64,000 nucleotides of DNA, taken from the sequence record OR896837.1; one strand, 5' to 3'. Within the stretch, counting starts at the first letter, position 1. Each line of letters opens with the position of its first letter. Below are positions 1 through 64,000 of the stretch, piece by piece. The notes below the pieces were generated by a model that was not told the DNA's origin, did not search any database, and saw only the letters and a program-made list of their open reading frames with translations. Both the position numbers and the translations under genes were made by a program. This stretch comes from Escherichia phage vB_Eco_mar004NP2.

Positions 1-218
1 TTATATTAAATTACTTATTAACTTGTCCTGTCGCTCCGTATACTCCGCTACAAGTTAGTAATTTTAAATTACTGAACCACCACACCTTCTGTGTGGCAAC
101 TCTAAATGGTTAATTCTATTAACTCATAGAGTTATGATAACATACATTTAGCTATCTGTCAACGAGAGTTTGTATTTGAGTCTCGGTACAGGTATTGTGC
201 ACCGAGACATGCAGAATA

Positions 219-1103
219 TTATAATAACTCTTGGTATGCTTTTTGATACGCCTCAGTGTCAGTAGGTGTATCTTTTGCTAACGCAATTAATTCATCCGTT
301 ATCTGAATATTCGTATTATAACGTTGGTGGAACTCATCTGGGATTTCTAGGTATCTATTTATGAACGCTGCAGCAAGCGGTGTAACTAACCCAATTTCTA
401 GGGATAACTTAACTTGTTTCTCATAAATTAAATATTGAGAATCAGATTGGATTGGTGGGGTTACATCAATTTTCTCTGGTTCTTTTTCTGGAAGCAATGG
501 ATTGCTATACAATGCTTCATCTGGAAGTACAGATTTACGCTCTTTAAATATATAAGTTTCTAGATCCGATGCTTTAGATCCTGAGTAAACAGCAAAAACG
601 CTAGCTTTACCTTGAGATGCCCTAACTGGTAAGTAACTAGTAGGGTAGCTTCTTAATGCATCGTGGAATGGACTTCCTGAGTATTTGTACGTATCCCCAT
701 AGAGATCATCAATATTCATTCGTTCATCTTCAAAGATATGGAAAGAGCTAAATGATGGGATGGTGAAGTATTCCATTTGCAATCCATAAACTAAGAAACG
801 ATGTGCATATGCGCTAATCTTTAAGACTGTAAATGCTTTTTCACCTTCTTTATAAGAATTGCCCTTTGAAGTAACTTGGTAACGTTTACAGAACATCTCT
901 ACTAGACGTTTCTCATTAATATTGAGTGAGGAATATAAACGTCCACTTAGCCCTAGAAGAGCATCAAACATAAATGCTAACTTATCTTTTTCTTCTTGAG
1001 ACAGTTCTGGAAATGGTAATACTTTGGCATTAGGAACATTATTATTCTCTTTAGGTTTTGTTTTACCAGCATTTTGTCTTAGTTTATCTTTAAAGTTATA
1101 CAT
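219..1103 (-). CDS. hypothetical protein (294 aa)
   Basis: Long ORF in the leftward gene array; no motif recognised. Confidence 0.5.
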   Translation of the reverse strand: MYNFKDKLRQNAGKTKPKENNNVPNAKVLPFPELSQEEKDKLAFMFDALLGLSGRLYSSLNINEKRLVEMFCKRYQVTSKGNSYKEGEKAFTVLKISAYAHRFLVYGLQMEYFTIPSFSSFHIFEDERMNIDDLYGDTYKYSGSPFHDALRSYPTSYLPVRASQGKASVFAVYSGSKASDLETYIFKERKSVLPDEALYSNPLLPEKEPEKIDVTPPIQSDSQYLIYEKQVKLSLEIGLVTPLAAAFINRYLEIPDEFHQRYNTNIQITDELIALAKDTPTDTEAYQKAYQELL

Positions 1104-1183
1104 TATTATCTCCCGTTTTTAAGGTCTGGATGACCTTCTTTTTATTTTAGAGCCTCCGTAGAGGCTCATGTATTAGGAAATTA

Positions 1184-1786
1184 TTAATCCTTTTTACTCT
1201 CATTAAGAGCAGCTCCCAACGCCTCAAGGATAGTATCATTTATACTCCCAGGTCTAAGATTATTAAAGTGAGTAACATAGATGGGACTTCTAAAACCTTC
1301 AGTATCCGCAGGCGCTACGCTTTTCATGTCAGATTCAAGAGCTTCTTGGGTATGCTTTAACTGTACAGAAGGCCCATAATCTTCACCAAACTTATATGAC
1401 TTCGTACTACTTACCACACCCCCACAAGGAACATTGTGCAAATCCGACGTTATTTTAGGGCTGTTCCACATTGTATTTGGCCCTGACTGCCACGGATCTC
1501 GAATAGTCACTGGAGTACTAGGGCGGTTCACCTCAGTCTTCACAAGTTTGTATCCTGCATCGATTAATGTGTTAATCAGGTTATCAGCCGGGATGCGAGC
1601 CGTGCCAAAAATCTTACGAGCATCTTCTAGTTTACCTTCAAGATCTTTACATGCTTTAAGGTCAGTGTGTACAAATGTTAGCTTCATAGATTTGAATTGT
1701 ACAGTAGCAGTTAAATCTTTAAAGCTATAATCCCATGTGTTCAGTTCATGGTCTGGTACTACTTGAATAGGTTGTTGTGTAAACAT
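1184..1786 (-). CDS. hypothetical protein (200 aa)
   Basis: Long ORF; no motif recognised. Confidence 0.5.
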   Translation of the reverse strand: MFTQQPIQVVPDHELNTWDYSFKDLTATVQFKSMKLTFVHTDLKACKDLEGKLEDARKIFGTARIPADNLINTLIDAGYKLVKTEVNRPSTPVTIRDPWQSGPNTMWNSPKITSDLHNVPCGGVVSSTKSYKFGEDYGPSVQLKHTQEALESDMKSVAPADTEGFRSPIYVTHFNNLRPGSINDTILEALGAALNESKKD

Positions 1787-1971
1787 TATTTATTCTTCAG
1801 TTTGTCTAACAGTTTATGGGCTGCTAGGTTATATTGCTCAAGTTCACGATTAAGGATTTGGTTTTCACACTTTAGCTCTAGATTCTTATTATTAAGAATA
1901 TTGCAGATCAGTAGAAGTGCTAATATAACTAGCAAGGAACCTACGAGCATTAAAAGAAAAAGAGTTTCCAT
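1786..1971 (-). CDS. small membrane protein (61 aa)
   Basis: N-terminal hydrophobic helix LLMLVGSLLVILALLLI; start abuts upstream stop. Confidence 0.4.
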   Translation of the reverse strand: METLFLLMLVGSLLVILALLLICNILNNKNLELKCENQILNRELEQYNLAAHKLLDKLKNK

Positions 1972-2204
1972 TATTTAACTCCCATGTAACGTTTGAGATA
2001 TACGATGAAGTCTTCTGCGGTATGCTCTACGCTACCTTGAGCTACAAATAGTTTGAGGGCTTCACGTTGTAGTTTAAGGGCATCCAATTCACCTCGTAAT
2101 TTTACTACATCTTCCGCTAGTTCTATAGCTCTGCGCATAATAGCAAACGATACAAATGTTACAATAAATAACATAACTGCTAAAATAATTACTATGATCT
2201 CCAT
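1971..2204 (-). CDS. small membrane protein (77 aa)
   Basis: N-terminal TM helix IIVIILAVMLFIVTFVSFAI; coupled to neighbours. Confidence 0.4.
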   Translation of the reverse strand: MEIIVIILAVMLFIVTFVSFAIMRRAIELAEDVVKLRGELDALKLQREALKLFVAQGSVEHTAEDFIVYLKRYMGVK

Positions 2205-2482
2205 ATTAACATCCAGCTCTTATCGTATATTTGGGCATGTTCTACTAATTCATTTATCGATGTAGAATTATCGTAGATACCCTCTAGTAAACGTTTTCTG
2301 TCAAATTTATTAACCAAATACTCTGTGTCATTTATTACTACCCTATACAGCTCTGGAACTAAGGGATGTTTGTTTGGTATTGGGCGACTACCTAAGTCTA
2401 TTTCATTATATCCCCACGTTGTTTTAAATAGTTTGTTACTAAGTGCTGCTAGTGGGTTTGACCATACAATATAGCTACTCAC
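2192..2482 (-). CDS. hypothetical protein (96 aa)
   Basis: ORF in operon context. Confidence 0.4.
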   Translation of the reverse strand: MSSYIVWSNPLAALSNKLFKTTWGYNEIDLGSRPIPNKHPLVPELYRVVINDTEYLVNKFDRKRLLEGIYDNSTSINELVEHAQIYDKSWMLIWRS

Positions 2483-3023
2483 TACTTATCTCCATTCTTA
2501 GCTTTGAAAACTTATTATACCAAACTATATGATTATCGTCAATTACAAATTTATGGTAACATGCTGGTACGGTATAAGTTCCATAATCCGTGACACGCTG
2601 CACAACCTTGTGTGCGCACAGTCGACATCCATGACCTTCTAAATGAGATCTAGCAGTTTGCCAGTAATAACCATCGTGATCTGGACAATAGATCTCAACT
2701 TGCTGTTGCATTGTCTTATAATTTACACGCTCATACCCGAAGAAAGCTCCATGAGCTGCAACAGCTTTCTTGATAAATATAAGGTTTAGTGCTTCTTGTT
2801 GGAAGTCGGGATGTAGCTGCTTAATTTTAGTTCTATTAATAGATCCATCCGATTTGATGAACCTATTTATTGGAAAGTTGTTAGCTTCCTCGATTAATAA
2901 TTCATTTACTTTCTCTCTCATATTAAATAGTCTCACAGTTAAGGTAGAAACATTCGTAAGCATCCCCGGTAAACTCTTTATCTTGTAGTATACACTTAGC
3001 CTGGCCTTCGGGTACCCCCGCAT
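2475..3023 (-). CDS. hypothetical Cys/His-rich protein, possible Zn-binding nuclease-like fold
   Basis: CPDHDGYYW...HLEGHGCRLCAHK cluster; true start may be an internal Met. Confidence 0.35.
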   Translation of the reverse strand: MRGYPKARLSVYYKIKSLPGMLTNVSTLTVRLFNMREKVNELLIEEANNFPINRFIKSDGSINRTKIKQLHPDFQQEALNLIFIKKAVAAHGAFFGYERVNYKTMQQQVEIYCPDHDGYYWQTARSHLEGHGCRLCAHKVVQRVTDYGTYTVPACYHKFVIDDNHIVWYNKFSKLRMEISSE

Positions 3024-3126
3024 CTAATAATTGTTGTTTACTTGGCTTTTCAGCGAATACTTTTACAAAATACTCACCATCCTGATTATACTCATTTATA
3101 TCTCTAGTAAGGACGTATACTTGCAT
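2923..3126 (-). CDS. hypothetical small protein (67 aa)
   Basis: ORF; overlaps the N-terminal extension of the downstream ORF. Confidence 0.3.
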   Translation of the reverse strand: MQVYVLTRDINEYNQDGEYFVKVFAEKPSKQQLLDAGVPEGQAKCILQDKEFTGDAYECFYLNCETI

Positions 3127-3139
3127 TTGAAGTTCCTTG

Positions 3140-3175
3140 AAAACATAAAAGGCCAGAACAACTAAGTCCTGGCCT
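3140..3175 (-). terminator. rho-independent terminator candidate
   Basis: Hairpin AGGCCAG...CTGGCCT followed on the minus strand by a T-rich run. Confidence 0.45.
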
Positions 3176-3182
3176 CCTAAAA

Positions 3183-3620
3183 TTAATGAAGTTGTTTACC
3201 ACTTCTTAACATAGTGGCCGTTTCCATAAGACCTAGCGTAGCATCACGCTTATTGATCTGTTTACCAAGTTCATCAGTACGTTTACCGATGTAAGCATTA
3301 ATAGCCATATTCATAGCTGTAGCGAGATCTTCTTTGGTTATCTCTTCATCGTCTAAAGCTAATTTAGCCAAAGAATCAAATGTGCTAGAGAGTCCTATAA
3401 GATCTGAGGTTTCTCCAGCCAAAATAGGATTAATATTATCTACTGTTACTTCTAGCATGGAGTTGACAATATCTTCACCGTCTATTAGACCAGTTTCAAT
3501 ATTACTCTCCCACTCCTTCATCTGCTCCAATAATGGATTTTTCTTTTCTGTCATGGTAGAGGTTTCCTGTGTCAGTCGGTAAGAAGGATGATTGCGTTTT
3601 AGGTGGATGTTGCTTAGCAA
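3183..3620 (-). CDS. hypothetical acidic protein
   Basis: ORF; real start probably internal (MTEKKNPLL...). Confidence 0.4.
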   Translation of the reverse strand: MLSNIHLKRNHPSYRLTQETSTMTEKKNPLLEQMKEWESNIETGLIDGEDIVNSMLEVTVDNINPILAGETSDLIGLSSTFDSLAKLALDDEEITKEDLATAMNMAINAYIGKRTDELGKQINKRDATLGLMETATMLRSGKQLH

Positions 3621-3963
3621 TCCAGTTAAGAATCAGCACGCGACTAGGGACAATATCGGTGTTGTACCAGAAATCATGAACCCATTGACGAGCATCCTCA
3701 AACTTACCAAATTTATACGCTTTCTTAAACAATTCAAACCCAAAACAATCTGGTGTGAAGTCTACTTCACGATACTGAATTACTTTAGAACCAGTTAGGT
3801 CTTGGATTGCTGCATTAATTTCTGTATGTGAGAATTTTGTTTCGTGAAACTTATTAAAGAATCGGTAGTTGAAGCGTCCGTTCGTTTCGACAAACAACTG
3901 GATGAAGAGATCGTTAAATTGGCTATCAAACCAGTAATTCTGTAGTTGTTGTAGTGCTGTCAT
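3502..3963 (-). CDS. hypothetical protein (153 aa)
   Basis: ORF. Confidence 0.45.
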   Translation of the reverse strand: MTALQQLQNYWFDSQFNDLFIQLFVETNGRFNYRFFNKFHETKFSHTEINAAIQDLTGSKVIQYREVDFTPDCFGFELFKKAYKFGKFEDARQWVHDFWYNTDIVPSRVLILNWIAKQHPPKTQSSFLPTDTGNLYHDRKEKSIIGADEGVGE

Positions 3964-4160
3964 TTACTAACTCCGTTAATTGCCACGATGATGCCTTCGT
4001 ACATAAAAGGAAGTAGCCCAGAAGTGTAGAAGATATTTTCCGTTATTCCTAGATGTCGAAAAAGTATATTAAATAATGCTGTTAGAAATACAATCTGAGG
4101 CAGTAATACAAAATACTCAGTTACAATCTTTGGTGCCTGATAAACAAGACGTTTTACCAT
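3960..4160 (-). CDS. small hydrophobic protein (66 aa)
   Basis: Hydrophobic segments; start/stop coupling. Confidence 0.3.
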   Translation of the reverse strand: MVKRLVYQAPKIVTEYFVLLPQIVFLTALFNILFRHLGITENIFYTSGLLPFMYEGIIVAINGVSK

Positions 4161-4259
4161 TGTTTTTAAGTCTCCTTATTACTTTGGCCTGCTCCACAAT
4201 AATGAAAACTGCGAGCACTAATAGTGCTATTAGCCCCGCAGTAATTGGTACTAAATCAA

Positions 4260-4586
4260 TCATGGGAGACGCCATACATAATTAGCTGTCTGTAGAGTCT
4301 TAGCGGTATCATCATGGTACATTACTACAGACTTTGGTGAATAGCTATCAGCTAGTTCTTTACGAATCATTTCACACTCTTCACCAGTATCAATATTTTT
4401 AACTATCACTTTCATATTAAGTGGTGTTAATACAGAAAGTGGTTTCCAAGAATCCTCAATTTCAATTCCTACCTTTTTCTCGATTAACATGAGAACTTCT
4501 AGCGTGTCATCTGGAATGCTAATATTATTATTCACAAACTGTAGTATCTCATGTAAGGTATTTAATTCATTAAAATTAAGCTTCAT
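4260..4586 (-). CDS. hypothetical protein (108 aa)
   Basis: ORF. Confidence 0.4.
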   Translation of the reverse strand: MKLNFNELNTLHEILQFVNNNISIPDDTLEVLMLIEKKVGIEIEDSWKPLSVLTPLNMKVIVKNIDTGEECEMIRKELADSYSPKSVVMYHDDTAKTLQTANYVWRLP

Positions 4587-4821
4587 CTTTAAGAATATCC
4601 TCTACCATATCACAAGACTGTTGCAATTCATCAGCAATGCGTTTAATATCGGTCTTCGTCACTTTACCAATTAACATCACCAGTAACATAGAAAGTATAA
4701 TAAGTGGGACTGGAATAACAAATAGTGCTACCTTAACTACATTCTTTGGTGCCCATGTATGGTACTTAGTAACTAGAACTCCCACCACGATTAGATAAAA
4801 TGCTAGAATAAATATCATCAT
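4576..4821 (-). CDS. small membrane protein (81 aa)
   Basis: Two predicted TM helices. Confidence 0.4.
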   Translation of the reverse strand: MMIFILAFYLIVVGVLVTKYHTWAPKNVVKVALFVIPVPLIILSMLLVMLIGKVTKTDIKRIADELQQSCDMVEDILKDEA

Positions 4822-5099
4822 TTTTTAATCTCCGTGATTATCTGTGTACGCATTACTTTAGCGGGTAATTTATTATTCCCAATTATTGCTTCTATATTAT
4901 TTAATTTTTCTTTAAGAATATCTGAGCGTCTTTGTGCTAATTCAATATCTTGCTCTTGCTCTAGCAAACGGTGGTGTAATCCATCATTAGTAATGAGCAT
5001 ACTTTCCATGTTTTTTCGTGCGTTTACAACCCCAATAACTCCACCAATCGCTACTAGCGTAGTAAGAATTAGTAACCCAATAAGAATTTCAACCAACAT
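4818..5099 (-). CDS. small membrane protein (93 aa)
   Basis: N-terminal TM helix, then coiled-coil-like segment. Confidence 0.4.
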   Translation of the reverse strand: MLVEILIGLLILTTLVAIGGVIGVVNARKNMESMLITNDGLHHRLLEQEQDIELAQRRSDILKEKLNNIEAIIGNNKLPAKVMRTQIITEIKK

Positions 5100-5101
5100 T
5101 A

Positions 5102-5263
5102 AATATCCTTACATTTTTCATTATTTGGAACTAGTTTACACACCTCCACATTTAACTCGTGGATAGAATTGTCTAGTTCTGCTAAACGTGTGTGAAGAGA
5201 AACTATACTATATATTAACACTCCTAAAAGGAGTGATAGCATAAAAATGGATATTCTTTCCAT
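5102..5263 (-). CDS. small membrane protein (about 53 aa, not in ORF track)
   Basis: Hand translation MERISIFMLSLLLGVLIYSIV...; RBS-like AAAGGAG upstream. Confidence 0.3.
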
Positions 5264-5532
5264 TATTTCTTACCTTTCAGTTGCTTAACTTCACGCTCAA
5301 AAGATGCTGCACGACGTTCGGCAGTTGCCTGATGCTCTTTAGCAAAACGTGCTTCTTGTTTTGCAAGGTTGAACGCCATAGCATTCTTATTCAGGGAATC
5401 GTACATCTTTTTCATTGCCGGAATAGACATCTTCATGAGCTGGCCTTCAAAACCCTGCATGTCGAGGAGAATTGCCAGAACGTTAGCCATTTCATTTTTA
5501 GTCATGTTTTCCATTAGAATTTCCTCTCTCAT
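5263..5532 (-). CDS. hypothetical protein (89 aa)
   Basis: ORF. Confidence 0.4.
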   Translation of the reverse strand: MREEILMENMTKNEMANVLAILLDMQGFEGQLMKMSIPAMKKMYDSLNKNAMAFNLAKQEARFAKEHQATAERRAASFEREVKQLKGKK

Positions 5533-5592
5533 TAATTTATGAACTTATTATACAGAATTTTAAGGCTTAAAGCAACTGAATTTTTTAATTAC

Positions 5593-6024
5593 TTACCAAT
5601 CGTTAACAACGCCGGAGAACTCAGAAGCAAAAACTTTTTCAAATTTCTCTGCAATTTCAGGATGATCTTTGCAGATCAGCTCAATGCATGCTTCTGGAGT
5701 CATTCCTTCATCTTCAGGATCACCATAGTATTTATCCCAAAGATCATCGGGAATGATATGCTCTGCCAAATCTTGGAAAGAGATTAACTGATAACGTTCT
5801 GCCTCCTCAGCGATAAAAATTTCGCACAGATCTTTATCTATATCGCTACGATAATCAGCAATTAATAAGGCATTGCATGCATGACATTCCCAGACCATCA
5901 AACGTTCAGAGATAGGATTAGACTTATCCTGAACGTAAGACTGGAACAAGGTTCGGAAAGTTGCCTTAACTTGTTCAAACTTATCTGCTGCTGCGAAAAC
6001 TAGAGCTTTATCAACTTTGTTCAT
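5593..6024 (-). CDS. hypothetical protein (143 aa)
   Basis: ORF. Confidence 0.45.
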   Translation of the reverse strand: MNKVDKALVFAAADKFEQVKATFRTLFQSYVQDKSNPISERLMVWECHACNALLIADYRSDIDKDLCEIFIAEEAERYQLISFQDLAEHIIPDDLWDKYYGDPEDEGMTPEACIELICKDHPEIAEKFEKVFASEFSGVVNDW

Positions 6025-6191
6025 TTTGATTCCTTCTCATCAATTTATAAAGTAATTATACAGAAACTTAGGCATTTTAGCAAATAAAACTTTCAATTAA
6101 AATGCCTAATCCTGTGCCAATAGTAATACAAATGATTATAAGTATTGCTATCGCCTGTATAATTCGTTTAATAATAACCTCAGCTATATAC

Positions 6192-6713
6192 TTAGACATT
6201 TAACATCCAGCTAGTTTTATCATGAGAAGTGTACTTACCATTCATGATGTCTTCCAGGCGTACTGGTGATTTTGCATACTCTACACAAACGTTAATATAA
6301 CGGGGGTCCCCCATTAACTCAAAGTGAGTATGCCCATGTAAGTTCTTCTTGCCCCTTAACTCTTCTGGATGTACTGGAGCATGGGAAAGCCAAAAGTTTT
6401 TATACTTAACTAGGGATTGTACGTTATCCACAACTCCCACTAAGTCTTTGAAAGATAACCCTTCTCGTTCTAAGTCGTGGTTCCCCAAAACTAATGTAGT
6501 TCTAACATTACTAAAGAGTTTTTCGAATTTCTCCAAACCATTTCTAGATACAAATGCATCCCCTAAAATATAAAATACTGTACGCTTATCTTTCATGGAT
6601 GTAATAGTATCCATAATAAATTCATCATGCTCTTCCATAGTAGAGAAGATTGGTCTGAATTTAGTAATATTTGCATGCCCTAAGTGTAGATCGCTCCAAA
6701 AGCAGACTTTCAT
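6192..6713 (-). CDS. calcineurin-like metallophosphoesterase
   Basis: Motifs DLHLGH, GDAF, GNHD typical of the metallophosphatase fold. Confidence 0.7.
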   Translation of the reverse strand: MKVCFWSDLHLGHANITKFRPIFSTMEEHDEFIMDTITSMKDKRTVFYILGDAFVSRNGLEKFEKLFSNVRTTLVLGNHDLEREGLSFKDLVGVVDNVQSLVKYKNFWLSHAPVHPEELRGKKNLHGHTHFELMGDPRYINVCVEYAKSPVRLEDIMNGKYTSHDKTSWMLNV

Positions 6714-7588
6714 TAAAGAATCCTCTGTATGCCACAGCTATCTTCGCGAAGCGTGGTAAATGTTGTGATTTTGCCAGTTTCATCATTAACTTGCGCAACC
6801 GTCAACTGCCCGTTGAAAACACCGCCAGTATCTAAGTAAACACGATTTTGGTGTAAAATAGGGTAAGGTACTCCAGTATGCCCATGAAACACAAAGTCTA
6901 CCCCACTAACTGGAGGTATTTCTACCATGTATTTTTCTTTAAACCCAGAATAACGCTGGAAATACGGGTGTTCCTCACCATTTTTGGACAAATGGAAGCC
7001 TATTTCTTGTATTACATCTCGATCCCATAAATATGGTTCAACATGGTATCCAGGATGGTCATGTGGGTCTTCCTTAGCTGCTTCTACTTGTGCAATAAGG
7101 TTATCCCATACTGGAGTTTCTACTTCGTTACCACATTCTTTGTATGTAAAAGGTACACCACCATGAACAACACCATACTTCTTGCCACGATGCAGCACAG
7201 TCATAAATACTGGAAGTTTTTCAGCCATGTCTTCGGCAATATTTTTAATGGTATCTGCGTCCAGCTCATTCATAGCCCACATACCTCCATTATACATCCA
7301 GTTAGCCCAATCTCCTACAATCATAAACTGGTCATGATTTCCACGAACGCTACAAAAACGTGGATTATATAAGAATTTAGCTAAAACTTGTAAGTTTTGT
7401 GTGCCCCGGTCAATTAAGTCACCAACACATACTACGCAATCTTTCTTGCTATTATACCCAGCTAATTTCAACGCATCTTCCAGCAAATCATTGCATCCAT
7501 GAATATCACCAACGAAAAACAAGTTGGCATCATCTGGCACTACTAGAGTTTTATGTACATTAAATTCTTTTTTCATAATTATTCCCAA
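6713..7588 (-). CDS. serine/threonine protein phosphatase (PPP family)
   Basis: GDIHGC, GDLIDRG, GNHD motifs. Confidence 0.8.
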   Translation of the reverse strand: MGIIMKKEFNVHKTLVVPDDANLFFVGDIHGCNDLLEDALKLAGYNSKKDCVVCVGDLIDRGTQNLQVLAKFLYNPRFCSVRGNHDQFMIVGDWANWMYNGGMWAMNELDADTIKNIAEDMAEKLPVFMTVLHRGKKYGVVHGGVPFTYKECGNEVETPVWDNLIAQVEAAKEDPHDHPGYHVEPYLWDRDVIQEIGFHLSKNGEEHPYFQRYSGFKEKYMVEIPPVSGVDFVFHGHTGVPYPILHQNRVYLDTGGVFNGQLTVAQVNDETGKITTFTTLREDSCGIQRIL

Positions 7589-7824
7589 ATAACAGTTAAA
7601 ATAGTTGTGCCATACTCATTAGATAGTTGGAGAGTATAACCCTCTTTATAGAGGGCTTTTATAGCTTCATAACTAATTTCATCACGATTAAACTGTACAA
7701 AAGAACCTCCAATCTCCACAGAAGAAACTATTCTCTTTTTAACATACTTATATGGTTTCTTTCTGCTCTTAAGAATTGCAGCTCTATTTATCCTAGCTAA
7801 ACGTTTTGCTTGTTCCGCTAACAT
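7579..7824 (-). CDS. hypothetical protein (81 aa)
   Basis: ORF overlapping phosphatase start. Confidence 0.4.
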   Translation of the reverse strand: MLAEQAKRLARINRAAILKSRKKPYKYVKKRIVSSVEIGGSFVQFNRDEISYEAIKALYKEGYTLQLSNEYGTTILTVIWE

Positions 7825-7945
7825 TTAATTATCACCAGTGGTTAGTATGCTTCTCAGCTTCCTCATCGTTAGGCTCAAAGACAACATGGCAGTCAACTGC
7901 TTCCCAAAAAGCCTCACGGATTAAAGAGTTTTTAGCTGAAATGTC

Positions 7946-8206
7946 TTATTCTCCCCACTCTTCTAAAGTCTCTAGGTCTGTATCAACTTCGGTATCACAG
8001 CCAACCAGCCCCAAAGAGACAACAATAGTAACGCGATCTTCACGCTGTTCGGGATAAACATCAGCATATTCCCAAGCAGCTTCTTCAACATAATATTGTT
8101 GTTCCTTTTCTGGAAGTGACTTATACTTTTCTTCTGTAATACCCATCTCAACGGCGCGAGTACCACAAACTACGTTATTATTAATAATTAGATATGCATA
8201 GTTCAT
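7946..8206 (-). CDS. hypothetical acidic protein (86 aa)
   Basis: ORF; an alternative overlapping frame also exists. Confidence 0.35.
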   Translation of the reverse strand: MNYAYLIINNNVVCGTRAVEMGITEEKYKSLPEKEQQYYVEEAAWEYADVYPEQREDRVTIVVSLGLVGCDTEVDTDLETLEEWGE

Positions 8207-8294
8207 TGGAATACCCCTATTTCTTGTAGTGTGTAGATAGCCTTTTCATCAATTTATATAAGTATTATACCAAAATTTTTAGCAAAAAGCAAGT

Positions 8295-8328
8295 AAAATA
8301 AAAGCCTGATCAGCTAAGATCAGGCTTT
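8295..8328 (-). terminator. rho-independent terminator candidate
   Basis: Perfect hairpin AAAGCCTGATC-AGCTAA-GATCAGGCTTT flanked by T/A runs. Confidence 0.55.
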
Positions 8329-8333
8329 GTTTA

Positions 8334-8624
8334 TTAGTCCTCTGGATTATCATCCAGGAAATTTTTAATAGCTTCGTGAATAGTTTCTTTACGAAGCTGA
8401 CGTCCAATCAGAATATGATTAGCTTCTACTCGACCATTAGGTAAGCGATCCGCCAGAACTACTACAGGAACTTGGCGCACACCAAATTTCTGCATTAATT
8501 CTGTATTATCAGTCTCTTTATGGATTTCCAAATTATAGTCACTGACTACTTTATCAAATACTGGCTCGAAAAGTTTACACGGGTTACAGGTGGAACCTTT
8601 TAATAGATAGACTAATTTACTCAT
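8334..8624 (-). CDS. thioredoxin/glutaredoxin-fold protein
   Basis: CNPC redox motif near N-terminus; about 96 aa. Confidence 0.55.
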   Translation of the reverse strand: MSKLVYLLKGSTCNPCKLFEPVFDKVVSDYNLEIHKETDNTELMQKFGVRQVPVVVLADRLPNGRVEANHILIGRQLRKETIHEAIKNFLDDNPED

Positions 8625-9048
8625 AGTTATTAATGGCCTCTAAGAAGTTTTTCATAGTTTTTACGGTTGCGGTGCTCAGATCAAGATTTACACCCAAACA
8701 CTCGGTTAATGCTTCCTGATAAGGAGCCTTTAATCTGCCCTCTGGGACTTCTACCTTCTTATATTCTTTATTTTTGACCTTTTTAATCATAGTCTCTAGT
8801 ACAAGAAGTGGTAATTTAGCACCTTCAATATCAGTACCCAAAAGTTCAGTTAAAATTTTATTAAGATCAAGACGAGTTAACTTTTTGCCCTTAGACATAG
8901 ATGCACCTACCTTTGTATCAATAGATTTTTCCGCTTTCTTTTCGAGCTTTTTGTACTCAGGAGAGTCATGATCACGGAGTGCAATGTTTAGCTCGTAATG
9001 TGGTATACGAAAATGTTCCGCCATTTGAGTGTAGAAACGATCAGACAT
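8617..9048 (-). CDS. hypothetical protein (143 aa)
   Basis: ORF. Confidence 0.45.
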   Translation of the reverse strand: MSDRFYTQMAEHFRIPHYELNIALRDHDSPEYKKLEKKAEKSIDTKVGASMSKGKKLTRLDLNKILTELLGTDIEGAKLPLLVLETMIKKVKNKEYKKVEVPEGRLKAPYQEALTECLGVNLDLSTATVKTMKNFLEAINNYE

Positions 9049-9123
9049 AATATATACCTCTCTTAACTAATTTATGTATATATTATATAATAACTAGGGC
9101 TAAAAGTCAACTACTTTTTTATC

Positions 9124-9540
9124 TTAATCTACTGCATGTATAAATCTTTTCCTAACTAGATACATAGTTATTGGGTAAATTGAGTACATAAGTATCGGGT
9201 AGAAAAGGGTGAAATACGCTGTAACTCCCCCAGCTAACATTAAAGGTATTAATGCTAGAGTAAGGGCCATAAGAATCATACCGAATGAAACAGCCAAAGC
9301 TATGGATATGGGATTCTCTAGTTCCATCCATAACCAACAATATTTCGTATCTCTATGGCAATTGCATTTACAAACTCCGAATGAACCCATAATTATATAC
9401 TCTAGTCCGTGAATAACCTTTATTAATAAGCTATTTCGGGTAGTTAATGCAATGATAGTAAAGACTATCATTAAAACGAATACTACTAGACTTATTTTCC
9501 AGATACCTAGCAGCATCATAGTGAATAGTTCTGCAAACAT
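9124..9540 (-). CDS. integral membrane protein (138 aa)
   Basis: 3-4 predicted TM helices. Confidence 0.45.
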   Translation of the reverse strand: MFAELFTMMLLGIWKISLVVFVLMIVFTIIALTTRNSLLIKVIHGLEYIIMGSFGVCKCNCHRDTKYCWLWMELENPISIALAVSFGMILMALTLALIPLMLAGGVTAYFTLFYPILMYSIYPITMYLVRKRFIHAVD

Positions 9541-9617
9541 GGCTTTCTCCTATCTTCAAAAATTATTAAAGCCCACTTTGCCTAAAAAGGCGGGAATATT
9601 CCCGCCTCAGTTATTAA

Positions 9618-10031
9618 TTAAACTAGTTCGACATGACCTCCATCATAGGTACCACGTTTTATTTCATCGTGATAGTCTCCTGAAGCATTCCAATCAGCAC
9701 CAAAACGAAGTTTAATGCCTAGTTCTTTACCAGCTTGTTCAAAAGCCTTTTTAACCGCCCAAAATGCTTCTAAGTCATTCCAATCAATTTTGCCATTAAT
9801 ATATGGAGCAAAATCAATAGCATCCCCAGTAATATGTTTGCTTTTACTAGGATCTTTTAGAAATGAAGTACCATTAGCAATGTTCTGGGCACTTTGTGCT
9901 ACTGTACGAATACCTTGCACGATTGTGAAATCATACGGAGATAATTCTAAAGCCCTACGAGCTACTTTTTGTAGCTCGGGCTTAACGGTAGCTAATTGTT
10001 TTTCGCTATTTTTACCAAATTTAAAACTCAT
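9618..10031 (-). CDS. endolysin, L-alanyl-D-glutamate peptidase (M15-like)
   Basis: 137 aa; HITGDAIDF...GADW...DYHD...GGHVE metal-binding pattern; sits just downstream of the putative holin. Confidence 0.8.
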   Translation of the reverse strand: MSFKFGKNSEKQLATVKPELQKVARRALELSPYDFTIVQGIRTVAQSAQNIANGTSFLKDPSKSKHITGDAIDFAPYINGKIDWNDLEAFWAVKKAFEQAGKELGIKLRFGADWNASGDYHDEIKRGTYDGGHVELV

Positions 10032-10738
10032 ATTGACCTACCTAAAGATCTCTGTTGTGTGGAACAGAGCTTTGCTAAATATTCCTTGAACTGTTCAGAA
10101 TCAGCTGTATCTACCGGATTATCTTTCCAAGCAATACCAATGTACCCAGCATAGATATTTTTTAGATTGAAGTATGGACAAGTGTATATGTAATTAAAAG
10201 TAACGTTTTTAAACGCAGGTATATTTAACCCCATATATTTATTTACTCTTACACTTAAATCCGATGCGTAGTTAAAGCCCTCTAAATGACGTCTGTATAA
10301 TTCAGACGTTTTATTTACCGCTTTATCGGCCAAGTCAGCCCTATCTAATTGCGCATTACTTTCCCATGCAATAATATTGGAATAATCATTGATAGCATCT
10401 GGTTTATACTTGACTACAAAAACAGCATCTGCACCCGTCTGAGAGAAGAGAACCATGCTCTTTTCCCTCGCCACATTAGGGAAGTTATCTATCCTCTGGG
10501 TTTGTAAATCCTGTAAAACTGCAGACGTGGAAAAAGTCTTTAAGAATGACATTACTTCACTAGTATTACTAACAAATAAGAAAATAATGACAGCAACTAA
10601 GATAGTTAGCAGACGTTTAAGAAGCGATGCTGGGTCTTTCGCTTCTTGGAGCAGTACTGTTAATAATTGTAAGAACTTTTCCAATTTGTAACCTCCTCTA
10701 ACCAGTACCATTATACTAATTTTGGAGGAAAATTTCAA
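10028..10738 (-). CDS. putative holin
   Basis: TM segment LLTILVAVIIFLFV; position immediately upstream of and overlapping the endolysin. Confidence 0.5.
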   Translation of the reverse strand: MKFSSKISIMVLVRGGYKLEKFLQLLTVLLQEAKDPASLLKRLLTILVAVIIFLFVSNTSEVMSFLKTFSTSAVLQDLQTQRIDNFPNVAREKSMVLFSQTGADAVFVVKYKPDAINDYSNIIAWESNAQLDRADLADKAVNKTSELYRRHLEGFNYASDLSVRVNKYMGLNIPAFKNVTFNYIYTCPYFNLKNIYAGYIGIAWKDNPVDTADSEQFKEYLAKLCSTQQRSLGRSI

Positions 10739-10840
10739 TGGGTTTTTAAATGTTACACTTGGAGCATAAAATTATGTCGTTGTCAAGAAGAATTTTAGAT
10801 AAAAGAAAAGCCAGGGTACTTAACCCTGGCTTAAAATTAC

Positions 10841-11323
10841 TTACTCTTCGTTGTGCTCCTCAGATTGAGTTAACTGCATTTTATTATATTGCTCAGATCT
10901 ATATTTCGCCAAGATTTCAATACGCTTATGGATTTCCTTGCTATCTAGATAGATATTTTTGTTGTCTTTTACCATCTCGTCTATTTCATCTATTGAGAAG
11001 AACGGATAGTAGACATCTAGCATCATATCTTCTACGAACTTGTTGTAAGATTCATAGGCTTTCTTGATTTCTTGACCTTTCTCACAGAATCCGCCAGAGA
11101 ACGTGTGTCCCATTAGCGTAGCATGTGGATGTACTACCCATCCATGACAGGATAGGAAAATTGTGCAGTAAGCAGAAGCACTAGGACCAACCAGATGTCC
11201 TATAACTGTTCCACGGCAATTAGCAATTAAGTTAGATAACTGTGCAGCAGTATCAACATAACCACCTGGACCATTAATCATCAGATTAATTTCGTCGTCC
11301 TCATTTGCTTGCATAAGTACCAT
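10841..11323 (-). CDS. ClpP-like (S14) serine peptidase, N-terminally interrupted
   Basis: INGPGG, GPSASA and VHPHATLMGH segments align with ClpP catalytic regions; N-terminal part lies in another frame (see findings). Confidence 0.5.
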   Translation of the reverse strand: MVLMQANEDDEINLMINGPGGYVDTAAQLSNLIANCRGTVIGHLVGPSASAYCTIFLSCHGWVVHPHATLMGHTFSGGFCEKGQEIKKAYESYNKFVEDMMLDVYYPFFSIDEIDEMVKDNKNIYLDSKEIHKRIEILAKYRSEQYNKMQLTQSEEHNEE

Positions 11324-11451
11324 TGATAAATCACGGTATTCATCCGGCGGACCGAGTTCTTCATCAAAGAAAAAGGTATACTCATTAGATTGGCGAATGG
11401 AGTGAAACAGGTTAGTCTTTTCTTCTTTTTATTAGTCATAGCGATCCTTGA

Positions 11452-12204
11452 TTATCCAACTAGTGGTTCTAGCTCTAAGTCACAGAAGTTATAAACTTCT
11501 AGTTTAAGGTTATTGATACCATCGAATTTATTAACTAATTCGTGAGTAATATATTTTGCAGGAATACCACTTTCAGATGGATGATCTGATTTAATAGTGA
11601 ACTTCTGCTCAGCTGGTACTACATTTACTATCAAAGAATCCATATCTAAATGGTTTGTTTCTCTGAGTAGCTCTCCTTCATTGAGGAATCTAACATCTGT
11701 TATTACGGCGACATCTGGGTCGTCTTTAGCGATGGATTGCTCCAGAATTATGAGCCAAATGCGTTCATGTACCAGCTGCCTTCCTAGCTCTGTCCCTACG
11801 AGCTGTAACATTTTTCTCGGAGAAATAAATAAACTATAAAGTCCGTCTTCTTTATTCTCTGAGATAAGTTGTTGAGGATTAAGATATTTTTCCTCAAAAA
11901 TCGGCCAAACGTACGAGAAGTCTTCAAACTTATCGATACCGTATTTAAACCATACGTCTCTAGCTCGCTCCAATTGAGATTGTGTGACCGTAAACCATTG
12001 GTCAATCTCTTTTCCCCTGCGCTCTCCTAGAAACTCTGGAGTTACACCGAGGATTACAGATGCAAGTTCATAAACGGGCTTGGCAAAACTGTAACGACGG
12101 GGTAAACACGTTGGATACGTGTCATTACACCAATCGATAATTAATTTTGCAACGGTATCTTTTCCCGAACCAGCTTCACCATGTAAACCGACTAATACTG
12201 ACAT
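11452..12204 (-). CDS. deoxynucleoside monophosphate kinase
   Basis: P-loop GEAGSGKDT at N-terminus; about 250 aa; phage dNMP kinase family. Confidence 0.7.
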   Translation of the reverse strand: MSVLVGLHGEAGSGKDTVAKLIIDWCNDTYPTCLPRRYSFAKPVYELASVILGVTPEFLGERRGKEIDQWFTVTQSQLERARDVWFKYGIDKFEDFSYVWPIFEEKYLNPQQLISENKEDGLYSLFISPRKMLQLVGTELGRQLVHERIWLIILEQSIAKDDPDVAVITDVRFLNEGELLRETNHLDMDSLIVNVVPAEQKFTIKSDHPSESGIPAKYITHELVNKFDGINNLKLEVYNFCDLELEPLVG

Positions 12205-12557
12205 TAATCTTTCCTATTGTTAATTGGTGGATAATATACTAAACAACGTTTTTCTTGCAAATCTTGGCGGTAGAAGCAAACCATACTTGTCAGTCGTAAG
12301 ATATATGAATATTCTGCCTCGCGGCATTTTGCCAACATATTCCAATCTTTATATGGTACGACTACTACTACGCCATCTTCACCGTTTGTAGCTAATTTCT
12401 TTTCAAATTTGAAATCAAAGCTACAAGGTTGAAGTTCTTTAGGCCAGTCCACATGAGCTGTTGGTAGTTCATGGGTAGGTTCTGGCTTTATTTCTTGTGC
12501 ACAGCCTGTGATTGTGATTGCGGCTGCGAGCAGTATTCCAAGTTTCCAGTTAAACAT
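12204..12557 (-). CDS. outer-membrane lipoprotein, putative o-spanin
   Basis: Signal peptide with lipobox LAAAITITGC; overlaps the upstream i-spanin-like gene. Confidence 0.5.
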   Translation of the reverse strand: MFNWKLGILLAAAITITGCAQEIKPEPTHELPTAHVDWPKELQPCSFDFKFEKKLATNGEDGVVVVVPYKDWNMLAKCREAEYSYILRLTSMVCFYRQDLQEKRCLVYYPPINNRKD

Positions 12558-12937
12558 GCTAATCTTTCCTCGAACTCCTTACTCTGCTTTTTAGCAATTA
12601 ATGTAACCAATCCAGGCTTTGCAGCTATAATATCTTGACAACTAAGTGCTTTATCAAGCTGATTAATTTTCTTGTCTAGATCTGCTTGCGAAACATTATT
12701 CATTGTGAAATACTGATTCATTCGAGTCTCACGAAGTTCACTCTCAGCCCTCACATTATTAAGGGAGGTTTCTAGAGAAGAGATCTTTTTAGTAGCTACT
12801 GCAAGATCACCTGCTAGAGTCTCAACCTTATTAACTAAGTGATAAGCACCGAATCCGATGCCTATCGCTAGACCTGCTCCCAGGATATACCACTTACCTT
12901 GCCATATTCCTGAAAGAAGTTTTTGTATCAAATCCAT
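12488..12937 (-). CDS. putative i-spanin
   Basis: N-terminal TM helix then coiled-coil periplasmic region; overlapping lipoprotein partner. Confidence 0.5.
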   Translation of the reverse strand: MDLIQKLLSGIWQGKWYILGAGLAIGIGFGAYHLVNKVETLAGDLAVATKKISSLETSLNNVRAESELRETRMNQYFTMNNVSQADLDKKINQLDKALSCQDIIAAKPGLVTLIAKKQSKEFEERLACLTGNLEYCSQPQSQSQAVHKK

Positions 12938-13592
12938 GTGCTGCTAACCTGTCTTTATCTGATACTTTAATCATATCAGGCTCACCAGTTCCCAGTACAC
13001 CGAAGATATACTGTTCAAGAACTTGGTGTAAACGGTATAAGTTACTTTCAATTTCCTGCCACGGAATACCTGACTGATGGAAACGAATGTTAGTCTGAAT
13101 CACGAAGTTACGAACATCATCGTTATCGTTCTTCTTAATACCTTTCACATATGCAATCGGTACACGCAGTTCGGACAAGATACGTTCTGCTTTAGGTTTT
13201 GCTTCAACGAGCAAATCACGCATTGTTTCACGAACATCTCCACGACTCTTATCCATTAAGTAGGAGCGAGCATGCAATCCCATCTCTTCCATTTTATCGA
13301 ACATAGTGTCGAGGTTGAACGTTTTGAAACTAAATGCTGGGTGCCAGCAGTACAGCTCGTGTAGCCAGTAAACTTCACCTGCAATAAACAGTGGGTTTAC
13401 GAAGTATTCGAAGTCACCACGGAAAGATAGTGAACCCTCACGAAATACTTGGCGAGTATGCACAATGTTCTTTTCTGCATCATCAGTTACCTTAACTAGT
13501 AACTCTTCAGTTTTACGCTCCCAAACACGATCGGGATCAAACAAACTGTTCTGCAAATCATACACATCTGCGAATTTAGAAATGATTCTCAT
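12894..13592 (-). CDS. hypothetical protein (232 aa)
   Basis: ORF. Confidence 0.5.
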   Translation of the reverse strand: MRIISKFADVYDLQNSLFDPDRVWERKTEELLVKVTDDAEKNIVHTRQVFREGSLSFRGDFEYFVNPLFIAGEVYWLHELYCWHPAFSFKTFNLDTMFDKMEEMGLHARSYLMDKSRGDVRETMRDLLVEAKPKAERILSELRVPIAYVKGIKKNDNDDVRNFVIQTNIRFHQSGIPWQEIESNLYRLHQVLEQYIFGVLGTGEPDMIKVSDKDRLAAHGFDTKTSFRNMAR

Positions 13593-13746
13593 ATTTAATC
13601 CTATTGCCTCAATCTATGAGTATGTTATACAAAAGTTTGGGCATCTATGCAACTAAAATTTTATTACAAAAATAGCCCAGTCGCAAAAGTGCAGGCTGGG
13701 CTTTGTCATTATTTGCTTTTGCTAGTAAGTTGACTTAGTGTCAATC

Positions 13747-14127
13747 TTATGTAATATTAGTTTCTCTAGCTTTGCGTAGTACCCCTGCATTTCTCCATAA
13801 TTTGATGTCAGCAACTGTTTCTTTGTACGGAGCAATAGTAGAACCAATTGGGCCAGCAATTAATAACCCAAAGAATCCTATAATACGCATGTAGAATAAA
13901 CATTCTTTGACTGTCATTTTCTCTACTGCCTTTTTCTGCTTTTCATCTTTAAATTCATGTTCCTTGTTGTCGATACGAAGGTATTTGATGAACCATTCAG
14001 CAGAATATTCGTCTAAATGTCTAAGTACAGCTACTGCATACCCAGCACCAATTAAAAACCAAGTGGTAACAAGAATTAATACTATAGTCATATCATCTCC
14101 AGTTAAGGTCAGCGACCAACTCACCAC
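13747..14127 (-). CDS. membrane protein (126 aa)
   Basis: Multiple TM helices. Confidence 0.45.
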   Translation of the reverse strand: MVSWSLTLTGDDMTIVLILVTTWFLIGAGYAVAVLRHLDEYSAEWFIKYLRIDNKEHEFKDEKQKKAVEKMTVKECLFYMRIIGFFGLLIAGPIGSTIAPYKETVADIKLWRNAGVLRKARETNIT

Positions 14128-14201
14128 TTACCGCACTAAGGGGCACGACTCCCTTATCCGTAACAGTTGCAGGTGACGCAACTCGGTCCTACGCGAGTTC
14201 T

Positions 14202-14486
14202 TTAATTATTCTGCATTTCTGCTTTAAATTTTTTCATATTACGAGTTTTTCGGTAATAGAAAAATACAGATGCTGGTCCTAGCAGAATATCCATAATAAA
14301 TAGCACAGACATACCACATCTTAATAGTGTTTTATTGTCAAGAGGTGCTAGATCTAGTGGACGTGTTTTATGTATAACATATAAAAGTACATCTTTGTTC
14401 TTAGAGATATACAGATCATCAATCAAGCTGTAAATAGCAACTATAGACCCAATGACGAACCAAAGAGCAAATGGAGAGATAATCAT
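14202..14486 (-). CDS. membrane protein (94 aa)
   Basis: TM helices; ATGA overlap with an unlisted upstream small ORF. Confidence 0.45.
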   Translation of the reverse strand: MIISPFALWFVIGSIVAIYSLIDDLYISKNKDVLLYVIHKTRPLDLAPLDNKTLLRCGMSVLFIMDILLGPASVFFYYRKTRNMKKFKAEMQNN

Positions 14487-14756
14487 TTCAGATCCTTTTC
14501 CTTAATTAGAATATCAGTAAACAGAGGGGCAAATCCTAAACTCATAGTAGGTCCAAATGTTTTCATAGCTATCCATAACTGCATAGTAATCATGCCATCT
14601 TTAATTTCTGGATCTTTGTATTCCCCAATACGGGTTTTGGCAAAAGCCACTATATCTGGATTATTTTTATTTTCCTGAATATAGTCGTGTCAAAACTGAG
14701 TGTTTTCACTACGTAGGAATGTTAAAATATCCTTAGTTGCTGGAATCTGCACTGTG

Positions 14757-15176
14757 CTATTGATGTTTAGCTTTTTCACGTTCTTCTCTCCGACGTTTGC
14801 ATTCTTTCATCATATGAGCTGCTACTACTTCATGGTAGTGGTCATTAATGTTATCTTCTGGTAAGAAGTGTTTAATAGTCTCTAGTTGACAAATAACTCG
14901 ATGAAGATGGTTATTTGGTAGACACAATTTCATACCTGCAACAAATCCAGAGAAGCCTGGAATACTAAACATAGGTTGGGCTTCTACTCTACCTTCAGAG
15001 TTGATATTAAGCTCAATTGAGATACCCATTTTCATGCTATAAAGCTGGCAATATTCTCCATTACCAGACCTTGACCAAACAGTGAAGTCCTCATCAATTT
15101 GATCTTGGATTTCTGTAATTGCAAATTTAATTCTAGGGTCTAAATTATTCATCTTCACCTTCAAAGTCGCAATCAT
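14757..15176 (-). CDS. hypothetical protein (139 aa)
   Basis: ORF. Confidence 0.45.
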   Translation of the reverse strand: MIATLKVKMNNLDPRIKFAITEIQDQIDEDFTVWSRSGNGEYCQLYSMKMGISIELNINSEGRVEAQPMFSIPGFSGFVAGMKLCLPNNHLHRVICQLETIKHFLPEDNINDHYHEVVAAHMMKECKRRREEREKAKHQ

Positions 15177-15555
15177 AACGACAAGTAAAAGAACTAGAGC
15201 TATTAGTACGTTGAGTAGTTATCTCACCACGTTTGCTAACAGTAACAGCCGGAGTAGAGAAGTTTTTATTAGTATATATTTCTACTTTGCCGTTACGTTC
15301 CTTAACATCACGAACTTTACCATACTCGGTAATAATGCCGTTCTGTTGTACTTTAACATTGCCATTTTTCATAAAAACTTTGGTAGATGCTAGAGAACCG
15401 AAACTAACTGCCGAAACCATCAATGCAATAATAAACTTATTCATCAGTATCTTCCTCATTACAGTCACGGCATACATCATAATCATTGAAGGAATGTTCG
15501 TGAGCTTCACACCACCAAGAACAAGAATCACAGAGGAATATTTCGGTTTTCTCAA
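15145..15555 (-). CDS. secreted/periplasmic hypothetical protein
   Basis: Signal-peptide-like N-terminal hydrophobic stretch. Confidence 0.4.
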   Translation of the reverse strand: MRKPKYSSVILVLGGVKLTNIPSMIMMYAVTVMRKILMNKFIIALMVSAVSFGSLASTKVFMKNGNVKVQQNGIITEYGKVRDVKERNGKVEIYTNKNFSTPAVTVSKRGEITTQRTNSSSSFTCRYDCDFEGEDE

Positions 15556-15718
15556 GTGCTTGGCCTAAAAGATCATCAGCTTCCTCAGCAGTAATCTTCA
15601 ATCCACATACATCTGCCACACGTTCTTTAATTAAGCGACCTGCCTCATGGTAAGACATACAGGTTCCAACAACACTATGCTCGACAACGTGGATAGCACA
15701 GTCTAGACGAGTTTTCAT
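15437..15718 (-). CDS. Cys-rich small protein, possible zinc ribbon
   Basis: CDSCSWWC...CRDC pairs. Confidence 0.4.
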   Translation of the reverse strand: MKTRLDCAIHVVEHSVVGTCMSYHEAGRLIKERVADVCGLKITAEEADDLLGQALEKTEIFLCDSCSWWCEAHEHSFNDYDVCRDCNEEDTDE

Positions 15719-15795
15719 TTCAAACCTCTCCCATCAATTTATATAAATATTATAACAAGAAATTAAGCATCAAGCAACTGCGTTTTTCTTGAAAT

Positions 15796-15874
15796 TGGTA
15801 GATCGCCTGGGACTCGAACCCAGAACCTTCCGATTAAAAGTCGGATGCTACTAAACCTATTGAGCTAGCGATCT
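15796..15874 (-). tRNA. tRNA-Lys (anticodon UUU)
   Basis: Hand fold: acceptor AGATCGC/GCGATCT, T-arm CTGGG-TTCGAGT-CCCAG, anticodon loop CTTTTAA, CCA encoded. Confidence 0.7.
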
Positions 15875-16063
15875 ATTAGTAACCATTATATACTTCTTTA
15901 ATAGAGTGAACTTTCAAGTAAGGGTGATTAATCCCAAACTCCGCCATTACTTCTTTCTCATCTTTTCCATAATGAGCAAGTAAGGATTTTGAGGTATTCT
16001 TACCTAAACGTTTGTCACTTACTACTAATCGAAATACTTTCATTTCGAAATCCTCTATTAAAG

Positions 16064-16140
16064 TGGAAGCGGGTGCAGGAATCGAACCTACCTCTTTCTA
16101 GCTTATGAGACTAGCGATCTCTACCAGAGATCTAACCCGC
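16064..16140 (-). tRNA. tRNA with CAU anticodon (Met or Ile2)
   Basis: Anticodon arm CTAGT-CTCATAA-GCTAG; T-loop TTCGATT; imperfect acceptor stem. Confidence 0.55.
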
Positions 16141-16147
16141 AATTGTT

Positions 16148-16225
16148 TGGTCTCCGTGGGAGGATTTGAACCCACGACCCTATCGCCCCAAACGAAACGC
16201 TCTGGCCAAACTGAGCTACACGGAG
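16148..16225 (-). tRNA. tRNA-Pro (anticodon UGG)
   Basis: Perfect acceptor CTCCGTG/CACGGAG + A + CCA; D-arm GCTC/GAGC; loop TTTGGGG; T-stem imperfect. Confidence 0.55.
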
Positions 16226-16600
16226 AATATTATTTCTTTAACCACAGCAAAGATAAGCCCAGCATACTAAAACCGCTAACTAATCCGATACATTTTTCTT
16301 CTATAGTAAAAGTATCTAGATTAAATGCTGTTATAGCTATTGGTATACACCATAATGCCATAAAAACTTGAGCTATCTTGTGTTTCATTTTGCTTTCCTT
16401 CTCTTCACTTTATAAAATATATTATACAGATAATAAAGCAGAATAGCAAATGAATTTTTAATAAATTTACTTATTGTGTAGGCCACCTGGAGGCTACCAA
16501 CCCCACGGCTGACAAAGAAGTTTGCGAGACCTCTCTTAAATGCCAGAATAGACCCGGCGGGTCTATCGGAACCTACATAATAAGTAAACTTTATAGTGTC

Positions 16601-16720
16601 ATTCTAGACAGGACTCGAACCTATTATCACTTGTGCGGACTTACGAGAACCATTCTTTCACTCGAATCGAACGAGCTTCTGCCCTCGCCAAGCTGGTTTC
16701 CCCATCAACCACGCTAGAAT
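16601..16720 (-). ncRNA. tRNA-like structured RNA, about 120 nt
   Basis: Terminal 7-bp pairing ATTCTAG/CTAGAAT, D-like stem GGTT/AACC, T-arm ATAGG-TTCGAGT-CCTGT, but about 70 nt of extra internal sequence and no canonical anticodon arm. Confidence 0.3.
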
Positions 16721-16842
16721 GTTTGATTGTTTTCAGTGCAAGAGTCCGAGTCTTGGACACGACCGCTTCGCAAGTACATAGGCAGCTTATCATGAGTCAG
16801 CACTTCCGAATTGCTAGCTCCGTGTTCTGCACTGAAATTTTG

Positions 16843-17190
16843 TTAATTTAATAGTAAAGTACGATCTACTTCACCATTAATTGTTCGGCATTCTTCTGGG
16901 ATTGCTGGTGTAGTCTTATATTCCCACCATTCAGAACCATCATATTCACCACGTTCTAACCAAGTTCCATCGGTAAACCATACGTTACCATAAAGCAATT
17001 GTCCGCCGAAACCAGAATCATGTTTAAAGTCTAGATTATCTAGAAAATCTTCAATATCTTTTTCTGTATAACCTACGGGTAATACCCAAACTTCTTTATC
17101 CCCATAATAACCGAATTCTATCTTAATACACTTAACTTCAGAATTAGTATTCTTTAGGGCAAGTAACAATTCTTCTTTAGCATTAATCAT
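16843..17190 (-). CDS. hypothetical protein (115 aa)
   Basis: ORF inside the tRNA region. Confidence 0.45.
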   Translation of the reverse strand: MINAKEELLLALKNTNSEVKCIKIEFGYYGDKEVWVLPVGYTEKDIEDFLDNLDFKHDSGFGGQLLYGNVWFTDGTWLERGEYDGSEWWEYKTTPAIPEECRTINGEVDRTLLLN

Positions 17191-17216
17191 AGCATATTTC
17201 TCGTGCTAGTTTAATT

Positions 17217-17291
17217 TGGTACACCCTGTTCGTATCGAACGAACCTCTCAAGCTCTTCAGGCAAGCGCTAATCCATCTCAGCTAAAGGTGC
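17217..17291 (-). tRNA. tRNA-Phe-like (GAA) candidate, possibly defective
   Basis: 75 nt; acceptor GCACCTT/AGGGTGT with 2 G-U pairs; T-arm GTTCG-TTCGATA-CGAAC; loop CTGAAGA; anticodon stem has two T-T mismatches. Confidence 0.4.
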
Positions 17292-17445
17292 AAATTTTGG
17301 CAGGGGTAAAGGTATTCGAAAGCTTGGGCTTCAGAAGTAGCTCTGGCTAACCTATATCCTTTTTTATATTCATCAGGGTATTCTCTATCTTGAATAAACA
17401 CAACATAAACTATGTATAATTCCACTTGTAATCCCCTAATTAAGT

Positions 17446-17523
17446 TGGTGGCTCCCCGAGGATTCGAACCTACGTACCTTCCGGTTATGAGCCGGGTGCT
17501 CATACCATATGAGCTTGAGAACC
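17446..17523 (-). tRNA. tRNA with CAU anticodon (Met/Ile2), second copy
   Basis: Acceptor GGTTCTC/GGGAGCC + A + CCA; D-arm GCTCA/TGAGC; loop CTCATAA; weak T-stem. Confidence 0.5.
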
Positions 17524-17529
17524 AGAATT

Positions 17530-17619
17530 TGGCGGAAGAAGTGGGAATCGAACCCACAAGGCTATATTTCAAACCGACAGATTAGCAATCTGCTGCAATA
17601 CCGTTATGCTATTCTTCCG
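17530..17619 (-). tRNA. tRNA-Ser (anticodon GCU)
   Basis: Acceptor GGAAGAA/TTCTTCC + G + CCA; loop TTGCTAA; long variable arm; perfect T-arm GTGGG-TTCGATT-CCCAC. Confidence 0.65.
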
Positions 17620-17638
17620 AATTTATAAATATATTATA

Positions 17639-18157
17639 TTAGAAATTTAGCTTCATAGCAAGAAAATTTTTCAAGTTTTCGGTAGACATCTCATCCACAT
17701 CTACAGGAGAAACAAATCCATTTAATTGTCTAGCAAATTTTTCACCAGCAGGATCATTATCCCCAACAGCTACCAATTTAAAAGGTAGTAATTTCAATTG
17801 CTTTAACAACGCTTTTCCGGGGGAAGAACCCAACATTGCCAGGGCTGGATAACCAGCGTTATGTAACGCAACTGCCTTAAATACAGATTCAGCAATCAAT
17901 ACTACTTTTTCGTCTCCATTGAGAGTTTCTAGTCCCCGTACACACTGTGTAGTAGAATAAGTAAAATATCTAGCTTCAAAGGGGCATTTACCATGACCTT
18001 TTGGAGCAGAAGGATTATAAGTCTGATAGCCTCTCAACATCCCAGAGAAGTCATACAATGGGACTGTTAGCCATCCTTCTGGGCTTAGCCAGCAGTGATA
18101 TTTATCTGTATCAAACCCTCTAGATAAGAGATGTTCTGTTAGTTCATCAACAGTCAT
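17639..18157 (-). CDS. Toprim-domain protein
   Basis: Conserved Glu in VVLIAESV and acidic cluster VAVGDNDPAGEKFA resemble the Toprim fold. Confidence 0.45.
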   Translation of the reverse strand: MTVDELTEHLLSRGFDTDKYHCWLSPEGWLTVPLYDFSGMLRGYQTYNPSAPKGHGKCPFEARYFTYSTTQCVRGLETLNGDEKVVLIAESVFKAVALHNAGYPALAMLGSSPGKALLKQLKLLPFKLVAVGDNDPAGEKFARQLNGFVSPVDVDEMSTENLKNFLAMKLNF

Positions 18158-18254
18158 TATTTGATCCCCTAGTTAGTTGTATAAATACATTATACAGAAA
18201 AGCCCTGCGTTCTCCAGGAAACACAGGGCTTACTTCGAATATTACGCGTGGATA

Positions 18255-19203
18255 TTACTTATTACGCATATCCATAATCATCTGGCCATCGTAACCAGTG
18301 CCAACCACAGTCTGCGGTACACCACCTTGATACTTCTGAGCACGAATCATTTCAACTTCTAGTTGCTTCCAGCGAATCATCTCAGGAGTAATGGTACGTT
18401 GCAGCGCGGCGTTAGCTTCAGCTTCTTTCTTAGCTGCGTACAGTTTAGCATCTGCGTCGCGTTCGTTAGCAATAGCTTGGTTATTACGAGCTTCACGGTC
18501 TGCTTCTGCTTGTTTAACTTTCTGCTGAGCTTCTTGTTCAACGCGAGCCAGTTCAGCTTTTGCAGCATTAACTTGCTCTTCACGAACTTTGGTATTCTGT
18601 ACCTGTTCCATGATTACTGGTGGCAAAGTAATATCCTGAAGAAACATCTGCTTAACTGTGTAGCCATATGGGCGTGCATACTCTTCAACTTCCTGTTGAA
18701 TTGCAGTTTGCAATTGAGCCTGAATTTTAGCATCAAATAAATCTTGTGCTTTAGGTACAGACTTACCAAACTCACGAATAGTAGACAGTAATTTTTCAGT
18801 TACATATTTGTCTAATGCTTGATCCTGAGTACCTGCATTAATACGGTTAATCGGTGCCTTAGAACCATCAAACTGCAACATAACAGTCAGGTCAACAGTG
18901 GATTTAAACTTATCCTGGCTAGGAACCTGAAGTTTATCTAATTTTTACAGCAATATCTTTTGTACTAAAAGTATCGAAAGATGCAAATGGGTTTACAGGA
19001 TGGAAACCAGGTAATACTGGGTTAGGATCTACTTTACCAAGAAATGTTTGGGTTTTAACCGTACCATCAGAAACAATAGTATATGAATTAAAAGCTAGGA
19101 TTAAACCTGCTAAACCAACTACAGCACCAATCCCCCAACGTTTAATAGTACGAATTACTTTCTGCTCAGAAGTTAGTTCTTTCATATTTTTAGTATTAAA
19201 CAT
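18255..19203 (-). pseudogene. SPFH/band-7 membrane protein, reading frame interrupted (two ORFs, 18934..19203 and 18255..18881)
   Basis: Upstream ORF gives TM anchor plus first SPFH segment; downstream ORF gives the rest plus coiled coil; frames differ by +1 across an A5 run. Confidence 0.5.
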
Positions 19204-19237
19204 ATATTTCCTTTGTTTTAGTTACAGTTAATAAAAT

Positions 19238-19312
19238 TGGCCGAGGTGACAGGATTCGAACCTGCATAAAGGAATTTAGAAGACTCCTGCCTATCCCTTA
19301 GACTACACCCCG
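19238..19312 (-). tRNA. tRNA-Arg (anticodon UCU)
   Basis: Acceptor CGGGGTG/CACCTCG + G + CCA; anticodon arm GGAGT-CTTCTAA-ATTCC; T-arm GCAGG-TTCGAAT-CCTGT. Confidence 0.6.
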
Positions 19313-19814
19313 TTTAAGTATTTTTAAGAACTCTCGTAAAAACTCTTAAAAATACAGACGATACCGGGAGAGTCATAAGTCTCACTCATTAAGTATTTCA
19401 AGACAAAATACAGTAACGTCTATTATTTTCCAGTTTAAGTCAGGGTGACTTAGTGGTTATGTCCTGCGGTATATTGAGGACTCGGTTAGGCTTGGGGTCA
19501 TGACTTCCCACCTTTTGCTGCTACTCAACAGGAGTTATCGCGAATTACCTGTGCTATTGTGCACCATTAGTGACATCTCTCATGTCAGCATTTCCCACTT
19601 TGTGGATAGCTTGAAAAACTACTCCGATATGGAGAAAGAACTTCACTACCCTAGAATACCTTCTAAAGTTCTTCTTTAGCCTAGGCATAGTTAAATCGTA
19701 ATAAAACTATTCAGCAGACTGGTTGGTTAGTCTGGAACCAACTACCGCGTGGTTTAGGCAGTGCGCAACTAACCTCGGAAGCTTTTACGTTAAAAGCATC
19801 AGTTATCCAGTTCT

Positions 19815-19890
19815 TACCGACCGTAGGATTCGAACCTACATCTTCCACCAGTTACGGCTTGATAATACCAATTATACTAGGACGGCAGTG
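19815..19890 (-). ncRNA. tRNA-like element, possible tRNA pseudogene
   Basis: Perfect T-arm GTAGG-TTCGAAT-CCTAC and partial acceptor pairing; no anticodon stem could be folded; no CCA. Confidence 0.3.
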
Positions 19891-20161
19891 TTACTACATA
19901 AGTGATTTCCACACCCCACTATTTATAAATTAGAGAAGAGTTTAGGGGAGAGGTTTCAGACGCCTCATTTTACACGTTCTAGCCACTAACCGGGATTGCC
20001 GCCCCCTGTGTACTAGTTTTACAACTAACCCACCGACTCTATTCAACGAATCTTAGTGCTTGACGCATCTTACATTAAGACAAGTTCAGCGTAATCGGCT
20101 CGCTGTTCTCTAATTTATGAATATATTATACAGAATTTATAAGCATTTAGCAAATAAATTT

Positions 20162-20605
20162 TTAATTAAATTCGCCAGCAATCTGAGCAGCAGTACCACC
20201 ATCATAACGCCCAGGAAATTCTTCCTTAATCGCTTTCATTAGCATACCTTTTGTAATTCCAGGGTTTAGCTTAACTAATTCTGCAAAGTATTTACGAATC
20301 TCAGTATCAGATAACTGAGGAGGCAGATACTCCTGCAACCACTTATTTAGAATGTATTCATACTGAGCGGACTGCAAGCTATAACTATCAAGATCTTGAC
20401 CATGAAGTTTAGCTTTCATCTGGTTAATGCTTTTTAGTTGAGCTTTGAGATAAGACACAAATTGTTCAGAAGTGATGAAATCTTTATTAATACGCTGAAG
20501 ATCCCCGATTATGGTCTGATAGCTTTTAGCGACTTCTTTATCAGAACCATTAAACTTAGAATCCTGCAAAGCTCTACGCAAAACATCTAAAATATTCTCT
20601 TCCAT
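20162..20605 (-). CDS. GatB/YqeY-domain protein
   Basis: C-terminal GMLMKAIKEEFPGRYDGGTAAQI matches the YqeY/GatB C-terminal signature. Confidence 0.55.
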   Translation of the reverse strand: MEENILDVLRRALQDSKFNGSDKEVAKSYQTIIGDLQRINKDFITSEQFVSYLKAQLKSINQMKAKLHGQDLDSYSLQSAQYEYILNKWLQEYLPPQLSDTEIRKYFAELVKLNPGITKGMLMKAIKEEFPGRYDGGTAAQIAGEFN

Positions 20606-20843
20606 TATTTCATTCCTAACGCTTGGTTAAAAGATCGTTCTGTCATAACTGCTGAGACTTTGGCGAAATCAAACTTTTTAGGGTTCGTAGTGATCTCAGC
20701 AACGTTAGAAGTTTTAACAGTTTTCGTAGTACGAATACCGCGAGTGTTAACACCAATAATTACAACTGATTTCATATTTCGCTTCCTCTCATTAATTTAT
20801 GGAAGTATTATACTGAAATTTAAGTATTTAAGCAAGTAAATTT

Positions 20844-21311
20844 TTAAGTTTTAGTGACAACAGGTTTATAAAACGTATGTCCCTTAATCTTAGTTGTTTT
20901 CTTAAACTTCTTTGTCCAGTAAGGTTTATCTTTACCACTATGGAAGTATAGTGCTCCATGTGTAGGATCTTGTGGTAAATCAACGTAGTATATCACTCTA
21001 GCTAAATTCTTGGCGGTTTGCCAAGCCTCATCAGTTTTATCAACTTTTGGTCTCTTAGATACCCAAGAGAACTGGTTAGACTGATATACTACTTTACAGT
21101 AGGAATCTGGGAATTTACCGGAGTTTACACGGTTTTTAGTAACATGTGCAATCGCCGTCATTCCCTTTATGCCCTCACCACGACTTTCGAAATAGATATT
21201 TTTAGCAATGCAATCTATTTCTTTTGCATCGTGCGATGCCTGACTACTAAAGCTGAAGGTAAGGGCAGCTACTAAAAGCAAAGCTGCCTTCATTCTTTTT
21301 ACTCCTGCCAA
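20844..21311 (-). CDS. secreted cell-wall hydrolase (SleB-like)
   Basis: Signal peptide AALLLVAALTFSFSSQA; NIYFESRGE...VTKNR motif. Confidence 0.6.
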   Translation of the reverse strand: MAGVKRMKAALLLVAALTFSFSSQASHDAKEIDCIAKNIYFESRGEGIKGMTAIAHVTKNRVNSGKFPDSYCKVVYQSNQFSWVSKRPKVDKTDEAWQTAKNLARVIYYVDLPQDPTHGALYFHSGKDKPYWTKKFKKTTKIKGHTFYKPVVTKT

Positions 21312-21616
21312 TCATATTCAACACGATTGGGATTTTCTTTATACCCTAAGTCAAGCAAATCATTACGCATATTTTGCTTAGCTACTGGGTTCGAGGTTAC
21401 TAGTACCACTTTCTTTGGTCTCTGCCCAAATTCTAAGAGTAAACGAAGAATTTGATAACCTTCCATACCATCTACAGCCAAGTCATTATCCATATAAACG
21501 AAATGGCCTGTGGTATCAGTTTTATTCAGAAACTCTACAGCGGCTTCTGGGGTTCGAATGATAATGTCCATTCCATGAAGATTACGCACATCATCAATCA
21601 AAATATGAAAAGTCAT
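21299..21616 (-). CDS. hypothetical protein, possible receiver-like fold
   Basis: Weak resemblance only. Confidence 0.35.
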   Translation of the reverse strand: MTFHILIDDVRNLHGMDIIIRTPEAAVEFLNKTDTTGHFVYMDNDLAVDGMEGYQILRLLLEFGQRPKKVVLVTSNPVAKQNMRNDLLDLGYKENPNRVEYDWQE

Positions 21617-21802
21617 AATAGCCTCGTTTCATCAATTTAAAAATATATTATACATATAATTTAGTGGATTAGCAAATACATTTTTAAATTGTGAAACTAG
21701 TAAACCGATAAACAGCCTAGAGGCGCCACAGGCCATATCTTATGAGCCATGTACCTTTGATCTAGGGTTTGAATCATCAACGAATACTTTGCATCTTTTA
21801 GC

Positions 21803-21818
21803 TTTAGAAGTTTAGAAG
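21803..21818. repeat. tandem 8-mer TTTAGAAG x2 in a long non-coding spacer
   Basis: Direct reading of sequence. Confidence 0.8.
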
Positions 21819-22058
21819 TTTGAGTTCTTTAAACTTTTCAGCTTTCATACTTAAATGTTGATCTTTGAAGTTGTGTCGGTAATATCAACGACGCTTTGTT
21901 CTTACGTGTCAGCTTAAAAGGCTGGTGTAATAAACATAATCTCCAATAGATTATACTTTATAGTATGGTCAGCGGTCTTATTTAACCTCGTATTTCAACC
22001 GCTGCTGCGAGGTAAGATGCTTGGGCTTTCGTCTACCGATTTACTAGCTTTTAAATTA

Positions 22059-22697
22059 TTACTCTACTTCAATGAAGGTAGAGGCGTTAGACTCGGACAG
22101 AACAAAGTCAACATTTGTTGCAAAGTCCTGGTATTCCTCGTCATGCTGCTTAATCAGCTTCTCCAGTTCCAGCGGATCAATCAAGAATGGAGTATTCTTG
22201 AGTTCCAGCAGGTTGAGCTGCATTTTAACTTCATCTTCGGAAGTTTTCTTATCGCGGGTAGCCATGCTATCCTGCAAACGCTCATATTTAGCATCAAACT
22301 GTGCTTTCTGCGTATTAAATTTAACCGTAGCGGCATGGAACTGCTTACGCATGTTAGCCAGCAGTTGAGCTTTAAGCTCCATAGAACGCTTAGCTTCAAT
22401 TGCTTCCGCAACAGTCATCTTACGAGAGCCAATCTCAACTACTGTTTCCGCATTGCTCTTAATCAGAGCAGCTTTGATACGATCACGCTGAGACATCATA
22501 TCCAGCAGAGACTGGAAATCTGTCTTAATACGCTCAGATAAATCATCTACTTCGATTGCAGCGCCAACTACAACCTTATTTTTATCCTTACCTTCACCAA
22601 CAGCGATCAGAAGCTGTTGTTCAGTAGCTTTACGGATTTTAGCTTCCAGAGATTTGATAGTTGCTAGAGCGCGAGTTTTAGAGATACGAGTAGTCAT
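22059..22697 (-). CDS. hypothetical coiled-coil protein (212 aa)
   Basis: ORF. Confidence 0.5.
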   Translation of the reverse strand: MTTRISKTRALATIKSLEAKIRKATEQQLLIAVGEGKDKNKVVVGAAIEVDDLSERIKTDFQSLLDMMSQRDRIKAALIKSNAETVVEIGSRKMTVAEAIEAKRSMELKAQLLANMRKQFHAATVKFNTQKAQFDAKYERLQDSMATRDKKTSEDEVKMQLNLLELKNTPFLIDPLELEKLIKQHDEEYQDFATNVDFVLSESNASTFIEVE

Positions 22698-22750
22698 TAT
22701 TTGCTTCCTTATATGAAGTTTGAGATTTGAATTTGTTTAAATTTGGTCTA

Positions 22751-22933
22751 TTACAGACCAATTGCCAGCAGAGTGCGCAGAACAGTATCATTACTGTTAT
22801 CAATTTTAGGATTAGCACGATTTAGCAGATCAAAGATTTTCTGGATACCTGATTGACGTTCAGCCATACGACGGATACCCAGATTACGAGTAGCTTTCTT
22901 ACCATTTTTACGAACATTTTTAGATACTGGCAT
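22751..22933 (-). CDS. small basic protein (60 aa)
   Basis: Lys/Arg-rich N-terminus. Confidence 0.35.
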   Translation of the reverse strand: MPVSKNVRKNGKKATRNLGIRRMAERQSGIQKIFDLLNRANPKIDNSNDTVLRTLLAIGL

Positions 22934-23003
22934 ATTTGTTTTCCTTTTATTGTTTTCTCAAATTTATGAATATATTATACAGAATTTTGGAGCCGGAAGC
23001 AAA

Positions 23004-23705
23004 TCAAATTTTCATTTTTTCGATCATAGCTGCAACACAATAACTCTCAACTAGGGCATCGAATGCTGGGTCGTGCTTAACCGGATAGATCCCATAACGA
23101 ATGGTGTCCATCTTCTCCATTTTAGCTATTGCCCAGCTAATACCTTCGGTCTCTAGAGCCTTATAACTGTATCCAGCTTGCATCCAGAGATTACGAAGAG
23201 ATCGAACATTACCCAAATTCCAGAATTTCCATGGAACTACCTCTTCATTGGTTCCAGCATGGAACGTGTTTGCAGAGTAGATAGTCATATCAAACTCTGG
23301 GCCATTGCCATAATACAAAGCATTTTCGCCTAGAGCCAACTCCATAATATTTTGAGCCATAGAGAAGGCAGCATAGTTTGAGCCTAATTTATTAGTGCAA
23401 TGATGTTTACCATTTTGGAAGGCAATCAGTTTTGTATTACGTTCCTTCATAGCTTCCATAATGTGGATAGCAGATGGGCTATTTTTAGCTTGATCCATCC
23501 AGAATGCTAGAGTAGATGCTGTAACTTTGGCACCAGAATTAAGCTGATCCTGCACATCCAAAGTAACAAATACTAGATCAGGGTCTTTATCAACCCCATG
23601 CATAGCCACAAAAGCGAAAGAAGGCATTACGATATGAGTAGTACCACAATCTCCTGGAGTTCCTAGAGATTCAATATCTAGCATACCAAATGGTTTTACT
23701 TTCAT
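23004..23705 (-). CDS. DEDDh-type 3'-5' exonuclease
   Basis: N-terminal FGMLDIESLG (DxE) and C-terminal HDPAFD motifs. Confidence 0.55.
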   Translation of the reverse strand: MKVKPFGMLDIESLGTPGDCGTTHIVMPSFAFVAMHGVDKDPDLVFVTLDVQDQLNSGAKVTASTLAFWMDQAKNSPSAIHIMEAMKERNTKLIAFQNGKHHCTNKLGSNYAAFSMAQNIMELALGENALYYGNGPEFDMTIYSANTFHAGTNEEVVPWKFWNLGNVRSLRNLWMQAGYSYKALETEGISWAIAKMEKMDTIRYGIYPVKHDPAFDALVESYCVAAMIEKMKI

Positions 23706-23733
23706 AACTTATCCTTTACTGTGTAGAAAACTA

Positions 23734-23970
23734 TTAAAGAGCTGTCTCTTTAATAGACTCCCACTTCTTGGGGTCTTTAAAGCCAGGAAGCATATCCTCA
23801 CTGACATCCCAGTTCTCTTCCATAGAGAAGTCGGGCCATTCATTCCAGCTACCTTCCAGCTCTTCATAACAGGTGTCCATTACCTCATGACTAGAAAGTC
23901 GTGTATAATCTCTAGCGGACTTATGAGTGCTAGCACGGTTAAAATCATTCTTTGCTACAAAATTACGCAT
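23734..23970 (-). CDS. hypothetical acidic protein (78 aa)
   Basis: ORF. Confidence 0.4.
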   Translation of the reverse strand: MRNFVAKNDFNRASTHKSARDYTRLSSHEVMDTCYEELEGSWNEWPDFSMEENWDVSEDMLPGFKDPKKWESIKETAL

Positions 23971-24011
23971 AGTTTCTCCAAATAAGAGTGGCTTTCGCCC
24001 CCTGATTTAAA

Positions 24012-24227
24012 TCACTTGCCCAGCAGTTTAAGGATATTTTCCATAATAGTTTGGGCAGATTTTTCACTCTTGTTGGTTTCAGCCAACTTTAAAGCGAGTT
24101 CTTCCTGCTGTTTCTGAATATCCGCCGCAATTTTTTGATCAGCCTCAATACGAGCTTGAAGCTCATCAGTGATAGTGGTAAAGGAAGCAACGATTTCAGT
24201 AACGGAACGTGGTTTCTTAGAGAACAT
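24012..24227 (-). CDS. hypothetical protein (71 aa)
   Basis: ORF. Confidence 0.4.
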   Translation of the reverse strand: MFSKKPRSVTEIVASFTTITDELQARIEADQKIAADIQKQQEELALKLAETNKSEKSAQTIMENILKLLGK

Positions 24228-24291
24228 AAAAAATATCCTTGATTAGTTAGAGAATTAGTAGATTGTAGGGGCTTCTGCCCCTATTTATCTA

Positions 24292-24807
24292 TTACTTCGC
24301 TTTACGTTTACGAGCTGGTTTAGCAGATTTACGAGCAGAATCACCCGTGAACTTAATGCCTACACCGTAACATAGAGCACGAACATTATCTTTGCTATAC
24401 TCTACACCGAAGATATTTGGCTTAACAGAACCAAACTGTCCACGAGTATCACGAAATACATCTGCCGTTGGTTTGCGTTTCTGGTTAACTGCTTTCTCGT
24501 AATCTTTCATGGCCATGCCATTACGAGGGAACAATTCTGCTCCAGCATTGAAACTCAGTGCTACTGGAACAGATTTGTGACCATAACCCTGTACATAGGT
24601 CACAAGGCGGGCTACAGAACGAGTGGTATTCTTAGCCTTCGGCTTTTGACGAATCGAAGCCGGACGATTCAGTGCCTGTGCAGCTTGAGCATCAGTAGGG
24701 TGCTTGCGCAGGTGGCGTTCCAGACGAGCTTTGCGGTTAGCCTCAGTCTGAGGGAAAGTTTTAACTGCCGGGGCTGCTTGAGTTTTTGCGTTTTTCTGCT
24801 TAGCCAT
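24292..24807 (-). CDS. basic, probably nucleic-acid-binding protein (171 aa)
   Basis: Lys/Arg-rich termini. Confidence 0.45.
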   Translation of the reverse strand: MAKQKNAKTQAAPAVKTFPQTEANRKARLERHLRKHPTDAQAAQALNRPASIRQKPKAKNTTRSVARLVTYVQGYGHKSVPVALSFNAGAELFPRNGMAMKDYEKAVNQKRKPTADVFRDTRGQFGSVKPNIFGVEYSKDNVRALCYGVGIKFTGDSARKSAKPARKRKAK

Positions 24808-24890
24808 TATTTATTTTCCTTTTTGTTTATCAATTTATGAAGTATATTATACGAGAATTTGAAGCGTTTAGCAAATGAATTTTTTAAAAA

Positions 24891-25169
24891 TTATCTACCA
24901 ACCATCTTGGCTTGTTCTGCATCGGAAACATATTGATACGCTCCTTTATTATATGCTGGAGCAGTACACATTTTCTTACGCTCAATCTCTTCTTGAGCTT
25001 TTCTTTCGCGTTCAGCTAATTCTTCATCCAGATAAACTAAACGTTGTTCCGGAGGAGGTGGAAGACGTGTTTCTGGCTCACCAATATTAGCCTTTCTTAT
25101 TTGACGAGGTGATTGTGCACGTTTTCTCAACGGTTTAAATCCTAATGAATTTGAGTTATAAATTCTCAT
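24891..25169 (-). CDS. hypothetical protein (92 aa)
   Basis: ORF. Confidence 0.4.
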   Translation of the reverse strand: MRIYNSNSLGFKPLRKRAQSPRQIRKANIGEPETRLPPPPEQRLVYLDEELAERERKAQEEIERKKMCTAPAYNKGAYQYVSDAEQAKMVGR

Positions 25170-25246
25170 AAAGCCCTCCTCACTTTCAATACGAATATTA
25201 TACTAAATTAGAGGGCTTTAAGCAAGAAAATTTTTTAATTTATTTA

Positions 25247-25723
25247 TCACATCTCAGCCATTTCAGCTTCAGTAATAACTGTGTTACATAAGGCGTCTAC
25301 AGCTTCATTACCACTAATACCAGAATGTCCTTTAACCTTAATAAAGGTAGGGTTAGTATTATGAAAGTTGATATACTGCTGTGTTAATTTAAATGCTTCC
25401 TGCCAAAGTTCTAGATTAAGAGGAACTTCACCATCTGCTTTCTTCCAGCCTTTCCTTTGCCAAGAAAACATCCAACTTTCCATACCATTTTTGCAATAAG
25501 CAGAATCAGTATAGATAACAATTGGTCTATTATCTTTTTTAACTGACCAACGTAGAGCCTCTACAATAGCCGTGAGTTCCATCTCATTATTTGTAGTTTT
25601 AGGACTATATCCAGATTTAGAACCTAAACGATCATCGTTATCATCATAGACAATAAATCCCCAAGCACCTGGACCTGGGTTAGACTTACAAGCACCATCT
25701 GTGTAAATGTGGAAAACCGACAT
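25247..25723 (-). CDS. rnhA: ribonuclease H
   Basis: IYTDGAC...NEMELTA...YTDS...GHSG...NE.VD RNase HI signature. Confidence 0.8.
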   Translation of the reverse strand: MSVFHIYTDGACKSNPGPGAWGFIVYDDNDDRLGSKSGYSPKTTNNEMELTAIVEALRWSVKKDNRPIVIYTDSAYCKNGMESWMFSWQRKGWKKADGEVPLNLELWQEAFKLTQQYINFHNTNPTFIKVKGHSGISGNEAVDALCNTVITEAEMAEM

Positions 25724-25992
25724 TATTTGCTCCAGTCAATTTCAAGCCAAAAACCTTCACGCTGCTCATACTTAGCTTCTACGACGTAGCCTAGTTTAGT
25801 GAGTCGTTGCATAACGCTGTTTCTGGCGTTTTCTGAATATTCAGTTAATCCCTGAATATGGCAGTTAAATTCTTTTTCTTTGATTGCTTTATCAATCTCT
25901 ACGGCAATAAGTGACTCTAGATTAAGTACTTCCTGTTTAATAACAGCAATAGTATTTTGTTTTGCTTCTAAAGCAGATAAAAGAATAGACAT
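25723..25992 (-). CDS. hypothetical protein (89 aa)
   Basis: ORF, start/stop coupled. Confidence 0.4.
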   Translation of the reverse strand: MSILLSALEAKQNTIAVIKQEVLNLESLIAVEIDKAIKEKEFNCHIQGLTEYSENARNSVMQRLTKLGYVVEAKYEQREGFWLEIDWSK

Positions 25993-26288
25993 TAGTTTTC
26001 GCCTTCTATAATTACCCTAGTCGCTGGAGGAATTGGCGGCATAGGAGAAATACATGGTTGACCTCTCTGTGCATCATTTAGTACTCTTGGCGGTTCAGGT
26101 CTAATTGCCTTTAATTCCTTTTCTAGGAATTGTTCTAACGCCCGTTCTACAAAATGATCGAAAGGTAAGTGATAATACTGAGACAGAGCTAAGAACCTAC
26201 GTTCTTGACTTTGTGTTAAATAAACTTTCTTTTTAAATAGTCCCATAGTTGTCTCCGATTTATAAAATATATTATATCTAAATTTCAC
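25992..26288 (-). CDS. hypothetical protein (98 aa)
   Basis: ORF. Confidence 0.4.
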   Translation of the reverse strand: MKFRYNIFYKSETTMGLFKKKVYLTQSQERRFLALSQYYHLPFDHFVERALEQFLEKELKAIRPEPPRVLNDAQRGQPCISPMPPIPPATRVIIEGEN

Positions 26289-26338
26289 TCAGTAAGCAAA
26301 TGAAATTTAAATATAATAGCCCCGAAGGGCTATTTGAG

Positions 26339-27178
26339 TTAAGAAGACATCTTAGCTTTAAGAGCTGGGTGAGGATCGTACCCCTCTAAATGGAATGACC
26401 AAGCTGCAGTATTATTCTCCAGTAAATCGTAGAGATCTACAAATTCTGGCATTACTAGAGTTGGTAAAGAACGAGGTTTACGTTTTACCTGTTCTTCTAC
26501 CTGTTCCATATGGTCATTATAGATATGAGTATCACCGCCACTAAAGATAAGGTAGCGAGGTTTTAATCCAGTCAGTTTTGCCAGGATATGTGTTAATAAA
26601 GCATAACTAGCAATATTGAAAGGTAAACCGAGGAAACAATCCACAGAGCGTTGTGTCCATTTAAGATCTAGGTATCCATCGTTACTTACATAGCACTGGA
26701 AGCCGTAGTGACAAGGTGGTAATGCCATTTTATCAAGTTCAGCTACGTTCCACGCAGAAACTAGATGTCTGCGGCCATGAGGATTATTCTTGAGTCCTTC
26801 AATAAGTTCTAGAATCTGATCTCGCCCACCAAAGTTACGCCACTGTTTACCATATACCGGTCCTAGATTACCCTTATCATACCCCATACTTATAGCTTGA
26901 TCTTCATAATTTGGAGTCCAGATGGTCCACTGTCCTTCGTCACGACCAAATGTGAATACACGTAGATCATGGAGATTTGTGGAACCAGACAAGAACCATA
27001 AGAGTTCTCCTACTACGGATTTCCAAGCTAGACGTTTGGTAGTTACAGCCGGAAACCCCTCACGTAGGTCGAATTTAGCATAGGAATCAAAAATTGAAAC
27101 TGTGCCTGTTCCTGTACGGTCATTACGGGGTTCACCTAGTAAAATTACATCTGTCAAAATTTTTAAGTATTGTTGCAT
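26339..27178 (-). CDS. thyA: thymidylate synthase
   Basis: Active-site region LPPCH and overall ThyA-like sequence. Confidence 0.9.
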   Translation of the reverse strand: MQQYLKILTDVILLGEPRNDRTGTGTVSIFDSYAKFDLREGFPAVTTKRLAWKSVVGELLWFLSGSTNLHDLRVFTFGRDEGQWTIWTPNYEDQAISMGYDKGNLGPVYGKQWRNFGGRDQILELIEGLKNNPHGRRHLVSAWNVAELDKMALPPCHYGFQCYVSNDGYLDLKWTQRSVDCFLGLPFNIASYALLTHILAKLTGLKPRYLIFSGGDTHIYNDHMEQVEEQVKRKPRSLPTLVMPEFVDLYDLLENNTAAWSFHLEGYDPHPALKAKMSS

Positions 27179-27711
27179 TAATAAGTAACCAATTCCTGTA
27201 CAAATCGCAGGCTGTTATCACTGTTTGCGCCAACTGCATAGACTAATCGAGTGGATTCGTAGTTATAATCCAGTATCATACTATCTAGGTGTATATCCGC
27301 CTCTAGCTTCTGCTCGCTAAAGATTGTAGATACAAAAGCACTTTCTATATGTCCATGCTGATACATTTCTAGGAGAAGATTAGCTCCGCCTAGAACTACT
27401 GTTTGCTGATCTTTTAAGAACGTAGGTAATGTATCCCCAATCTTAGAAATTGGGGTATAGATACCATGTTTAATATCATCAGGCAGAGGACGATCCGCAC
27501 GAATAAAGAGGTCAGATTCTCCAATCATACGTTGCCGAATAACTTCTGGAAGTGCTAAATAAGTACCCGCACCAATGATGATGTTATCTGGGTTCAACAC
27601 GTCCAGTTGAGAGTAGAAAGCATCTAGTTCTTCTTTGAAGGAACCCCAAGGGAGTTTACCTCGGAGGCCGAACTCCCCATTCGGCCCAACTGCATATAAT
27701 GCCGTTATCAT
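27178..27711 (-). CDS. frd: dihydrofolate reductase
   Basis: DHFR-like N-terminus and GGA glycine motif; stop overlaps thyA start. Confidence 0.8.
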   Translation of the reverse strand: MITALYAVGPNGEFGLRGKLPWGSFKEELDAFYSQLDVLNPDNIIIGAGTYLALPEVIRQRMIGESDLFIRADRPLPDDIKHGIYTPISKIGDTLPTFLKDQQTVVLGGANLLLEMYQHGHIESAFVSTIFSEQKLEADIHLDSMILDYNYESTRLVYAVGANSDNSLRFVQELVTY

Positions 27712-28853
27712 AAGAAATCTCCAAATTCATTACCCAGATCTTTCAGAGTATCAGTAGAGGTCTCAGTTACCTGACCCACACGGTAGGCTGCACCAATCTG
27801 GATTTCTTGTGGAGCAGGCTGTAAAGAAGTGGTATCCAACCAGTTCATGATCCACGGAATAGGGTTTTTGGTGATTACTGGTAAATGACTAGGCCATTCT
27901 ACACCAATGTGCATAAACGCATTACGCCCCACAAAATATAGATACTCTTCTAGAAGTTCTGCGTTCAAACCAATCAGACTACGACCTTTGAAAATGAAAT
28001 GACCCCATTCAATTTCAGTTTTCAGAGTTTTCAGGAGCTGTGCTGGTGCTTTAGCCACTGCTTCATCTACCAGATCTTTGTCAAATTGTTGAAACATAAT
28101 CTGGATGATTGCTTTGGACATCTGAGTGTGCAGAGCTTCATCTTTAGCGATTAATTGCAGATTTTTAGCAATACCTTGCAGAATATCGTTCTCTGCTAAT
28201 GCAAAGGTACATGCAAAGGATGCGTAAAACTGCATTGCTTCCAGACCATAGATCGCAAAGTAAGCATCTAATAGCTTAGCCTGAGTTTCACGTTTAACTT
28301 CAGGGAACTCAGTTTCTGGATATGTATTGTCGCCACGATGATCGCGTACTGCGATGAAATACTGACCTAACTGGTACAGTTCATCGAATAGTTCAACAGA
28401 ATCAGCGATGCGTGCGAATGCTTCTTGGTTTTTGGTTACAGAATCAATAAATTCTGCTGGATCAGTCAGCACATTACGAATAATATTACTATATGCACGG
28501 CTATGCAGATCTTCGAAGTAGCTCCACTGCTTGAGCATACCTTCCAACTCTGGACGACTTACAAGCGGCATAATAGCTGCTTCAGGGGCACGACTGATAA
28601 AGGAATCTGTTTGAGTCTGCCATGCTAAGTTCAGGAGTGTAATTTCCTGAATTTCACGCGGGAGATTAGGCCACTGTTTCTTATCTGCTTCCAGACTAAT
28701 TTCAGTTTCAGTCCAAAATTGAGAGCGTTGCAGAAGTGCCAGACGTTCTAGTTCTGGATGTGCTACACGTACATAATCTGCGATACCGAGAGAATCTCCC
28801 AGGAAAAGGTCAGCGTTAGTATGATCCCAATTCAGGTTTAGTAAAGTAGTCAT
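27708..28853 (-). CDS. nrdB: ribonucleotide reductase small subunit
   Basis: R2 iron/radical site helices (EAMQFYASFA, LIAKDEALH); ATGA overlap with frd. Confidence 0.9.
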   Translation of the reverse strand: MTTLLNLNWDHTNADLFLGDSLGIADYVRVAHPELERLALLQRSQFWTETEISLEADKKQWPNLPREIQEITLLNLAWQTQTDSFISRAPEAAIMPLVSRPELEGMLKQWSYFEDLHSRAYSNIIRNVLTDPAEFIDSVTKNQEAFARIADSVELFDELYQLGQYFIAVRDHRGDNTYPETEFPEVKRETQAKLLDAYFAIYGLEAMQFYASFACTFALAENDILQGIAKNLQLIAKDEALHTQMSKAIIQIMFQQFDKDLVDEAVAKAPAQLLKTLKTEIEWGHFIFKGRSLIGLNAELLEEYLYFVGRNAFMHIGVEWPSHLPVITKNPIPWIMNWLDTTSLQPAPQEIQIGAAYRVGQVTETSTDTLKDLGNEFGDFL

Positions 28854-28920
28854 TGATTTTCCTCTTTCTCACTATTTCAGGAATATTATAGCAAATCTGG
28901 TAGCGATTAGCAAGTAAAAT

Positions 28921-28951
28921 TTCAAAGAAAAAGGAGACCCGAAGATCTCCT
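28921..28951 (-). terminator. hairpin/attenuator between nrdA and nrdB
   Basis: AGGAGA-loop-TCTCCT hairpin with T-rich flanks on both strands. Confidence 0.4.
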
Positions 28952-28959
28952 TGTTTTTA

Positions 28960-31290
28960 TTAAATAGTACAACCACCGGATGCACAACCGGCTGCTTCTT
29001 CTCCAGCACCTCCACCATTTGCGGTATTGAAGTTAGCATAATACCAAGTTTTCCACCCATACTTAACAGCAGTCATGAAATCACGAACTACTACTGGGCC
29101 AGGAATGATTTCATTCTCAAACTTGGTGTAGTCATAGTACATATTAGTACTGATAGACTGACTGAAGAATTTCTGCATAGTTGCTACCCACTTGATCCAC
29201 TCGATACGATCTACATCATAGGCCAGTTTATAGCTCATTAACGTTTCCCAATCGGTTGCACCTGGAGCAATTGCAATTACTTTATTTACTGCACTACCCT
29301 TGATAGATACAATCTTACGAGGTGGTTCAATAGAGTTAGTAACACCTAACAGAACAGAAGAACTTTCTCCCGGCATCTGAGCAGTCAGAACAGAGTTACG
29401 CATACCATATTTCAGAATATCTGCACGTAGAGACTCCCAATCCATTTCTAGACCTACGGATACCAGTTCATCAACAGTTTTCTTGTACGTGTCGATTACC
29501 AGAATTCCTTTAGATGGTTTAGTACGATCAAACCACTCACATGCACCCTGTTCTTTAGCTAGGCGTACAGAGGCTTTATGCAGGAAGTAAGACAGTTTTT
29601 CAGCCTCACGGTGAATCCAGTTACGGGCTTCAATACCTTCATAAGCCAGACCTTCTGCTGCCATTGCACCTGCTGCGTTCATCAGTCCAATACCAACATT
29701 ACGACGTTTCTTAGCCGTATATTCCATAGTTGGGAACGGATAATCCTGGATTTCAATAATTGTATCAACGAATTTCAGGAGGATGTAGCAAGTTTTTTCC
29801 CACTCAGCCAGAGATTCCATGCGTCCAAGTACAACACCACCTAAGTTACACAGAGATACTTCACCAATATCCTCCGGCTTCATTTGATCAAGTTGTTCTT
29901 TTGTTTTATACAGTTCCGTGATATGGTGGAACGGGCGTGTAGGCTGAGTAATCTCAACACAAAGGTTTGTCATACGGATCGGATCAAGGAAATTACCGTG
30001 ACGATTAGATTCCCCGATGTGATGCGCATACATACGTCCTGTTTCCATTCGGATACGTAGCCAAGTATCTAGGATTTCTTTTGCAGAGACTTTAGGAGCT
30101 GCTGGAACTGTTTTTCCTTCGTGGTCGATCTTTGTAAGAGATGCCACACGTTTCTCCGCTGCCACGTAGATTTCTTCAAATTTAGCCTCGTCATCACTAT
30201 AAAACGCTTCATGAACTTCTGGAGCATAGAAGTATGACATTAGCGTAATATCTTCGTTTTTAAGATAACGTTTTAACAAAAGATTGTTAAAGCTCAGAGA
30301 ATAATCCATCTTATCGATTTTATTCTCATCTGTAGCACGTTGTTGCTTAACCTGCATCAATTGAATGATTTCAGGGTCGAAGTACGGATAAGACACTGTG
30401 GCAGAACCACCACGAGTTTGCTGAGTATTGGCCTTTACTGAGCGGTCAATGTGTCGATAATATGGCAGTTTTCCGGAATGCGGGAATGCCCCATTTCGCA
30501 CCGGATCAGCAATTGATCGGCTTTCAAGATGATACCCGATTCCCGCTCTGGCTGCGACCATTTTGAAGACGATGTGCTCGGCGGTGTCGATTGAATCCAA
30601 CGTGTCAGTGGAATCCACGAGGCAGCAACTAGCAAATCCACGGTCACTAGAGCGCAGACCAACCAGTGGCGGCGTAGGAACGTTGATTTTGTGGAGTGAC
30701 ATTGCGTTGTAGAGGTCGATTGCATCTAGAATTGTCCAGCTAGGTTGAGATAACATCGCCATTGCCATACCCATGTAGGCAAACTGCGGAGTTTCATAAA
30801 TTTCACCAGTGGCTATGTTACGACGGGAATACTTATCAAAGAACTGTTTCAGTCCACCACTAGTAAAAAGACGGTCACGATCATGGTCGATAACCTGATT
30901 CAGAGCTTCGAACTGCTCATCGGTAATCCATGCACTCATGTCTTCCCATGCACCTACGCTAACCATATGGTCATGGAAGAAGCGTAGAGAAGGTGGTTCG
31001 AAAGAGTCGTAAAGGCGTTTACGCATTTGCGCAAGACGTAATTCCTTTGCTGGCACATCGTATGCTGGGTTATCTTTGATAAGACTTTCAGCAGCTTTAA
31101 TTAATGCGTCCATCAGAGTGTCGGAATCTACAACCCCCTTAGGCAGAGTTTTTTGAGCAGCCATAGTAATGGCTGACCAACTTACATCAACTGTTTTGCA
31201 ACCATACTCTGCCCAACCATTGAGTTTTTCAGGAGCAAAGTCTTCTACAGTACCGTCACGTTTAATTACTTTTTCAATGCGATGGCTCAT
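28960..31290 (-). CDS. nrdA: ribonucleotide reductase large subunit
   Basis: ATP-cone N-terminus MSHRIEKVIKRDG, class I catalytic motifs, C-terminal Cys pair; start set at ATG 31290 with RBS rather than track start 31395. Confidence 0.9.
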   Translation of the reverse strand: MSHRIEKVIKRDGTVEDFAPEKLNGWAEYGCKTVDVSWSAITMAAQKTLPKGVVDSDTLMDALIKAAESLIKDNPAYDVPAKELRLAQMRKRLYDSFEPPSLRFFHDHMVSVGAWEDMSAWITDEQFEALNQVIDHDRDRLFTSGGLKQFFDKYSRRNIATGEIYETPQFAYMGMAMAMLSQPSWTILDAIDLYNAMSLHKINVPTPPLVGLRSSDRGFASCCLVDSTDTLDSIDTAEHIVFKMVAARAGIGYHLESRSIADPVRNGAFPHSGKLPYYRHIDRSVKANTQQTRGGSATVSYPYFDPEIIQLMQVKQQRATDENKIDKMDYSLSFNNLLLKRYLKNEDITLMSYFYAPEVHEAFYSDDEAKFEEIYVAAEKRVASLTKIDHEGKTVPAAPKVSAKEILDTWLRIRMETGRMYAHHIGESNRHGNFLDPIRMTNLCVEITQPTRPFHHITELYKTKEQLDQMKPEDIGEVSLCNLGGVVLGRMESLAEWEKTCYILLKFVDTIIEIQDYPFPTMEYTAKKRRNVGIGLMNAAGAMAAEGLAYEGIEARNWIHREAEKLSYFLHKASVRLAKEQGACEWFDRTKPSKGILVIDTYKKTVDELVSVGLEMDWESLRADILKYGMRNSVLTAQMPGESSSVLLGVTNSIEPPRKIVSIKGSAVNKVIAIAPGATDWETLMSYKLAYDVDRIEWIKWVATMQKFFSQSISTNMYYDYTKFENEIIPGPVVVRDFMTAVKYGWKTWYYANFNTANGGGAGEEAAGCASGGCTI

Positions 31291-31411
31291 TTGGCTTTCC
31301 TTTTTATAGTTATCAGGATTTAAGGAATATTCTACTTTATTATCTGTCATTAGGCAAATAAAATTTTCTGATAGAAAAGGCCCGAGTATTTTCATACCCA
31401 GGCCCTGTATA

Positions 31412-31723
31412 TTACCAGTCTAGCTTTTTAGCTTGTTCAATTACTTTAGCTCTAGCTACTTCTTTTAATAGAATATCTATAGAGGTGCTCAGCTCGTTAT
31501 AATTGAATGGTTTATTTGGATTTGAGGTTACAATTTTCCACGCTAGGGTTGTCTTAGGACTTTCTTTCCCTTCCTTACGTGTAATCATATTAGCAGCACT
31601 CAGTGAAGTACGATGTATTTTAGTTTTACGGCTCAGATGAACGACGTTTCCCATATTACACCTTTCCCATATCTTTAAAAATATCATAGAATGCTTTAGA
31701 CTCAACAGAACGAACGTTATCAA
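31412..31723 (-). CDS. hypothetical small protein
   Basis: ORF; overlaps phoH 3' end so true start is probably internal. Confidence 0.3.
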   Translation of the reverse strand: MITFVLLSLKHSMIFLKIWERCNMGNVVHLSRKTKIHRTSLSAANMITRKEGKESPKTTLAWKIVTSNPNKPFNYNELSTSIDILLKEVARAKVIEQAKKLDW

Positions 31724-32408
31724 TCAATTCGATCATTGAGAATGGGGCATTTTCATATTTCTCATAGACTTCCATAAGGAGTGCTAGACCTGAGTCACCT
31801 TTAATGTCTTTCTGAGCTATATCTCCGCAGATAATTAAACGGCAGTCTTGCCCTACACGAGTTAGGAGACAAATCATTGCCTCAACGGAAATATTCTGAG
31901 CTTCATCGACAATTACATAGGAGTTGTTGAAAGTTCTGCCACGAGCATGTTCGACAGCCAAAAATTTAATTTTCTGACGTTCGACATATCCCTTATAGGC
32001 ATGATCGCCGATGGCCCATTTCATACCATCAGCTATTGGCTCTAACCAAGGCTCTAGCTTTTCCGCCAGATCACCAGGAAGCATACCAAGAGACTTACCT
32101 AGAGGTTCATTAGGACGTACGAGAATCACTTGCTCAATATCTGAGTGAATGTCTACGAGTTCCTGAGCTGCAAGAACGGACGGAATAAAGGTTTTACCAG
32201 TACCTGGCTCACCGATACCCACAGTCACTGTGTTGTTCTTGATCATATTGATATATGATTTTTGCTCGCGGTTTTTACCTACTAGGGATTTAGCAACTGG
32301 GTTAGCGTAATCATTAGAAAAATTAGTCTGAATTACGTTATTCTCATATTTGTTGCCACGCTTTCTTGAACCATTGCGGTTCTCTCTTTTTTGACGTGCT
32401 TTTCCCAT
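31656..32408 (-). CDS. phoH: PhoH-like ATPase
   Basis: Walker A GEPGTGKT and Walker B VIVDEAQN; start set at ATG 32408 after AGGAG RBS. Confidence 0.8.
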   Translation of the reverse strand: MGKARQKRENRNGSRKRGNKYENNVIQTNFSNDYANPVAKSLVGKNREQKSYINMIKNNTVTVGIGEPGTGKTFIPSVLAAQELVDIHSDIEQVILVRPNEPLGKSLGMLPGDLAEKLEPWLEPIADGMKWAIGDHAYKGYVERQKIKFLAVEHARGRTFNNSYVIVDEAQNISVEAMICLLTRVGQDCRLIICGDIAQKDIKGDSGLALLMEVYEKYENAPFSMIELIDNVRSVESKAFYDIFKDMGKV

Positions 32409-32481
32409 AAATAACACTCCTATAGTGTACTTCGCTAACAGAGGATCAACAAAAAGATCTTGTTTATCAACTTACAAATAT

Positions 32482-32510
32482 ATTATACCAATATATACAG
32501 TAAAAAGCAA
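32482..32510 (-). promoter_or_regulatory. sigma70-like promoter reading leftward toward phoH
   Basis: Reverse complement gives TTGCTT, 17-bp spacer, TATAAT. Confidence 0.45.
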
Positions 32511-32622
32511 CTACAATTTTAAATAAGCCTATGATATTGCATTTAAATAAAAAATTTGCTTGCTTTTAACGTGAGATGTGTGATACTAGATAATCATTTT
32601 ATATCGCGTGTACGAGTGCGTG

Positions 32623-32651
32623 ATTATACAATTTTTAATAGAGATTGGCAA
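32623..32651 (-). promoter_or_regulatory. second leftward sigma70-like promoter
   Basis: Reverse complement TTGCCA, 17 bp, TATAAT. Confidence 0.4.
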
Positions 32652-32702
32652 ATAAAATTTTTTGACTCAGATCATGTTACAGAACTTTATAGTAAAATAT
32701 TG

Positions 32703-32731
32703 TTGACATCTGCCCTCGAATGAGTTATAAT
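32703..32731 (+). promoter_or_regulatory. consensus sigma70 promoter for nrdD
   Basis: TTGACA, 17-bp spacer, TATAAT, then GGAGAG RBS and ATG at 32761. Confidence 0.65.
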
Positions 32732-32760
32732 AGTAGTCTTAGTTATAGAAGGAGAGTATA

Positions 32761-34635
32761 ATGAATCGCAATGAAGAACTAAAGTATAAAGAAATGCAGG
32801 CGTTAATTAGAAACTGCAAAGAGATTATCGAAGGGTCAGCAGATGAAGAGCTGCTGTTTAATAATGCCAATAAACCCTCAGAACGTTTCCCTACACAAAG
32901 GGATATGCTTGCAGGTGAATTGAGTAAGTATCTGATTCTAGAAGAAATGCCAATTCAGATTCGAAATGCTCATATGATTGGGGATATTCATTTCCATGAT
33001 GCTGATTATGCTGCATTAGGCATGACTAACTGTTGCCTGGTAGCTCTGGAAGATATGTTGAAGAATGGTATGAAGGTTGGTAATGCTGAAATTAGCACTC
33101 CAAACTCTATCACTACTGCGGCGGCTATCACTGCTCAGATTATCACTCAAGTTAGCTCCCATCAGTATGGTGGTACTTCTGTAGATCGCCTTGATGAAGT
33201 ATTAGCACCTTATGTTCGTAAATCCTATGACAAAAATCATGCGTTTGCAAAACGTTGGACTAAGGATGAAGCCAAAGCATCCGTAATGGCTACGGAGATG
33301 ACTGAAAAAGAAGTCTATGACGCTTGTCAGGGTTTAGAATATGAAATCAATACCATGTTCAACTCTAATGGTCAGAGTCCGTTTATTACCTTTGGTTTTG
33401 GTCTAGGAACTTCTTGGGAAGCACGTCTAGTACAGAAAGCAATACTGAAAGTACGCATGGATGGTTTAGGTATCAATAAGCGTACAGCTATCTTCCCGAA
33501 ACTGGTATTTGTACTCCGTGATGGCGTTAACATGAAACCAGGAGATGTTAATTATGACATCAAGAAGTTAGCTATGAAATGTACTGCTGAACGTATGTAT
33601 CCAGATTATATCAGCTATGATAAGGTTGTGGAAGTTACTGGAGACTATAAAGTTTCTATGGGCTGCCGTTCATTCCTAGCTGCTACAGAAGATGGTGAAA
33701 CTGCCGGTCGTAATAACTTAGGTGTTGTTTCTGTAAACTTGCCTAGAATTGCTATCGAAGCTGAAGGAAATATTGACCTATTCTTTGATTTGCTTGAGCT
33801 ACGTGTGGATACAGCGTTAAAAGCATTGGAGTGGAGAGTTGATCGCTTAAAATACATCCAAGCTAAAGCTGCGCCCATCCTCTATATGTCAGGAGCCTTT
33901 GGACTGCGCTTGGAGCCTGATGAATATGTATTCGATCATTTCTATAACCGTGCTTCTGTATCTCTAGGGTATATTGGTTGCCATGAAATGCTACAGTTCA
34001 TGTTTGGCAAAGATGTAGACACAATGTCCGAGACCTGCATCAAGTTTGTTCAGCGTGTATTGCAGTACATGCGGGATAGAGTCGATCAGAAGAAGGAAGA
34101 AACTAAGTTAGGTTATAGCCTGTATGCTACACCATCAGAATCCCTATGTGACCGTTTTTGTCGTCTAGACCGCGAATATTTCCCGGAGCATGAAGATATT
34201 CTGTCTAAAGGATACTACACTAACTCGCACCACCTTGATGTAGAACGTAAGGTTGCTCCCAATGTGAAATTTGATTATGAATCTAACTTTACGCCTATTG
34301 CTTCTGGTGGGTGCATTTCCTATGTAGAACTACCAGATATGAAACGATTCCCAGATGCACTGGAATGGGTTATTAATTATGCTGCTAGTAAAGTTCATTA
34401 CTTCGGTATTAATACTCCAGTGGATTCTTGCGGTAAATGTGGATTCTTAGGTGAAACAGTAGCATCCGAAGATGGGTTTAAGTGCCCTATCTGTGGTAAT
34501 CATGATCCCGAAACTCTTGAAGTAACTCGCCGAGTTTGTGGGTATCTTGGAAATCCAGGTGCTCGTCCATTTAACCCTGGTAAACAGCACGAGGTTATGG
34601 GCAGGGTGAAACATCAGGATATTCGAGCTAAATAA
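32761..34635 (+). CDS. nrdD: anaerobic ribonucleoside-triphosphate reductase
   Basis: C-terminal glycyl-radical motif RVCGYLGNP; Zn-ribbon cysteines CGKCG...CPICG. Confidence 0.9.
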   Translation: MNRNEELKYKEMQALIRNCKEIIEGSADEELLFNNANKPSERFPTQRDMLAGELSKYLILEEMPIQIRNAHMIGDIHFHDADYAALGMTNCCLVALEDMLKNGMKVGNAEISTPNSITTAAAITAQIITQVSSHQYGGTSVDRLDEVLAPYVRKSYDKNHAFAKRWTKDEAKASVMATEMTEKEVYDACQGLEYEINTMFNSNGQSPFITFGFGLGTSWEARLVQKAILKVRMDGLGINKRTAIFPKLVFVLRDGVNMKPGDVNYDIKKLAMKCTAERMYPDYISYDKVVEVTGDYKVSMGCRSFLAATEDGETAGRNNLGVVSVNLPRIAIEAEGNIDLFFDLLELRVDTALKALEWRVDRLKYIQAKAAPILYMSGAFGLRLEPDEYVFDHFYNRASVSLGYIGCHEMLQFMFGKDVDTMSETCIKFVQRVLQYMRDRVDQKKEETKLGYSLYATPSESLCDRFCRLDREYFPEHEDILSKGYYTNSHHLDVERKVAPNVKFDYESNFTPIASGGCISYVELPDMKRFPDALEWVINYAASKVHYFGINTPVDSCGKCGFLGETVASEDGFKCPICGNHDPETLEVTRRVCGYLGNPGARPFNPGKQHEVMGRVKHQDIRAK

Positions 34636-34642
34636 GCTAATC

Positions 34643-34679
34643 AGCCGGGTTGCTAGTCGACCTGGCTTTTATTTTATTT
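34643..34679 (+). terminator. rho-independent terminator after nrdD
   Basis: GC hairpin (AGCCGGG...CCTGGCT) followed by TTTTATTTTATTT. Confidence 0.5.
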
Positions 34680-34706
34680 GCTTTCAGCCAAAAATTTATG
34701 TATAAT
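34678..34706 (+). promoter_or_regulatory. sigma70-like promoter
   Basis: TTGCTT, 17 bp, TATAAT, followed by the conserved ATAAATTTGAGAGGAG leader. Confidence 0.55.
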
Positions 34707-34734
34707 TGATTTATAAATTTGAGAGGAGAAAGCT

Positions 34735-34947
34735 ATGAGAGTTCACAAGGTAGATAAAGAACGTATCTATTTTATTATGGATTCTGGGGCGTATGGTTCC
34801 ATTCTCCGTGGGGATATAGCTAAATTATGTTTAGTAAATACTTGGATGGACGAAGGGAAGATTGATCCTAGGGTGGGATTGTGCTTATCTGGGCCCGCCC
34901 TTTATATTGCTAGTGCAGAAATTGAAATGTTTGAGGAACAAGAATGA
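34735..34947 (+). CDS. hypothetical protein (70 aa)
   Basis: ORF with RBS GAGAGGAG. Confidence 0.45.
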   Translation: MRVHKVDKERIYFIMDSGAYGSILRGDIAKLCLVNTWMDEGKIDPRVGLCLSGPALYIASAEIEMFEEQE

Positions 34948-35147
34948 AGAACGTAAAACATCTTAAATATCGCTTAATTTACAACGGACGTATGGAAACA
35001 GAAGACCTGGCCCAGTTAGCTATTAATTCTAATGAGGTTACAGTGCGTGCGCTGGCAATTGAAAAGTTGCGTGCTTCTTATGAAAATCGTGTTATGGAAC
35101 TAGAGGAGAAACTTTATGGCATTCTCGAAGCCGATGCTACCAGATAA
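34944..35147 (+). CDS. hypothetical protein (67 aa)
   Basis: ATGA-coupled ORF. Confidence 0.4.
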   Translation: MKNVKHLKYRLIYNGRMETEDLAQLAINSNEVTVRALAIEKLRASYENRVMELEEKLYGILEADATR

Positions 35148-35337
35148 GGGTTTAAATGCCGCTTTGGAAAACGCATTAATGCAGCATTGGGAAACTGGCT
35201 ATAAGGATGGTGTTGAATCCTGCGCTAATATGCTAGAAGTTATTGCTAATACCTTAATGGAGAAAGGCAATAAAGAATTAGCTGAGCTATTAGACAGTAT
35301 TGGGCAAAACTTCAGAGAACAGGTGGAAAATGCGTAG
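35116..35337 (+). CDS. hypothetical protein (73 aa)
   Basis: ORF. Confidence 0.4.
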   Translation: MAFSKPMLPDKGLNAALENALMQHWETGYKDGVESCANMLEVIANTLMEKGNKELAELLDSIGQNFREQVENA

Positions 35338-36148
35338 ATTAATTATTATTAGCGGTGCGGGTTTGAGTGTTGAAAGTGGTGTACGAGCTTTTCGTACTGA
35401 TACTGCTAGTGGTAAAGCACTGTGGGATGATTATGATCTAGAAGAAGTATGTAATATTCATGCCTTTCGTAGTAATTTTTACCATAAAACCCATATGTTT
35501 TACAACAAACGTCGTGAAGAGCTAAAAACTGTTGAACCCAATCTTGCACATTTGCGTATTGGTGAATGGTATAAACAATATCCAGGTCAGGTAGTAAACT
35601 TGACTACCAACGTTGATGACCTTATTGAGCGTGCTGGCGTTCCACATAGTGACATTCTGCACATTCACGGATATTTAAAAGAGGTTATTGTAGCTGATAG
35701 CTACAATAGTAGCAATAAACGGATTATTGATGTAGGGTACAATTCTATTGATCCAGATGATTATAAATGGGTTAAACCTAATGTAATCTTCTTTGGGGAG
35801 CATGCTCCAGCGTATGCAGAAATGTACAATATTTTTGATGGTATTACCAGTCAAGATATGATCATTGTGGTTGGTTGCTCTAACCAAGTAATTAACTTCT
35901 ACTGGGAATTATTTCCTGTTCTTAATTTGACTGCTGCGAAACTTATGGTTGTTAACTACTATGATAGTGCCCTCGCAGCGGAACCGGGCTATCAAGGTAT
36001 GACTCGTAGTGAGATGTACCAGCTGGAAGAACGTGGTATCCCTTACTGGAGTAAAGGTGCGGTAGATGCTTTCAACGACCCTGATTTTATTGCTCGTGTA
36101 GAAGCCCATTTAGAGGGTAGACCTTATGTGTCGAGAAGCAAGAAATAA
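35330..36148 (+). CDS. Sir2-family (sirtuin-like) NAD-binding protein
   Basis: GAGLSVESGVRAFR, NVDDLIERAG, HIHG, FFGE motifs; no Zn-binding Cys tetrad visible; start set at ATG 35330. Confidence 0.65.
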   Translation: MRRLIIISGAGLSVESGVRAFRTDTASGKALWDDYDLEEVCNIHAFRSNFYHKTHMFYNKRREELKTVEPNLAHLRIGEWYKQYPGQVVNLTTNVDDLIERAGVPHSDILHIHGYLKEVIVADSYNSSNKRIIDVGYNSIDPDDYKWVKPNVIFFGEHAPAYAEMYNIFDGITSQDMIIVVGCSNQVINFYWELFPVLNLTAAKLMVVNYYDSALAAEPGYQGMTRSEMYQLEERGIPYWSKGAVDAFNDPDFIARVEAHLEGRPYVSRSKK

Positions 36149-36240
36149 TGAATGGGATATTTTTATAGCTTAGTCTGGCACTTGGTGTTATATATATGTT
36201 GATACGGTTGAGTATGATACGTTCTTAGAAAGGAACAAAA

Positions 36241-36747
36241 ATGGAAATAAGTAATACTCCAATTATTTTTCTAGACATTGATGGGGTGCTCAATTCGAGC
36301 ATCTCCCATCATCATGCACCTGATAATGAAAAGATTTTCTTTGGAAGTGACTGGGTTTTCAAACCGCTTCTCAAGGCTTTTCAGGATTTTATTCGTCCTT
36401 CTCCGATAATGATTGTTGGAGTATCCTCATGGTTCTCTGTTAGGAATGAGATGGAGAACGTTCAGATTATGACCGGATTAGGTCTTATCGATCGTTTTCT
36501 TGGTACAACTGATTTTACTGGGGGTGGGCTATCTAGAGGTAATTCTGTTCTCCGTTTCGTTGAAAAGCATAAGCTCAAACATTGGTGTGTGCTTGATGAT
36601 GCTGGTGCTACGATGTATCAGTATCCAACGGTTATAGTCAACGGTAGGACTGGGATAAATCTTCAAGATTTAAAAGCTGTTAGCTATATGCTAGAATTTA
36701 GCCCAGATATTGAAATGTGTAAATCCTTACAACAATTTAAGGTGTAA
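36241..36747 (+). CDS. HAD-superfamily phosphatase (nucleotidase-like)
   Basis: N-terminal FLDIDGVLN (DxDG) motif. Confidence 0.55.
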   Translation: MEISNTPIIFLDIDGVLNSSISHHHAPDNEKIFFGSDWVFKPLLKAFQDFIRPSPIMIVGVSSWFSVRNEMENVQIMTGLGLIDRFLGTTDFTGGGLSRGNSVLRFVEKHKLKHWCVLDDAGATMYQYPTVIVNGRTGINLQDLKAVSYMLEFSPDIEMCKSLQQFKV

Positions 36748-36749
36748 AT

Positions 36750-37178
36750 ATGTTCAATAATGTATTCTCTAAAGAAGCTAACCCAATTTTGGTTAACTTT
36801 TGGCGTACTCTCCCAGCTAGCCTGTATAATGAGGCTATTAACTCTTTGAAAATATGGTGTGAGAATAACGAAATCTCCTTTGCTTTTAAGGATGATATTG
36901 ATGAGGCCCCCTGTATTGGTTTAATTGTGCAGGTAGAGGATGGTCTTGAAGAGATTGTGGGCTGGAAAGAGTTAGACGAAATGGGCTTAGTTTTTGCGTT
37001 AAACTATAAGCTGTTTATGCCTGCTAAGCATCGCCTAGTTGTTAACTATAAAACTAGTGAATCTCCTGGTTTTCAGGTTAATGAACGTTATGGTTGGTCT
37101 TACTCACCGGAAGAAGTGAATGAGGGGATTCAGAAACTTCGCCGTTTCGGGTATATGATCCCAGGTTTAACTGCTTAA
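36750..37178 (+). CDS. hypothetical protein, paralog A of tandem pair
   Basis: Shares SF(A/T)F...(D/P)C.G...W.EL..MGL...LN..LF...PGL with the next ORF. Confidence 0.5.
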   Translation: MFNNVFSKEANPILVNFWRTLPASLYNEAINSLKIWCENNEISFAFKDDIDEAPCIGLIVQVEDGLEEIVGWKELDEMGLVFALNYKLFMPAKHRLVVNYKTSESPGFQVNERYGWSYSPEEVNEGIQKLRRFGYMIPGLTA

Positions 37179-37187
37179 GGAGGCAGA

Positions 37188-37580
37188 ATGGAACAAGTAT
37201 ATTGGCGTCAGATTGATCCTAGTTTGGTGAAGCGTGCTGAGAAGCTGCTACAACGTTGGTTGGGGGTAAAGCAAGCCTCCTTCACTTTTCCAGAGCAGCA
37301 AATAGATGATCCCTGCACTGGCGTTTTCCTGTCTGGATATGCCGGGGAATGGGAGATGGACTGGAATGAATTGTCCTCTATGGGTTTAATTGTTTCCCTA
37401 AATTTCTCTTTGTTCCATCCACGTGGTTTTGCCATATGTCGTGTGCCTGATGACGGTTGTTCGCCCCATCTTTTACAGGTGAAAGATGATATTTGGGAGT
37501 ACACTCCAGATATTCTCAAAGAAGCTAAAGAACAATTAAACCGTGTTGGGATTTATGTTCCAGGCCTAAATGATGAATGA
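37188..37580 (+). CDS. hypothetical protein, paralog B of tandem pair
   Basis: Similarity to preceding ORF. Confidence 0.5.
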   Translation: MEQVYWRQIDPSLVKRAEKLLQRWLGVKQASFTFPEQQIDDPCTGVFLSGYAGEWEMDWNELSSMGLIVSLNFSLFHPRGFAICRVPDDGCSPHLLQVKDDIWEYTPDILKEAKEQLNRVGIYVPGLNDE

Positions 37581-37671
37581 TTTTTACTAGCTGAACTCTG
37601 ATTACCGAGTCATTTTGGCTCGGTTTTCTCTGTACTCAAAGACACTGATAGCACCTTTGGGAAAAATTTAC

Positions 37672-37700
37672 TTGCACGGTGCTCAAAATCTTGATATAAT
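37672..37700 (+). promoter_or_regulatory. sigma70-like promoter at start of a 0.6-kb non-coding region
   Basis: TTGCAC, 17 bp, TATAAT. Confidence 0.55.
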
Positions 37701-38199
37701 ATTTATATTGAATTGAGAGACATTAGTAAAAATTGATTTTGCTAATTTTTCTTGTTTACAATCCGCGATACGGAACAGTTAGGCTGCCCCATTAAGGGTT
37801 GTTTTAACTGTTACGTGTTAGTTTTTAAACAAATAGTTAATAGAATACTTAGCGATCTGCGTCCCGTAGGAACCCTGGTAAGGCCTCGAAGCAACCTAGA
37901 TAGAGGTGGTTGTGAAGTGAGACGGGAGGAGTGAAAAACTCCGAGACGTGATTCTGTAAGTTATATTGCATCTAGTATGAGCTAGTATATGAAGCATTAG
38001 GTGAGCAAATCTGGCTTAGCGGCCATCCTCAAGGATTTGTGCGGTATAGCAAAGCAGCAGCGCAGCGTGAAAGTGGAAGTTGCCACCCCACTTCAGTATT
38101 TGCGATTAATTTGTTGAGAAATTGACAGTAACAGTTGTTCTATTCTTTCTGAATAGTCCTAAAGAAAACTTATTTCATTTCCAACACAGGAGTATTGTT

Positions 38200-40989
38200 G
38201 TGTTTTCAATCCTACAAGGTCATGCAGGATTTCATCGCGATTTAGCCACAGGCAATTGGCGAGAAGTTAAAGCAGAAGATTATCTTTTTGCTAAAAGATT
38301 TTCCTCAAAGCATCCTGAAGGTAAACCAGCTTCAATGCCCTTCAAGTTTGATGTAATTGACGAAGTTGATCCTCAAACCCTAGTAGAAATGCTTCCTCTT
38401 ATGAGACGTTTAACGTCTGACCCTCATATCGTTGCGGTACGAGGTCGATGTCTTGCACCTAAAAATAATGTGCGGCGTAAGAATGGCAACTTTAATGTAT
38501 CTAACCCAAGTCATATAATTGCAATGGATGTGGATGGTATTGTAGATACAGGTGGTTGTAACAAGTTTGATCTTGTTGGCATGGCTCGACATATTATTAG
38601 AATGTTAAATAGTATTAGTGAGGATATGTTTCCTCTTGATGCAGGGTTTATCGCTCATGCATCGTCTTCGGCTGGGCTAAAACCAGGTATCCGAATGCAC
38701 TTAATACTAGAATCTAATGTTAAAGTAACTCAGGGTCAAATCAAATTCTTATTTACATCTATCAACGAAAGTAGTAGACAAAAGTATGGCTTTGATATTG
38801 CCGACTTAGCTTATTACTCTTCCGTACAGCTCCATTATTTTGCAGATCCGTTATTTACCGATGGTATAGTAGATCCGTTTAAAGAGGAGGGTGCTTCACG
38901 TCTGGTATTTGTTAAGGGTTCTAAAGTAAATTTACCCAATAATCTGGTTGACTATGAAACAACTAGAGGTGAGTTTAAAGAAGAGTTCTACTCTTTACTA
39001 GACCAAATTAAGGGTAAAAAAGCTGCCTCTGATAAAGTAGAAGAAACCATCAGCGAACTAGAAGAAGCTGAGGATGGAGTGTATCTACGTATTATTCCTA
39101 AACTCTATCACAGGGCTTTAGAGGATGGTGTTGATTTTGCATGGCTAGAAAAAGAAATCCGTCCAGCCTTATCAGAATATATTGCAACTAAAGATAATAG
39201 TCGTAATATTCAAGACTACTTTAATAATGGTCGTAAACAGGCTCTAAAAGCATTTGTTAATAATTCTAAACGTTATATACCGGATGTTTTAAAAGGTATT
39301 CCACTCAAAAAGCTAGAAACTAACTCTTTAGAGACTGATAACTTCTTGAAATTAAATACTGTGCCACCAGAAGGTTATATGACTTTTGTAAAAGCGAGTC
39401 TAGGTACAGGTAAAACTACAGCGGTTGTGCGTTGGTTAGATTCAGGAGTTATTAAAGGTAATTTCTTAGCAATTACCAATACTCGAGCACTGGTATCTTC
39501 CAATGCTAAGAAATTTAGTGCAGGACAATATGATAAGTCTGTAGATATGCTTAATTTTAAGCGTGGTGCTATTGACCGTATGTCCACAACTATTCACTCT
39601 TTGCATAAGTTCAAGAGTTTTATTGGTCAAATTGATGCAATCTTTATCGATGAATGTGATGCAGTAATGAACGACCTATTATTCGCCCCGGTTGTTAAAC
39701 AACGTCGTGAATGTATTCAGGTTCTTCGGGATATTCTTGCAACTGCAAAAATCATTATATTATCAGATGGTGATATTAGTGCAGAAACAATTGAAGCATA
39801 TGGTTCTTTGATCGAGTTTGATAAACCGGTTGCATTTTATAATCATCACCGTAAAATGCTGTCAAAAGCTCATGCTTATGAGTTTCCTGATGAATCCAGT
39901 ATTTGGGTTGCACTTCAGACTTCTCTAGAGATGGGTGAGAAATCTATTCTGGTATCTGATTGTGGCCCTGATGAGCTGAATGAGAAGGGTATGGCATTAC
40001 GTCGTAATACGGGTGCGTTAGTTAAGGAAATCCACTCAAATTCTACGTCTGATGTGGATATTAGACGTATTCTGGATTACACAACTAATGAGCTGATTGA
40101 TCAACAAATTGATTGCTTATTATGTAGTCCATCCGTAACGAGTGGAGTTGACTTCAACTATTTTGATAACGTATTCGTTATTACTAGAACCAGTAACCAA
40201 GCGCCAAACATGCGTTTTCAAGCAATCAGGCGCGACCGTGGTGCTCAGAATATCTATTATTTTATTGATAAATCTACGAGTGGATTCTCTGCAGGTTCTG
40301 AACAATATAATATTGATGAGGGCTGGCTGGAGTTAGCACAGCAATTATATGCACGTCGTAGAGAGCTGGAATCTAGAAATTATACTAGTACTTTACGTTA
40401 TTACTTGCTTGATCAGGGTGCAACTATTGATATTTTCAGCGAAAGCTGGGGAACTATTGAAGGTGCAGGGAAAGAATATATGGAAGAGCGAATCAAAGCT
40501 ATTCTACATTCAACTCCTGATTATTGTGCTCCACGTCATGCGGATGCGTATGAAGCTAAACTACTTCTTGTTCGCTATTATCATCTTGAGTCTATTAAAG
40601 ATGTAACAGTTGAGCATGTTGAACAATATATCAAGGATAAACCTAATGATCGAGCGGCATTCTTCCATAAAATGCACGAGATGTTTTGGGAAGATATTAA
40701 GAAGTGTTCAAACGTCACTATCAAACCATTCATAGAAGCTCTGAAAGGTAAGAAGAAGGACTTCTTCCTTAAAACAGGTCAGAGTGCTAACCCAAAATAT
40801 GCTAGAATGTATCTTGGTATGATGGGTATTGGTAAGGATATGAACACTGAAAATATTGTAGACTGGTACAGAACCTATTGTAAAATCGAGTGTATGCCAA
40901 TTCCTTATAAGTTTATGACTGATGAGGAGAAACATATGCATGATGAAGCAATGGCAGAGCTAGGTGCTAGAAATGACAGTGAAGAATAA
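38200..40989 (+). CDS. replication initiation / origin-binding-type protein with P-loop NTPase domain
   Basis: Walker A SLGTGKTT and Walker B IFIDECD in a 929-aa protein at the head of the replication module; start set at GTG 38200 after ACAGGAG RBS. Confidence 0.5.
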   Translation: MFSILQGHAGFHRDLATGNWREVKAEDYLFAKRFSSKHPEGKPASMPFKFDVIDEVDPQTLVEMLPLMRRLTSDPHIVAVRGRCLAPKNNVRRKNGNFNVSNPSHIIAMDVDGIVDTGGCNKFDLVGMARHIIRMLNSISEDMFPLDAGFIAHASSSAGLKPGIRMHLILESNVKVTQGQIKFLFTSINESSRQKYGFDIADLAYYSSVQLHYFADPLFTDGIVDPFKEEGASRLVFVKGSKVNLPNNLVDYETTRGEFKEEFYSLLDQIKGKKAASDKVEETISELEEAEDGVYLRIIPKLYHRALEDGVDFAWLEKEIRPALSEYIATKDNSRNIQDYFNNGRKQALKAFVNNSKRYIPDVLKGIPLKKLETNSLETDNFLKLNTVPPEGYMTFVKASLGTGKTTAVVRWLDSGVIKGNFLAITNTRALVSSNAKKFSAGQYDKSVDMLNFKRGAIDRMSTTIHSLHKFKSFIGQIDAIFIDECDAVMNDLLFAPVVKQRRECIQVLRDILATAKIIILSDGDISAETIEAYGSLIEFDKPVAFYNHHRKMLSKAHAYEFPDESSIWVALQTSLEMGEKSILVSDCGPDELNEKGMALRRNTGALVKEIHSNSTSDVDIRRILDYTTNELIDQQIDCLLCSPSVTSGVDFNYFDNVFVITRTSNQAPNMRFQAIRRDRGAQNIYYFIDKSTSGFSAGSEQYNIDEGWLELAQQLYARRRELESRNYTSTLRYYLLDQGATIDIFSESWGTIEGAGKEYMEERIKAILHSTPDYCAPRHADAYEAKLLLVRYYHLESIKDVTVEHVEQYIKDKPNDRAAFFHKMHEMFWEDIKKCSNVTIKPFIEALKGKKKDFFLKTGQSANPKYARMYLGMMGIGKDMNTENIVDWYRTYCKIECMPIPYKFMTDEEKHMHDEAMAELGARNDSEE

Positions 40990-41206
40990 AAAATGGGAAA
41001 CAAGGAAGTTCCCAGTAAAAGAGCGTAAAGTTCCTGTTTACGATACTTCGGAAAAGCTATGTAGGGTGGTTCCTGCTAGATTAGCTGGCATCCCTAACAT
41101 ATCCGAGTGGTTACTTAAACAACGGAAAACAAACGTGTCTCTTCGCATCGGCTTTGAATTAGATAAAGTCTATGCTGAACTTGCTTCTTTGCTCAAGGAA
41201 TCGTAA
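40973..41206 (+). CDS. hypothetical small protein
   Basis: ORF overlapping end of preceding gene. Confidence 0.35.
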   Translation: MTVKNKKWETRKFPVKERKVPVYDTSEKLCRVVPARLAGIPNISEWLLKQRKTNVSLRIGFELDKVYAELASLLKES

Positions 41207-41214
41207 AAATTTAT

Positions 41215-41243
41215 TTGCATAGTGCAAAAAATTTCTGTATAAT
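41215..41243 (+). promoter_or_regulatory. sigma70-like promoter
   Basis: TTGCAT, 17 bp, TATAAT, then ATAAATTTGAGAGAGGAG leader. Confidence 0.55.
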
Positions 41244-41274
41244 AGATTCATAAATTTGAGAGAGGAGTTTAAAT

Positions 41275-41979
41275 ATGGCTGGTTCTCGTAGAAAGAAACA
41301 TATCCATGAAATCCCGGATGAAGTCTTTAAAAAGGTTATAGAGCATCTGGAGAACGGTGGTACTAAGAAAGCAGCATGTGAAATGCTCGGCGTATCATCT
41401 AATCCAACTATGGAAAGAATGATTGAAGAATGGCAAGACCGCCAGATTCAAGTTGCCGAAATGAAGAAAAAGAAACGTGGCACACTCATTGAAGGCATTG
41501 AGTTAGCTAACGTTATTGAGCAGTATTTATCTGGTGATTCTTTTGAAGAAATTGCCGATCGTAATTACCGCTCTGTAGCAATGGTTAAATCTGTTCTGGA
41601 ACGATATGGTGCTCTACTTCGTTTGAACGATATTGTAGATCCATTGAATCCTCCAATTATTCCTGATGATGCTGTAGCAGAAGAATTTGCAGTTGGTGAG
41701 CTTGTTTGGGTTCCTGGATACCAGTGTATCGGTGAAATCAAAAAAGCAATGGATAATCCTGTTGGTTGTTACCGTGTATGGCTTCTATCGGAAGGCAAAC
41801 AACAGAACGTCCATTATATGAATTACGAGTTGGCCTCTGTTAAGCATCTAGAAAAGTTAGGGGTTGACGTAAAATCTCTAGGGTACAAGTGGACTCGTGA
41901 AGAAATTATTACGTTGATTAACGAAGCTGTTAAGGCCGCCCTGAAGCTTGATAAAGAAAAAGGAAAACGCCGTGAGTAA
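41275..41979 (+). CDS. putative HTH DNA-binding protein
   Basis: N-terminal GGTKKAACEMLGVSSNPTMERMIEEW helix-turn-helix-like segment. Confidence 0.45.
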   Translation: MAGSRRKKHIHEIPDEVFKKVIEHLENGGTKKAACEMLGVSSNPTMERMIEEWQDRQIQVAEMKKKKRGTLIEGIELANVIEQYLSGDSFEEIADRNYRSVAMVKSVLERYGALLRLNDIVDPLNPPIIPDDAVAEEFAVGELVWVPGYQCIGEIKKAMDNPVGCYRVWLLSEGKQQNVHYMNYELASVKHLEKLGVDVKSLGYKWTREEIITLINEAVKAALKLDKEKGKRRE

Positions 41980-42235
41980 GCTAACAGATTTGCTTAAAGA
42001 TGGAGATGTAAAATATCTCCAGCGGGATAGCTGGGGTAATTGGGACGCTCGTACTTATTACTCTACTATTATAAAAGTAGATGTTGATAATAATGATATT
42101 GTCGAGTTTACCTGGTGGCTCAATGAAGGTGGGTATACCAAGTTCGATATAAAAGACGCAACATGGAAAACCTCCTCCCTAACCCTAGAAGAAGCTCTGG
42201 CGGATGATTGGGAGATCGTTGAGCTAGATGTGTAG
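41971..42235 (+). CDS. hypothetical protein
   Basis: ORF; probable GTG start after AAAAAGGAAAA. Confidence 0.4.
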
Positions 42236-42256
42236 CAATTACAGAAAAAATTTCAG

Positions 42257-42285
42257 TTGCTTAATCCTATAATTCTTGATATAAT
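42257..42285 (+). promoter_or_regulatory. sigma70-like promoter
   Basis: TTGCTT, 17 bp, TATAAT. Confidence 0.5.
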
Positions 42286-42342
42286 ATTCTCATAGTTTGA
42301 AAGAACTATTCTGTTTAATTATTAATTAAGGAAATATAAAAT

Positions 42343-42753
42343 ATGACTACTCCAACTCAGTGGACTGATGAACTGTTCGAAAAAATGTCTTCCGAATACG
42401 TTGCTCGTATGGAGCAATTCCCAGAGGATGAACGTCCGGGTGTTAGCATGGAAATTGTTAGCGAAATTGCCCAGGAAAATGGTGTAACTCCGAACGGTTT
42501 TCGTATGAAGCTAACTAAAGCAGGTGTGTATATCAAGAAAGCTGCTGGCTCTGCTTCTAAATCTAGCGCATCTACTGGAGAAAAAGCTTCTGGTGGTTCT
42601 CGTACTTCCAAAGCCCAAGCTCATGCCGATCTTCGTTCAGCATTCTCTGATGCTGGCTTAGCACCAGATTTTCTGGATGATGCAATTATCGACAAACTGA
42701 CCGGTAAAGCGGCTGCTCATCTGGCAGAAGCAATCCGAGCTATCACTAAGTAA
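42343..42753 (+). CDS. hypothetical protein (136 aa)
   Basis: ORF with RBS AAGGAAA. Confidence 0.5.
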   Translation: MTTPTQWTDELFEKMSSEYVARMEQFPEDERPGVSMEIVSEIAQENGVTPNGFRMKLTKAGVYIKKAAGSASKSSASTGEKASGGSRTSKAQAHADLRSAFSDAGLAPDFLDDAIIDKLTGKAAAHLAEAIRAITK

Positions 42754-42789
42754 TTTCTAGATAAATCCACCAACAAAAGGAACACAGTT

Positions 42790-43083
42790 ATGACCAAAGC
42801 TGAAATTATCGCACAATGTGAAAAATTTGGTGAGTTTTATCTTCATTACGAGAAACTTCGTCAGAAAGGAACCACGTACCTTCAGGGTACGATGGAATTT
42901 GATCCAGCCCAAGATAAATATCTGGCTGAGCGTATTAAACGTGAACGTATTCGTAAAGCGAAAGATGATGAGATCCTTGTCTTCTCTCGTACTAATGATA
43001 GCTTCCGTTTTATTCCTGTCGAGAAAGTCCGTCGTGTGACTAGCCTCCAATCAGAGTTAGATCGTGCTTCTCCAGTAGGCTGA
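42790..43083 (+). CDS. hypothetical protein (97 aa)
   Basis: ORF. Confidence 0.45.
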   Translation: MTKAEIIAQCEKFGEFYLHYEKLRQKGTTYLQGTMEFDPAQDKYLAERIKRERIRKAKDDEILVFSRTNDSFRFIPVEKVRRVTSLQSELDRASPVG

Positions 43084-43095
43084 TAAGAAACCAAT

Positions 43096-43118
43096 TAGCC
43101 CCTATATGGGGCTTTTTG
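43096..43118 (+). terminator. rho-independent terminator
   Basis: AGCCCC-TATA-TGGGGCT hairpin + TTTTTGTG. Confidence 0.55.
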
Positions 43119-43136
43119 TGTATTTGGGATATGTAA

Positions 43137-43445
43137 ATGAGCGAACAGGTAAATCAAAACTATGAAGGACACGTTGATGACCAGTCCATCATACTCTGGG
43201 AGAAGGAGGGAGAACAAGTAAGATTAACAGTATCTGAATTTCGTGGGAATCTATACATGGGTATTCGTTACTGGCTTCTTGATATTAATGATGAATGGTT
43301 TCCAACGAAATCTGGCTTCTCTTTTCCTTACACCCTAGAAACAACATCGCAGCTTTTCTATGCGTTTACACAGATTCTTAGCGAATCTGAGGTTTTACAT
43401 GAAGTACAGAAACGAGCTGAAGAACTCAAAGCCAAGAATGCCTAG
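43137..43445 (+). CDS. hypothetical protein (102 aa)
   Basis: ORF. Confidence 0.45.
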   Translation: MSEQVNQNYEGHVDDQSIILWEKEGEQVRLTVSEFRGNLYMGIRYWLLDINDEWFPTKSGFSFPYTLETTSQLFYAFTQILSESEVLHEVQKRAEELKAKNA

Positions 43446-43472
43446 TTCTTGGCTTTTTCTTTATAAATGTAT

Positions 43473-43501
43473 TTGCTTTCAACTCAGTTTTGTTATATAA
43501 T
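43473..43501 (+). promoter_or_regulatory. sigma70-like promoter
   Basis: TTGCTT, 17 bp, TATAAT. Confidence 0.55.
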
Positions 43502-43532
43502 ATTTATATAAATTAATGAGAGATACAAATAA

Positions 43533-44504
43533 ATGACTAATGTAAAAGACTTTATTAAACGTTGCCAAGAAGCATATTACCAGGGAATGTCTTTAATCTC
43601 TGACGAAGAATATGATCGTCTGATTAAAAGATTTCCGTTAGAAGAAGAGATCGGGCCTAAGGGCGATATTCCACATCTGTATCGTATGTATTCTTTACAG
43701 AAAGTTTATTATAATCGTGGAGATAAACCTCCGTTTAACCCATTAGGTCAGGTAGAAACTGATAAGTTAGATGGTTGTGCGATTTCTCTGTTATATATTA
43801 ATGGCGAATTTGTTCAAGCATTAACTCGTGGTAATGGCATTCTAGGGAATGATGTCACAAGCAACGTAAGATTGCTGAACATCCCTAAAAAGATTTCCCA
43901 AAAAGTACCTACTCAAATCACTGGTGAAGTTCTAATTACAAAAGAAGTAGAAAATAAACGTAACTTTGCCTCTGGTGCTATTAACCTCAAGGATAGAGAT
44001 GATTTCGTACAACGTATCGGGGAAGGTGGTTTAATCTTCGTTGCATATGGTATCCAGTGTTCTGCTGAATCTGTAGGTATTACAGAAGCGTATTTAAAAG
44101 ATATGCTTTGGCTGGAGAATGAGAACTTCTTAACAGTTGTTAATGTGCGTTCCTTCTTTAAATGGATTCCGACGGACGGTAAAGTTGTTCGTATCAATGA
44201 CAATAACAAATTCTTCCGAGAAGGCTGGACTAATAAATTCCCTCGTGGAGCATTCGCTATTAAAGAGGATGAAGAAGGCGAAATTACAACTCTTACTAAA
44301 GTTGAATGGCAGGTAGGGGCTTCTGGTAAAGTAACTCCAGTTGGTTATTTTGAACCGGTAATTATTGATGATGCTACAATTGTTAAAGCGACTCTTAATA
44401 ACGTTGATTATATTAACTCTCTCGATCTAGAGATCGGTTGCCAGATTCGAGTGATTCGTGCTGGTGGTGTAATCCCGTGTATAGTAGAGCGAGTATACGA
44501 TTAA
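43533..44504 (+). CDS. NAD-dependent DNA ligase, adenylation-domain subunit (split ligase, part A)
   Basis: KLDG adenylation motif and OB-like region; C-terminal Zn/HhH/BRCT modules are in the next gene. Confidence 0.7.
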   Translation: MTNVKDFIKRCQEAYYQGMSLISDEEYDRLIKRFPLEEEIGPKGDIPHLYRMYSLQKVYYNRGDKPPFNPLGQVETDKLDGCAISLLYINGEFVQALTRGNGILGNDVTSNVRLLNIPKKISQKVPTQITGEVLITKEVENKRNFASGAINLKDRDDFVQRIGEGGLIFVAYGIQCSAESVGITEAYLKDMLWLENENFLTVVNVRSFFKWIPTDGKVVRINDNNKFFREGWTNKFPRGAFAIKEDEEGEITTLTKVEWQVGASGKVTPVGYFEPVIIDDATIVKATLNNVDYINSLDLEIGCQIRVIRAGGVIPCIVERVYD

Positions 44505-44554
44505 TACATAACCCTTTGCTACCCATCTACCATATCGGAATTATAAAGTGGTTA

Positions 44555-44583
44555 TTGACATTTTCGCCGCTTAGGTATATACT
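44555..44583 (+). promoter_or_regulatory. sigma70-like promoter in ligase intergenic region
   Basis: TTGACA, 17 bp, TATACT. Confidence 0.5.
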
Positions 44584-44646
44584 ATTATCATTCAGTTGAG
44601 GGATAGAAAGTTATGGCGAGGGTAAGCAAAGTTAGTTAAAATTGTA

Positions 44647-44676
44647 GTTGCTAAATGCTTAAATACTTGCTATAAT
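44647..44676 (+). promoter_or_regulatory. sigma70-like promoter
   Basis: TTGCTA, 18 bp, TATAAT. Confidence 0.45.
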
Positions 44677-44703
44677 ATTTATATAAATTGATAAGGAAGA
44701 AAT

Positions 44704-45486
44704 TTGATGAAAATCGAAATTCCAACACAATGTCCCTCTTGTGGTTCTAAGCTAGATCTTGTCAACGGACAATTATTCTGTCGGAATAAGTCCAACTGTC
44801 CAGCGCAATCAAGTAAGTTAATTGAGAACTTCTGTTCAAAAATGAAGTTAAAGGGCTTTGGCCCAAAAACTATTGAGAAGCTGGAGCTGACGAAGATTTC
44901 AGAACTATTTTACCTAACCGAAGAAGATTTGGTTAGAGCCGTGGGTAGCAAGGTTGCCGCTAAGTTAATTAGCGAATTAAATACTAAAGTTCGCGGAGAC
45001 ATTGACTTTGGTTCAGTTCTCGGTTCTTTAGGAATCCCTCTAATTGGAGAGGTTGCAGCAAAGAAATTATCCCAAAATTACACTAGCTTCCATGATGTGA
45101 AGGCTGACGGCAAGGCTGGAGAAAATTACAAAGCCTGGCTAAATTCCCCACAAGGCAAGGATGTTATCGAACTACCGTGGAAATTTTCAACTGGTATTAA
45201 GGGCACTAAAGCTGACGTCATCATTACAGATGAATTAGTTGCCCAGCCAAATGGAATCGCGGTATGTATTACCGGATCTTTGCAAGATTTTGCAAATCGA
45301 ACGGATGCAACAAACTATTTAGAAGGTCTAGGGTATACGGTTAAGAAATCCGTTACTAAAGACGTCAAATACCTAATCTGTGAGGATGAATCAAAACGTT
45401 CTTCCTCATCTTATAAGAAAGCCGAAACGAATGGGATAGAAATCCTGTCGATTAAAGAACTATTGGAGAAAAATAATAATGTCTAA
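44704..45486 (+). CDS. NAD-dependent DNA ligase, Zn-finger/HhH/BRCT subunit (split ligase, part B)
   Basis: CPSCGSKL...CRNKSNCPAQ zinc finger, helix-hairpin-helix-like GFGPKT, C-terminal BRCT-like region. Confidence 0.7.
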   Translation: MMKIEIPTQCPSCGSKLDLVNGQLFCRNKSNCPAQSSKLIENFCSKMKLKGFGPKTIEKLELTKISELFYLTEEDLVRAVGSKVAAKLISELNTKVRGDIDFGSVLGSLGIPLIGEVAAKKLSQNYTSFHDVKADGKAGENYKAWLNSPQGKDVIELPWKFSTGIKGTKADVIITDELVAQPNGIAVCITGSLQDFANRTDATNYLEGLGYTVKKSVTKDVKYLICEDESKRSSSSYKKAETNGIEILSIKELLEKNNNV

Positions 45487-46246
45487 ACTGAACTGGAACG
45501 TAGAAGGTGTAACCGAGTCTCTGAAAGCAAAAGCCACTGCTCTGGGTGTTGCTGTAATCTCTCAAGAACAAGTAGCTGCTATCGCTGCTGAACTGGCTGC
45601 TGAAACTGGCAAAGACGTTACCGCTCGCTCTGTTGGCTCTAAGCTGCGTAAAGAAGGTTTTGAAGTACAAAAAGCTAACGAAGTACAGAAATCCCCGTGG
45701 ACTCCTGAGCAGGAAGCTGAACTGGTTGATTTCCTGAACGCTCATGCTGGTCAGTATACCTATGCTGAAATCGCTGCTGCTGTAGCTGGTGGTCAATTTG
45801 GTGCTAAGCAGGTACAGGGTAAGATCCTGAGTCTGGAAATGACCGCCTCTGTTAAACCAACTGAAAAAGCTGCTGCTGTTCGTTCCTTCACTCCTGATGA
45901 AGAAACCGATTTTGTTAATCAGGTTGTTGCTGGGGCTACTATTGAAGCTATCGCTGCTCACTTCGGTCGTAATATCAAGCAGATCCGTGGTAAAGCTCTG
46001 AGCCTGCTTCGTGAAGGTCGTATCGCTGCTATGCCGGTACAGGAAACTTCAAGTGCTAAAACTCGTGAAGATCTGTTAGAAGGTCTGGATCTGGCTAACA
46101 TGACTGTTGCTGAGATCGCTGAGAAAACTGGTAAATCTGAGCGCGGTGTTAAATCTATGCTGTCTCGTCGTGGTCTAGTTGCTAAGGACTATGATGGTGC
46201 TGCTAAGCGTGCTAAACTGGATGCAAAAGCTGCGGCTGCTGAATAA
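45479..46246 (+). CDS. Ala-rich protein with four internal repeats, putative abundant DNA-binding protein
   Basis: Repeated ~50-aa units ending in basic helices; codon usage strongly biased to host-preferred codons unlike neighbours. Confidence 0.45.
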   Translation: MSKLNWNVEGVTESLKAKATALGVAVISQEQVAAIAAELAAETGKDVTARSVGSKLRKEGFEVQKANEVQKSPWTPEQEAELVDFLNAHAGQYTYAEIAAAVAGGQFGAKQVQGKILSLEMTASVKPTEKAAAVRSFTPDEETDFVNQVVAGATIEAIAAHFGRNIKQIRGKALSLLREGRIAAMPVQETSSAKTREDLLEGLDLANMTVAEIAEKTGKSERGVKSMLSRRGLVAKDYDGAAKRAKLDAKAAAAE

Positions 46247-46264
46247 TCTGGTAAATTAAACCTA

Positions 46265-46297
46265 AGGGGAGGGGGCTATGCTCCTTCCCCTTTTTTG
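46265..46297 (+). terminator. rho-independent terminator
   Basis: GGGGAGGGGG...CCTTCCCC hairpin + TTTTTT. Confidence 0.5.
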
Positions 46298-46329
46298 CAT
46301 TTAGAAGGCACGAAAGCGTGCAAAGGAGA

Positions 46330-47802
46330 ATGACCTTGTTTAACGTGCAAGCTGTAGTGTTGAAGATGCTTCTTGCTTCTGAACAGAAGCAAATAGCATT
46401 GGAAACATTCTCAAAACTGCATAAAGATCATTTTAATGACGCTTTCTCCTCAATTTACCAAGCCGTCCAGAATTATTATAAAAAATATAACACAATGCCG
46501 TCCATTGACGCACTTATGCTTGAAGCTAATAGGAACGCCCGCCTTTCTCAAGCTCTAGTCGTCTTAGCTAACACTCAAATTCCAGAAGTGAGCATGGAAC
46601 AGGCACTTGAAGTCCTAGAGGCCGAATATACACAAGATTTATTCCTAAAGCTTCTAGAAACAGATGTGCTTCAAGATTTAACAATGCTGGATCAGGGAGA
46701 AATTCTCAACCGAGTTGCCTCCCTTCACTTAAAATTAGAAGAGAAAGTAACGAATACTGGAAAAGTATTCAACGCAGATAACATGCGTATTTTCCAGAGA
46801 GAAGAAGATACCAAACTGAACTTAATCGCTCTTGGTATTTGTAATGAGTTCGACGCTCAAATTGGTTTAGCTCGCACAGAAACGTTACTGCTTGGTGGTT
46901 GGCGTGGTACTGGTAAATCCATTATCTGTTCAAACATACAGGTTCAGCAATATTTGAATGGAGATATTGCTCCATACTTCTCAATTGAGATGAAAGAACA
47001 TGAAGTATTTAGACGTAATCTAGCCATGTTAGCTGGTGTATCAGCATTAGCAATGCGTAATAATACTCTAGAAGGTGCAGCTCTGTTGAGATTGGCCAGA
47101 ACTAGAGCTAGGATGTTCAACGGGGGTGAGGAGCTTTTCGATAACTTCGTTAAACAGTATACAATGGCTAAGATGAGTGATTTCTACGATATGGAGAGTA
47201 AGCTAATAGAAGGATATGAGCTACATACTCCTATGATTATTGTTTATGACCCTGAGCTGTCCATTACAACAGTTGACGTAGAATTAAATAAATTAGTTGC
47301 TAGATACGGAGATAAAGTTACAGTAGCTTTACTGGACTATATTAACCAAACCCGACTTCCAGACTCTAAAACCATTGATATGTATGACTGGAAAGAACAG
47401 ATGGTTGTCAGCTCGTCTTTCAAATCTATCTGCCAGAAACATAACGTGGCTGGTGTAGCTCCTTACCAGATTGATCAAGATGGTAGAACACGTATGTCAA
47501 AGGGGATTCTTGATTCCGCAGACATGGCTGCTAATCTTAATGCTGCAAAAGCTGATAATGGTCAAGGTGCTATTATGTTTGACTTCGTTAAGACCCGTTC
47601 TTCTGATAGCGTGAAGTTTATGCCTAAAATGAACTGGGAAACCCTGCGGATGGATAACACTATCAACCTAGCAATGGAAGATATATCTCAAATGGAAGCT
47701 GAGTTCGTTATCCCTATTGAGAAGGATAAGCCGGCTCAATCTAAACGTGCTAAGAAAGACAAAGCTGAAAATTCAACAGGTGAACAGGCCAGCGATATAT
47801 GA
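46330..47802 (+). CDS. RecA-fold replicative helicase-like ATPase (DnaB-like)
   Basis: Walker A GGWRGTGKS; directly upstream of and coupled to the primase; start uncertain (ATG 46330 or TTG 46336). Confidence 0.5.
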   Translation: MTLFNVQAVVLKMLLASEQKQIALETFSKLHKDHFNDAFSSIYQAVQNYYKKYNTMPSIDALMLEANRNARLSQALVVLANTQIPEVSMEQALEVLEAEYTQDLFLKLLETDVLQDLTMLDQGEILNRVASLHLKLEEKVTNTGKVFNADNMRIFQREEDTKLNLIALGICNEFDAQIGLARTETLLLGGWRGTGKSIICSNIQVQQYLNGDIAPYFSIEMKEHEVFRRNLAMLAGVSALAMRNNTLEGAALLRLARTRARMFNGGEELFDNFVKQYTMAKMSDFYDMESKLIEGYELHTPMIIVYDPELSITTVDVELNKLVARYGDKVTVALLDYINQTRLPDSKTIDMYDWKEQMVVSSSFKSICQKHNVAGVAPYQIDQDGRTRMSKGILDSADMAANLNAAKADNGQGAIMFDFVKTRSSDSVKFMPKMNWETLRMDNTINLAMEDISQMEAEFVIPIEKDKPAQSKRAKKDKAENSTGEQASDI

Positions 47803-48689
47803 GTAGAATAACAGAACTACTTGATCTGAAAGGCATTGAGTATAAAGACACAGGTGGGGACATCCTCATCTGTTGTCTCAATCCAGATCATGACGATAAA
47901 CATCCAAGTTTGCGTATTGATCCTGAAACAGGTATTATGCACTGCTTGAGTTGTGGCTTCGGTAAAGGTATACCGAGCATTTACCATTATTTTAATGAGA
48001 CTCAGTACCGACAGTCTCCAAGACTATCGCAGGTACGTAAAAAGATTTCAGAGATTAGGAATGGATCTACGAATCTTGCAATTCCTGAATCTGCTTACCT
48101 TTTCGAAGGTGATTTCCGAGGTATAAGTTCTAAGACCTTGAAGAAATATTTTGCTTTCCAACACCAAGCAGATTGGGAGGGCAGAATTGTATTCCCAATC
48201 ACAGATGCTGTTGGACGCAATATCCTATTTTTGGGTCGTTCTATAAACAGTTCTGCCCCTCCTAAATACTTAGTAAAACCAAAACAAGTTTCACCACCGA
48301 TTTTCCCTGTACGATATAATACTCCAGTTCTTATTCTAGTTGAAGGTATCTTTGATATGCTGAACCTAGAGGATAATGGTATAGACTATGCTTCTTGCTG
48401 CTTTGGTACACATCAGTTTACTTCGGATAACATTGCAGATAAGTTCAGTCCTTATATTATTGCTGGTGTAAAAGTTGTTGTTATCTTACTAGATAATGAT
48501 GCTTCTGGTAATAAAACTGCACAAGCATTGGCTAAGCTAATTCGTACAAAAACGCGTTTAACACCTGTAGTTGCTAACTTTCTCCTACCTGAAGGCAAAG
48601 ATCCAGGTGATTTAAACAAAGATGAAATTGATATGTTAGCAAAACGTATTGAAATTTTAGTTGCTGAATCGCTTAAAGATTTGGTATAA
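47799..48689 (+). CDS. DNA primase (DnaG-like)
   Basis: Zn-finger CLNPDHDDKHPSLRIDPETGIMHCLSCG; Toprim EGIFDMLNL...DNDASG. Confidence 0.75.
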   Translation: MSRITELLDLKGIEYKDTGGDILICCLNPDHDDKHPSLRIDPETGIMHCLSCGFGKGIPSIYHYFNETQYRQSPRLSQVRKKISEIRNGSTNLAIPESAYLFEGDFRGISSKTLKKYFAFQHQADWEGRIVFPITDAVGRNILFLGRSINSSAPPKYLVKPKQVSPPIFPVRYNTPVLILVEGIFDMLNLEDNGIDYASCCFGTHQFTSDNIADKFSPYIIAGVKVVVILLDNDASGNKTAQALAKLIRTKTRLTPVVANFLLPEGKDPGDLNKDEIDMLAKRIEILVAESLKDLV

Positions 48690-48715
48690 TAGTCCTAAAT
48701 AACTGAGGAGCTACT

Positions 48716-49045
48716 ATGGAATATGTATATATTTATGCGGATGTTCCAGTGTATGATAGTGTAACACACAAAGAGGTTAAACTAGAGCGGTTTACAACAC
48801 TGGAGTCCCTTAATAAACGAAAGAATTTCCATTTATTTGGTGATCCTAAATTACCTGCATCTTATATTTACTTTAAAGTAAAAGATACAGGTCAAGAGGT
48901 ATACCTAACATATGATTGGGCTGTTGTAGAAAATACTGAGCAATCTATGAAAGCGCTAGATGCTTTTCTGCGTATAGATGAAGAATTTCGGGTACTAGAA
49001 AAGCAGCGCAATGAAATGCGTAAATTACTTCACACCTATAAATAG
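48716..49045 (+). CDS. hypothetical protein (109 aa)
   Basis: ORF with RBS GAGGAG. Confidence 0.45.
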   Translation: MEYVYIYADVPVYDSVTHKEVKLERFTTLESLNKRKNFHLFGDPKLPASYIYFKVKDTGQEVYLTYDWAVVENTEQSMKALDAFLRIDEEFRVLEKQRNEMRKLLHTYK

Positions 49046-49048
49046 TAT

Positions 49049-49077
49049 TTGCTATTATCCCAATATTTTGATATAAT
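49049..49077 (+). promoter_or_regulatory. sigma70-like promoter upstream of DNA polymerase
   Basis: TTGCTA, 17 bp, TATAAT. Confidence 0.55.
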
Positions 49078-49138
49078 ATATTGGTAAGTTAGAGAAGAAA
49101 CACTGAAGTTATACTTACTTACCAAGAGGAGATTAAAT

Positions 49139-51706
49139 TTGAAAATCGCAGTAGTTGATAAAGCTCTAAATAACACTCGTTATGATAAACATTTCCAGCT
49201 ATACGGCGAGGAAGTTGATGTATTCCATATGTGTAACGAGAAGTTATCCGGTCGTTTGCTCAAAAAGCATATTACTATCGGGACTCCGGAAAACCCATTT
49301 GACCCGAATGATTATGATTTTGTTATACTGGTAGGTGCCGAGCCTTTCCTGTACTTTGCAGGTAAGAAAGGCATTGGTGACTATACTGGTAAACGTGTAG
49401 AGTATAATGGATATGCTAACTGGATTGCGAGTATCAGCCCCGCCCAGTTACACTTTAAGCCTGAAATGAAACCAGTTTTCGATGCAACAGTAGAGAATAT
49501 CCACGATATTATCAATGGTCGTGAGAAGATTGCAAAAGCTGGTGATTACCGTCCTATTACTGACCCTGACGAGGCGGAAGAATATATCAAGATGGTGTAT
49601 AATATGGTTATCGGACCTGTCGCATTCGACTCCGAAACCTCAGCACTATACTGTCGAGATGGTTATCTGCTTGGTGTTTCTATGTCTCACCAAGAGTATC
49701 AGGGTGTATATATCGATTCTGATTGTCTCACAGAGGTTGCAGTATATTATCTCCAGAAAATTCTGGATAGTGAAAACCACACTATTGTTTTTCACAACTT
49801 GAAGTTTGATATGCACTTTTATAAGTACCATCTGGGACTTACTTTTGATAAAGCACATAAAGAACGCAGGCTCCATGATACCATGTTGCAGCATTATGTT
49901 CTAGATGAGCGTCGTGGTACTCATGGCTTGAAATCTCTAGCAATGAAGTATACCGATATGGGCGACTATGACTTTGAACTAGATAAGTTCAAGGAGGATT
50001 ACTGCAAAGCACATAAAATCAAGAAAGAAGATTTCACCTATGATTTAATTCCGTTTGATATTATGTGGCCTTACGCTGCAAAAGATACCGATGCCACCAT
50101 ACGTTTGCACAACTTCTTCTTATCAAAAATTGAGAAGAATGAAAAACTTTGCAGTCTGTATTATGATGTCCTAATGCCTGGTTGTGTATTTCTCCAGCGT
50201 GTTGAGGATCGTGGTGTACCTATTTCTATTGATCGTTTAAAAGAAGCTCAGTACCAGTTAACCCATAATCTGAATAAGGCTCGTGAGAAACTGTATACTT
50301 ATCCAGAAGTCGTTCAGCTAGAAAAAGACCAGAACGAGGCGTTTAACCCAAACTCTGTTAAGCAACTGCGTGTTCTTCTGTTTGATTATGTTGGCTTAAC
50401 TCCAACAGGTAAATTGACGGATACTGGGGCAGACTCTACAGATGCAGAAGCTCTGAATGAACTGGCTACGCAGCATCCAATTGCTAAGACTCTACTAGAG
50501 ATTCGTAAGCTGACTAAGCTGATCTCTACTTATGTTGAGAAGATTCTTCTGAGTATTGATGCAGATGGTTGCATTCGTACTGGTTTCCATGAACATATGA
50601 CTACTTCTGGTCGTCTGAGTTCTTCTGGTAAACTGAACCTGCAACAGTTACCTCGTGATGAATCTATTATCAAGGGTTGTGTAGTAGCTCCTCCCGGGTA
50701 TCGTGTAATTGCATGGGACTTAACAACTGCGGAAGTTTATTATGCTGCTGTTCTATCTGGTGATAGAAATATGCAACAAGTATTTATCAACATGAGAAAT
50801 GAACCTGATAAATACCCTGACTTCCACTCTAACATCGCACACATGGTATTTAAACTCCAATGCGAGCCTCGTGATGTTAAAAAGTTATTCCCAGCTCTGC
50901 GTCAGGCTGCTAAAGCAATCACCTTTGGTATTCTGTATGGTTCTGGCCCGGCTAAAGTAGCTCATTCTGTTAACGAAGCTCTTCTGGAACAGGCTGCTAA
51001 GACAGGTGAACCGTTTGTAGAGTGTACTGTTGCGGATGCGAAGGACTATATCGAAACTTACTTCGGTCAGTTCCCGCAGCTTAAGCGTTGGATTGATAAG
51101 TGTCACGACCAGATCAAGAATCATGGATTTATCTATAGTCACTTTGGTCGTAAACGTCGTCTGCATAATATCCATTCCGAAGACCGTGGTGTTCAGGGTG
51201 AAGAAATCCGTTCTGGATTTAACGCAATCATTCAGTCTGCTTCTTCCGACAGTCTCCTTTTAGGTGCTGTAGATGCAGATAATGAGATCATTTCTCTTGG
51301 CCTAGAACAAGAGATGAAGATTGTTATGCTAGTTCATGACTCCGTAGTTGCTATTGTTCGTGAAGACTTGATCGACCAATACAATGAAATCCTGATTCGT
51401 AATATTCAGAAAGACCGTGGTATTAGTATTCCTGGCTGTCCGATTGGTATTGATTCAGATTCTGAAGCAGGAGGTTCTCGTGACTATTCTTGTGGTAAGA
51501 TGAAGAAACAGCACCCATCAATCGCTTGTATTGATGATGATGAATATACTCGTTATGTCAAGGGTGTATTACTTGATGCAGAGTTCGAGTATAAGAAACT
51601 AGCTGCAATGGATAAAGAGCATCCAGATCATAGCAAGTACAAGGATGATAAGTTTATTGCTATATGTAAAGATTTGGATAACGTGAGAAGGATTCTCGGT
51701 GCTTAA
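49139..51706 (+). CDS. DNA polymerase, family A, with 3'-5' exonuclease domain
   Basis: Exo motif AFDSETSALY, motif B RQAAKAITFGILYG, motif C LVHDS; TTG start after AAGAGGAG RBS. Confidence 0.9.
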   Translation: MKIAVVDKALNNTRYDKHFQLYGEEVDVFHMCNEKLSGRLLKKHITIGTPENPFDPNDYDFVILVGAEPFLYFAGKKGIGDYTGKRVEYNGYANWIASISPAQLHFKPEMKPVFDATVENIHDIINGREKIAKAGDYRPITDPDEAEEYIKMVYNMVIGPVAFDSETSALYCRDGYLLGVSMSHQEYQGVYIDSDCLTEVAVYYLQKILDSENHTIVFHNLKFDMHFYKYHLGLTFDKAHKERRLHDTMLQHYVLDERRGTHGLKSLAMKYTDMGDYDFELDKFKEDYCKAHKIKKEDFTYDLIPFDIMWPYAAKDTDATIRLHNFFLSKIEKNEKLCSLYYDVLMPGCVFLQRVEDRGVPISIDRLKEAQYQLTHNLNKAREKLYTYPEVVQLEKDQNEAFNPNSVKQLRVLLFDYVGLTPTGKLTDTGADSTDAEALNELATQHPIAKTLLEIRKLTKLISTYVEKILLSIDADGCIRTGFHEHMTTSGRLSSSGKLNLQQLPRDESIIKGCVVAPPGYRVIAWDLTTAEVYYAAVLSGDRNMQQVFINMRNEPDKYPDFHSNIAHMVFKLQCEPRDVKKLFPALRQAAKAITFGILYGSGPAKVAHSVNEALLEQAAKTGEPFVECTVADAKDYIETYFGQFPQLKRWIDKCHDQIKNHGFIYSHFGRKRRLHNIHSEDRGVQGEEIRSGFNAIIQSASSDSLLLGAVDADNEIISLGLEQEMKIVMLVHDSVVAIVREDLIDQYNEILIRNIQKDRGISIPGCPIGIDSDSEAGGSRDYSCGKMKKQHPSIACIDDDEYTRYVKGVLLDAEFEYKKLAAMDKEHPDHSKYKDDKFIAICKDLDNVRRILGA

Positions 51707-52196
51707 TTTCAAATTGCCCGTATATGCTTTACGGGCGTTTGTATCAATTGAGCAAGAAGGTGATTATTCCGTAATTACAACAAGATATAATAAATATGTG
51801 CTAGATAACAGGAAGTTGCCTGGCACGTTTTCTCAACGTAGACTTATTCTATTTGAGAAACGGAAAGAATTACCATACAAGCTCTACCCTATTAGAGGTA
51901 GAATATCAATGTTGTCTCAATTAGTTGGGTCAAAGCGTAGCCAATTTATAGATTCTGATGGAAATCTTATTAACTGGAAGAAAACTACGTTCTATGATGT
52001 TGTCACCTCTAAAGTTTTGCATTCAGCTAGAATTTATAATGGAAAATACCAATGCTATGTGGCTAAAGTTCCTTATCCATTTGTATTATCCTATGTTCCA
52101 GCTTATATAAGCTATATTCTGGTAAATAATAGCCCTGTTATTTATCAAGTCCATCAAGAGGAGCCTGAAATTCCTAGACTTAGAATAAAATTATGA
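51699..52196 (+). CDS. hypothetical protein (165 aa)
   Basis: ORF coupled between polymerase and helicase. Confidence 0.4.
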   Translation: MLNFKLPVYALRAFVSIEQEGDYSVITTRYNKYVLDNRKLPGTFSQRRLILFEKRKELPYKLYPIRGRISMLSQLVGSKRSQFIDSDGNLINWKKTTFYDVVTSKVLHSARIYNGKYQCYVAKVPYPFVLSYVPAYISYILVNNSPVIYQVHQEEPEIPRLRIKL

Positions 52197-53545
52197 AGGT
52201 TGTTATATCTAATAAAGCCTATTTCAAGCCCGATGATGAACTTTGGGATTATTGTAGTAAGCAAACCACTTATCACATTGAGACAATGACTAGTAAATAC
52301 CCTATTATGTATAAGAATAGTGGTGTTGTTGCCAAAGAGATTAAGTGGATTCCTATTACGCGTCTGGACTTACTAGATGCTAAAGGAGTAAAATACGAAT
52401 TAGTCGATAAACGCACATTAGCTCCGGTAGATATACCAAAACCTAAGTTCAAGCTGCGTGAAGAAGACCAGCTCCCAATATATGAAGAGTGTGATGATAC
52501 CTGTATTATTAATGGTAAGCCTGGATTTGGCAAAACTATCCTAGCCCTTGCACTTGCGTATAAATTTGGCCAGAAAACTCTGGTAATTTGTACTAACACA
52601 TCTATTCGTGAGATGTGGGCAGCAGAAGTTCGTAAATGGTTTGGATTTGAGCCAGGTATTATAGGTTCTGGGAAATACAATATTGATCCACCAATTGTAG
52701 TCAGTAATATTCAAACAGTGAATAAACATGCGAATAATCTTTCTAAAGTATTCGGTACTGTTATAGTTGATGAAGTTCACCATTGTGTGGCTACAACTTT
52801 CATTAACTTCCTAGAAATATCATGTGCTCGCTATAAGATTGGGCTATCTGGAACATTAAAACGTAAAGATGGTCTACAAGTTATGCTCAAAGATTTCTTT
52901 GGATATAAGATCTTTAGCCCACCGGTTAATAATACTGTTGCACCTACAATCCACAGGTACTCCGTACCAGTTGAGTTGTCTGGAAACCAAAACGTACCGT
53001 GGGCATTACGTGCTAATGATGTGTATAATCATCCTGAATATCGAGAAACTATTATAAACCTAGCACATTTATATGTGAATATGGGACATAAAGTACTCAT
53101 TGTAAGTGATAGAACAGAGTTAATCCAAACAGTACTAGAAGCTCTTGCACAACGTGGTGTTACAACATATGAAATTATAGGGTCAACTCACTTGGATGAC
53201 CGATTAAAAATTCAGGAAGATATAGCAAAAGGTGGGCCTTGTGTACTTGCAGCAGCTCAAAGTATCTTCTCTGAAGGTATTTCCCTTAATGAGCTGTCTT
53301 GTTTAATAATGGGAAGCCTCATTAATAATGAATCTCTCATTGAACAGCTTGCAGGACGTGTTCAACGTATTGTCGATGGTAAACTCGACCCTATTGTTGT
53401 AGATCTAATTATGAAAGGTGGCACTGGACTAAGGCAGGCTTCTGGACGTATGGCAGTATATCATAACAATGGGTGGAAAACTATTACCATGACTCCTGAG
53501 AAAGCAGTTCAATTAGCTAAAATTGCATTTGGCAACAGCTCATAA
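52193..53545 (+). CDS. SF2 DNA helicase
   Basis: Walker A GKPGFGKT, Walker B VIVDEVHH, C-terminal helicase domain. Confidence 0.75.
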   Translation: MKVVISNKAYFKPDDELWDYCSKQTTYHIETMTSKYPIMYKNSGVVAKEIKWIPITRLDLLDAKGVKYELVDKRTLAPVDIPKPKFKLREEDQLPIYEECDDTCIINGKPGFGKTILALALAYKFGQKTLVICTNTSIREMWAAEVRKWFGFEPGIIGSGKYNIDPPIVVSNIQTVNKHANNLSKVFGTVIVDEVHHCVATTFINFLEISCARYKIGLSGTLKRKDGLQVMLKDFFGYKIFSPPVNNTVAPTIHRYSVPVELSGNQNVPWALRANDVYNHPEYRETIINLAHLYVNMGHKVLIVSDRTELIQTVLEALAQRGVTTYEIIGSTHLDDRLKIQEDIAKGGPCVLAAAQSIFSEGISLNELSCLIMGSLINNESLIEQLAGRVQRIVDGKLDPIVVDLIMKGGTGLRQASGRMAVYHNNGWKTITMTPEKAVQLAKIAFGNSS

Positions 53546-53558
53546 ATGATGTATAATA
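53530..53558 (+). promoter_or_regulatory. sigma70-like promoter
   Basis: TTGGCA, 17 bp, TATAAT, then conserved ATAAATTTGAGAGAGA leader. Confidence 0.45.
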
Positions 53559-53629
53559 ATATACATAAATTTGAGAGAGAAAGTTTCGGATTGATAAGAA
53601 AGTCCGAAGCAGAAAAATAAAAATTTTAG

Positions 53630-53659
53630 TTGCTAAATTCTCTCGAAATCTAGTATAAT
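53630..53659 (+). promoter_or_regulatory. sigma70-like promoter
   Basis: TTGCTA, 18 bp, TATAAT. Confidence 0.45.
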
Positions 53660-53766
53660 ATATACATAAATTCGAGGAGAAAACAAAAATTAAATTCTTC
53701 GATTATGAAAAGCTATACTTACTAGCTAGAGGAAATTCCGACCTAATTATTAAGTTATTCAAAAGA

Positions 53767-54051
53767 ATGCTCATAGAGCCTGATGCTCACCAATTATTGG
53801 TCGGTTCCTCATTCATTTTGAATGAGTCAACAATAGTTGATAATCCAAATAAATTGTCTAATAGACAACTGGCAGAATATCTAGGAATTTTAAGTCTACG
53901 AAATTATGCCGAATACAAGTTTACAAACGATCCTAGTTTGAACATACAATATGTTCCAGTATGGATACCACGTTTAGTAATCGACACTAACCCACTAATC
54001 GCAATTAACAAATCGAAATTAATCTTTAAAGAGGAAATAAAATATGGCTAA
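53767..54051 (+). CDS. hypothetical protein (94 aa)
   Basis: ORF. Confidence 0.35.
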   Translation: MLIEPDAHQLLVGSSFILNESTIVDNPNKLSNRQLAEYLGILSLRNYAEYKFTNDPSLNIQYVPVWIPRLVIDTNPLIAINKSKLIFKEEIKYG

Positions 54052-54817
54052 GTCTTGGGGCGAAACTACTGGCGGTTCTAACGATAAAATCGAATTCCTG
54101 AAGTTCAACAACGGTATCACTCGTGTCCGTATCGTTTCTGGTGTTCTTCCACGTTATGTCTATTGGCTGACTAATAAAGAGGGTAACGTAGCTCCTTTTG
54201 AATGTCTCCGTTTTAACCGTGACAAAGAGAGCTTTGTTCGTGGTAAAGCTGATCCGGTTCATGAGATGGGCTTCTTCGAGAAAGAGCTGGATAAAGACGG
54301 TAATCGTGTTCCGCTGAAACCGAAGAAAAACTATATCGCTTTTGTTATCGACCGTTCTGATAACAAACTGAAAGTAATGGAAGTCAAGGCTACTATTCTG
54401 AAAGGCATCCAGTCTATCATGAAGCAGTTGAATCTGGCAACTCCGTTTGATATTGATATTTCTATCGAGAAAAAAGGTAAAGGTTTCGATACTGAGTATG
54501 ATGTACAGCAGATTGCTGCTATGCAGTTCCAGATTAAGCTGCAAGATCCTAACAGTGCAGAATCTAAGCAATATGCTGCAGATGTAGATCTGATCGGTGA
54601 AGCTATGTGTGATGAAGATGGCGACATCATTAAGTTCGAAAAAGTTCCTTCTCTGGAACAAACCTATCCGGTTCCTACCTATGAAGAGCAGAAAGAAGCA
54701 ATTCAAGCCTTCATGGAGGGTCGTGAGAATAAAGATGATGATGCCAAATCTGGTAATAGCAATGCAGGCTCCCAGAAAGGTATTGACACAGAAGCTGCAA
54801 GCGATCTGGACGACTAA
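54044..54817 (+). CDS. putative ssDNA-binding protein with acidic C-terminal tail
   Basis: Highly expressed-type codon usage; acidic tail ...EAASDLDD; sits inside the replication/recombination module. Confidence 0.4.
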   Translation: MAKSWGETTGGSNDKIEFLKFNNGITRVRIVSGVLPRYVYWLTNKEGNVAPFECLRFNRDKESFVRGKADPVHEMGFFEKELDKDGNRVPLKPKKNYIAFVIDRSDNKLKVMEVKATILKGIQSIMKQLNLATPFDIDISIEKKGKGFDTEYDVQQIAAMQFQIKLQDPNSAESKQYAADVDLIGEAMCDEDGDIIKFEKVPSLEQTYPVPTYEEQKEAIQAFMEGRENKDDDAKSGNSNAGSQKGIDTEAASDLDD

Positions 54818-54822
54818 TAAAT

Positions 54823-54849
54823 AGAGGGGCTTCGGCCCCTTTCTTTTTA
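54823..54849 (+). terminator. rho-independent terminator
   Basis: AGGGGC-TTCG-GCCCCT hairpin + TTTCTTTTT. Confidence 0.65.
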
Positions 54850-54853
54850 ACTT

Positions 54854-55831
54854 ATGAGAATATTATTTAGTGCTGATCATCATATTAAGCTGGGCCAAGA
54901 TAAGATACCCAAAGAATGGCAGAAGCGTCGCTTCCTGATGCTAGGAGAACGGTTAAATGATATATTCCATAATCATAACTGTGATTTGCATATTATTGGT
55001 GGTGATTTATTTGATCATTCCGACCCGTCGTCGGAAGAAGTAGAACTTCTAGAAAAATTTATGTCTAGGCTAGATCATATAGGAATGGTATTTACAGGTA
55101 ATCATGAATTAATAACTAAGACTATTTCATGCCTATATCATTATGCAGGAGTTATTAATAAAGTAACGAGTGGTAAGTGGGAAGTAATTACCAAACCATA
55201 TCGTTCCCCTGAATTTGATATTGTTCCATATGACGAAATCCATAAATCTAAGTGGAAACCTCCTGTATCAAAACTATGTTTCACGCATGTTCGTGGTGAA
55301 ATCCCTCCACATGTAAAACCAGAAATTGATCTAACTAAGTACAACTGTTATGATACTGTAATTGCTGGCGATTTACATTCTTATACTAATAGCCAGACTA
55401 TCGGATCTACTAGACTTCTCTACCCAGGATCTCCATTAACTACATCGTTCCATAGAGAACGCACAAAAGGTACAAATGGTTGCTTTATCATTGATACCGA
55501 CACATTAAAAGTAGAATGGATTGAACTAGGTGATTTACCACAACTGATTCGTAAAACAATCGGAGCAGGTGAAGAGATGGAACCTAGTGATTATGATCGT
55601 GTAGTCTATGAAGTTACTGGTGACGTTGTTCAATTAAAGTCTATTAAAGACTCTGATTTGTTAGATAAGAAGATTAACCATCGAGTTACTAAAGACGCTA
55701 AGTTAAATCTTGTTGATCTTGATATGTTAGGGGAACTTGAACTTTACTTCCGTGAAGTCGAGAAGCTGTCTCAAGGCGACATTGATAGAATCTTGGCTAG
55801 AGCTGCGAAATATGTCAAAGATTACAATTAA
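54854..55831 (+). CDS. SbcD/Mre11-like nuclease
   Basis: Metallophosphoesterase motifs DHH, GGDLFD, GNHE. Confidence 0.8.
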   Translation: MRILFSADHHIKLGQDKIPKEWQKRRFLMLGERLNDIFHNHNCDLHIIGGDLFDHSDPSSEEVELLEKFMSRLDHIGMVFTGNHELITKTISCLYHYAGVINKVTSGKWEVITKPYRSPEFDIVPYDEIHKSKWKPPVSKLCFTHVRGEIPPHVKPEIDLTKYNCYDTVIAGDLHSYTNSQTIGSTRLLYPGSPLTTSFHRERTKGTNGCFIIDTDTLKVEWIELGDLPQLIRKTIGAGEEMEPSDYDRVVYEVTGDVVQLKSIKDSDLLDKKINHRVTKDAKLNLVDLDMLGELELYFREVEKLSQGDIDRILARAAKYVKDYN

Positions 55832-57650
55832 GACACTAAAATTTAGTAACGTTATGTCTTACGGTAGGGACATCGTAATTCATTTCGATAAGAATCCAGT
55901 TACTCAGTTAATCGGAGGAAACGGTCTAGGGAAGTCCACTATTGCTACTGTTATTGAGGAATTGTTTTATAGCAAGAACTCACGTGGTATCAAGAAGGAC
56001 GCCCTATTCTCTTGGGGTTCTCCGAAGAAAGAGTATGATATGCATGCTTACTTCTCGAAAGATGAAGATGAGTATGAATTGCATAAAGTAGTTAAATCAA
56101 CTGCTAAGGTTACACTGATTAAGAATGGAGAAGATATCAGTGGACACACAGCAACTCAAACGTACAAGATGATTGAAGAGATTATGGGTGGTGACTTCCA
56201 AACATTCACTAAACTAATCTATCAATCTGTTGGTTCCAATCTAGACTTCCTCAAAGCAACAGATGCAACACGTAAGGCTTTTCTTGTTAACTTGTTCAAT
56301 CAAGAACAGTATAAAGAAATGTCAGAAACTATTAAGGCTGACCGTAAAGAAATAGCAAATACCTTAAATAATTTGCAGGGCCAAATGGCTGTAATTACAA
56401 AAATCCTTAATGGAAAGAATAACTTGGGAACCTTACAAGAACCAGTCGAAGTACCAGAATTTGATGAAGAACCATTAGCACAAGAACTTACAGAATCGAA
56501 AATTAAGGCGGCATTAGCCAAGTCTCAAGAGGCTAATATTACTAAATTGCGTAATTTGGACAAAGCTGTACAAGTTGCCGAACAATCTTTCGAGCCTTTC
56601 AAAAATTTGCCTGCGCCCACCGACCAAAATGAAGAGATCTCGAGTGTTACGCGTGACCTAACGATTGTGACCTCACGTGCGGGCGAAGTCAAGAAACGTT
56701 ATCAGAAGTTCAAGCAAGAGGCTTCAAATACTGAATGTCCTACTTGTGGTACTCACCTGGATACAACTGCTGCTCAAAAAGCAATGGATATGGCTAGAAC
56801 AGAATATGATCCTCTGTTCAAAGAGAAGCAATCTCTTGAAACCAAGCTAGAACAGCTGAAGAAAGAACAACTTGAGTACACTACGTATATTAGAGCAAAG
56901 GATGCTTTGGATAAAGCAGTAGCAGCTAGAGACGAGTTCAAAAATTCAATGAGTGATGCTTCTTTTGAAGAACTCAATGTGCAAAACCTACAGGTGCAAA
57001 TACGACAATTAGAACAGGAAATTGCTGATGGACGTTCTAAGGTTGCAATTGCCAAAGAGCATAATGCAAATGTTGAATTAGCCAATGCAAAATATAAAGC
57101 GAAACTAGAACAGATTGAGAAAGCTGAGGCAGAAATGTCTGAGATTACTTCCAAACTGGATGAAGTATCAGAAGCTGTTGCTGATCTCGATATTCTGATC
57201 GCCGCATTGAAAAATCTGGTAGGGTATAAGCTAGAGCATAGTGTGAAAGTATTTGAAGAACTAATTAATAAATACCTTTCCATTATGACTGGTGGTAAGT
57301 TCGCACTTGGATTTGAACTTGATGAAACAAAATTACAAGTAGTAATCTTCAATGATGGAAACCGTACCAGTATGGAGAACTGCTCTACTGGTCAGCAAAG
57401 TCGAATCAACCTAGCAACTCTGTTAGCTATTCGAATGCTACTAACATCTATTAGTAAAGTTAATATTAATCTTCTATTCCTTGATGAAGTAATTAGCTTT
57501 ATTGATACGAAAGGACTTGACACCCTTGTTGAATTATTAAATGAGGAAGAAAGTCTAAACTCTATCATTGTTTCTCATGGGCATACGCATCCATTGGCCC
57601 ATAAGATTACTGTCAAAAAAGATGCAGAAGGATTTTCCTACTTAGAATAA
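55812..57650 (+). CDS. SbcC/Rad50-like ATPase
   Basis: Walker A GGNGLGKST, long coiled coil, C-terminal LLFLDEVISFID; start set at ATG 55812. Confidence 0.8.
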   Translation: MSKITIKTLKFSNVMSYGRDIVIHFDKNPVTQLIGGNGLGKSTIATVIEELFYSKNSRGIKKDALFSWGSPKKEYDMHAYFSKDEDEYELHKVVKSTAKVTLIKNGEDISGHTATQTYKMIEEIMGGDFQTFTKLIYQSVGSNLDFLKATDATRKAFLVNLFNQEQYKEMSETIKADRKEIANTLNNLQGQMAVITKILNGKNNLGTLQEPVEVPEFDEEPLAQELTESKIKAALAKSQEANITKLRNLDKAVQVAEQSFEPFKNLPAPTDQNEEISSVTRDLTIVTSRAGEVKKRYQKFKQEASNTECPTCGTHLDTTAAQKAMDMARTEYDPLFKEKQSLETKLEQLKKEQLEYTTYIRAKDALDKAVAARDEFKNSMSDASFEELNVQNLQVQIRQLEQEIADGRSKVAIAKEHNANVELANAKYKAKLEQIEKAEAEMSEITSKLDEVSEAVADLDILIAALKNLVGYKLEHSVKVFEELINKYLSIMTGGKFALGFELDETKLQVVIFNDGNRTSMENCSTGQQSRINLATLLAIRMLLTSISKVNINLLFLDEVISFIDTKGLDTLVELLNEEESLNSIIVSHGHTHPLAHKITVKKDAEGFSYLE

Positions 57651-57653
57651 AAC

Positions 57654-58136
57654 ATGGCTGTAGATAGTAGAGAGAAAGGTAAACGTGGTGAATATCAGGT
57701 AAGAGATATTCTACGCGAGCGTACAGGTCTTGAGTGGGAACGTGTTCCTGGCTCTGGTGCTTTTGGCCAGAGCCACGGACTGAAAGGTGACATCTACCTT
57801 CCACCACAAAGCGGACACATTAGTAAATACTGCTTCGAAGTTAAGTGGTATAAAGATGATAATATATCAAGTAATTTATTTAATGTCGGTGAATCCACTC
57901 TAGAGAAGTGGTGGCAGCAATGCTCACGTGAAGGTGAGCAGATGAACTCCAAGTCTGCATTAATATTCAAAAAAGACAGAGGACAGTGGTTAATAGCTTT
58001 GGATAGCGCAGACCCGATGGTTGACAACTTAATGAGTCGTACCCATATGGTGTTAAATAAGAAAGACATGGAAATCGTAATTGGTTTATTTGAACCGTGG
58101 CTACATCATGCATCTGTTGAGGACTTAATTAAATAA
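57654..58136 (+). CDS. PD-(D/E)xK-type nuclease-like protein (resolvase-like)
   Basis: GDIY...EVK motif pattern; position between SbcC-like gene and flap endonuclease. Confidence 0.4.
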   Translation: MAVDSREKGKRGEYQVRDILRERTGLEWERVPGSGAFGQSHGLKGDIYLPPQSGHISKYCFEVKWYKDDNISSNLFNVGESTLEKWWQQCSREGEQMNSKSALIFKKDRGQWLIALDSADPMVDNLMSRTHMVLNKKDMEIVIGLFEPWLHHASVEDLIK

Positions 58137-59011
58137 TGAGTAAATCCTGGGGAAAATTTATTGAAGAAGAGGAAGCTGAAATGGCTTCCCGTCGTAACCT
58201 AATGATTGTTGATGGAACTAACTTAGGCTTCCGCTTCAAACATAACAATAGTAAAAAACCATTTGCCTCAAGTTATGTTTCCACTATTCAGTCTCTAGCA
58301 AAATCTTATTCTGCTAGAACTACAATAGTTTTAGGGGATAAAGGAAAGTCTGCATTCCGCCTAGAGCATCTTCCAGAGTATAAAGGGAATCGAGATGAGA
58401 AATACTCTCAGCGTACGGAAGAGGAAAAAGCGTTAGATGAGCAGTTTTTCGAGTATTTGAAAGATGCTTTCGAACTATGTGAAACTACATTCCCAACCTT
58501 CACTATTCGTGGTGTAGAAGCAGATGATATGGCAGCTTATATTGTTAAGCTGATTGGGCATCTATATGATCATGTTTGGCTAATTTCTACCGATGGTGAC
58601 TGGGATACTTTATTAACTGATAAAGTTTCTCGCTTCTCTTTTACAACACGTCGTGAATATCATCTTCGTGATATGTATGAGCACCATAATGTTGACGATG
58701 TAGAGCAGTTTATCTCTCTGAAAGCAATTATGGGTGATTTAGGGGATAATATCCGTGGTGTTGAAGGTATTGGGGCAAAACGCGGGTATAATATTATTCG
58801 TGAATTTGGTAACGTTCTGGATATTATTGATCAGCTTCCACTACCTGGAAAACAGAAATATATACAGAATTTAAATGCTTCGGAAGAATTGCTTTATCGA
58901 AACCTAATTTTAGTTGATTTACCTACCTACTGTGTGGACGCTATTGCTGCTGTAGGTCAAGATGTATTAGATAAGTTTACAAAAGATATTTTGGAGATTG
59001 CAGAACAATGA
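58136..59011 (+). CDS. 5'-3' exonuclease / flap endonuclease
   Basis: FEN signatures MIVDGTNLGFR, EADD, STDGD, GD.GDN.RGVEGIG. Confidence 0.85.
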   Translation: MSKSWGKFIEEEEAEMASRRNLMIVDGTNLGFRFKHNNSKKPFASSYVSTIQSLAKSYSARTTIVLGDKGKSAFRLEHLPEYKGNRDEKYSQRTEEEKALDEQFFEYLKDAFELCETTFPTFTIRGVEADDMAAYIVKLIGHLYDHVWLISTDGDWDTLLTDKVSRFSFTTRREYHLRDMYEHHNVDDVEQFISLKAIMGDLGDNIRGVEGIGAKRGYNIIREFGNVLDIIDQLPLPGKQKYIQNLNASEELLYRNLILVDLPTYCVDAIAAVGQDVLDKFTKDILEIAEQ

Positions 59012-59454
59012 TTAAAATTAAATTAACTCATCCAGATTGTATGCCTAAGATTGGTTCCGAAGATGCCGCAGGTATGGATCTGCGAGCATTCTTTGGTACA
59101 AACCCTGCTGCAGATTTACGTGCTATTGCGCCAGGCAAATCCCTAATGATTGACACCGGTGTCGCGGTAGAAATTCCGCGAGGTTGGTTCGGTTTGGTGG
59201 TTCCTCGTAGCTCTTTAGGTAAGCGCTATTTGATGATTGCAAACACCGCAGGGGTGATCGACTCAGACTATCGTGGTACTATTAAGATGAACCTCTATAA
59301 TTACGGTTCTGAAATGCAAACTCTGGAGAATTTCGAGAGACTTTGTCAGCTAGTGGTATTGCCACATTACTCAACTCATAATTTTGAAATCGTTGATGAG
59401 TTAGAAGAGACTGTACGTGGAGAAGGAGGATTTGGAAGTTCAGGAAGTAAGTAA
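59008..59454 (+). CDS. dut: dUTPase
   Basis: Motifs AGMDLRA, GVIDSDYRG, GGFGSSG. Confidence 0.9.
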   Translation: MIKIKLTHPDCMPKIGSEDAAGMDLRAFFGTNPAADLRAIAPGKSLMIDTGVAVEIPRGWFGLVVPRSSLGKRYLMIANTAGVIDSDYRGTIKMNLYNYGSEMQTLENFERLCQLVVLPHYSTHNFEIVDELEETVRGEGGFGSSGSK

Positions 59455-59478
59455 TCTACATATAAAATAAATAATAAA

Positions 59479-59513
59479 CCCCAGTGGATTTTGTCCACTG
59501 GGATTTTCTTTTA
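59479..59513. terminator. bidirectional rho-independent terminator between early and late genes
   Basis: CCCAGTGGA-TTTTG-TCCACTGGG hairpin flanked by A-rich and T-rich runs. Confidence 0.65.
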
Positions 59514-61283
59514 TTGTGATACTAATTGTACCTTTAATTGCTCAAGCTCTTTCTCTAGATCTTCAATCCGTTTAATAAGATCTTGCACAACATGCATAGT
59601 GTCAAGAAGCATTGGAGTTGTATCTAATTCCTTTTGCTCCTGCTCTATTCCGTCATCATTATAAAATTTTCTAGTTTTTACATAAAGTGGTTCTATAGTC
59701 TCTACTTGCTGAGCAATAACCCCACGTCGGACACGAGATTTTTCATCGTTATTATATACAAAGGATTGGAATTCTAATCCTTTTAATACCTCGATGGACT
59801 TAGTTGCGTCTATAGCCTTAATATCATGCTTTAAGCGAGAATCAGATACAGCATTTAATTGCAAAGTATAGGTTGCTGAAGCACCTGGCCACCAAGAATA
59901 AAAATAAATACTATTATTATTCGGCTGAATTTTTAAACGCACACCAAATTTATTATCATCATCTCCCGCTACCTGCCAACAAGAATCTGCAAATGAGCCT
60001 AAGTCATTATGAATTAATCCAAAATGTGCAGATGTCTTATACCCTGCGGAAGAAGACTGGGAACCGCTCAATATACTATTAAAGTTAAATGTACTACCTA
60101 TATTGACCTCGTTCTGAGAAAGAGTACCTTGTACCCAGCCAGTCTGAGACCACGCCATGCCAGTAACTAATCTAGCTTTAAAACGATCCGTTACAAAATC
60201 CCCATTTATCTACAAGCTGGGCGGAATTCGATTTACCGGTAGATTTATTGTCTATTAGTAGTTCAGTAGAGTAGGTGCCACCAATAGTAGCTTTAGCTCG
60301 TAGTGTACTTACAGCCTCACTACTAGTACCTACTTTATACTCAGATAGTACACTCCCGCCATAAACAGTAGTACCAGTATTAGGTTTGACAGCATCACCA
60401 CTAATAACACTCCACGAAGTCTTTGCAGCCACGAACCCACCAGAAGCACGGATTACCCAGACACCTATAAAGCTGTTTGGAATAATAGTACCTTTTATTC
60501 CATAACGCCCATAAACAGGGTCCGCTAAGTTTGCATCAAAACTAAATCCGTATTGGTTATCAGGATTAACTACGGCGAATGATTTAGATGCACCTCCAGG
60601 AGCGGCACCTAAGCCGTTTTCACCACCAATCGCCCCAATAAGACCAAATCTAGATGAATATCTATTAAGCGCTTCTTCATATGCACCAGCAATAGCGCCA
60701 GGAAAACTACCAGTAATATTGGGTGCTGCAGCTTCTGATATTGAACCAGCTTGACCAGCATCCCCCCCCCCCCCACCGTCACCACGAGCGAATAACCCTT
60801 TGATTGAATTTAGTTGCACACCATTACGATCTGGGACGCGGAAAGTAGTGGTACCATCTCCCGTAGAATATTTCCCACGTTGTCCTACATCTGCTAACCA
60901 AACTGAATCATCTATAGCTCCAACCATTTGTGCATACGCCCAAAGTTCAGGCCAGTCAGCCCTGTTAAGAAGCTGCCCATCAGAAACTACCTCATAAGGT
61001 TGAATATACGCACGGCTATCTCGAAGATGAAAATCCCCACCCCGTAGTTCATAACACCATTCATTGTGGGTCCTACTGTGCCAGTATTAAGTTTGTTCTC
61101 CACCCAACGCTTAGTTGCGGCATCATAGTCACTAACAGGATCTCCAGCAAGAGGGGTAGATCCAATAGGACGCACATTTAGCCATGCTGCACGGTCTGCT
61201 AAGTCACTCAGGTTATTATTTTTATTAAGTGACTCATTTTTAAGTTTTGTAATATCCGTAGGAATTACTGTTTTAGTTACCAT
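59511..61283 (-). pseudogene. tail fiber protein with C-terminal intramolecular chaperone/autoprotease domain, split into three ORFs by two frame breaks
   Basis: N-terminus MVTKTVIP...PLAGDPVSDYDAATKRWV; open frame continues in another phase (HNEWCYELRGGDF...); C-terminal ORF carries the SDSRLK autocleavage-type motif. Confidence 0.55.
60762..60774. repeat. 13-nt C/G homopolymer inside the tail fiber coding sequence
   Basis: Read directly; encodes the Gly run GDGGGGGD on the minus strand. Confidence 0.9.
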
Positions 61284-61292
61284 TATAAAACC

Positions 61293-61571
61293 TTATGCCC
61301 ATACTCTAAGAGGCTGTTCTAGCTGAACTATAAAAGGCTCGAAGGATTCGTAAGTAAAGGATTCATCAAGAATCCTTACATTAATATAATACCCTTCATT
61401 ACGGATGCATCTAGGTTCCTCATCACCTAGCGGAGAGATTTCAGTATAAGTATATCCAATTTCGTCAAGCATTATTTGGTTTTGCAAATTTTCATTAGTA
61501 TCCCACTCTATTTTTAAGAGAAAATCTTTATATGCTGATTTATCCGTGAATTTTAGGATTATATCTCTCAT
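61293..61571 (-). CDS. hypothetical small protein between the two fiber genes
   Basis: ATGA overlap with upstream fiber gene stop. Confidence 0.4.
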   Translation of the reverse strand: MRDIILKFTDKSAYKDFLLKIEWDTNENLQNQIMLDEIGYTYTEISPLGDEEPRCIRNEGYYINVRILDESFTYESFEPFIVQLEQPLRVWA

Positions 61572-63625
61572 ACATACTCCTTCATTTGTCTATCAGTTAG
61601 TTCCTTATGCCAGATTCTAAAGTTTCTAACGTGCCCGAAAAGATGACGTTCGCCCCTAGTTGTTTGTCCTCCAATCCTTATAGTAGCCGTTGATTGTATG
61701 TATCTCCATTCCGTTTTTGTTTCGCTTGATATTCTGGCATTACTTACACAGCAAGTATTGTAATCACTCTTTACTCTCATTCCCATGATCATCTTTTTTA
61801 GTTTTGCATTCTCGTAAACCCTTCTGTTTGATTTACCTATATCGCAATAAGGGAAACCATCATTATCGCCTTCGGCAGATCCGAAAGCAAGAATAATAGC
61901 CGCTTCGGTTTGATGACCTCTGGTATCAAAAACACGTGGCGCTGCACTTGGCGTTATACTCCAGTTTTTATGAGCTTCCACAAGTACTGTAAACGGCAAA
62001 TTGTAAAGGTTGTTTTTTATTGGTAATGTGACCATATCGCTTGCCCGTGTTACTGGAGTCTCTTCTGTAATAATAAACGATGAAGCGCACGCCCCGCCTT
62101 CAACTTGAGGGGTAGCTACCTGTAAGTACTCTCCACCAGAATAAGTGCCAGGTGAAACAGGTGGAGCAATTTGGATCTGAGAGCTAACCATATTATCAAT
62201 AGCTTCAGATTGATATGTAACCTCGAAATAAATCCATCCATTAGATTCTTTCTCCGCTCGGGCGGTTATTCTTGCAGCCCCTACTTCCGTTTTTCTAATG
62301 GACATATCTGTTATATTAAGATATGCATCTGCTAGATAAAAATATGCGGATCCGTCATATCTTTCAAATCTTATACGACATTGTATATTAGCACTATCGC
62401 TTTTTACACGACATGATGTTGTAACATACTTTTCAGTTCCGGTAACATCGACACCTCTTCCTCCTGAAATCGCAGCGATATTCATTGCCGTATTTGTCCC
62501 AATTTTTTCGTCCTTTATTTGAAACCGCCCATAAGTAAATCCAAACTCATCAACACCACTTTCTGTTATAGTTACACTTGTTGTAGCTTCCCACTTAGAT
62601 GGCGTAAGTGAGTTAAGATGATAGTTAGTTCTTTGCCCCTCAATGAGCAAACCATCCTTTTCAAATCTAGGTTCATTAATCCCCGCAACAGTTAATACAC
62701 CTGATTTATTAATATATGTCGCAGTTGATGCACGTGTAAAGCTAACAATCTTGTCACTGGGCAGTGTTATTTCCTCATCACCGACTGTTATTTTTTTTTT
62801 ATAGTCTGGCGCAAAGCCGGTGATCATATCTAGAGAATCGTTAAACGGTATCCATACATCTGGAAGAGGTTGAATGTCGGGGGTAGAATTAGCAGCAGCT
62901 TCTGATCTATCAGCCTCAGTTTTTGAACGATCGGCTTCAGTTTTAGCAGTATTAGCACTATTAGCAGCATTAGTAGCTTGTTTTCCTGCTTCAGTAGCAG
63001 AATTAGCAGCACTAGTTGCAGAATTAGCAGCTTGGTTTTTTAGCGTGGTAGTTTCTGTTATCGCGCTATTCTTAATGCCTTGTGTGTCTGTTTTTAACTG
63101 CGCAACATCTGCCTTTATAGCTGTTGTCTCTGTTACAGCACTGTTTTTAATGGCCTGAGTATCTGATTTTAGCTGCTCAACATCTGATTTTAAGCCTTGA
63201 ATAGTAGTTACTGACTGACTAGCTGAAGTTGCGGAACTAGCTGCGTTATTCTCACTAGCTTTGGCTTTAGTCTCACTAGCTTTGGCTTTAGTCTCACTAG
63301 CTTTTGCATTAGTCTCGGATACTTTAGCAGCGGATGCAGATGTTGCAGCTTGTCTAGCGAATGTTTCTGCTTCATCCCTAAAACCTTTAGAATTGGCAGC
63401 AGACGCAGCAGCATTAGTCTCACTAATTTTAGCGTTAGTTTCGCTAATTTTTGCAGCCGCAGCAGATTTAGCAGCAGCCTCTATAGAAGATACTAACTCA
63501 TTAGCAGTAATAGAGCTAATAGAATTTCCAAGAGTTACTGTGTATCTAGGAAATTTACTAGCAGTAGCTTTAGTATCATCAATATTTAATATTTGTTGTA
63601 CAATAATCTTAGTAGTTATTGCCAT
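61568..63625 (-). CDS. L-shaped/side tail fiber protein (685 aa)
   Basis: N-terminus [18 protein letters not shown]..., repetitive SETNAKASETKAKASE coiled-coil repeats typical of side tail fibers. Confidence 0.7.
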   Translation of the reverse strand: MAITTKIIVQQILNIDDTKATASKFPRYTVTLGNSISSITANELVSSIEAAAKSAAAAKISETNAKISETNAAASAANSKGFRDEAETFARQAATSASAAKVSETNAKASETKAKASETKAKASENNAASSATSASQSVTTIQGLKSDVEQLKSDTQAIKNSAVTETTAIKADVAQLKTDTQGIKNSAITETTTLKNQAANSATSAANSATEAGKQATNAANSANTAKTEADRSKTEADRSEAAANSTPDIQPLPDVWIPFNDSLDMITGFAPDYKKKITVGDEEITLPSDKIVSFTRASTATYINKSGVLTVAGINEPRFEKDGLLIEGQRTNYHLNSLTPSKWEATTSVTITESGVDEFGFTYGRFQIKDEKIGTNTAMNIAAISGGRGVDVTGTEKYVTTSCRVKSDSANIQCRIRFERYDGSAYFYLADAYLNITDMSIRKTEVGAARITARAEKESNGWIYFEVTYQSEAIDNMVSSQIQIAPPVSPGTYSGGEYLQVATPQVEGGACASSFIITEETPVTRASDMVTLPIKNNLYNLPFTVLVEAHKNWSITPSAAPRVFDTRGHQTEAAIILAFGSAEGDNDGFPYCDIGKSNRRVYENAKLKKMIMGMRVKSDYNTCCVSNARISSETKTEWRYIQSTATIRIGGQTTRGERHLFGHVRNFRIWHKELTDRQMKEYV
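62791..62800. repeat. 10-nt T/A homopolymer inside the tail fiber coding sequence
   Basis: Read directly; encodes KKK on the minus strand. Confidence 0.9.
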
Positions 63626-63987
63626 TATCTAGTTACCCCATCACTGATAAATACTTTACCCTCCATTATACGAAAAGAGCTAATAGCTGATCCTATGACA
63701 TCTCGTGTCATAATTATATCATAGTATCCTGCAAAACGTTGGCGAGGGTTATACTTATCTCTCTCTTTGGTAGCTTTTTCACCAATATTATCTACCGCCT
63801 CTACAGGTAAACTTATAGCTATAGCACCTTGAGCAGCATCAATAATTTTAGTAGTAAAAGATGCCAAAGTTTCCGCGTTCTCATCAAGCCCCGCCTTTAT
63901 AGTACCCCTTAGGGAATACCCTGTTAAGTTAACAGGGGTATTTGTAGGTGGATAAGTACTATCATCAACATCTAAGAATTGCATCAT
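63625..63987 (-). CDS. hypothetical late (virion-associated?) protein, possibly truncated by window end
   Basis: ORF directly upstream of the fiber gene; its 5' end lies within 13 bp of the window edge. Confidence 0.35.
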
Positions 63988-64000
63988 TAGACCATAAGGT

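What the first reader, a model, noticed from the sequence alone, without database searches (positions are those of the whole stretch)
34707..34734. Conserved promoter-leader cassette reused in front of many rightward early genes
A near-identical leader (TATAAT, then ATAAATTTGAGAGAGGAG-like RBS region) recurs at about 34707, 41244, 43502, 44677, 53559 and 53660, each after a sigma70-consensus promoter. This gives a set of strong, similarly organised transcription units; the shared leader may carry a common regulatory or RNA-processing site.
Basis: seen in the sequence. Interest (0 to 1): 0.4.

Follow-up and report, generated by a model that had tools for sequence, protein, structure and literature searches.

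The report
Phage T5-type early promoter cassettes

Summary
All six cited sites carry TTGCxx, a 17-18 bp spacer, TATAAT, a 6-7 nt AT-rich discriminator, then ATAAATT and a purine-rich stretch. The window is a T5-like phage, 100% identical to Escherichia phage vB_Eco_mar004NP2 over the 1.2 kb compared.

I found 31 TTGNNN-N16-18-TATAAT sites, 11 rightward and 20 leftward. Thirty map onto promoters annotated in T5's GenBank record (P-N25, P-N26, P-K28a, P31A/B, P-H207 and others). Sixteen have exact ATAAATT 6-7 nt after the -10, against about 0.02 expected by chance.

Published numbering of P-N25 puts the A of ATAAATT at +1, so the 'leader' is the initial transcribed sequence, followed by a ribosome-binding site. 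For N25, changing +3..+20 lowers productive transcription about 10-fold. The consensus, including '+1 TAAATT', is already published for a T5-like phage.

No support was found for an RNA-processing site. The leaders are unstructured, match no Rfam family, and the motif also precedes a tRNA and non-coding stretches.

Side observation: promoter cores coincide with insertion/deletion junctions between T5-like genomes, which resembles the PeSL cassettes of T4-type phages.

Novelty: already known. Interest: low.

The parts
34666..34732 (+). Cited copy 1. Early promoter cassette: terminator tail/UP-like stretch, -35 TTGCTT (34678-34683), -10 TATAAT (34701-34706), discriminator TGATTT, +1 at 34713 with ATAAATT, Shine-Dalgarno GAGAGGAG, ATG at 34735 (70-aa ORF).
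   Evidence: maps onto the T5 annotated promoter at 55708-55782. A terminator hairpin at 34643-34667 lies directly upstream.
41203..41269 (+). Cited copy 2. Ortholog of T5 P-N25 in front of the D2 gene: -35 TTGCAT, -10 at 41238-41243, +1 at 41250, ATAAATTTGAGAGAGGAGTT, ATG at 41275.
   Evidence: identical to T5 from the -10 to +20; T5 feature 'promoter P-N 25'
43461..43527 (+). Cited copy 3. Promoter in front of DNA ligase subunit A: -10 at 43496, +1 at 43508, ATAAATTAATGAGAG, ATG at 43533.
   Evidence: T5 promoter 65284-65358. A terminator hairpin at 43428-43456 lies directly upstream.
44636..44702 (+). Cited copy 4. Ortholog of T5 P-K28a in front of ligase subunit B: -35 TTGCTA, -10 at 44671, +1 at 44683, ATAAATTGATAAGGAAG, ATG at 44707.
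53517..53584 (+). Cited copy 5. Ortholog of T5 P31A: -35 TTGGCA, -10 at 53552, 7-nt discriminator, +1 at 53565, ATAAATTTGAGAGAGAAAG. No ORF follows; a hairpin at 53585-53608 comes next, then P31B.
53618..53685 (+). Cited copy 6. Ortholog of T5 P31B: -35 TTGCTA, 18-bp spacer, -10 at 53654, +1 at 53666, ATAAATTCGAGGAG.
32691..32757 (+). nrdD promoter. Perfect TTGACA-17-TATAAT, but the transcribed start is a variant (CTTAGTT).
37660..37726 (+). Promoter with variant start ATTGAAT, followed by about 490 nt without an ORF before the origin-binding protein gene.
42245..42311 (+). Ortholog of T5 P-N26 (D3 gene), with variant start ATAGTTT.
44543..44609 (+). Ortholog of T5 P-K28b: TTGACA-17-TATACT with a non-cassette transcribed start.
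48649..48716 (+). Upstream half of the T5 pol promoter, joined at TATAATA to a different leader and a 109-aa ORF.
49037..49103 (+). A different promoter upstream half, joined at TATAATA to the downstream half of the T5 pol promoter (GTAAGTTAGAGAAG), in front of the DNA polymerase gene.
5521..5587 (-). Minus-strand copy with exact ATAAATT; +1 at 5540.
   Evidence: T5 promoter 16245-16319
6029..6095 (-). Minus-strand copy with exact ATAAATT; +1 at 6048 (T5 P-F30 position).
8238..8304 (-). Minus-strand copy with exact ATAAATT; +1 at 8257. The terminator at 8328-8301 abuts it. No nearby ORF start.
9056..9122 (-). Minus-strand copy: -35 TTGACT, exact ATAAATT, +1 at 9075.
15723..15789 (-). Minus-strand copy with exact ATAAATT; +1 at 15742. 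It is a chimera: the upstream half of T5 P13b joined to the downstream region of the T5 promoter at 26722-26796.
16394..16461 (-). Ortholog of T5 P13a, start ATAAAGT (1 mismatch).
17607..17673 (-). Ortholog of T5 P15b with exact ATAAATT; +1 at 17626. The tRNA-Ser gene starts 8 nt downstream (17618), and there is no ribosome-binding site.
20099..20165 (-). Ortholog of T5 P16-17 with exact ATAAATT; +1 at 20118. Non-coding sequence follows.
20781..20847 (-). Ortholog of T5 P-D/E33 with exact ATAAATT; +1 at 20800.
21621..21687 (-). Copy with start TTAAATT (1 mismatch).
22948..23014 (-). Copy with exact ATAAATTTGAGA; +1 at 22967.
24819..24886 (-). Ortholog of T5 P-H207 with exact ATAAATT; +1 at 24838.
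26244..26311 (-). Copy with start ATAAATC (1 mismatch); +1 at 26263.
2488..2554 (-). Same promoter type (TTGACG-17-TATAAT) with a non-cassette transcribed start. Further sites of this kind: 10684-10750, 25171-25237, 28859-28925, 32456-32522 and 32597-32663, all on the minus strand. 13603-13667 (-) has a -10 of TATAAC.

Best explanation
The window is the early region of a T5-like phage (Demerecviridae, Tequintavirus). The repeated element is the T5-type early promoter, read by host sigma70 RNA polymerase.

Each cassette has these parts:
- an A-tract near -45..-41 that looks like an UP element
- a -35 hexamer TTGCTw
- a 17-bp spacer
- a -10 hexamer TATAAT(A)
- a 6-7 nt AT-rich discriminator
- a start at A(+1) of ATAAATT
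- a purine-rich, C-poor +8..+20 stretch that usually contains the Shine-Dalgarno sequence
- a start codon at about +23..+27

So the 'leader' is mostly the initial transcribed sequence of the promoter. The AT-rich +1..+7 and purine-rich +8..+20 let a very tightly bound polymerase escape the promoter efficiently. The same bases give an unstructured, A/U-rich 5' end with a strong ribosome-binding site.

What is shown and what is inferred:
- Shown here: the sequence architecture, the statistics, orthology to T5's annotated promoters, purifying selection, and conservation across subfamilies.
- Shown in the literature for T5: promoter activity, +1 at the A, and the effect of the transcribed region on escape for P-N25.
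- Inferred: that the other copies behave like N25.
For: Identity of the window: 100% identical over 1.2 kb to phage vB_Eco_mar004NP2, and 483 T5-like records match.

Orthology: the T5 GenBank record AY543070 annotates 75-bp promoter features, and 30 of the window's 31 sites map onto them. The P-N25 ortholog is identical to T5 from the -10 to +20. Aligning 46 annotated T5 promoters gives the same consensus, including TAAATT.

Statistics: 16 of 31 sites carry exact ATAAATT, P about 6e-45. Positions +8..+20 are 79% purine against 53% background, and +1..+20 are 6% C against 17%; 0 of 5000 random draws reach either value.

Purifying selection: divergence from T5 and Salmonella phage 3-29 orthologs is 3.6% at +1..+7 against 10.8% in the spacer, Fisher p = 4.6e-4.

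Breadth: the same architecture occurs in Klebsiella GZ8, Pectobacterium My1 and Vibrio Cilsick, and more weakly in Vibrio D42.

Not a ribosome-binding site: the motif is kept before tRNA-Ser and before non-coding stretches.

Literature:
- +1 position: N25 -12..+2 = TATAATAGATTCAT (PMC7472727).
- Replacing N25 +3..+20 gives about 10-fold less full-length RNA, and the AT-rich/purine-rich ITS favours escape (PMC12464699).
- Published consensus for a T5-like phage: TTGCTw, TATAATA, -43 AAAAATT, +1 TAAATT (PMC3326045).
Against: - No transcription data exist for this phage. Start sites are carried over from T5 P-N25.
- Only 16-19 of 31 promoters carry ATAAATT. The others (GTAAGTT, ATAGTTT, ATTGAAT, CTTAGTT) are presumably active too, so the heptamer is not required for promoter function.
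- The purine-richness of +8..+20 is confounded with the Shine-Dalgarno sequence.
- Divergence at +1..+7 is not significantly lower than in the adjacent coding sequence (3.6% against 6.3%, p = 0.09).
- Why this exact heptamer is kept, rather than any AT-rich start, is not explained by the escape data, which tested only a wholesale +3..+20 swap.
Confidence: 0.88

Rival explanations
1. The discriminator plus ATAAATT is the cis-element that marks promoters as 'early'. It would be read by a phage factor (for example gpT5.026 bound to RNA polymerase, D5, or an unknown protein) to time shut-off of early transcription. This does not exclude the main explanation.
For: In T5, exact ATAAATT at +1 occurs only at promoters in the early region and at the llp promoter. 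None of the 3 pre-early or 2 late annotated promoters has it.

Klimuk et al. report that early and late promoters differ mainly in the discriminator. They also report that gpT5.026 weakens polymerase binding to the -5/+2 non-template segment, and that early transcripts rise about 5-fold without it (PMC7472727).

The motif is under purifying selection and is conserved across subfamilies.
Against: - Only two late promoters are known, so the contrast is thin.
- About 40% of early-region promoters lack the heptamer.
- gpT5.026 has no strong effect in vitro and is non-essential.
- No factor that binds this DNA or RNA sequence is known.
- N25 is fully active with host polymerase alone.
Confidence: 0.2
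2. The conserved segment is mainly a translation signal: an unstructured A/U-rich 5' end (ribosomal protein S1 binding) plus a strong Shine-Dalgarno sequence at a fixed distance, selected for efficient translation of early mRNAs.
For: - Leaders are short and fairly uniform, 17-34 nt and mostly 21-27 nt, with GAGG/GGAG 5-10 nt before the start codon.
- They are mostly unstructured.
- +8..+20 is purine-rich.
Against: ATAAATT and the purine-rich stretch are kept where no coding sequence follows: 8 nt before tRNA-Ser (17626), before non-coding sequence (20118), and at P31A (53565).

Conservation runs continuously into the untranscribed discriminator and -10.

The N25 +3..+20 effect was measured on RNA synthesis in vitro (PMC12464699).
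Confidence: 0.2
3. The shared leader is an RNA-level site: an RNase E or RNase III processing site, or a binding site for a small RNA or protein, common to early transcripts.
For: The sequence is transcribed and A/U-rich, as RNase E sites are. In read-through transcripts from upstream promoters it would be internal.
Against: - In promoter-initiated transcripts it is the 5' terminus, so nothing lies upstream to be cut off.
- There is no conserved secondary structure.
- No Rfam family matches apart from tRNAs.
- Terminators often precede the cassettes, which limits read-through.
Confidence: 0.05
4. The cassettes stay similar partly because they act as patches of homology for recombination. Gene modules are inserted, deleted or swapped promoter-to-promoter, as with the PeSL cassettes of T4-type phages. 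This is an added role, not an alternative to promoter function.
For: - The pol promoter is split exactly at the shared TATAATA by a 387-bp leader-ORF-promoter module. Outgroups GZ8 and My1 lack it, so it is an insertion.
- The promoter at 15754 is a chimera of two T5 promoters that lie 5.27 kb apart and share a 31-nt identical core.
- A terminator is fused to the -10 at 18189-18231.
- 11 of 42 window-versus-T5 alignment ends lie within -50..+20 of a promoter, against 1.6 expected.
- Terminator-promoter composites occur at 8269, 28890, 34701 and 43496.
Against: - Module boundaries have to be intergenic anyway, and the null used was uniform over the sequence.
- Similarity between paralogous promoters lets BLAST alignments run into a cassette.
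- Many indels are homing-endonuclease genes unrelated to promoters.
- Only three junctions are clean.
- The 109-aa ORF was found at one place per genome, so movement between loci is not shown.
Confidence: 0.45

Closest known systems
Bacteriophage T5 early promoters (P-N25, P-N26, P-K28a/b, P-H207, P-D/E33, P31A/B and others; Gentz & Bujard 1985; annotated in GenBank AY543070)
   Same: Positional orthologs for 30 of 31 sites. Same consensus: A-tract near -43, TTGCTw, 17 bp, TATAATA, AT-rich discriminator, +1 ATAAATT. The P-N25 copy is identical from the -10 to +20.
   Different: Small sequence differences; for example the -35 of the N25 ortholog is TTGCAT rather than TTGCTT. The pol promoter is split by an inserted ORF module, one promoter is a chimera of two T5 promoters, and the window lacks the T5 promoters that lie in segments absent from this genome.
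Promoter consensus published for T5-like phage AKFV33 (Niu et al. 2012, PMC3326045)
   Same: The paper reports 32 promoters with TTGCTw, TATAATA, a 17-18 bp spacer, a -43 AAAAATT region and a '+1 region (TAAATT)'. That is the cassette seen here, including the transcribed part.
   Different: That paper gives a logo only. It does not analyse the copies in front of tRNAs, selection on the transcribed part, or distribution across subfamilies.
N25 downstream sequence region / initial transcribed sequence (Kammerer et al. 1986; Hsu and co-workers)
   Same: The copy at 41250 is that very sequence. The other copies share +1..+7 and the purine-rich, C-poor character that those studies link to efficient promoter escape.
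   Different: Function has been tested only for N25, and only by swapping the whole +3..+20 stretch. Nothing is known about the heptamer itself or about the natural variants.
PeSL (promoter-early stem-loop) mobile regulatory cassettes of T4-type phages (Arbiol et al. 2010, PMC2839356; Comeau et al. 2014, PMC4122927)
   Same: Conserved early promoters, sometimes fused to a terminator hairpin, lie at the junctions of insertions, deletions and replacements between closely related phages.
   Different: A different phage family and a different promoter sequence. Only 4-6 of 31 cassettes here are terminator-promoter composites. Recombination at the cassettes is inferred from a few junctions and has not been surveyed.

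Membership tests
T5-type early sigma70 promoter | -35 hexamer TTGCTw, 17-18 bp spacer, -10 TATAAT(A) | tested here: met
   21 of 31 sites have TTGCT[AT], and 27 of 31 have a 17-bp spacer. Note that TTG and TATAAT were the selection criteria, so only the rest of the hexamer and the spacer length are independent.
T5-type early sigma70 promoter | A-rich block around -43 | tested here: met
   0.7-1.3 bits at -45..-42 in the profile built without reference to it. Consensus AAAAaTttA.
T5-type early sigma70 promoter | AT-rich discriminator and +1 region TAAATT | tested here: met
   16 of 31 exact ATAAATT and 19 of 31 with at most 1 mismatch, 6-7 nt after the -10, against about 0.02 expected.
T5-type early sigma70 promoter | Positional orthology to promoters mapped or annotated in T5 | tested here: met
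   30 of 31 sites map onto promoter features of AY543070, including the named P-N25, P-N26, P-K28a, P31A, P31B, P-H207, P-D/E33, P16-17, P15b, P13a and P-F30. P-K28b is also present as a TATACT variant outside the 31-site set.
T5-type early sigma70 promoter | Transcription by host RNA polymerase starting at the predicted +1, early in infection | not testable with these tools
   Known for T5 only: 19 promoters mapped in vitro, 11 confirmed by primer extension in vivo (PMC7472727).
N25-type initial transcribed sequence (DSR) that promotes escape | Lies at +1..+20 of the promoter and has the N25 sequence or its AT-rich/purine-rich, C-poor character | tested here: met
   The copy at 41250 matches T5 N25 20 of 20. 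Across all copies, +8..+20 is 79% purine and +1..+20 is 6% C.
N25-type initial transcribed sequence (DSR) that promotes escape | Changing it alters the abortive/productive ratio or promoter strength | not testable with these tools
   Literature covers N25 only (PMC12464699).
Structured or processed leader RNA | Conserved secondary structure, or a match to a described RNA family | tested here: not met
   17 leaders folded: minimum free energy 0 to -9.9 kcal/mol, z-scores -1.7 to +1.8 except the P31A hairpin, and the 5' AUAA always unpaired. Rfam gathering search finds tRNAs only.
PeSL-like mobile regulatory cassette | Composite of a terminator stem-loop and an early promoter | tested here: inconclusive
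   A terminator abuts the promoter at 8269, 28890, 34701 and 43496, and lies nearby at 10715 and 37695. Most copies have none.
PeSL-like mobile regulatory cassette | Indel or replacement junctions between related genomes fall inside the cassette | tested here: inconclusive
   Three clean junctions, and 11 of 42 alignment ends within -50..+20 against 1.6 expected under a uniform null. No null restricted to intergenic junctions was run.
sigma70-dependent promoter-proximal pause element | [quoted passage not shown] | tested here: inconclusive
   TAAATT at +2..+7 matches TATAAT at 4 of 6 positions, including A2 and T6 (read from the sequence). No paper in the library links N25 to such pausing. Pausing itself cannot be tested here.

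The most novel reading that the evidence does not exclude
The -6..+7 segment (AT-rich discriminator plus ATAAATT) is more than a strength or escape element. It is the class-specific signal that lets the phage time its early genes. One route would be polymerase modified by gpT5.026 or another phage factor. Another would be sigma70 re-binding the -10-like TAAATT at +2..+7.

This would explain three things: why this exact heptamer, rather than any AT-rich start, is kept from Escherichia to Vibrio phages; why it is kept before tRNA genes; and why it is absent from the known pre-early and late promoters.
Probability: 0.15. Interest if true: 0.5.

Novelty: already known. Interest (0 to 1): 0.12.

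Why it matters
For the finding as given, very little. These are the classic T5 early promoters. P-N25 has been a model for promoter strength and escape since the 1980s and is the basis of common expression vectors.

Two things may be worth a specialist's attention.

First, how T5 switches between temporal classes is still unknown. The early-specific, strongly conserved -6..+7 segment is an obvious candidate cis-element, and it could be tested by simple swaps.

Second, promoter cores coincide with insertion and deletion junctions. This suggests that T5-like phages shuffle small genes promoter-to-promoter, as T4-type phages do with PeSLs.

Tried and rejected
- Generic sigma70 scans: the number of promoter-like sites is no higher than in shuffled sequence (61 vs 57.6, 57 vs 54.2, 53 vs 59.6, 40 vs 47). 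They cannot pick these promoters out; the extra elements of the cassette are what make it specific.
- First information profile: it was anchored on TATAAT and ATAAAT, the two elements I had selected on. I redid it with selection on -35/-10 only and a fixed register.
- First ortholog comparison: ungapped pairing on the downstream sequence mis-registered pairs that had indels. I replaced it with gapped blastn alignments.
- Alignable orthologs in Klebsiella GZ8 and Pectobacterium My1: only one spanning alignment each, too diverged. I used them only for architecture and as outgroups.
- Primary papers: Gentz & Bujard 1985 (PMC214212), Kammerer 1986 (PMC1167252) and Hsu 2006 (PMC2528282) are not held. 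Their content is cited second-hand or from memory and marked as such.
- Literature on promoter-mediated deletions in T5, and on sigma-dependent pausing at N25: nothing relevant found.
- The 109-aa ORF inserted at the pol promoter: no Pfam match, a PHROG of unknown function, and found at one place per genome in 50 records. There is no evidence that it moves between loci.
- The 620-bp non-coding stretch at 37581-38199: no notable repeats.

Full report
**What is at the cited coordinates.** I read all six sites. Each cited coordinate is the base just after a TATAAT hexamer (34701, 41238, 43496, 44671, 53552, 53654). Upstream of each hexamer lie a 17-18 bp spacer and a TTGCxx or TTGGCA -35 hexamer. 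Downstream lie 6-7 AT-rich bases, then ATAAATT, then a purine-rich stretch that usually contains GAGG or GGAG. The interval 34707-34734 runs exactly from the discriminator to the base before the ATG at 34735. It has 2-3 mismatches at 53565 and 34713 (4 hits against 0.13 expected). The strictly shared part is ATAAATT.

**Is it more than chance, and how many copies are there?** A first pattern search found the element on both strands. To avoid selecting on the motif itself, I picked sites by TTGNNN-N16-18-TATAAT alone. That gives 31 sites: 11 on the plus strand (32.7-53.7 kb) and 20 on the minus strand (2.5-32.6 kb). Their orientation follows the gene orientation suggested by the GC skew.
- Sixteen of the 31 carry exact ATAAATT starting 6-7 nt after the -10, and 19 have at most one mismatch.
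- None of the other 70 TATAAT hexamers in the window has it.
- About 0.02 such sites are expected by chance, and binomial P is about 6e-45.
- An unbiased repeat search recovers the cassette as the dominant dispersed repeat: families of 13, 10, 12, 5 and 5 copies, and the longest inverted pairs.
- A position profile built without reference to the downstream motif shows information at -45..-42 (A-tract), at the -35 TTGCT, at -6, at +2..+7 and at +11..+13.

Generic sigma70 scans, by contrast, find no more sites than in shuffled sequence.

**What the window is.** The stretch 40800-42000 is 100% identical to Escherichia phage vB_Eco_mar004NP2 (Demerecviridae, Tequintavirus), and 483 T5-like records match it. 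T5's own GenBank record (AY543070) annotates 75-bp promoter features throughout the early region, several with their classical names. Mapping the window onto T5 by blastn places 30 of the 31 sites on such features:
- 41238 = P-N25
- 42280 = P-N26
- 44671 = P-K28a, with P-K28b at 44555
- 48685 and 49072 = the pol promoter
- 53552 = P31A and 53654 = P31B
- 24851 = P-H207
- 20812 = P-D/E33
- 20130 = P16-17
- 17638 = P15b
- 16426 = P13a
- 6060 = P-F30

The P-N25 ortholog is identical to T5 from the -10 hexamer through +20. An alignment of T5's 46 annotated promoters gives the consensus AAAAATTTAnTTGCTnA...TTTTnGTATAATATnTTTATAAATTnAnGAG.

**What the 'leader' is.** Klimuk et al. give TATAATAGATTCAT as positions -12 to +2 of the N25 non-template strand (PMC7472727). 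The A of ATAAATT is therefore +1, and the conserved segment is the initial transcribed sequence rather than an upstream leader element.

Where a gene follows, the start codon lies 17-34 nt from +1, mostly 21-27 nt, with a Shine-Dalgarno sequence in the purine-rich +9..+18. But the heptamer and the purine-rich stretch are also kept in three places with no coding sequence behind them:
- at 17626, 8 nt before the tRNA-Ser gene
- at 20118, before non-coding sequence
- at 53565 (P31A), before a hairpin and the next promoter

So the segment is not simply a ribosome-binding site. Across 30 sites, +8..+20 is 79% purine against 53% for the sense strand generally. C makes up 6% of +1..+20 against 17%. 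Neither value was reached in 5000 random draws.

**Evidence for function.** In gapped alignments with orthologous promoters of T5 (22 pairs) and Salmonella phage 3-29 (14 pairs), divergence was:

| Segment | vs T5 | vs 3-29 |
|---|---|---|
| -10 hexamer | 0.8% | 0% |
| -35 hexamer | 3.0% | 4.8% |
| +1..+7 | 3.9% | 3.1% |
| spacer | 8.6% | 14.3% |

Pooled, +1..+7 diverges 3.6% against 10.8% for the spacer, Fisher p = 4.6e-4. The contrast with the adjacent coding sequence (6.3%) is not significant, p = 0.09.

The same architecture, with an A-start ATAAA(T/G)T, occurs in Klebsiella phage GZ8 (Sugarlandvirus), Pectobacterium phage My1 (Mccorquodalevirinae) and Vibrio phage Cilsick (Ermolyevavirinae). 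It is weaker (A.AAA.T) in Vibrio phage D42, whose polymerase is only 49% identical. A scan of IMG/VR for TTGCT-N18-TATAAT-N6-ATAAATT returns mostly multi-copy hits on contigs of 103-128 kb, the size of T5-like genomes.

In T5, exact ATAAATT at +1 is confined to the early region and the llp promoter. The three pre-early and two late annotated promoters lack it.

**Mechanism from the literature.** N25 forms an extremely stable open complex and is rate-limited at promoter escape. Replacing +3..+20 (the 'antiDSR' construct) cuts full-length RNA about 10-fold and lengthens the escape half-time from about 3 to about 45 min. The AT-rich, purine-rich native sequence is well accommodated during scrunching, and native N25 has no C before +30 (Kammerer 1986, as summarised by Hsu & Han 2025, PMC12464699).

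Niu et al. 2012 describe 32 promoters in the T5-like phage AKFV33, with TTGCTw, TATAATA, a -43 AAAAATT region and a '+1 region (TAAATT)' (PMC3326045). The cassette, including its transcribed part, is therefore already in print. From memory only, because the paper is not held: Gentz & Bujard 1985 also noted homology in the early transcribed region.

**Rivals.**
- RNA-processing or structured-RNA element: not supported. Seventeen leaders fold weakly (z-scores -1.7 to +1.8), with the 5' AUAA always unpaired. The one exception is the P31A hairpin at 53585-53608 (z = -3.8). Rfam finds only tRNAs.
- Purely translational role: contradicted by the copies before the tRNA and non-coding sequence, though +8..+20 surely doubles as the ribosome-binding site.
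- Class-specific regulatory role for -6..+7: open. Klimuk et al. find that early and late promoters differ mainly in the discriminator. They also find that gpT5.026 weakens polymerase binding to -5/+2, and that early transcripts rise about 5-fold without it. However, about 40% of early-region promoters lack the heptamer and only two late promoters are known.
- Sigma70-dependent pausing: TAAATT at +2..+7 is also -10-like (4 of 6, with A2 and T6), so this is conceivable. I found no literature on it for N25.

**Side result: promoter cores as recombination junctions.**
- *Pol promoter.* T5's single pol promoter is split in the window exactly at the shared GGTATAATA. Its upstream half, with its unique spacer, is at 48649-48691. 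A new leader, a 109-aa ORF and a different promoter upstream half follow. The pol promoter's downstream half then resumes at 49078. GZ8 and My1 have no gene between primase and polymerase, so this is an insertion. The ORF is of unknown function and occurs once each in 50 T5-like records.
- *Chimeric promoter.* The promoter at 15754 is a chimera. Its upstream half is T5 P13b, with one mismatch. Its downstream region is that of the T5 promoter at 26722-26796. The two T5 promoters lie 5.27 kb apart in direct orientation and share a 31-nt identical core, and the window lacks what lies between them.
- *Terminator fusion.* At 18189-18231 a terminator is fused directly to the -10 of the P15a ortholog, next to a 1.9-kb difference from T5.
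- *Overall.* 11 of 42 window-versus-T5 alignment ends lie within -50..+20 of a promoter, against 1.6 expected under a uniform null.

This resembles the PeSL cassettes of T4-type phages (PMC4122927). The null does not correct for the fact that module boundaries must be intergenic, and only three junctions are clean, so I report it as a lead.

**Verdict.** The element is the already described T5-type early promoter. Interest is low.

Noticed in passing
window 48649-49103: T5's single DNA polymerase promoter is split exactly at the shared TATAATA. The insert is a 387-bp module: a new leader, a 109-aa ORF of unknown function (phrog_35630), and a different promoter upstream half. Outgroup phages GZ8 and My1 lack it, so it is an insertion. 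It is present once each in 50 T5-like records.
   Followed up: yes
window 15660-15800 (minus strand); T5 L003 26661-26801 and 31940-32080: The promoter at 15754 is a chimera of two T5 promoters, P13b and the one at 26722-26796. They share a 31-nt identical core and lie 5.27 kb apart in T5. The window lacks the intervening tRNA-rich segment, as expected from promoter-to-promoter recombination.
   Followed up: partly
window 18189-18231 (minus strand): A strong terminator hairpin is fused directly to the TATAAT of the P15a ortholog, replacing its -35 and UP region. The window lacks 1.9 kb that T5 has at this point.
   Followed up: partly
window 1-59455 versus T5: 11 of 42 blastn alignment ends lie within -50..+20 of a promoter, against 1.6 expected under a uniform null. 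Several sit at +1 or +8..+10, just after the conserved transcribed segment (8248, 20107, 26263, 28878, 34723). Five other differences are T5 HNH homing-endonuclease genes absent from the window.
   Followed up: partly
window 53585-53608: A stable hairpin (-9.9 kcal/mol, z = -3.8) in the short transcript from P31A, between the tandem promoters P31A and P31B. No ORF follows P31A.
   Followed up: no
window 37581-38199: About 620 bp without an ORF, between the promoter at 37695 (start ATTGAAT) and the origin-binding protein gene. T5 has the same long untranslated stretch, and part of it (37866-38126) is too diverged from T5 to align. No notable repeats were found. It may be a long leader, a non-coding RNA or a replication element.
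   Followed up: partly
window 17220-17291, 17449-17523, 19815-19886 (minus strand): Rfam's tRNA model finds 8 tRNA-like genes where ARAGORN reports 5. The three extra ones score 35-40 bits and may be degenerate or tRNA-like RNAs of the kind annotated in T5.
   Followed up: no
window 32456-32757: A divergent promoter cluster between phoH (leftward) and nrdD (rightward), with three promoters within 300 bp. One is a perfect 12/12 TTGACA-17-TATAAT that lacks the ATAAATT start.
   Followed up: no
window 63243-63475: Tandem 21-nt repeats (4 or more units) inside the late-region gene on the minus strand, in the tail-fibre region, which is also highly diverged from T5.
   Followed up: no
window 33938-34082: A 143-bp stretch inside nrdD has no counterpart in T5, whose nrdD product is 575 aa against 624 aa here.
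   Followed up: no
L005 (Klebsiella GZ8), L006 (Pectobacterium My1), L007 (Vibrio Cilsick), L008 (Vibrio D42): The whole promoter architecture is conserved across Demerecviridae subfamilies with different hosts: the A-tract, TTGC, 17 bp, TATAAT, and an A-start ATAAA(T/G)T. It weakens to A.AAA.T in the most distant Vibrio phage.
   Followed up: partly

What the first reader, a model, noticed from the sequence alone, without database searches (positions are those of the whole stretch)
35330..37580. Sir2-like protein lacking the zinc-binding cysteines, clustered with a HAD phosphatase and two tandem paralogs
The Sir2-like ORF keeps the NAD-binding motifs (GAGLSxESG, HG) but shows no CxxC...CxxC zinc module. 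Such Sir2 variants often act as NADases or ADP-ribosyltransferases rather than deacetylases. The neighbouring DxDG phosphatase and duplicated PGL-ending proteins could form a small NAD/nucleotide-modifying or host-takeover module.
Basis: partly seen in the sequence, partly recalled or inferred. Interest (0 to 1): 0.55.

Follow-up and report, generated by a model that had tools for sequence, protein, structure and literature searches.

The report
Zinc-less phage sirtuin gene cluster in T5
This is the known early-gene cluster T5.102-T5.107 of a T5-like phage: a zinc-less sirtuin, a phosphatase of an RNA-repair type and two small duplicated proteins of unknown function. Both its odd features are already in the literature, and its real activity (RNA-end repair or protein deacylation) has never been tested.

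Summary
Window 35330-37580 encodes a Sir2 protein with intact NAD and catalytic motifs, only two cysteines and no CxxC. After it come a HAD phosphatase (Pfam HAD_SAK_2) and two tandem DUF7415 paralogs (31% identical).

The window is a Tequintavirus, and these genes are T5.102 and T5.105-T5.107.

The sirtuin is not a defence-type NADase. By sequence and predicted fold it is closest to class III deacylases (E. coli CobB, SIRT5), and it keeps their YxxR pocket motif. It belongs to a phage-only clade present in about 1000 phage genomes.

Both unusual features are published. Skliros 2016 noted the missing zinc ligands. Iyer/Aravind 2022 described the sirtuin + "Swiss-army-knife" HAD neighbourhood and predicted a KptA/Tpt1-like removal of RNA 2'-phosphate using NAD+.

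I re-derived the RNA-repair contexts independently:
- rV5/Mydo phages: Rnl1, kinase, cREC and metallophosphoesterase beside the sirtuin.
- Jumbo phages: Nudix-cREC and PIN-PhoH beside the sirtuin.
- This window: a cREC gene about 14 kb away.

The four-gene cluster is conserved only in Demerecviridae. DUF7415 has no known fold or catalytic residues. All four proteins are acidic, which does not favour direct RNA binding.

Function is unproven. My estimates are RNA-end repair 0.4 and protein deacylase 0.3. Novelty is low.

The parts
35330..36148 (+). Zinc-less, class III-derived sirtuin (ortholog of T5.102), 272 aa
   Evidence: - Pfam PF02146, 3e-25; phrog_2162, 3.7e-121.
- Best PDB sequence match is E. 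coli CobB 1s5p, 1.3e-17.
- AF2 model pLDDT 89.7. Foldseek top hits are CobB, Sir2Af1 and SIRT5, E about 4e-17, TM 0.71/0.84.
- Invariant in the 53-sequence alignment A1: G9-A-G11, S13, S16-G17, F21-R22, C41, Y58, R61-R62, P70-N71, H74, T93-N-V-D96, H113-G114, K149-P150, F154-F155, E157, G182, S184, N209 (the same columns are conserved among the 120 closest homologs).
- No CxxC.
36241..36747 (+). Stand-alone HAD phosphatase of the 'Swiss-army-knife' RNA-repair type (ortholog of T5.105), 168 aa
   Evidence: - Pfam HAD_SAK_2 PF18143, 6.7e-20, covering 138/139 profile positions; phrog_1818.
- HAD motifs I-IV are invariant in four orthologs: D12xD14, S62/S63, R99, D119D120.
- No solved relative by sequence.
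36750..37178 (+). DUF7415 paralog a (ortholog of T5.106), 142 aa, two DUF7415 repeats
   Evidence: - Pfam PF24187, 2.6e-35, 2 stretches; phrog_2502.
- 31% identical to paralog b, E 2e-19.
37188..37580 (+). DUF7415 paralog b (ortholog of T5.107), 130 aa, two DUF7415 repeats
   Evidence: - Pfam PF24187, 2.3e-31.
- No invariant polar residues: only W, G, L, N, P are invariant.
- pI 4.7.
34735..35337 (+). Three small overlapping ORFs (70, 67 and 73 aa) at the head of the same transcription unit; function unknown
   Evidence: - phrog_20147, phrog_5236 and phrog_5827, all of unknown function.
- No Pfam match above cut-off.
- The last one overlaps the Sir2 start by 8 nt.
34643..34667 (+). Terminator-like hairpin after nrdD; upstream boundary of the unit
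   Evidence: T5 is annotated with a terminator and a promoter at the equivalent place.
37604..37624 (+). Terminator-like hairpin 24 nt after the stop of DUF7415 b; downstream boundary of the unit
   Evidence: T5 is annotated with a rho-independent terminator at the equivalent place.
21299..21616 (-). cREC (cyclic-phosphate-processing receiver) protein, 105 aa; candidate distant partner, not adjacent
   Evidence: - Pfam cREC_REC PF20274, 3.8e-15, 56.8 bits against a cut-off of 27.
- The same family lies directly beside the sirtuin in rV5 and in PBECO4 and pEa_SNUABM_12.

Best explanation
The region is the Demerecviridae (T5-like) form of a phage-specific, sirtuin-centred, NAD+-consuming module.

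Shown:
- One early transcription unit encodes a catalytically intact sirtuin. It descends from class III (CobB/SIRT5-like) enzymes, has lost the Cys4 zinc site, and carries Thr in place of the Gln of TQNID.
- The unit also encodes a catalytically intact HAD phosphatase of the RNA-end-healing ('Swiss-army-knife') type and two acidic, non-catalytic DUF7415 proteins.

Inferred, following Iyer et al. 2022:
- After a host anticodon nuclease or another metal-independent RNase cuts tRNA or rRNA, a cyclic phosphodiesterase opens the 2',3'-cyclic phosphate to a 2'-phosphate. Here that enzyme would be the cREC protein at 21299-21616.
- The phosphate oxygen attacks C1'' of NAD+ in the sirtuin, and nicotinamide leaves.
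- His113 activates the ribose 2''-OH. [quoted passage not shown] This two-step chemistry parallels both Tpt1/KptA and the sirtuin acyl-transfer mechanism.
- The invariant Tyr58/Arg61 pair binds the succinyl carboxylate in SIRT5/CobB. Here it would bind the anionic phosphate.
- The HAD enzyme removes a terminal 2'/3'-phosphate, or dephosphorylates the ADP-ribose-phosphate by-product.
- Sealing is left to a host ligase, because no phage RNA ligase was found in this window.
- DUF7415 proteins act as adaptors or regulators.
For: - The phage clade is distinct and strongly conserved at all NAD and catalytic positions.
- The same clade sits beside RNA-end-processing genes in three further settings. 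rV5/Mydo-like phages have metallophosphoesterase, AAA_33 kinase, T4 Rnl1 ligase and cREC. PBECO4 and pEa_SNUABM_12 have a Nudt16-like Nudix, cREC (fused to the Nudix in the latter) and PIN-PhoH. A 608-kb jumbo contig has Rnl1.
- In T5-likes the neighbour is HAD_SAK_2. It overlaps the Sir2 stop in some genomes and lies on the other side of the Sir2 in Erwinia phage KEY.
- A cREC gene is present in this window, next to the tRNA block.
- No macro domain partner was found.
- The prediction itself is published (PMC9503650).
- Tpt1 chemistry is taken from the abstract of PMC11417386.
Against: - There is no biochemical or genetic test anywhere.
- The sirtuin, HAD and DUF7415 proteins are all acidic. 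The clade's median pI is 5.2, which is unlike typical RNA-binding enzymes.
- The closest relatives by sequence and by fold are genuine protein deacylases, and the acyl-lysine pocket motifs (YxxR, FGE) are retained.
- No RNA ligase or polynucleotide kinase was detected in the 64-kb window.
- The HAD/DUF7415 association is confined to one viral family, so it may be plain synteny.
- Phi92-like and KVP40-like phages carry the sirtuin with no recognisable RNA-repair neighbour.
- The sirtuin also lies next to nucleotide-metabolism genes: nrdD here and in L063; NadV/NadM in L067.
Confidence: 0.4

Rival explanations
1. It is an ordinary protein lysine deacylase (deacetylase/desuccinylase). It has merely replaced the zinc site by other stabilising contacts. 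It acts on host or phage proteins, for example reactivating acetyl-CoA synthetase or reversing acyl-phosphate-driven acylation. The HAD and DUF7415 genes are unrelated neighbours in an early nucleotide-metabolism region.
For: - The best sequence and fold matches are CobB, Sir2Af1 and SIRT5.
- YxxR (Y58/R61, equivalent to CobB Y92/R95), FGE and the catalytic His are invariant.
- The three-stranded sheet of the small domain is kept in the model.
- This function was proposed for the KVP40-like homolog by Skliros et al. 2016. That paper already showed salt bridges in place of the zinc ligands (PMC5107563).
- An acidic protein is normal for a deacylase.
Against: - Scores are far below every NCBIfam CobB equivalog cut-off: 100.7 bits at best, while the cut-offs are 221-395.
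- Clade-wide changes sit at functional positions: Gln to Thr in TQNID, the substrate-staple V-Y-P changed to V-I-N, Cys at the CobB A76 pocket position, and a 4-residue insert in the cofactor loop.
- RNA-end-processing genes recur beside the gene in separate lineages.
- The hosts already have CobB.
Confidence: 0.3
2. It is an ADP-ribosyltransferase, or a processor of NAD-derived small molecules, used in counter-defence or regulation. It might ADP-ribosylate a protein or a 5'-phosphorylated nucleic-acid end, or consume an immune signal. The HAD, Nudix and cREC enzymes would clear ADP-ribose-phosphate products.
For: - Nudix, cREC and the NAD-salvage genes NadV/NadM lie beside the sirtuin in jumbo phages.
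- The clade-specific active-site changes.
- Sirtuin ADP-ribosyltransferases are known (SirTM; reviewed in PMC9503650).
Against: - No macro domain partner was found.
- There is no similarity to SirTM or to defence sirtuins beyond the shared fold.
- No target is suggested by the gene context.
Confidence: 0.15
3. It is an NAD+ glycohydrolase that depletes host NAD+ as part of host takeover.
For: Many zinc-less SIR2 domains (ThsA, DSR, SIR2-HerA) are NADases; this rests on general knowledge and on PMC9503650.
Against: - The protein is not of that clade. It matches only PF02146, has no PADLOC hit, and its fold neighbours are deacylases.
- The phage needs NAD+ for its own split NAD-dependent DNA ligase at 43533-45486.
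- Related phages pair the gene with NAD salvage rather than NAD destruction.
Confidence: 0.05

Closest known systems
Phage 'RNA-repair' sirtuin clade of Iyer, Burroughs, Anantharaman & Aravind 2022 (Viruses 14:1977), neighbourhood type 3 (Escherichia phage SP15: sirtuin + Swiss-army-knife HAD)
   Same: Same clade and same neighbourhood. SP15 is a Tequintavirus whose DUF7415 protein is 92% identical to the one here (P0124). I reproduced the rV5/Mydo and jumbo-phage neighbourhoods they describe.
   Different: The text of that paper that I read does not mention three things: the loss of the zinc site, the DUF7415 pair, and the unlinked cREC gene of T5-likes. I could not see its Figure 5f. Its functional claim is a prediction only.
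E. coli CobB and human/zebrafish SIRT5 (class III sirtuins)
   Same: Same fold (Foldseek E about 4e-17, TM 0.71/0.84), about 24% identity. Shared motifs: GAGxS, FR, YxxR, N-[IV]-D, HG, FGE.
   Different: - No Cys4 zinc site.
- Thr for Gln in TQNID.
- Cys at the CobB A76 position.
- V-I-N for V-Y-P after the GxS motif.
- A 4-residue insert in the cofactor loop.
- Below all CobB equivalog cut-offs.
Sir2/CobB of KVP40-like Vibrio phages (phiSt2, phiGrn1; Skliros et al. 2016, PMC5107563)
   Same: Member of the same phage clade (ValKK3 homolog 35% identical). The lack of zinc ligands was already noted there, and T5 was named as having a homolog.
   Different: The gene context differs: no HAD or DUF7415 directly adjacent. 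That paper argues for a protein deacetylase role.
Tpt1/KptA RNA 2'-phosphotransferase
   Same: Proposed functional analogue. It uses NAD+, an oxyanion attacks C1'', and the product is a 1'',2''-cyclic species (abstract of PMC11417386). It has comparable RNA-repair gene partners.
   Different: Unrelated fold (ART-like, not Rossmann). No sequence or structural relationship. The activity of the sirtuin is untested.
Defence sirtuins (ThsA, DSR1/2, SIR2-HerA, SPARSA) and SirTM
   Same: Sirtuin-type Rossmann core. The defence forms also lack the zinc module.
   Different: No PADLOC or SIR2_2 match. The fold neighbours are deacylases instead. There are no sensor, HerA, pAgo or macro partners. The gene is encoded by a lytic phage, not a defence island.

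Membership tests
Sirtuin superfamily (Pfam SIR2, PF02146) | Profile match above the gathering cut-off, and a Rossmann fold with a small domain | tested here: met
   89.7 bits against a cut-off of 24. AF2 model pLDDT 89.7. Foldseek probability 1.00 to many sirtuin structures.
Sirtuin superfamily (Pfam SIR2, PF02146) | NAD-binding GAGxS, the N-x-D of QNID, and the catalytic His | tested here: met
   G9-A-G-L-S13, N94/D96 and H113 are invariant in the 53-sequence alignment A1 and conserved among the 120 closest homologs.
Class III sirtuins (CobB/SIRT5 deacylases) | YxxR motif of the acyl-carboxylate pocket | tested here: met
   Y58 and R61 align with CobB Y92 and R95 and are 100% conserved in the 120 closest homologs. 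The jumbo-phage members L062, L066 and L067 have Leu at that position and Arg one residue later.
Class III sirtuins (CobB/SIRT5 deacylases) | Cys4 zinc-binding module | tested here: not met
   Only C41 and C183 are present. 0 of 120 homologs has a CxxC. Distant phage relatives L062 and L064 do keep the cysteines.
Class III sirtuins (CobB/SIRT5 deacylases) | Score above the NCBIfam CobB/deacylase model cut-offs | tested here: not met
   The best score is 100.7 bits against a cut-off of 243. All seven models are far below their cut-offs.
Class III sirtuins (CobB/SIRT5 deacylases) | NAD+-dependent lysine deacylase activity | not testable with these tools
   Needs enzyme assays.
Defence-type SIR2 NADases (ThsA, DSR, SIR2-HerA, SPARSA) | Match to defence SIR2 profiles (PADLOC, Pfam SIR2_2) and a linked sensor or partner gene | tested here: not met
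   No PADLOC family at E<=0.01. PF02146 is the only Pfam hit at E<=0.1. The neighbours are a HAD and DUF7415 proteins.
SirTM (macro-domain-linked ADP-ribosylating sirtuins) | Adjacent macro domain gene | tested here: not met
   No macro domain among the seven ORFs of the unit, nor among the neighbours I scanned in related loci.
Phage RNA-repair-associated sirtuin clade (Iyer et al. 2022) | Homology to the sirtuins of rV5, Mydo-like and Eneladusvirus (Serratia BF species) phages | tested here: met
   55-62% identity to rV5 and Mydo-like loci, and 41% over three quarters of the protein to pEa_SNUABM_12.
Phage RNA-repair-associated sirtuin clade (Iyer et al. 2022) | Conserved neighbourhood with RNA-end-processing genes (type 3: Swiss-army-knife HAD) | tested here: met
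   HAD_SAK_2 lies directly downstream. It is conserved in 23/23 Tequintavirus loci, in Epseptimavirus and L036, and upstream of the Sir2 in Erwinia phage KEY.
Phage RNA-repair-associated sirtuin clade (Iyer et al. 2022) | Predicted RNA 2'-phosphate removal with NAD+ | not testable with these tools
   A prediction only. No experimental paper was found.
Tpt1/KptA RNA 2'-phosphotransferase | KptA/ART-like fold and profile | tested here: not met
   The only Pfam match is SIR2, and the fold is a sirtuin. Any relation would be functional analogy only.
HAD superfamily, HAD_SAK_2 family | Profile match above cut-off and HAD motifs I-IV | tested here: met
   72.3 bits against a cut-off of 27.5. D12xD14, S62/S63, R99 and D119D120 are invariant.
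DUF7415 (PF24187) | Profile match above cut-off | tested here: met
   120.8 and 108.2 bits against a cut-off of 27, with two repeats in each protein.

The most novel reading that the evidence does not exclude
The zinc-less phage sirtuin is a true RNA-directed enzyme: a sirtuin-fold, NAD+-dependent RNA 2'-phosphotransferase convergent with Tpt1/KptA. It would work with the HAD phosphatase and the unlinked cREC protein to undo host RNase damage. The DUF7415 pair would be a new class of adaptor that is also fused elsewhere to nucleotide kinases and MazZ-like pyrophosphohydrolases. The idea for the sirtuin is already published as a prediction. The new parts would be the proof and the role of DUF7415.
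Probability: 0.3. Interest if true: 0.7.

Novelty: already known. Interest (0 to 1): 0.3.

Why it matters
If the published prediction is right, this would be the first sirtuin shown to act on RNA. It would be a second, unrelated fold performing Tpt1 chemistry, and it would add an NAD+-dependent branch to phage counter-defence against anticodon nucleases. The gene is in about 1000 sequenced phages, including therapeutic T5-like and rV5-like phages, so its role matters for host range on strains that carry RNase- or NAD-based defences. As it stands, the finding adds no new object. The genes have been annotated in T5 since 2005, and both unusual features have been described. Database annotations of the neighbours are also wrong and worth correcting: the HAD is labelled 'Sir2', and DUF7415 is labelled 'exonuclease', 'tail tube protein' or 'RNA-binding protein'.

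Tried and rejected
- Defence-NADase reading. Rejected: no PADLOC or SIR2_2 match, the fold neighbours are deacylases, and the phage has an NAD-dependent ligase.
- Four-gene functional module conserved beyond T5-likes. Rejected: HAD and DUF7415 are absent within +/-10 kb of the sirtuin in all loci outside Demerecviridae.
- Search for a phage RNA ligase, polynucleotide kinase or metallophosphoesterase of rV5 type in the window by tblastn. Nothing significant; only the weak cREC hit, later confirmed by Pfam.
- Solved relatives of the HAD by sequence or by profile: none.
- HAD homologs in T4-like phages (Morganella MP1, Aeromonas Aes508). No Sir2 or DUF7415 nearby, so they give no extra linkage evidence.
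- Rfam scan of 34600-38300: no match.
- Literature searches for DUF7415, HAD_SAK_2 and experimental work on phage sirtuins: none found.
- Electrostatics of the substrate cleft. Not possible, because the model coordinates are not exposed to scripts; pI was used as a crude proxy.
Full report
**What the window is.** The 3-kb stretch is 99.6% identical to Escherichia phage vB_Eco_mar004NP2. It matches 529 phage records, mostly Salmonella, Escherichia and Klebsiella T5-like phages. The surrounding genes confirm a Tequintavirus early region:
- nrdA/B, PhoH and nrdD upstream;
- the origin-binding/primase-like protein, D2, D3 and a split NAD-dependent DNA ligase downstream.

In phage T5 itself the four genes are T5.102 (Sir2), T5.105, T5.106 and T5.107. 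They are flanked by an annotated promoter and terminators.

**Checking the observation.**
- The sirtuin starts at the ATG at 35330. It has a Shine-Dalgarno-like AGGTGG just upstream and overlaps the upstream ORF by 8 nt. Homologs start at the same Met.
- It matches Pfam SIR2 at 3e-25.
- It has only two cysteines, neither in a CxxC.
- None of the 120 closest database homologs has a CxxC. The NAD and catalytic positions are invariant or nearly so: GAGxSxxSG, F21-R22, N94/D96, H113-G114, K149-P150, FFGE, G182-x-S184, N209.
- The next gene matches Pfam HAD_SAK_2 at 6.7e-20. All four HAD motifs are invariant in four orthologs.
- The last two genes both match DUF7415, each with two repeats. They are 31% identical, E 2e-19.
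- dN/dS against Tequintavirus orthologs is 0.05-0.14 for all four genes.

**What kind of sirtuin it is.**
- By sequence, the nearest solved protein is E. coli CobB (1.3e-17), followed by Sir2Af1/Af2 and SIRT5.
- An AlphaFold model built on 53 homologs is confident, with pLDDT 89.7. Its best Foldseek matches are again CobB (E about 4e-17, TM 0.71/0.84), Sir2Af1 and SIRT5.
- The three β-strands of the usual zinc module are still predicted.
- The class III signature YxxR is kept in every one of the 120 closest homologs. Y58/R61 align with CobB Y92/R95.
- The protein has no PADLOC defence-model match and no second Pfam family. It is therefore not a ThsA/DSR/SIR2-HerA-type NADase.
- It is also not a CobB equivalog. 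Its best NCBIfam score is 100.7 bits, while the seven models' cut-offs are 221-395 bits.

The clade carries fixed differences from CobB:
- Thr for the Gln of TQNID;
- Cys41 at the position of CobB A76, a pocket residue altered in engineered CobB variants according to the PDB entry names;
- V-I-N in place of the substrate-staple V-Y-P;
- a conserved 4-residue insert in the cofactor loop.

Two distant phage relatives, L062 and L064 (35-37% identical), keep both the zinc cysteines and the Gln. The zinc-less members have Thr, Ala or Ser at that position. Loss of zinc and loss of the Gln therefore go together.

**Distribution.** tblastn finds the protein in 1007 phage records. These include Demerecviridae, rV5-like Vequintavirinae, Mydo-like and phi92-like myoviruses, KVP40-like Vibrio phages and jumbo phages. 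All 120 best protein-database hits look phage-derived.

**Is the cluster co-conserved?** I collected 64 loci and searched them for the neighbours.
- The full Sir2-HAD-DUF7415-DUF7415 order is in all 23 Tequintavirus loci and in Epseptimavirus.
- L036 has the HAD and one DUF7415.
- Sugarlandvirus has two DUF7415 genes and no HAD.
- L056 has one DUF7415.
- Erwinia phage KEY has the HAD upstream of the Sir2 and no DUF7415.
- Outside Demerecviridae, neither gene occurs within 10 kb of the sirtuin.

So the four-gene cluster is a family-level feature. Only the HAD link shows any independence from simple synteny: its position changes in KEY, and in several genomes it overlaps the Sir2 stop.

**What the sirtuin sits beside elsewhere.**
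- In rV5 and Mydo-like phages the genes just upstream are a calcineurin-like phosphoesterase, an AAA_33 P-loop kinase, a T4 Rnl1-type RNA ligase and a cREC (cyclic-phosphate-processing receiver) protein.
- In the jumbo phages PBECO4 and pEa_SNUABM_12 the sirtuin is followed by a Nudt16-like Nudix, a cREC (fused to the Nudix in the latter) and a PIN-PhoH protein. NadM- and NadV-like NAD-salvage genes lie upstream in the latter.
- A 608-kb contig has Rnl1 close by.
- This window itself encodes a cREC protein at 21299-21616, beside the tRNA genes.
- Phi92-like and KVP40-like phages show no such neighbours.

**Prior art.**
- This pattern has been published. [quoted passage not shown] They propose that the sirtuin acts like KptA/Tpt1 to remove RNA 2'-phosphates.
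- The missing zinc ligands were noted earlier for the KVP40-like homolog by Skliros et al. (2016, PMC5107563). They showed salt bridges in place of the zinc site, named T5 as having a homolog, and argued for a protein deacetylase role.
- I found no experimental test of either idea.

**DUF7415.**
- The family has no invariant polar residue and is acidic, pI 4.7. It is most likely a binding or adaptor protein, not an enzyme or a typical RNA binder.
- A full HMMER scan of 1.84 billion representatives finds about 20 full-length two-repeat relatives. The C-terminal module of about 55 residues occurs in 192 representatives.
- Some of those are fused to a thymidylate-kinase-like domain or to a dATP/dGTP pyrophosphohydrolase.
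- This points to a link with nucleotide-handling enzymes but does not define a function.

**Mechanism and weighing.**
- The chemistry proposed by Iyer et al. is plausible. Tpt1 and sirtuins both begin with an oxygen nucleophile attacking NAD+ C1''. Both end with the ribose 2''-OH forming a 1'',2''-cyclic species. The Tpt1 steps are from the abstract of PMC11417386; the sirtuin mechanism is established knowledge.
- The retained Tyr/Arg pair is suited to an anionic group.
- Against it: the sirtuin clade is acidic (median pI 5.2); the peptide-pocket motifs are retained; no RNA ligase or polynucleotide kinase was found in the window; and several lineages lack any RNA-repair neighbour.
- An NAD+-depleting role is unlikely, because the phage depends on its own NAD-dependent DNA ligase.
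- My estimates: RNA-end repair 0.4, protein deacylase 0.3, other ADP-ribosyl transfer or NAD-metabolite processing 0.15, NADase 0.05.

**Verdict.** The NADase analogy and the host-takeover idea are not supported. The object and both of its unusual features are already in the literature. The small additions from this work are:
- the coupling of zinc loss with the Gln-to-Thr change;
- the unlinked cREC gene in T5-likes;
- the fold-orphan, non-catalytic nature of DUF7415 and its domain fusions;
- the limited phyletic range of the four-gene cluster.

Noticed in passing
window 21299-21616 (-): A 105-aa cREC_REC protein (Pfam 3.8e-15). It belongs to the family that sits directly beside the sirtuin in rV5 and in jumbo phages. 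Here it lies about 14 kb away, next to the tRNA block.
   Followed up: partly
L044-L047 (Epseptimavirus) against window 32761-37580: The sirtuin is only 52% identical to the window's. The flanking HAD is 88% identical, and nrdD is 97% identical in L045-L047 (60% in L044). The Sir2 allele therefore appears to have been exchanged or to have diverged much faster than its neighbours.
   Followed up: no
window 36149-36240; L006-L028; L069 (T5) 3744-4102: The spacer between Sir2 and HAD varies among Tequintaviruses. It is an overlap in some, 92 bp here, and about 180-500 bp in others. T5 has two extra small ORFs (T5.103, T5.104) in it.
   Followed up: partly
window 37581-38121: About 540 bp without a convincing ORF, between the cluster's terminator and the origin-binding/primase-like gene. 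It contains promoter-like sites and has no Rfam match. It may hold regulatory or origin elements.
   Followed up: partly
window 15796-19312 (-): Only 5 tRNA genes are present, whereas the related phage SIA3lw has more than 20 in the same region. Next to them are a Band_7 fragment (below cut-off), a small Toprim protein and an Rv2179c-like 3'-5' exoribonuclease (23004-23705).
   Followed up: no
window 43533-44504 and 44704-45486 (+): The NAD-dependent DNA ligase is split into two genes: an adenylation + OB part and an HhH + BRCT part.
   Followed up: partly
L062:10001-10711 and L064:9986-10708: These distant phage sirtuins (35-37% identical) keep the CxxC...CxxC zinc site and the canonical TQN(I/C)D. 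They look like intermediates between CobB and the zinc-less clade. L064 lies beside an Rnl1 ligase and an arginase-family protein. L062 lies beside a nucleoside 2-deoxyribosyltransferase-like gene.
   Followed up: partly
window 31656-32417 (-); L066:6955-8394; L067:7046-8500: A PhoH-type ATPase lies within about 3 kb of the sirtuin in T5-likes. In two jumbo phages it is a PIN-PhoH fusion. This makes it a recurring neighbour across lineages.
   Followed up: no
P0170, P0286, P0290: The C-terminal module of DUF7415 (about 55 residues) occurs fused to a thymidylate-kinase-like domain and to dATP/dGTP pyrophosphohydrolase (MazZ-like) domains. It also occurs alone in many small phage proteins.
   Followed up: partly
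public records matched: The neighbours are misannotated in public records. The HAD is labelled 'Sir2 (NAD-dependent deacetylase)', probably through phrog_18062. DUF7415 proteins are labelled 'exonuclease', 'tail tube protein' or 'RNA-binding protein'.
   Followed up: partly
L063:9959-13125; L061: The sirtuin is close to nrdD in L063 and L061 (41-47% identical Sir2), as it is in T5-likes. This may mean a nucleotide-metabolism context rather than an RNA-repair one.
   Followed up: no

What the first reader, a model, noticed from the sequence alone, without database searches (positions are those of the whole stretch)
36750..37580. Tandem duplicated small genes
Two adjacent ORFs (142 and 130 aa) share a block pattern (SFxF, conserved Cys-x-Gly, W..EL..MGL, LN..LF, C-terminal PGL), which indicates a local duplication followed by divergence. 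Duplicated accessory genes in phages are often host-interaction factors.
Basis: seen in the sequence. Interest (0 to 1): 0.4.

Follow-up and report, generated by a model that had tools for sequence, protein, structure and literature searches.

The report
Old paralog pair of DUF7415 genes
Two neighbouring small genes of this T5-like phage are true but ancient duplicates from a widespread, uncharacterised phage protein family (DUF7415); one copy keeps the family's conserved motif, the other has lost most of it, and their function is still unknown.

Summary
ORF A (36750-37178, 142 aa) and ORF B (37188-37580, 130 aa) are real paralogs: 31% identity over 124 aa, E=2e-19, 27 SD above shuffles. The window is a Tequintavirus, and the genes are the orthologs of T5.106 and T5.107.

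The duplication is old. Both copies are present in almost all of 525 T5-like genomes. Klebsiella Sugarlandvirus has recognisable A-type and B-type orthologs. Some other Demerecviridae have a single copy.

Both proteins belong to Pfam DUF7415 (PHROG 2502). Their C-terminal half is a roughly 50-aa module (DWNELS..GLI.RIN.EILHPLGLA..R.P.TG.S) found alone in P2-like, T4-like and other phages, or fused to nucleotide and nucleic-acid enzymes. B keeps 11 of 14 family-invariant residues and A keeps 5 of 14, yet both are under purifying selection. They end an early operon (CobB-like Sir2, HAD phosphatase, A, B, terminator).

The mechanism is inferred only: acidic, probably hetero-oligomeric binding proteins tied to nucleotide or nucleic-acid metabolism. 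This is an ordinary, already catalogued family of unknown function, of modest interest.

The parts
36750..37178 (+). ORF A, 142 aa, ortholog of T5.106. This is the A-type DUF7415 paralog, with a degenerate core motif (5 of 14 family-invariant residues kept; the motif His is Met90).
   Evidence: dN/dS is 0.06-0.09.
37188..37580 (+). ORF B, 130 aa, ortholog of T5.107. This is the B-type DUF7415 paralog, with the canonical core motif (11 of 14 invariants). It has a hypervariable stretch with indels at about residues 31-58.
   Evidence: dN/dS is 0.13-0.25.
36963..37103 (+). C-half core module of A (about residues 72-118: WKELDEMGLVFALNYKLFMPAKHR...GWSY). It is homologous to the stand-alone DUF7415 module.
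   Evidence: A single-domain HMM scores it 27 bits, E 8e-9.
37359..37502 (+). C-half core module of B (about residues 58-105: DWNELSSMGLIVSLNFSLFHPRGFAICR...IWEY). This is the canonical DUF7415 module.
   Evidence: The single-domain HMM scores it 62.8 bits, E 6e-20. It also matches phrog_3954 at E 5e-18.
36739..36744 (+). Shine-Dalgarno sequence (AAGGTG) of ORF A. The HAD gene's stop codon (36745-36747) lies 2 nt before A's ATG, so the two genes are tightly coupled.
   Evidence: Read from the sequence.
37177..37183 (+). Shine-Dalgarno sequence (AAGGAGG) of ORF B, overlapping A's stop codon.
   Evidence: Read from the sequence.
37604..37631 (+). Intrinsic terminator (9-bp stem, then TTTTCTCT) that ends the operon 24 nt after B.
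   Evidence: T5 annotates a terminator at the equivalent place.
36241..36747 (+). Upstream co-transcribed gene for a HAD_SAK_2 phosphatase-like protein (T5.105 ortholog). This is context, not part of the pair.
35330..36148 (+). Upstream co-transcribed CobB-like Sir2 gene (T5.102 ortholog). It is the most constant neighbour of the DUF7415 gene or genes across Demerecviridae.
34678..34706 (+). Probable operon promoter (TTGCTT, 17 nt spacer, TATAAT), just after the nrdD terminator at 34643-34667.
   Evidence: Read from the sequence. T5 annotates a promoter at the equivalent place. The automatic scan did not flag it.

Best explanation
SHOWN. A and B are ancient tandem paralogs of the DUF7415 family and correspond to T5.106 and T5.107. 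Each protein is a compact, acidic alpha/beta protein of about 130-140 aa. Its C-terminal half is the family's roughly 50-aa core module: a Trp turn, a helix, then a beta-hairpin. Its N-terminal half has a similar order of secondary-structure elements but no independently detectable homology to the core. B keeps the ancestral conserved polar residues (Asn, His-Pro, Arg, Ser). A has replaced most of them but is under even stronger purifying selection. Both genes sit at the end of one early transcription unit: promoter, three small ORFs, a CobB-like Sir2, a HAD phosphatase, A, B, then a terminator. This unit lies directly downstream of nrdD.

INFERRED. The two proteins most likely work together as a hetero-oligomer. 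B would supply the ancestral binding site and A would be a specialised, site-degenerate partner. The DUF7415 module would be a protein-docking or binding module, not a nucleic-acid binder. It would attach to a conserved partner in nucleotide or nucleic-acid transactions, or modulate it. In T5-like phages it would act alongside the Sir2 encoded just upstream. The partner and the biochemical effect are unknown.
For: Paralogy. Age and co-occurrence of the pair. Single-copy relatives.

Asymmetric divergence: an HMM built only from stand-alone modules scores B's C-half at 62.8 bits, A's at 27 bits, and the Sugarlandvirus A-type at 4.7 bits, not significant. Family invariants kept are 11/14 for B and 5/14 for A. 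Pfam fails to recognise the A-type in two divergent contigs but does recognise the B-type.

Both genes are functional: dN/dS is 0.06-0.09 for A and 0.13-0.25 for B. Co-transcription and coupling. Stop and start codons of Sir2, A and B overlap in L099 and L100, and Sir2's last base is the single copy's first base in Slocum.

Link to nucleotide and nucleic-acid metabolism, by fusion: the module is fused to dATP/dGTP pyrophosphohydrolase, thymidylate kinase, DUF3850/ASCH, DUF551, an XRE HTH domain and an Rv2179c-like 3'-5' exoribonuclease. By position: it lies between nrdD and nrdG, overlapping both, in Klebsiella phage JD18. It lies two genes downstream of a Nudix hydrolase gene in Matisse. It lies directly after rnlA in the td-nrdA.1-denA-rnlA cluster of Aeh1. 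In Demerecviridae with nrdD the operon lies downstream of that gene.

Acidity argues for protein binding rather than DNA or RNA binding: pI is 4.2-4.9 and net charge is -7 to -15, and 79% of 99 stand-alone members have pI below 5.5. The fold model is confident: pLDDT 87, pTM 0.81.
Against: No experiment or direct computation shows that A and B interact, because no multimer prediction was available. Nothing shows that either protein binds any partner.

The stand-alone module also sits in places with no nucleotide-metabolism genes. Examples are after gene A, or between gpL and gpX by my reading of the neighbour clusters, in P2-like prophages, and inside long arrays of tiny unknown ORFs. The neighbourhood signal may therefore only reflect where accessory genes collect in early regions.

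The strictly conserved polar residues (Asn, His, Arg, Ser) would suit a small-molecule site or an active site just as well. The Sir2 linkage is confined to Demerecviridae. There is no literature on the family.
Confidence: 0.4

Rival explanations
1. DUF7415 is a small-molecule binder, either a 'sponge' or a small oligomeric enzyme, for a nucleotide-derived compound such as an immune signal, NAD/ADP-ribose derivative or dNTP. B would be the active copy and A a non-binding structural subunit.
For: The core is extremely conserved, with invariant polar residues N, H, R and S across hosts from Enterobacteria to Vibrio, Pseudomonas-type prophages and a Bacteroidales MAG. Family members are stand-alone proteins of 65-90 aa in accessory positions, as known sponges are. 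In T5-like phages the neighbours are Sir2 (an NAD user) and a HAD phosphatase, and in Matisse a Nudix hydrolase lies two genes upstream. Fusions to dNTP pyrophosphohydrolase and thymidylate kinase exist.
Confidence: 0.2
2. A and B are dedicated partners of the phage CobB-like sirtuin, acting as regulators, substrate adaptors or substrates. Sir2, A and B would then form one three-part host-modifying module.
For: The order Sir2 then DUF7415 gene(s) is kept in every Demerecviridae lineage examined: T5, Sugarlandvirus, Slocum, DU_PP_V and two metagenomic contigs. Stop and start codons overlap in several of them. The Sir2 is a CobB-type deacylase homolog.
Against: In Markadamsvirinae other genes lie between Sir2 and A: a HAD gene in this window, and two more small ORFs in T5 and DaisyDussoix. 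Stand-alone DUF7415 genes in T4-like and P2-like phages have no Sir2 nearby in the stretches fetched. Conserved synteny within one virus family can simply be inherited.
Confidence: 0.2
3. DUF7415 is only a generic oligomerisation (dimerisation) domain. A and B would be scaffold proteins without a specific target.
For: The module is fused promiscuously, at the C- or N-terminus, to unrelated enzymes and to an XRE HTH domain, which is the classic repressor architecture of HTH plus a dimerisation domain. The two-lobed fold of A and B could mimic a homodimer of the single module.
Against: Hundreds of stand-alone 65-90 aa versions would then have no function. Invariant surface-type polar residues (N, H, R, S) are not typical of a pure dimer interface. 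The internal-repeat idea is not independently supported.
Confidence: 0.1
4. The database labels are right, and the proteins are an exonuclease and/or a tail tube protein.
For: Some GenBank records call the A-type 'exonuclease (ACLAME 70)' and the B-type 'tail tube protein'.
Against: Neither protein matches a nuclease or tail family in Pfam, PHROGs or NCBIfam. The genes lie in the early replication and nucleotide-metabolism region, not the structural module. The 'exonuclease' label is plausibly inherited from prophage proteins in which an Rv2179c-like 3'-5' exoribonuclease domain is fused to a DUF7415 module. A and B contain only the DUF7415 part.
Confidence: 0.02

Closest known systems
Pfam PF24187 (DUF7415) / PHROG 2502; phage T5 genes T5.106 and T5.107
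   Same: The window's A and B are 92-93% identical to T5.106 and T5.107 and 99-100% identical to proteins of other sequenced Tequintaviruses. Both score far above the Pfam threshold.
   Different: Nothing differs in kind; these are the same genes. What no searched record or paper states is the A/B paralogy, the asymmetric loss of the core motif in A, and the module's fusion partners.
Stand-alone DUF7415 proteins (phrog_3954, phrog_33705, phrog_1812) of P2-like, T4-like and other phages and prophages
   Same: They share the roughly 50-aa core, DWNELS..GLI.RIN.EILHPLGLA..R.P.TG.S.G.LV..DG.WEY. B's C-half matches it at 62.8 bits.
   Different: They are single-module proteins of 65-90 aa. A and B carry an extra N-terminal lobe and a C-terminal helix ending in PGL. 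In A the core is degenerate.
T7 gp1.2 and other small acidic early phage proteins that bind and inhibit a host enzyme. This is an analogy from general knowledge, not tested.
   Same: They are small, acidic, early-expressed, non-essential-looking proteins encoded among nucleotide-metabolism genes.
   Different: No sequence or fold relationship was detected, and no target is known for DUF7415.
Nucleotide-signal sponges Tad1, Tad2 and Acb2. This is an analogy from general knowledge.
   Same: They are small, widespread, stand-alone phage accessory proteins with a strongly conserved pocket-like motif.

Membership tests
Pfam PF24187 DUF7415 | Whole-protein score above the curated gathering threshold (27 bits) | tested here: met
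   A scores 120.8 bits and B scores 108.2 bits.
Pfam PF24187 DUF7415 | The family's conserved core residues are present (14 invariant columns in an alignment of 22 stand-alone modules: N4, G10, L11, I15, N16, H21, P22, G24, L25, A26, R29, G34, S36, G45) | tested here: inconclusive
   B keeps 11 of 14 and A only 5 of 14, having lost N4, H21, G24, L25, A26, R29 and G34 among others. An HMM of stand-alone modules still detects A's C-half at E 8e-9. A is therefore a divergent member.
Pfam PF24187 DUF7415 | Two DUF7415 repeats per protein, implied by Pfam matching its 53-position model to both halves | tested here: inconclusive
   Pfam matches the N halves (69.5 and 60 bits) and the C halves (55 and 51 bits) separately. 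Independent tests find nothing. N vs C Smith-Waterman gives z 0.4-1.6. hhalign gives 19% probability and aligns different elements. A clean stand-alone-module HMM gives E>0.9 on all 21 N halves. A Foldseek search with the N-half model finds only the N half of a B-type protein. Only the order of secondary-structure elements is alike.
PHROG 2502 | Full-length match to the family profile | tested here: met
   E is 1.3e-62 for A (residues 11-142) and 9.9e-60 for B (residues 1-129).
Exonuclease (label in some GenBank records) | A recognisable nuclease domain, such as DnaQ-like or Rv2179c-like | tested here: not met
   Pfam, PHROGs and NCBIfam show no nuclease family. The Rv2179c-like domain occurs only in fusion proteins of other phages.
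Tail tube protein (label in some GenBank records) | Match to a tail tube family, location in the structural module, and presence in virions | tested here: not met
   No tail family matches. The genes lie in the early operon between nrdD/Sir2 and the origin-binding helicase gene. Virion presence is not testable here.
Known nucleotide-signal sponges (Tad1, Tad2, Acb2) | Fold similarity to a solved member | tested here: not met

The most novel reading that the evidence does not exclude
DUF7415 could be a new, structurally unprecedented class of phage effector module that targets one highly conserved bacterial component of nucleotide or nucleic-acid metabolism or of nucleotide-based immunity. In that case the T5 pair would be an obligate heterodimer of an active subunit (B) and a pseudo-subunit (A), working with the phage sirtuin as a three-part host-takeover or anti-defence module.
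Probability: 0.15. Interest if true: 0.65.

Novelty: already known. Interest (0 to 1): 0.3.

Why it matters
As it stands the finding is ordinary. The genes are the well-conserved T5.106 and T5.107 hypothetical proteins, and their family is already catalogued as a domain of unknown function.

The follow-up does leave a usable lead. It defines a short, very strongly conserved module with no solved structural relative. The module is spread over T5-like, T4-like, P2-like and other phages and prophages, mostly of Gammaproteobacteria. It is repeatedly fused to, or wedged between, nucleotide and nucleic-acid enzymes. In T5 it comes as a canonical copy plus a degenerate copy, which suggests an active subunit paired with a pseudo-subunit.

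T5 is genetically tractable, so deleting these two genes is a cheap way to assign a function to a family with hundreds of members. A practical by-product is correcting the 'exonuclease', 'tail tube protein' and, for the HAD gene, 'Sir2' labels that are spreading through phage annotations.

Tried and rejected
1. Internal duplication within each protein. Pfam matches both halves, but four independent tests failed to confirm it: Smith-Waterman against shuffles, hhalign, a clean single-module HMM, and a Foldseek search with an N-half model. My first single-module HMM seemed to hit the N halves. That was contamination by N-terminal fragments of T5-like proteins, and it disappeared after cleaning.

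3. Defence-system membership. PADLOC had no hit for A, B, a stand-alone module, a fusion protein, Sir2 or HAD.

4. Literature. Searches for DUF7415, PF24187, T5.106/T5.107, the PHROG numbers, and T5 with Sir2 and early genes found nothing relevant. The phiR2-01 proteogenomics paper (PMC8624392) does not mention the orthologs.

5. A systematic neighbour census in 80 viral contigs. It was dominated by P2-like prophages, and my crude ORF caller produced spurious long ORFs in high-GC DNA. I read the recurring neighbour clusters as capsid, terminase, head-completion, tail and lysis genes, from their sequences and positions only. No functional partner emerged.

6. Hidden RNA or iteron features in the operon and the downstream intergenic region. 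Rfam found none, and only short repeats typical of chance or of promoters appeared.

7. P2 Orf91, named in a T5 annotation note as similar to T5.106. In P2 itself it is annotated as a DUF3850 domain protein, and no DUF7415 is annotated in that stretch. The similarity probably comes through DUF3850-DUF7415 fusions in other P2-like phages.

8. The first attempt at search for related loci, with the broad alignment A2, failed for lack of a conserved stretch. A core-only alignment worked.

Full report
**What the window is.**
The region 36000-38200 is 99.7% identical to Escherichia phage vB_Eco_mar004NP2 and to other members of Tequintavirus (Demerecviridae, Markadamsvirinae). It has 525 matching phage records. 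The two ORFs of the finding are the orthologs of T5.106 and T5.107 in phage T5.

**Checking the observation.**
- ORF A (36750-37178, 142 aa) and ORF B (37188-37580, 130 aa) exist as described, on the + strand.
- A starts 2 nt after the stop codon of the upstream gene, behind AAGGTG. B starts 9 nt after A's stop codon, behind AAGGAGG (sequence).
- BLASTP of A against B gives 31% identity and 47% positives over 124 residues with a single gap, E=2e-19.
- The Smith-Waterman score is 158, against 28.0 +/- 4.8 for 2000 shuffles of B (maximum 56), so z=27. The N halves (z=11.7) and C halves (z=19.8) are each significant alone.
- No nucleotide-level similarity remains.
- Profile searches of the six-frame translation of the whole window find exactly these two copies.
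- Both proteins are under purifying selection in comparisons of the window, T5 and DaisyDussoix. dN/dS is 0.06-0.09 for A and 0.13-0.25 for B, similar to the neighbouring HAD and Sir2 genes.

**Family.**
Both proteins score far above threshold on Pfam PF24187, DUF7415 (120.8 and 108.2 bits; threshold 27), and on phrog_2502. NCBIfam, PADLOC and the PDB sequence library give nothing.

An AlphaFold2 model of A, built on 21 A-type and B-type sequences, is confident: pLDDT 87, pTM 0.81, with only residues 1-12 disordered. Its elements in order are:
- helix 23-36;
- strands 43-46, 55-62 and 66-70;
- helices 72-77 and 80-92;
- strands 94-99 and 104-110;
- helix 120-132.

**Age of the duplication.**
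- A tblastn search with A finds 1037 places in 525 phage records, about two per record.
- In Klebsiella phage KpGranit (Sugarlandvirus) two adjacent genes follow Sir2. The first scores 75 bits against A and 27 against B. The second scores 78 against B and 50 against A.
- Two divergent metagenomic Demerecviridae contigs have the order nrdD, Sir2, A-type, B-type, origin-binding protein (plus one or two small unannotated ORFs), with overlapping stop and start codons. In both contigs Pfam recognises only the B-type.
- Pectobacterium phage DU_PP_V (Mccorquodalevirinae) has a single B-like copy. Two small hydrophobic ORFs sit where A would be.
- Serratia phages Slocum and Kamaji have a single copy. 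In Slocum it is abutted to Sir2.
- A metagenomic protein, P0049, is intermediate: it scores 100 bits to A and 84 to B.

So the duplication is old and lies within Demerecviridae. It is not a recent local event.

**Asymmetric divergence.**
A full HMMER search of 1.84 billion representative proteins with an A+B profile found 157 families' worth of relatives at E<=1e-3. Most matched only profile positions about 55-110, the C-terminal half. These relatives are proteins of 60-110 aa with a strikingly conserved core: [IV][DN]WNE.S..GL[IL].RIN.EI[LM]HP[LI]GLA..R.P.TG.S.G.LV..DG.WEY.

I built an HMM only from stand-alone modules, cleaned of T5-like fragments. It gave these scores:

| Target | Score |
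|---|---|
| B's C-half | 62.8 bits |
| A's C-half | 27.0 bits |
| C-half of the Sugarlandvirus A-type | 4.7 bits (not significant) |
| All 21 N-terminal halves tested | E>0.9 |

Of the 14 invariant core columns, B keeps 11 and A keeps 5. A has lost the Asn, the His of the His-Pro pair, the Gly-Leu-Ala run, the Arg and a Gly.

Within Markadamsvirinae, however, A is the more constrained protein. B has a hypervariable stretch with indels at about residues 31-58, the hairpin of the N-terminal lobe. This pattern fits a B that retains the ancestral site. A would have changed quickly after the duplication and was then fixed in a new, constrained role.

**Is each protein itself an internal repeat?**
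Pfam's 53-position model matches both halves of both proteins, also when the halves are scanned separately. I could not reproduce this independently.
- N against C Smith-Waterman scores are at chance level (z 0.4-1.6).
- hhalign of N-half against C-half profiles gives 19% probability. It pairs the first helix with the last one.
- The clean stand-alone-module HMM does not see the N halves.
- A Foldseek search with a separate model of the N half (pLDDT 83) retrieves only the N half of a B-type protein and no stand-alone module.

Only the order of elements is alike: a Trp turn, a helix, then a hairpin, with invariant Trp18, Trp72 and Trp116. This point is left open.

**Genomic setting in the window.**
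The layout runs as follows:
- a perfect sigma-70 promoter at 32703-32731 drives nrdD (32761-34635), which ends in a terminator at 34643-34667;
- directly after it lies TTGCTT, 17 nt, TATAAT (34678-34706), where the T5 record annotates a promoter;
- then come three small ORFs;
- then a CobB-like Sir2, whose best PDB match is E. coli CobB 1s5p at E 1e-17;
- then a HAD_SAK_2 phosphatase-like protein;
- then A and B;
- then a terminator at 37604-37624;
- about 600 bp further on, after promoter-like sites, the origin-binding helicase gene begins.

Calling the operon 'early' rests on its position among T5's replication and nucleotide-metabolism genes and on the host-type promoters in the T5 record. 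That is an inference.

**Contexts and fusions of the module elsewhere.**
- Klebsiella phage JD18 (T4-like): the 72-aa gene lies between nrdD and nrdG and overlaps both.
- Matisse: the gene lies two genes downstream of a Nudix hydrolase gene.
- Aeromonas phage Aeh1: the gene directly follows rnlA in the td, HAD homolog, nrdA.1, denA, rnlA cluster.
- P2-like prophages: the gene follows replication gene A. This is the position of P2 Orf91, which in P2 itself is annotated only as a DUF3850 protein. In other P2-like prophages I read the recurring neighbours as head-completion gene L and tail gene X, from their sequences alone.
- Other contigs: it is one of a long run of tiny unknown ORFs.
- Fusion partners are dATP/dGTP pyrophosphohydrolase, thymidylate kinase, DUF3850/ASCH, DUF551, an XRE HTH domain, PGDYG and a ClpX-type zinc finger. 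In five viral contigs the partner is an Rv2179c-like 3'-5' exoribonuclease.
- Hosts are mostly Gammaproteobacteria, plus a Bacteroidales MAG and partial matches in Betaproteobacteria.
- All members examined are acidic. A has pI 4.7 and charge -7. B has pI 4.7 and charge -8. Relatives go down to pI 4.2. Among 99 stand-alone members, 79% have pI below 5.5.

**Interpretation.**
Shown:
- the genes are an old paralog pair of the DUF7415 family;
- they are two-lobed acidic alpha/beta proteins with no detected solved structural relative;
- B is canonical and A is motif-degenerate;
- both are constrained;
- they are co-transcribed with a sirtuin and a HAD phosphatase.

Inferred:
- The two copies always occur together, are translationally coupled and have diverged asymmetrically. 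I therefore think A and B act together, probably as a hetero-oligomer of a canonical and a degenerate subunit.
- The module is repeatedly fused to, or placed among, enzymes acting on nucleotides and nucleic acids, yet it is strongly acidic. I therefore favour a protein-docking or binding role towards a conserved component of nucleotide or nucleic-acid metabolism over direct nucleic-acid binding.

This is guilt by association, and my confidence in that part is low.

Rivals:
- a small-molecule sponge or small enzyme, favoured by the invariant polar residues;
- a dedicated partner of the phage sirtuin, favoured by the Sir2 synteny, which is however confined to Demerecviridae;
- a generic oligomerisation domain.

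The GenBank labels 'exonuclease' and 'tail tube protein' are not supported by any profile. The 'exonuclease' label is plausibly a transfer from exoribonuclease-DUF7415 fusion proteins.

**Novelty and verdict.**
The genes and their family are already catalogued: T5.106/T5.107, Pfam DUF7415 and PHROG 2502. No paper in the searched library discusses them. The finding is real but ordinary. The host-interaction idea remains untested. What remains of interest is a widespread, very conserved, structurally unassigned phage module that could be studied easily in T5.

Noticed in passing
window 36241-36747: The gene upstream of A is a HAD_SAK_2 phosphatase-like protein by Pfam (E 7e-20). RefSeq and PHROG-derived annotation (phrog_18062) call it 'Sir2 (NAD-dependent deacetylase)' in mar004NP2, in T5 (T5.105) and apparently in many other records that list Sir2 twice. 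This looks like a propagated mis-annotation.
   Followed up: partly
window 35330-36148: The phage Sir2 is a CobB-type sirtuin (best PDB hit E. coli CobB 1s5p; NCBIfam deacylase models score below their cut-offs). It has only two cysteines and no CxxC...CxxC zinc module after the catalytic HG motif. It is the most constant neighbour of DUF7415 genes across Demerecviridae.
   Followed up: partly
L012 (Klebsiella phage JD18) 4001-4219: A 72-aa stand-alone DUF7415 gene is wedged between nrdD and nrdG and overlaps both reading frames. This suggests translational coupling with the anaerobic ribonucleotide reductase genes.
   Followed up: partly
L087, L090, L091, L093, L094 (IMG/VR contigs), about 3400-4310: Prophage proteins of about 296-340 aa fuse an Rv2179c-like 3'-5' exoribonuclease domain (checked by Pfam on L087, E 2e-61; the other four share the N-terminal sequence) to a C-terminal DUF7415 module. 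This probably explains why some T5-like DUF7415 proteins are labelled 'exonuclease (ACLAME 70)'.
   Followed up: yes
window 37278-37361 (B residues about 31-58): The N-lobe hairpin of B-type proteins is hypervariable among T5-like phages. Mean column entropy is about 1.2 bits and insertions reach 7 residues. The same region of A has no indels.
   Followed up: partly
window 37581-38197: A non-coding gap of about 600 bp lies between B and the origin-binding helicase gene. It holds the operon terminator and promoter-like sites: TTGCAC-17-TATAAT at about 37674-37702 (read by eye) and TTGATT-18-TACAAT at 37733-37762. Each follows a similar A-rich 17-mer. No Rfam match and no convincing iterons were found.
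   Followed up: partly
window 38122-40989: The mechanical ORF for the origin-binding helicase starts at a TTG at 38122 (955 aa). The annotated start in the near-identical phage corresponds to about window 38198, so the first 25 or so residues of the listed ORF are probably not translated.
   Followed up: no
L015 (Pectobacterium phage DU_PP_V) 2862-3343: Where T5-like phages have the A-type gene, DU_PP_V has two small ORFs (55 and 83 aa) that look hydrophobic and membrane-spanning by eye. They show no significant similarity to DUF7415.
   Followed up: partly
L009-L011 and L101-L102 (P2-like prophage contigs); L103 (phage P2) 3817-4146: The slot just after replication gene A in P2-like phages holds different small genes. 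P2 has DUF3850 alone (Orf91). One P2-like coliphage appears to have a DUF3850-DUF7415 fusion. Others have DUF3283 plus DUF7415, or a 161-aa DUF7415 protein. This links DUF7415 with the ASCH-like DUF3850 domain.
   Followed up: partly
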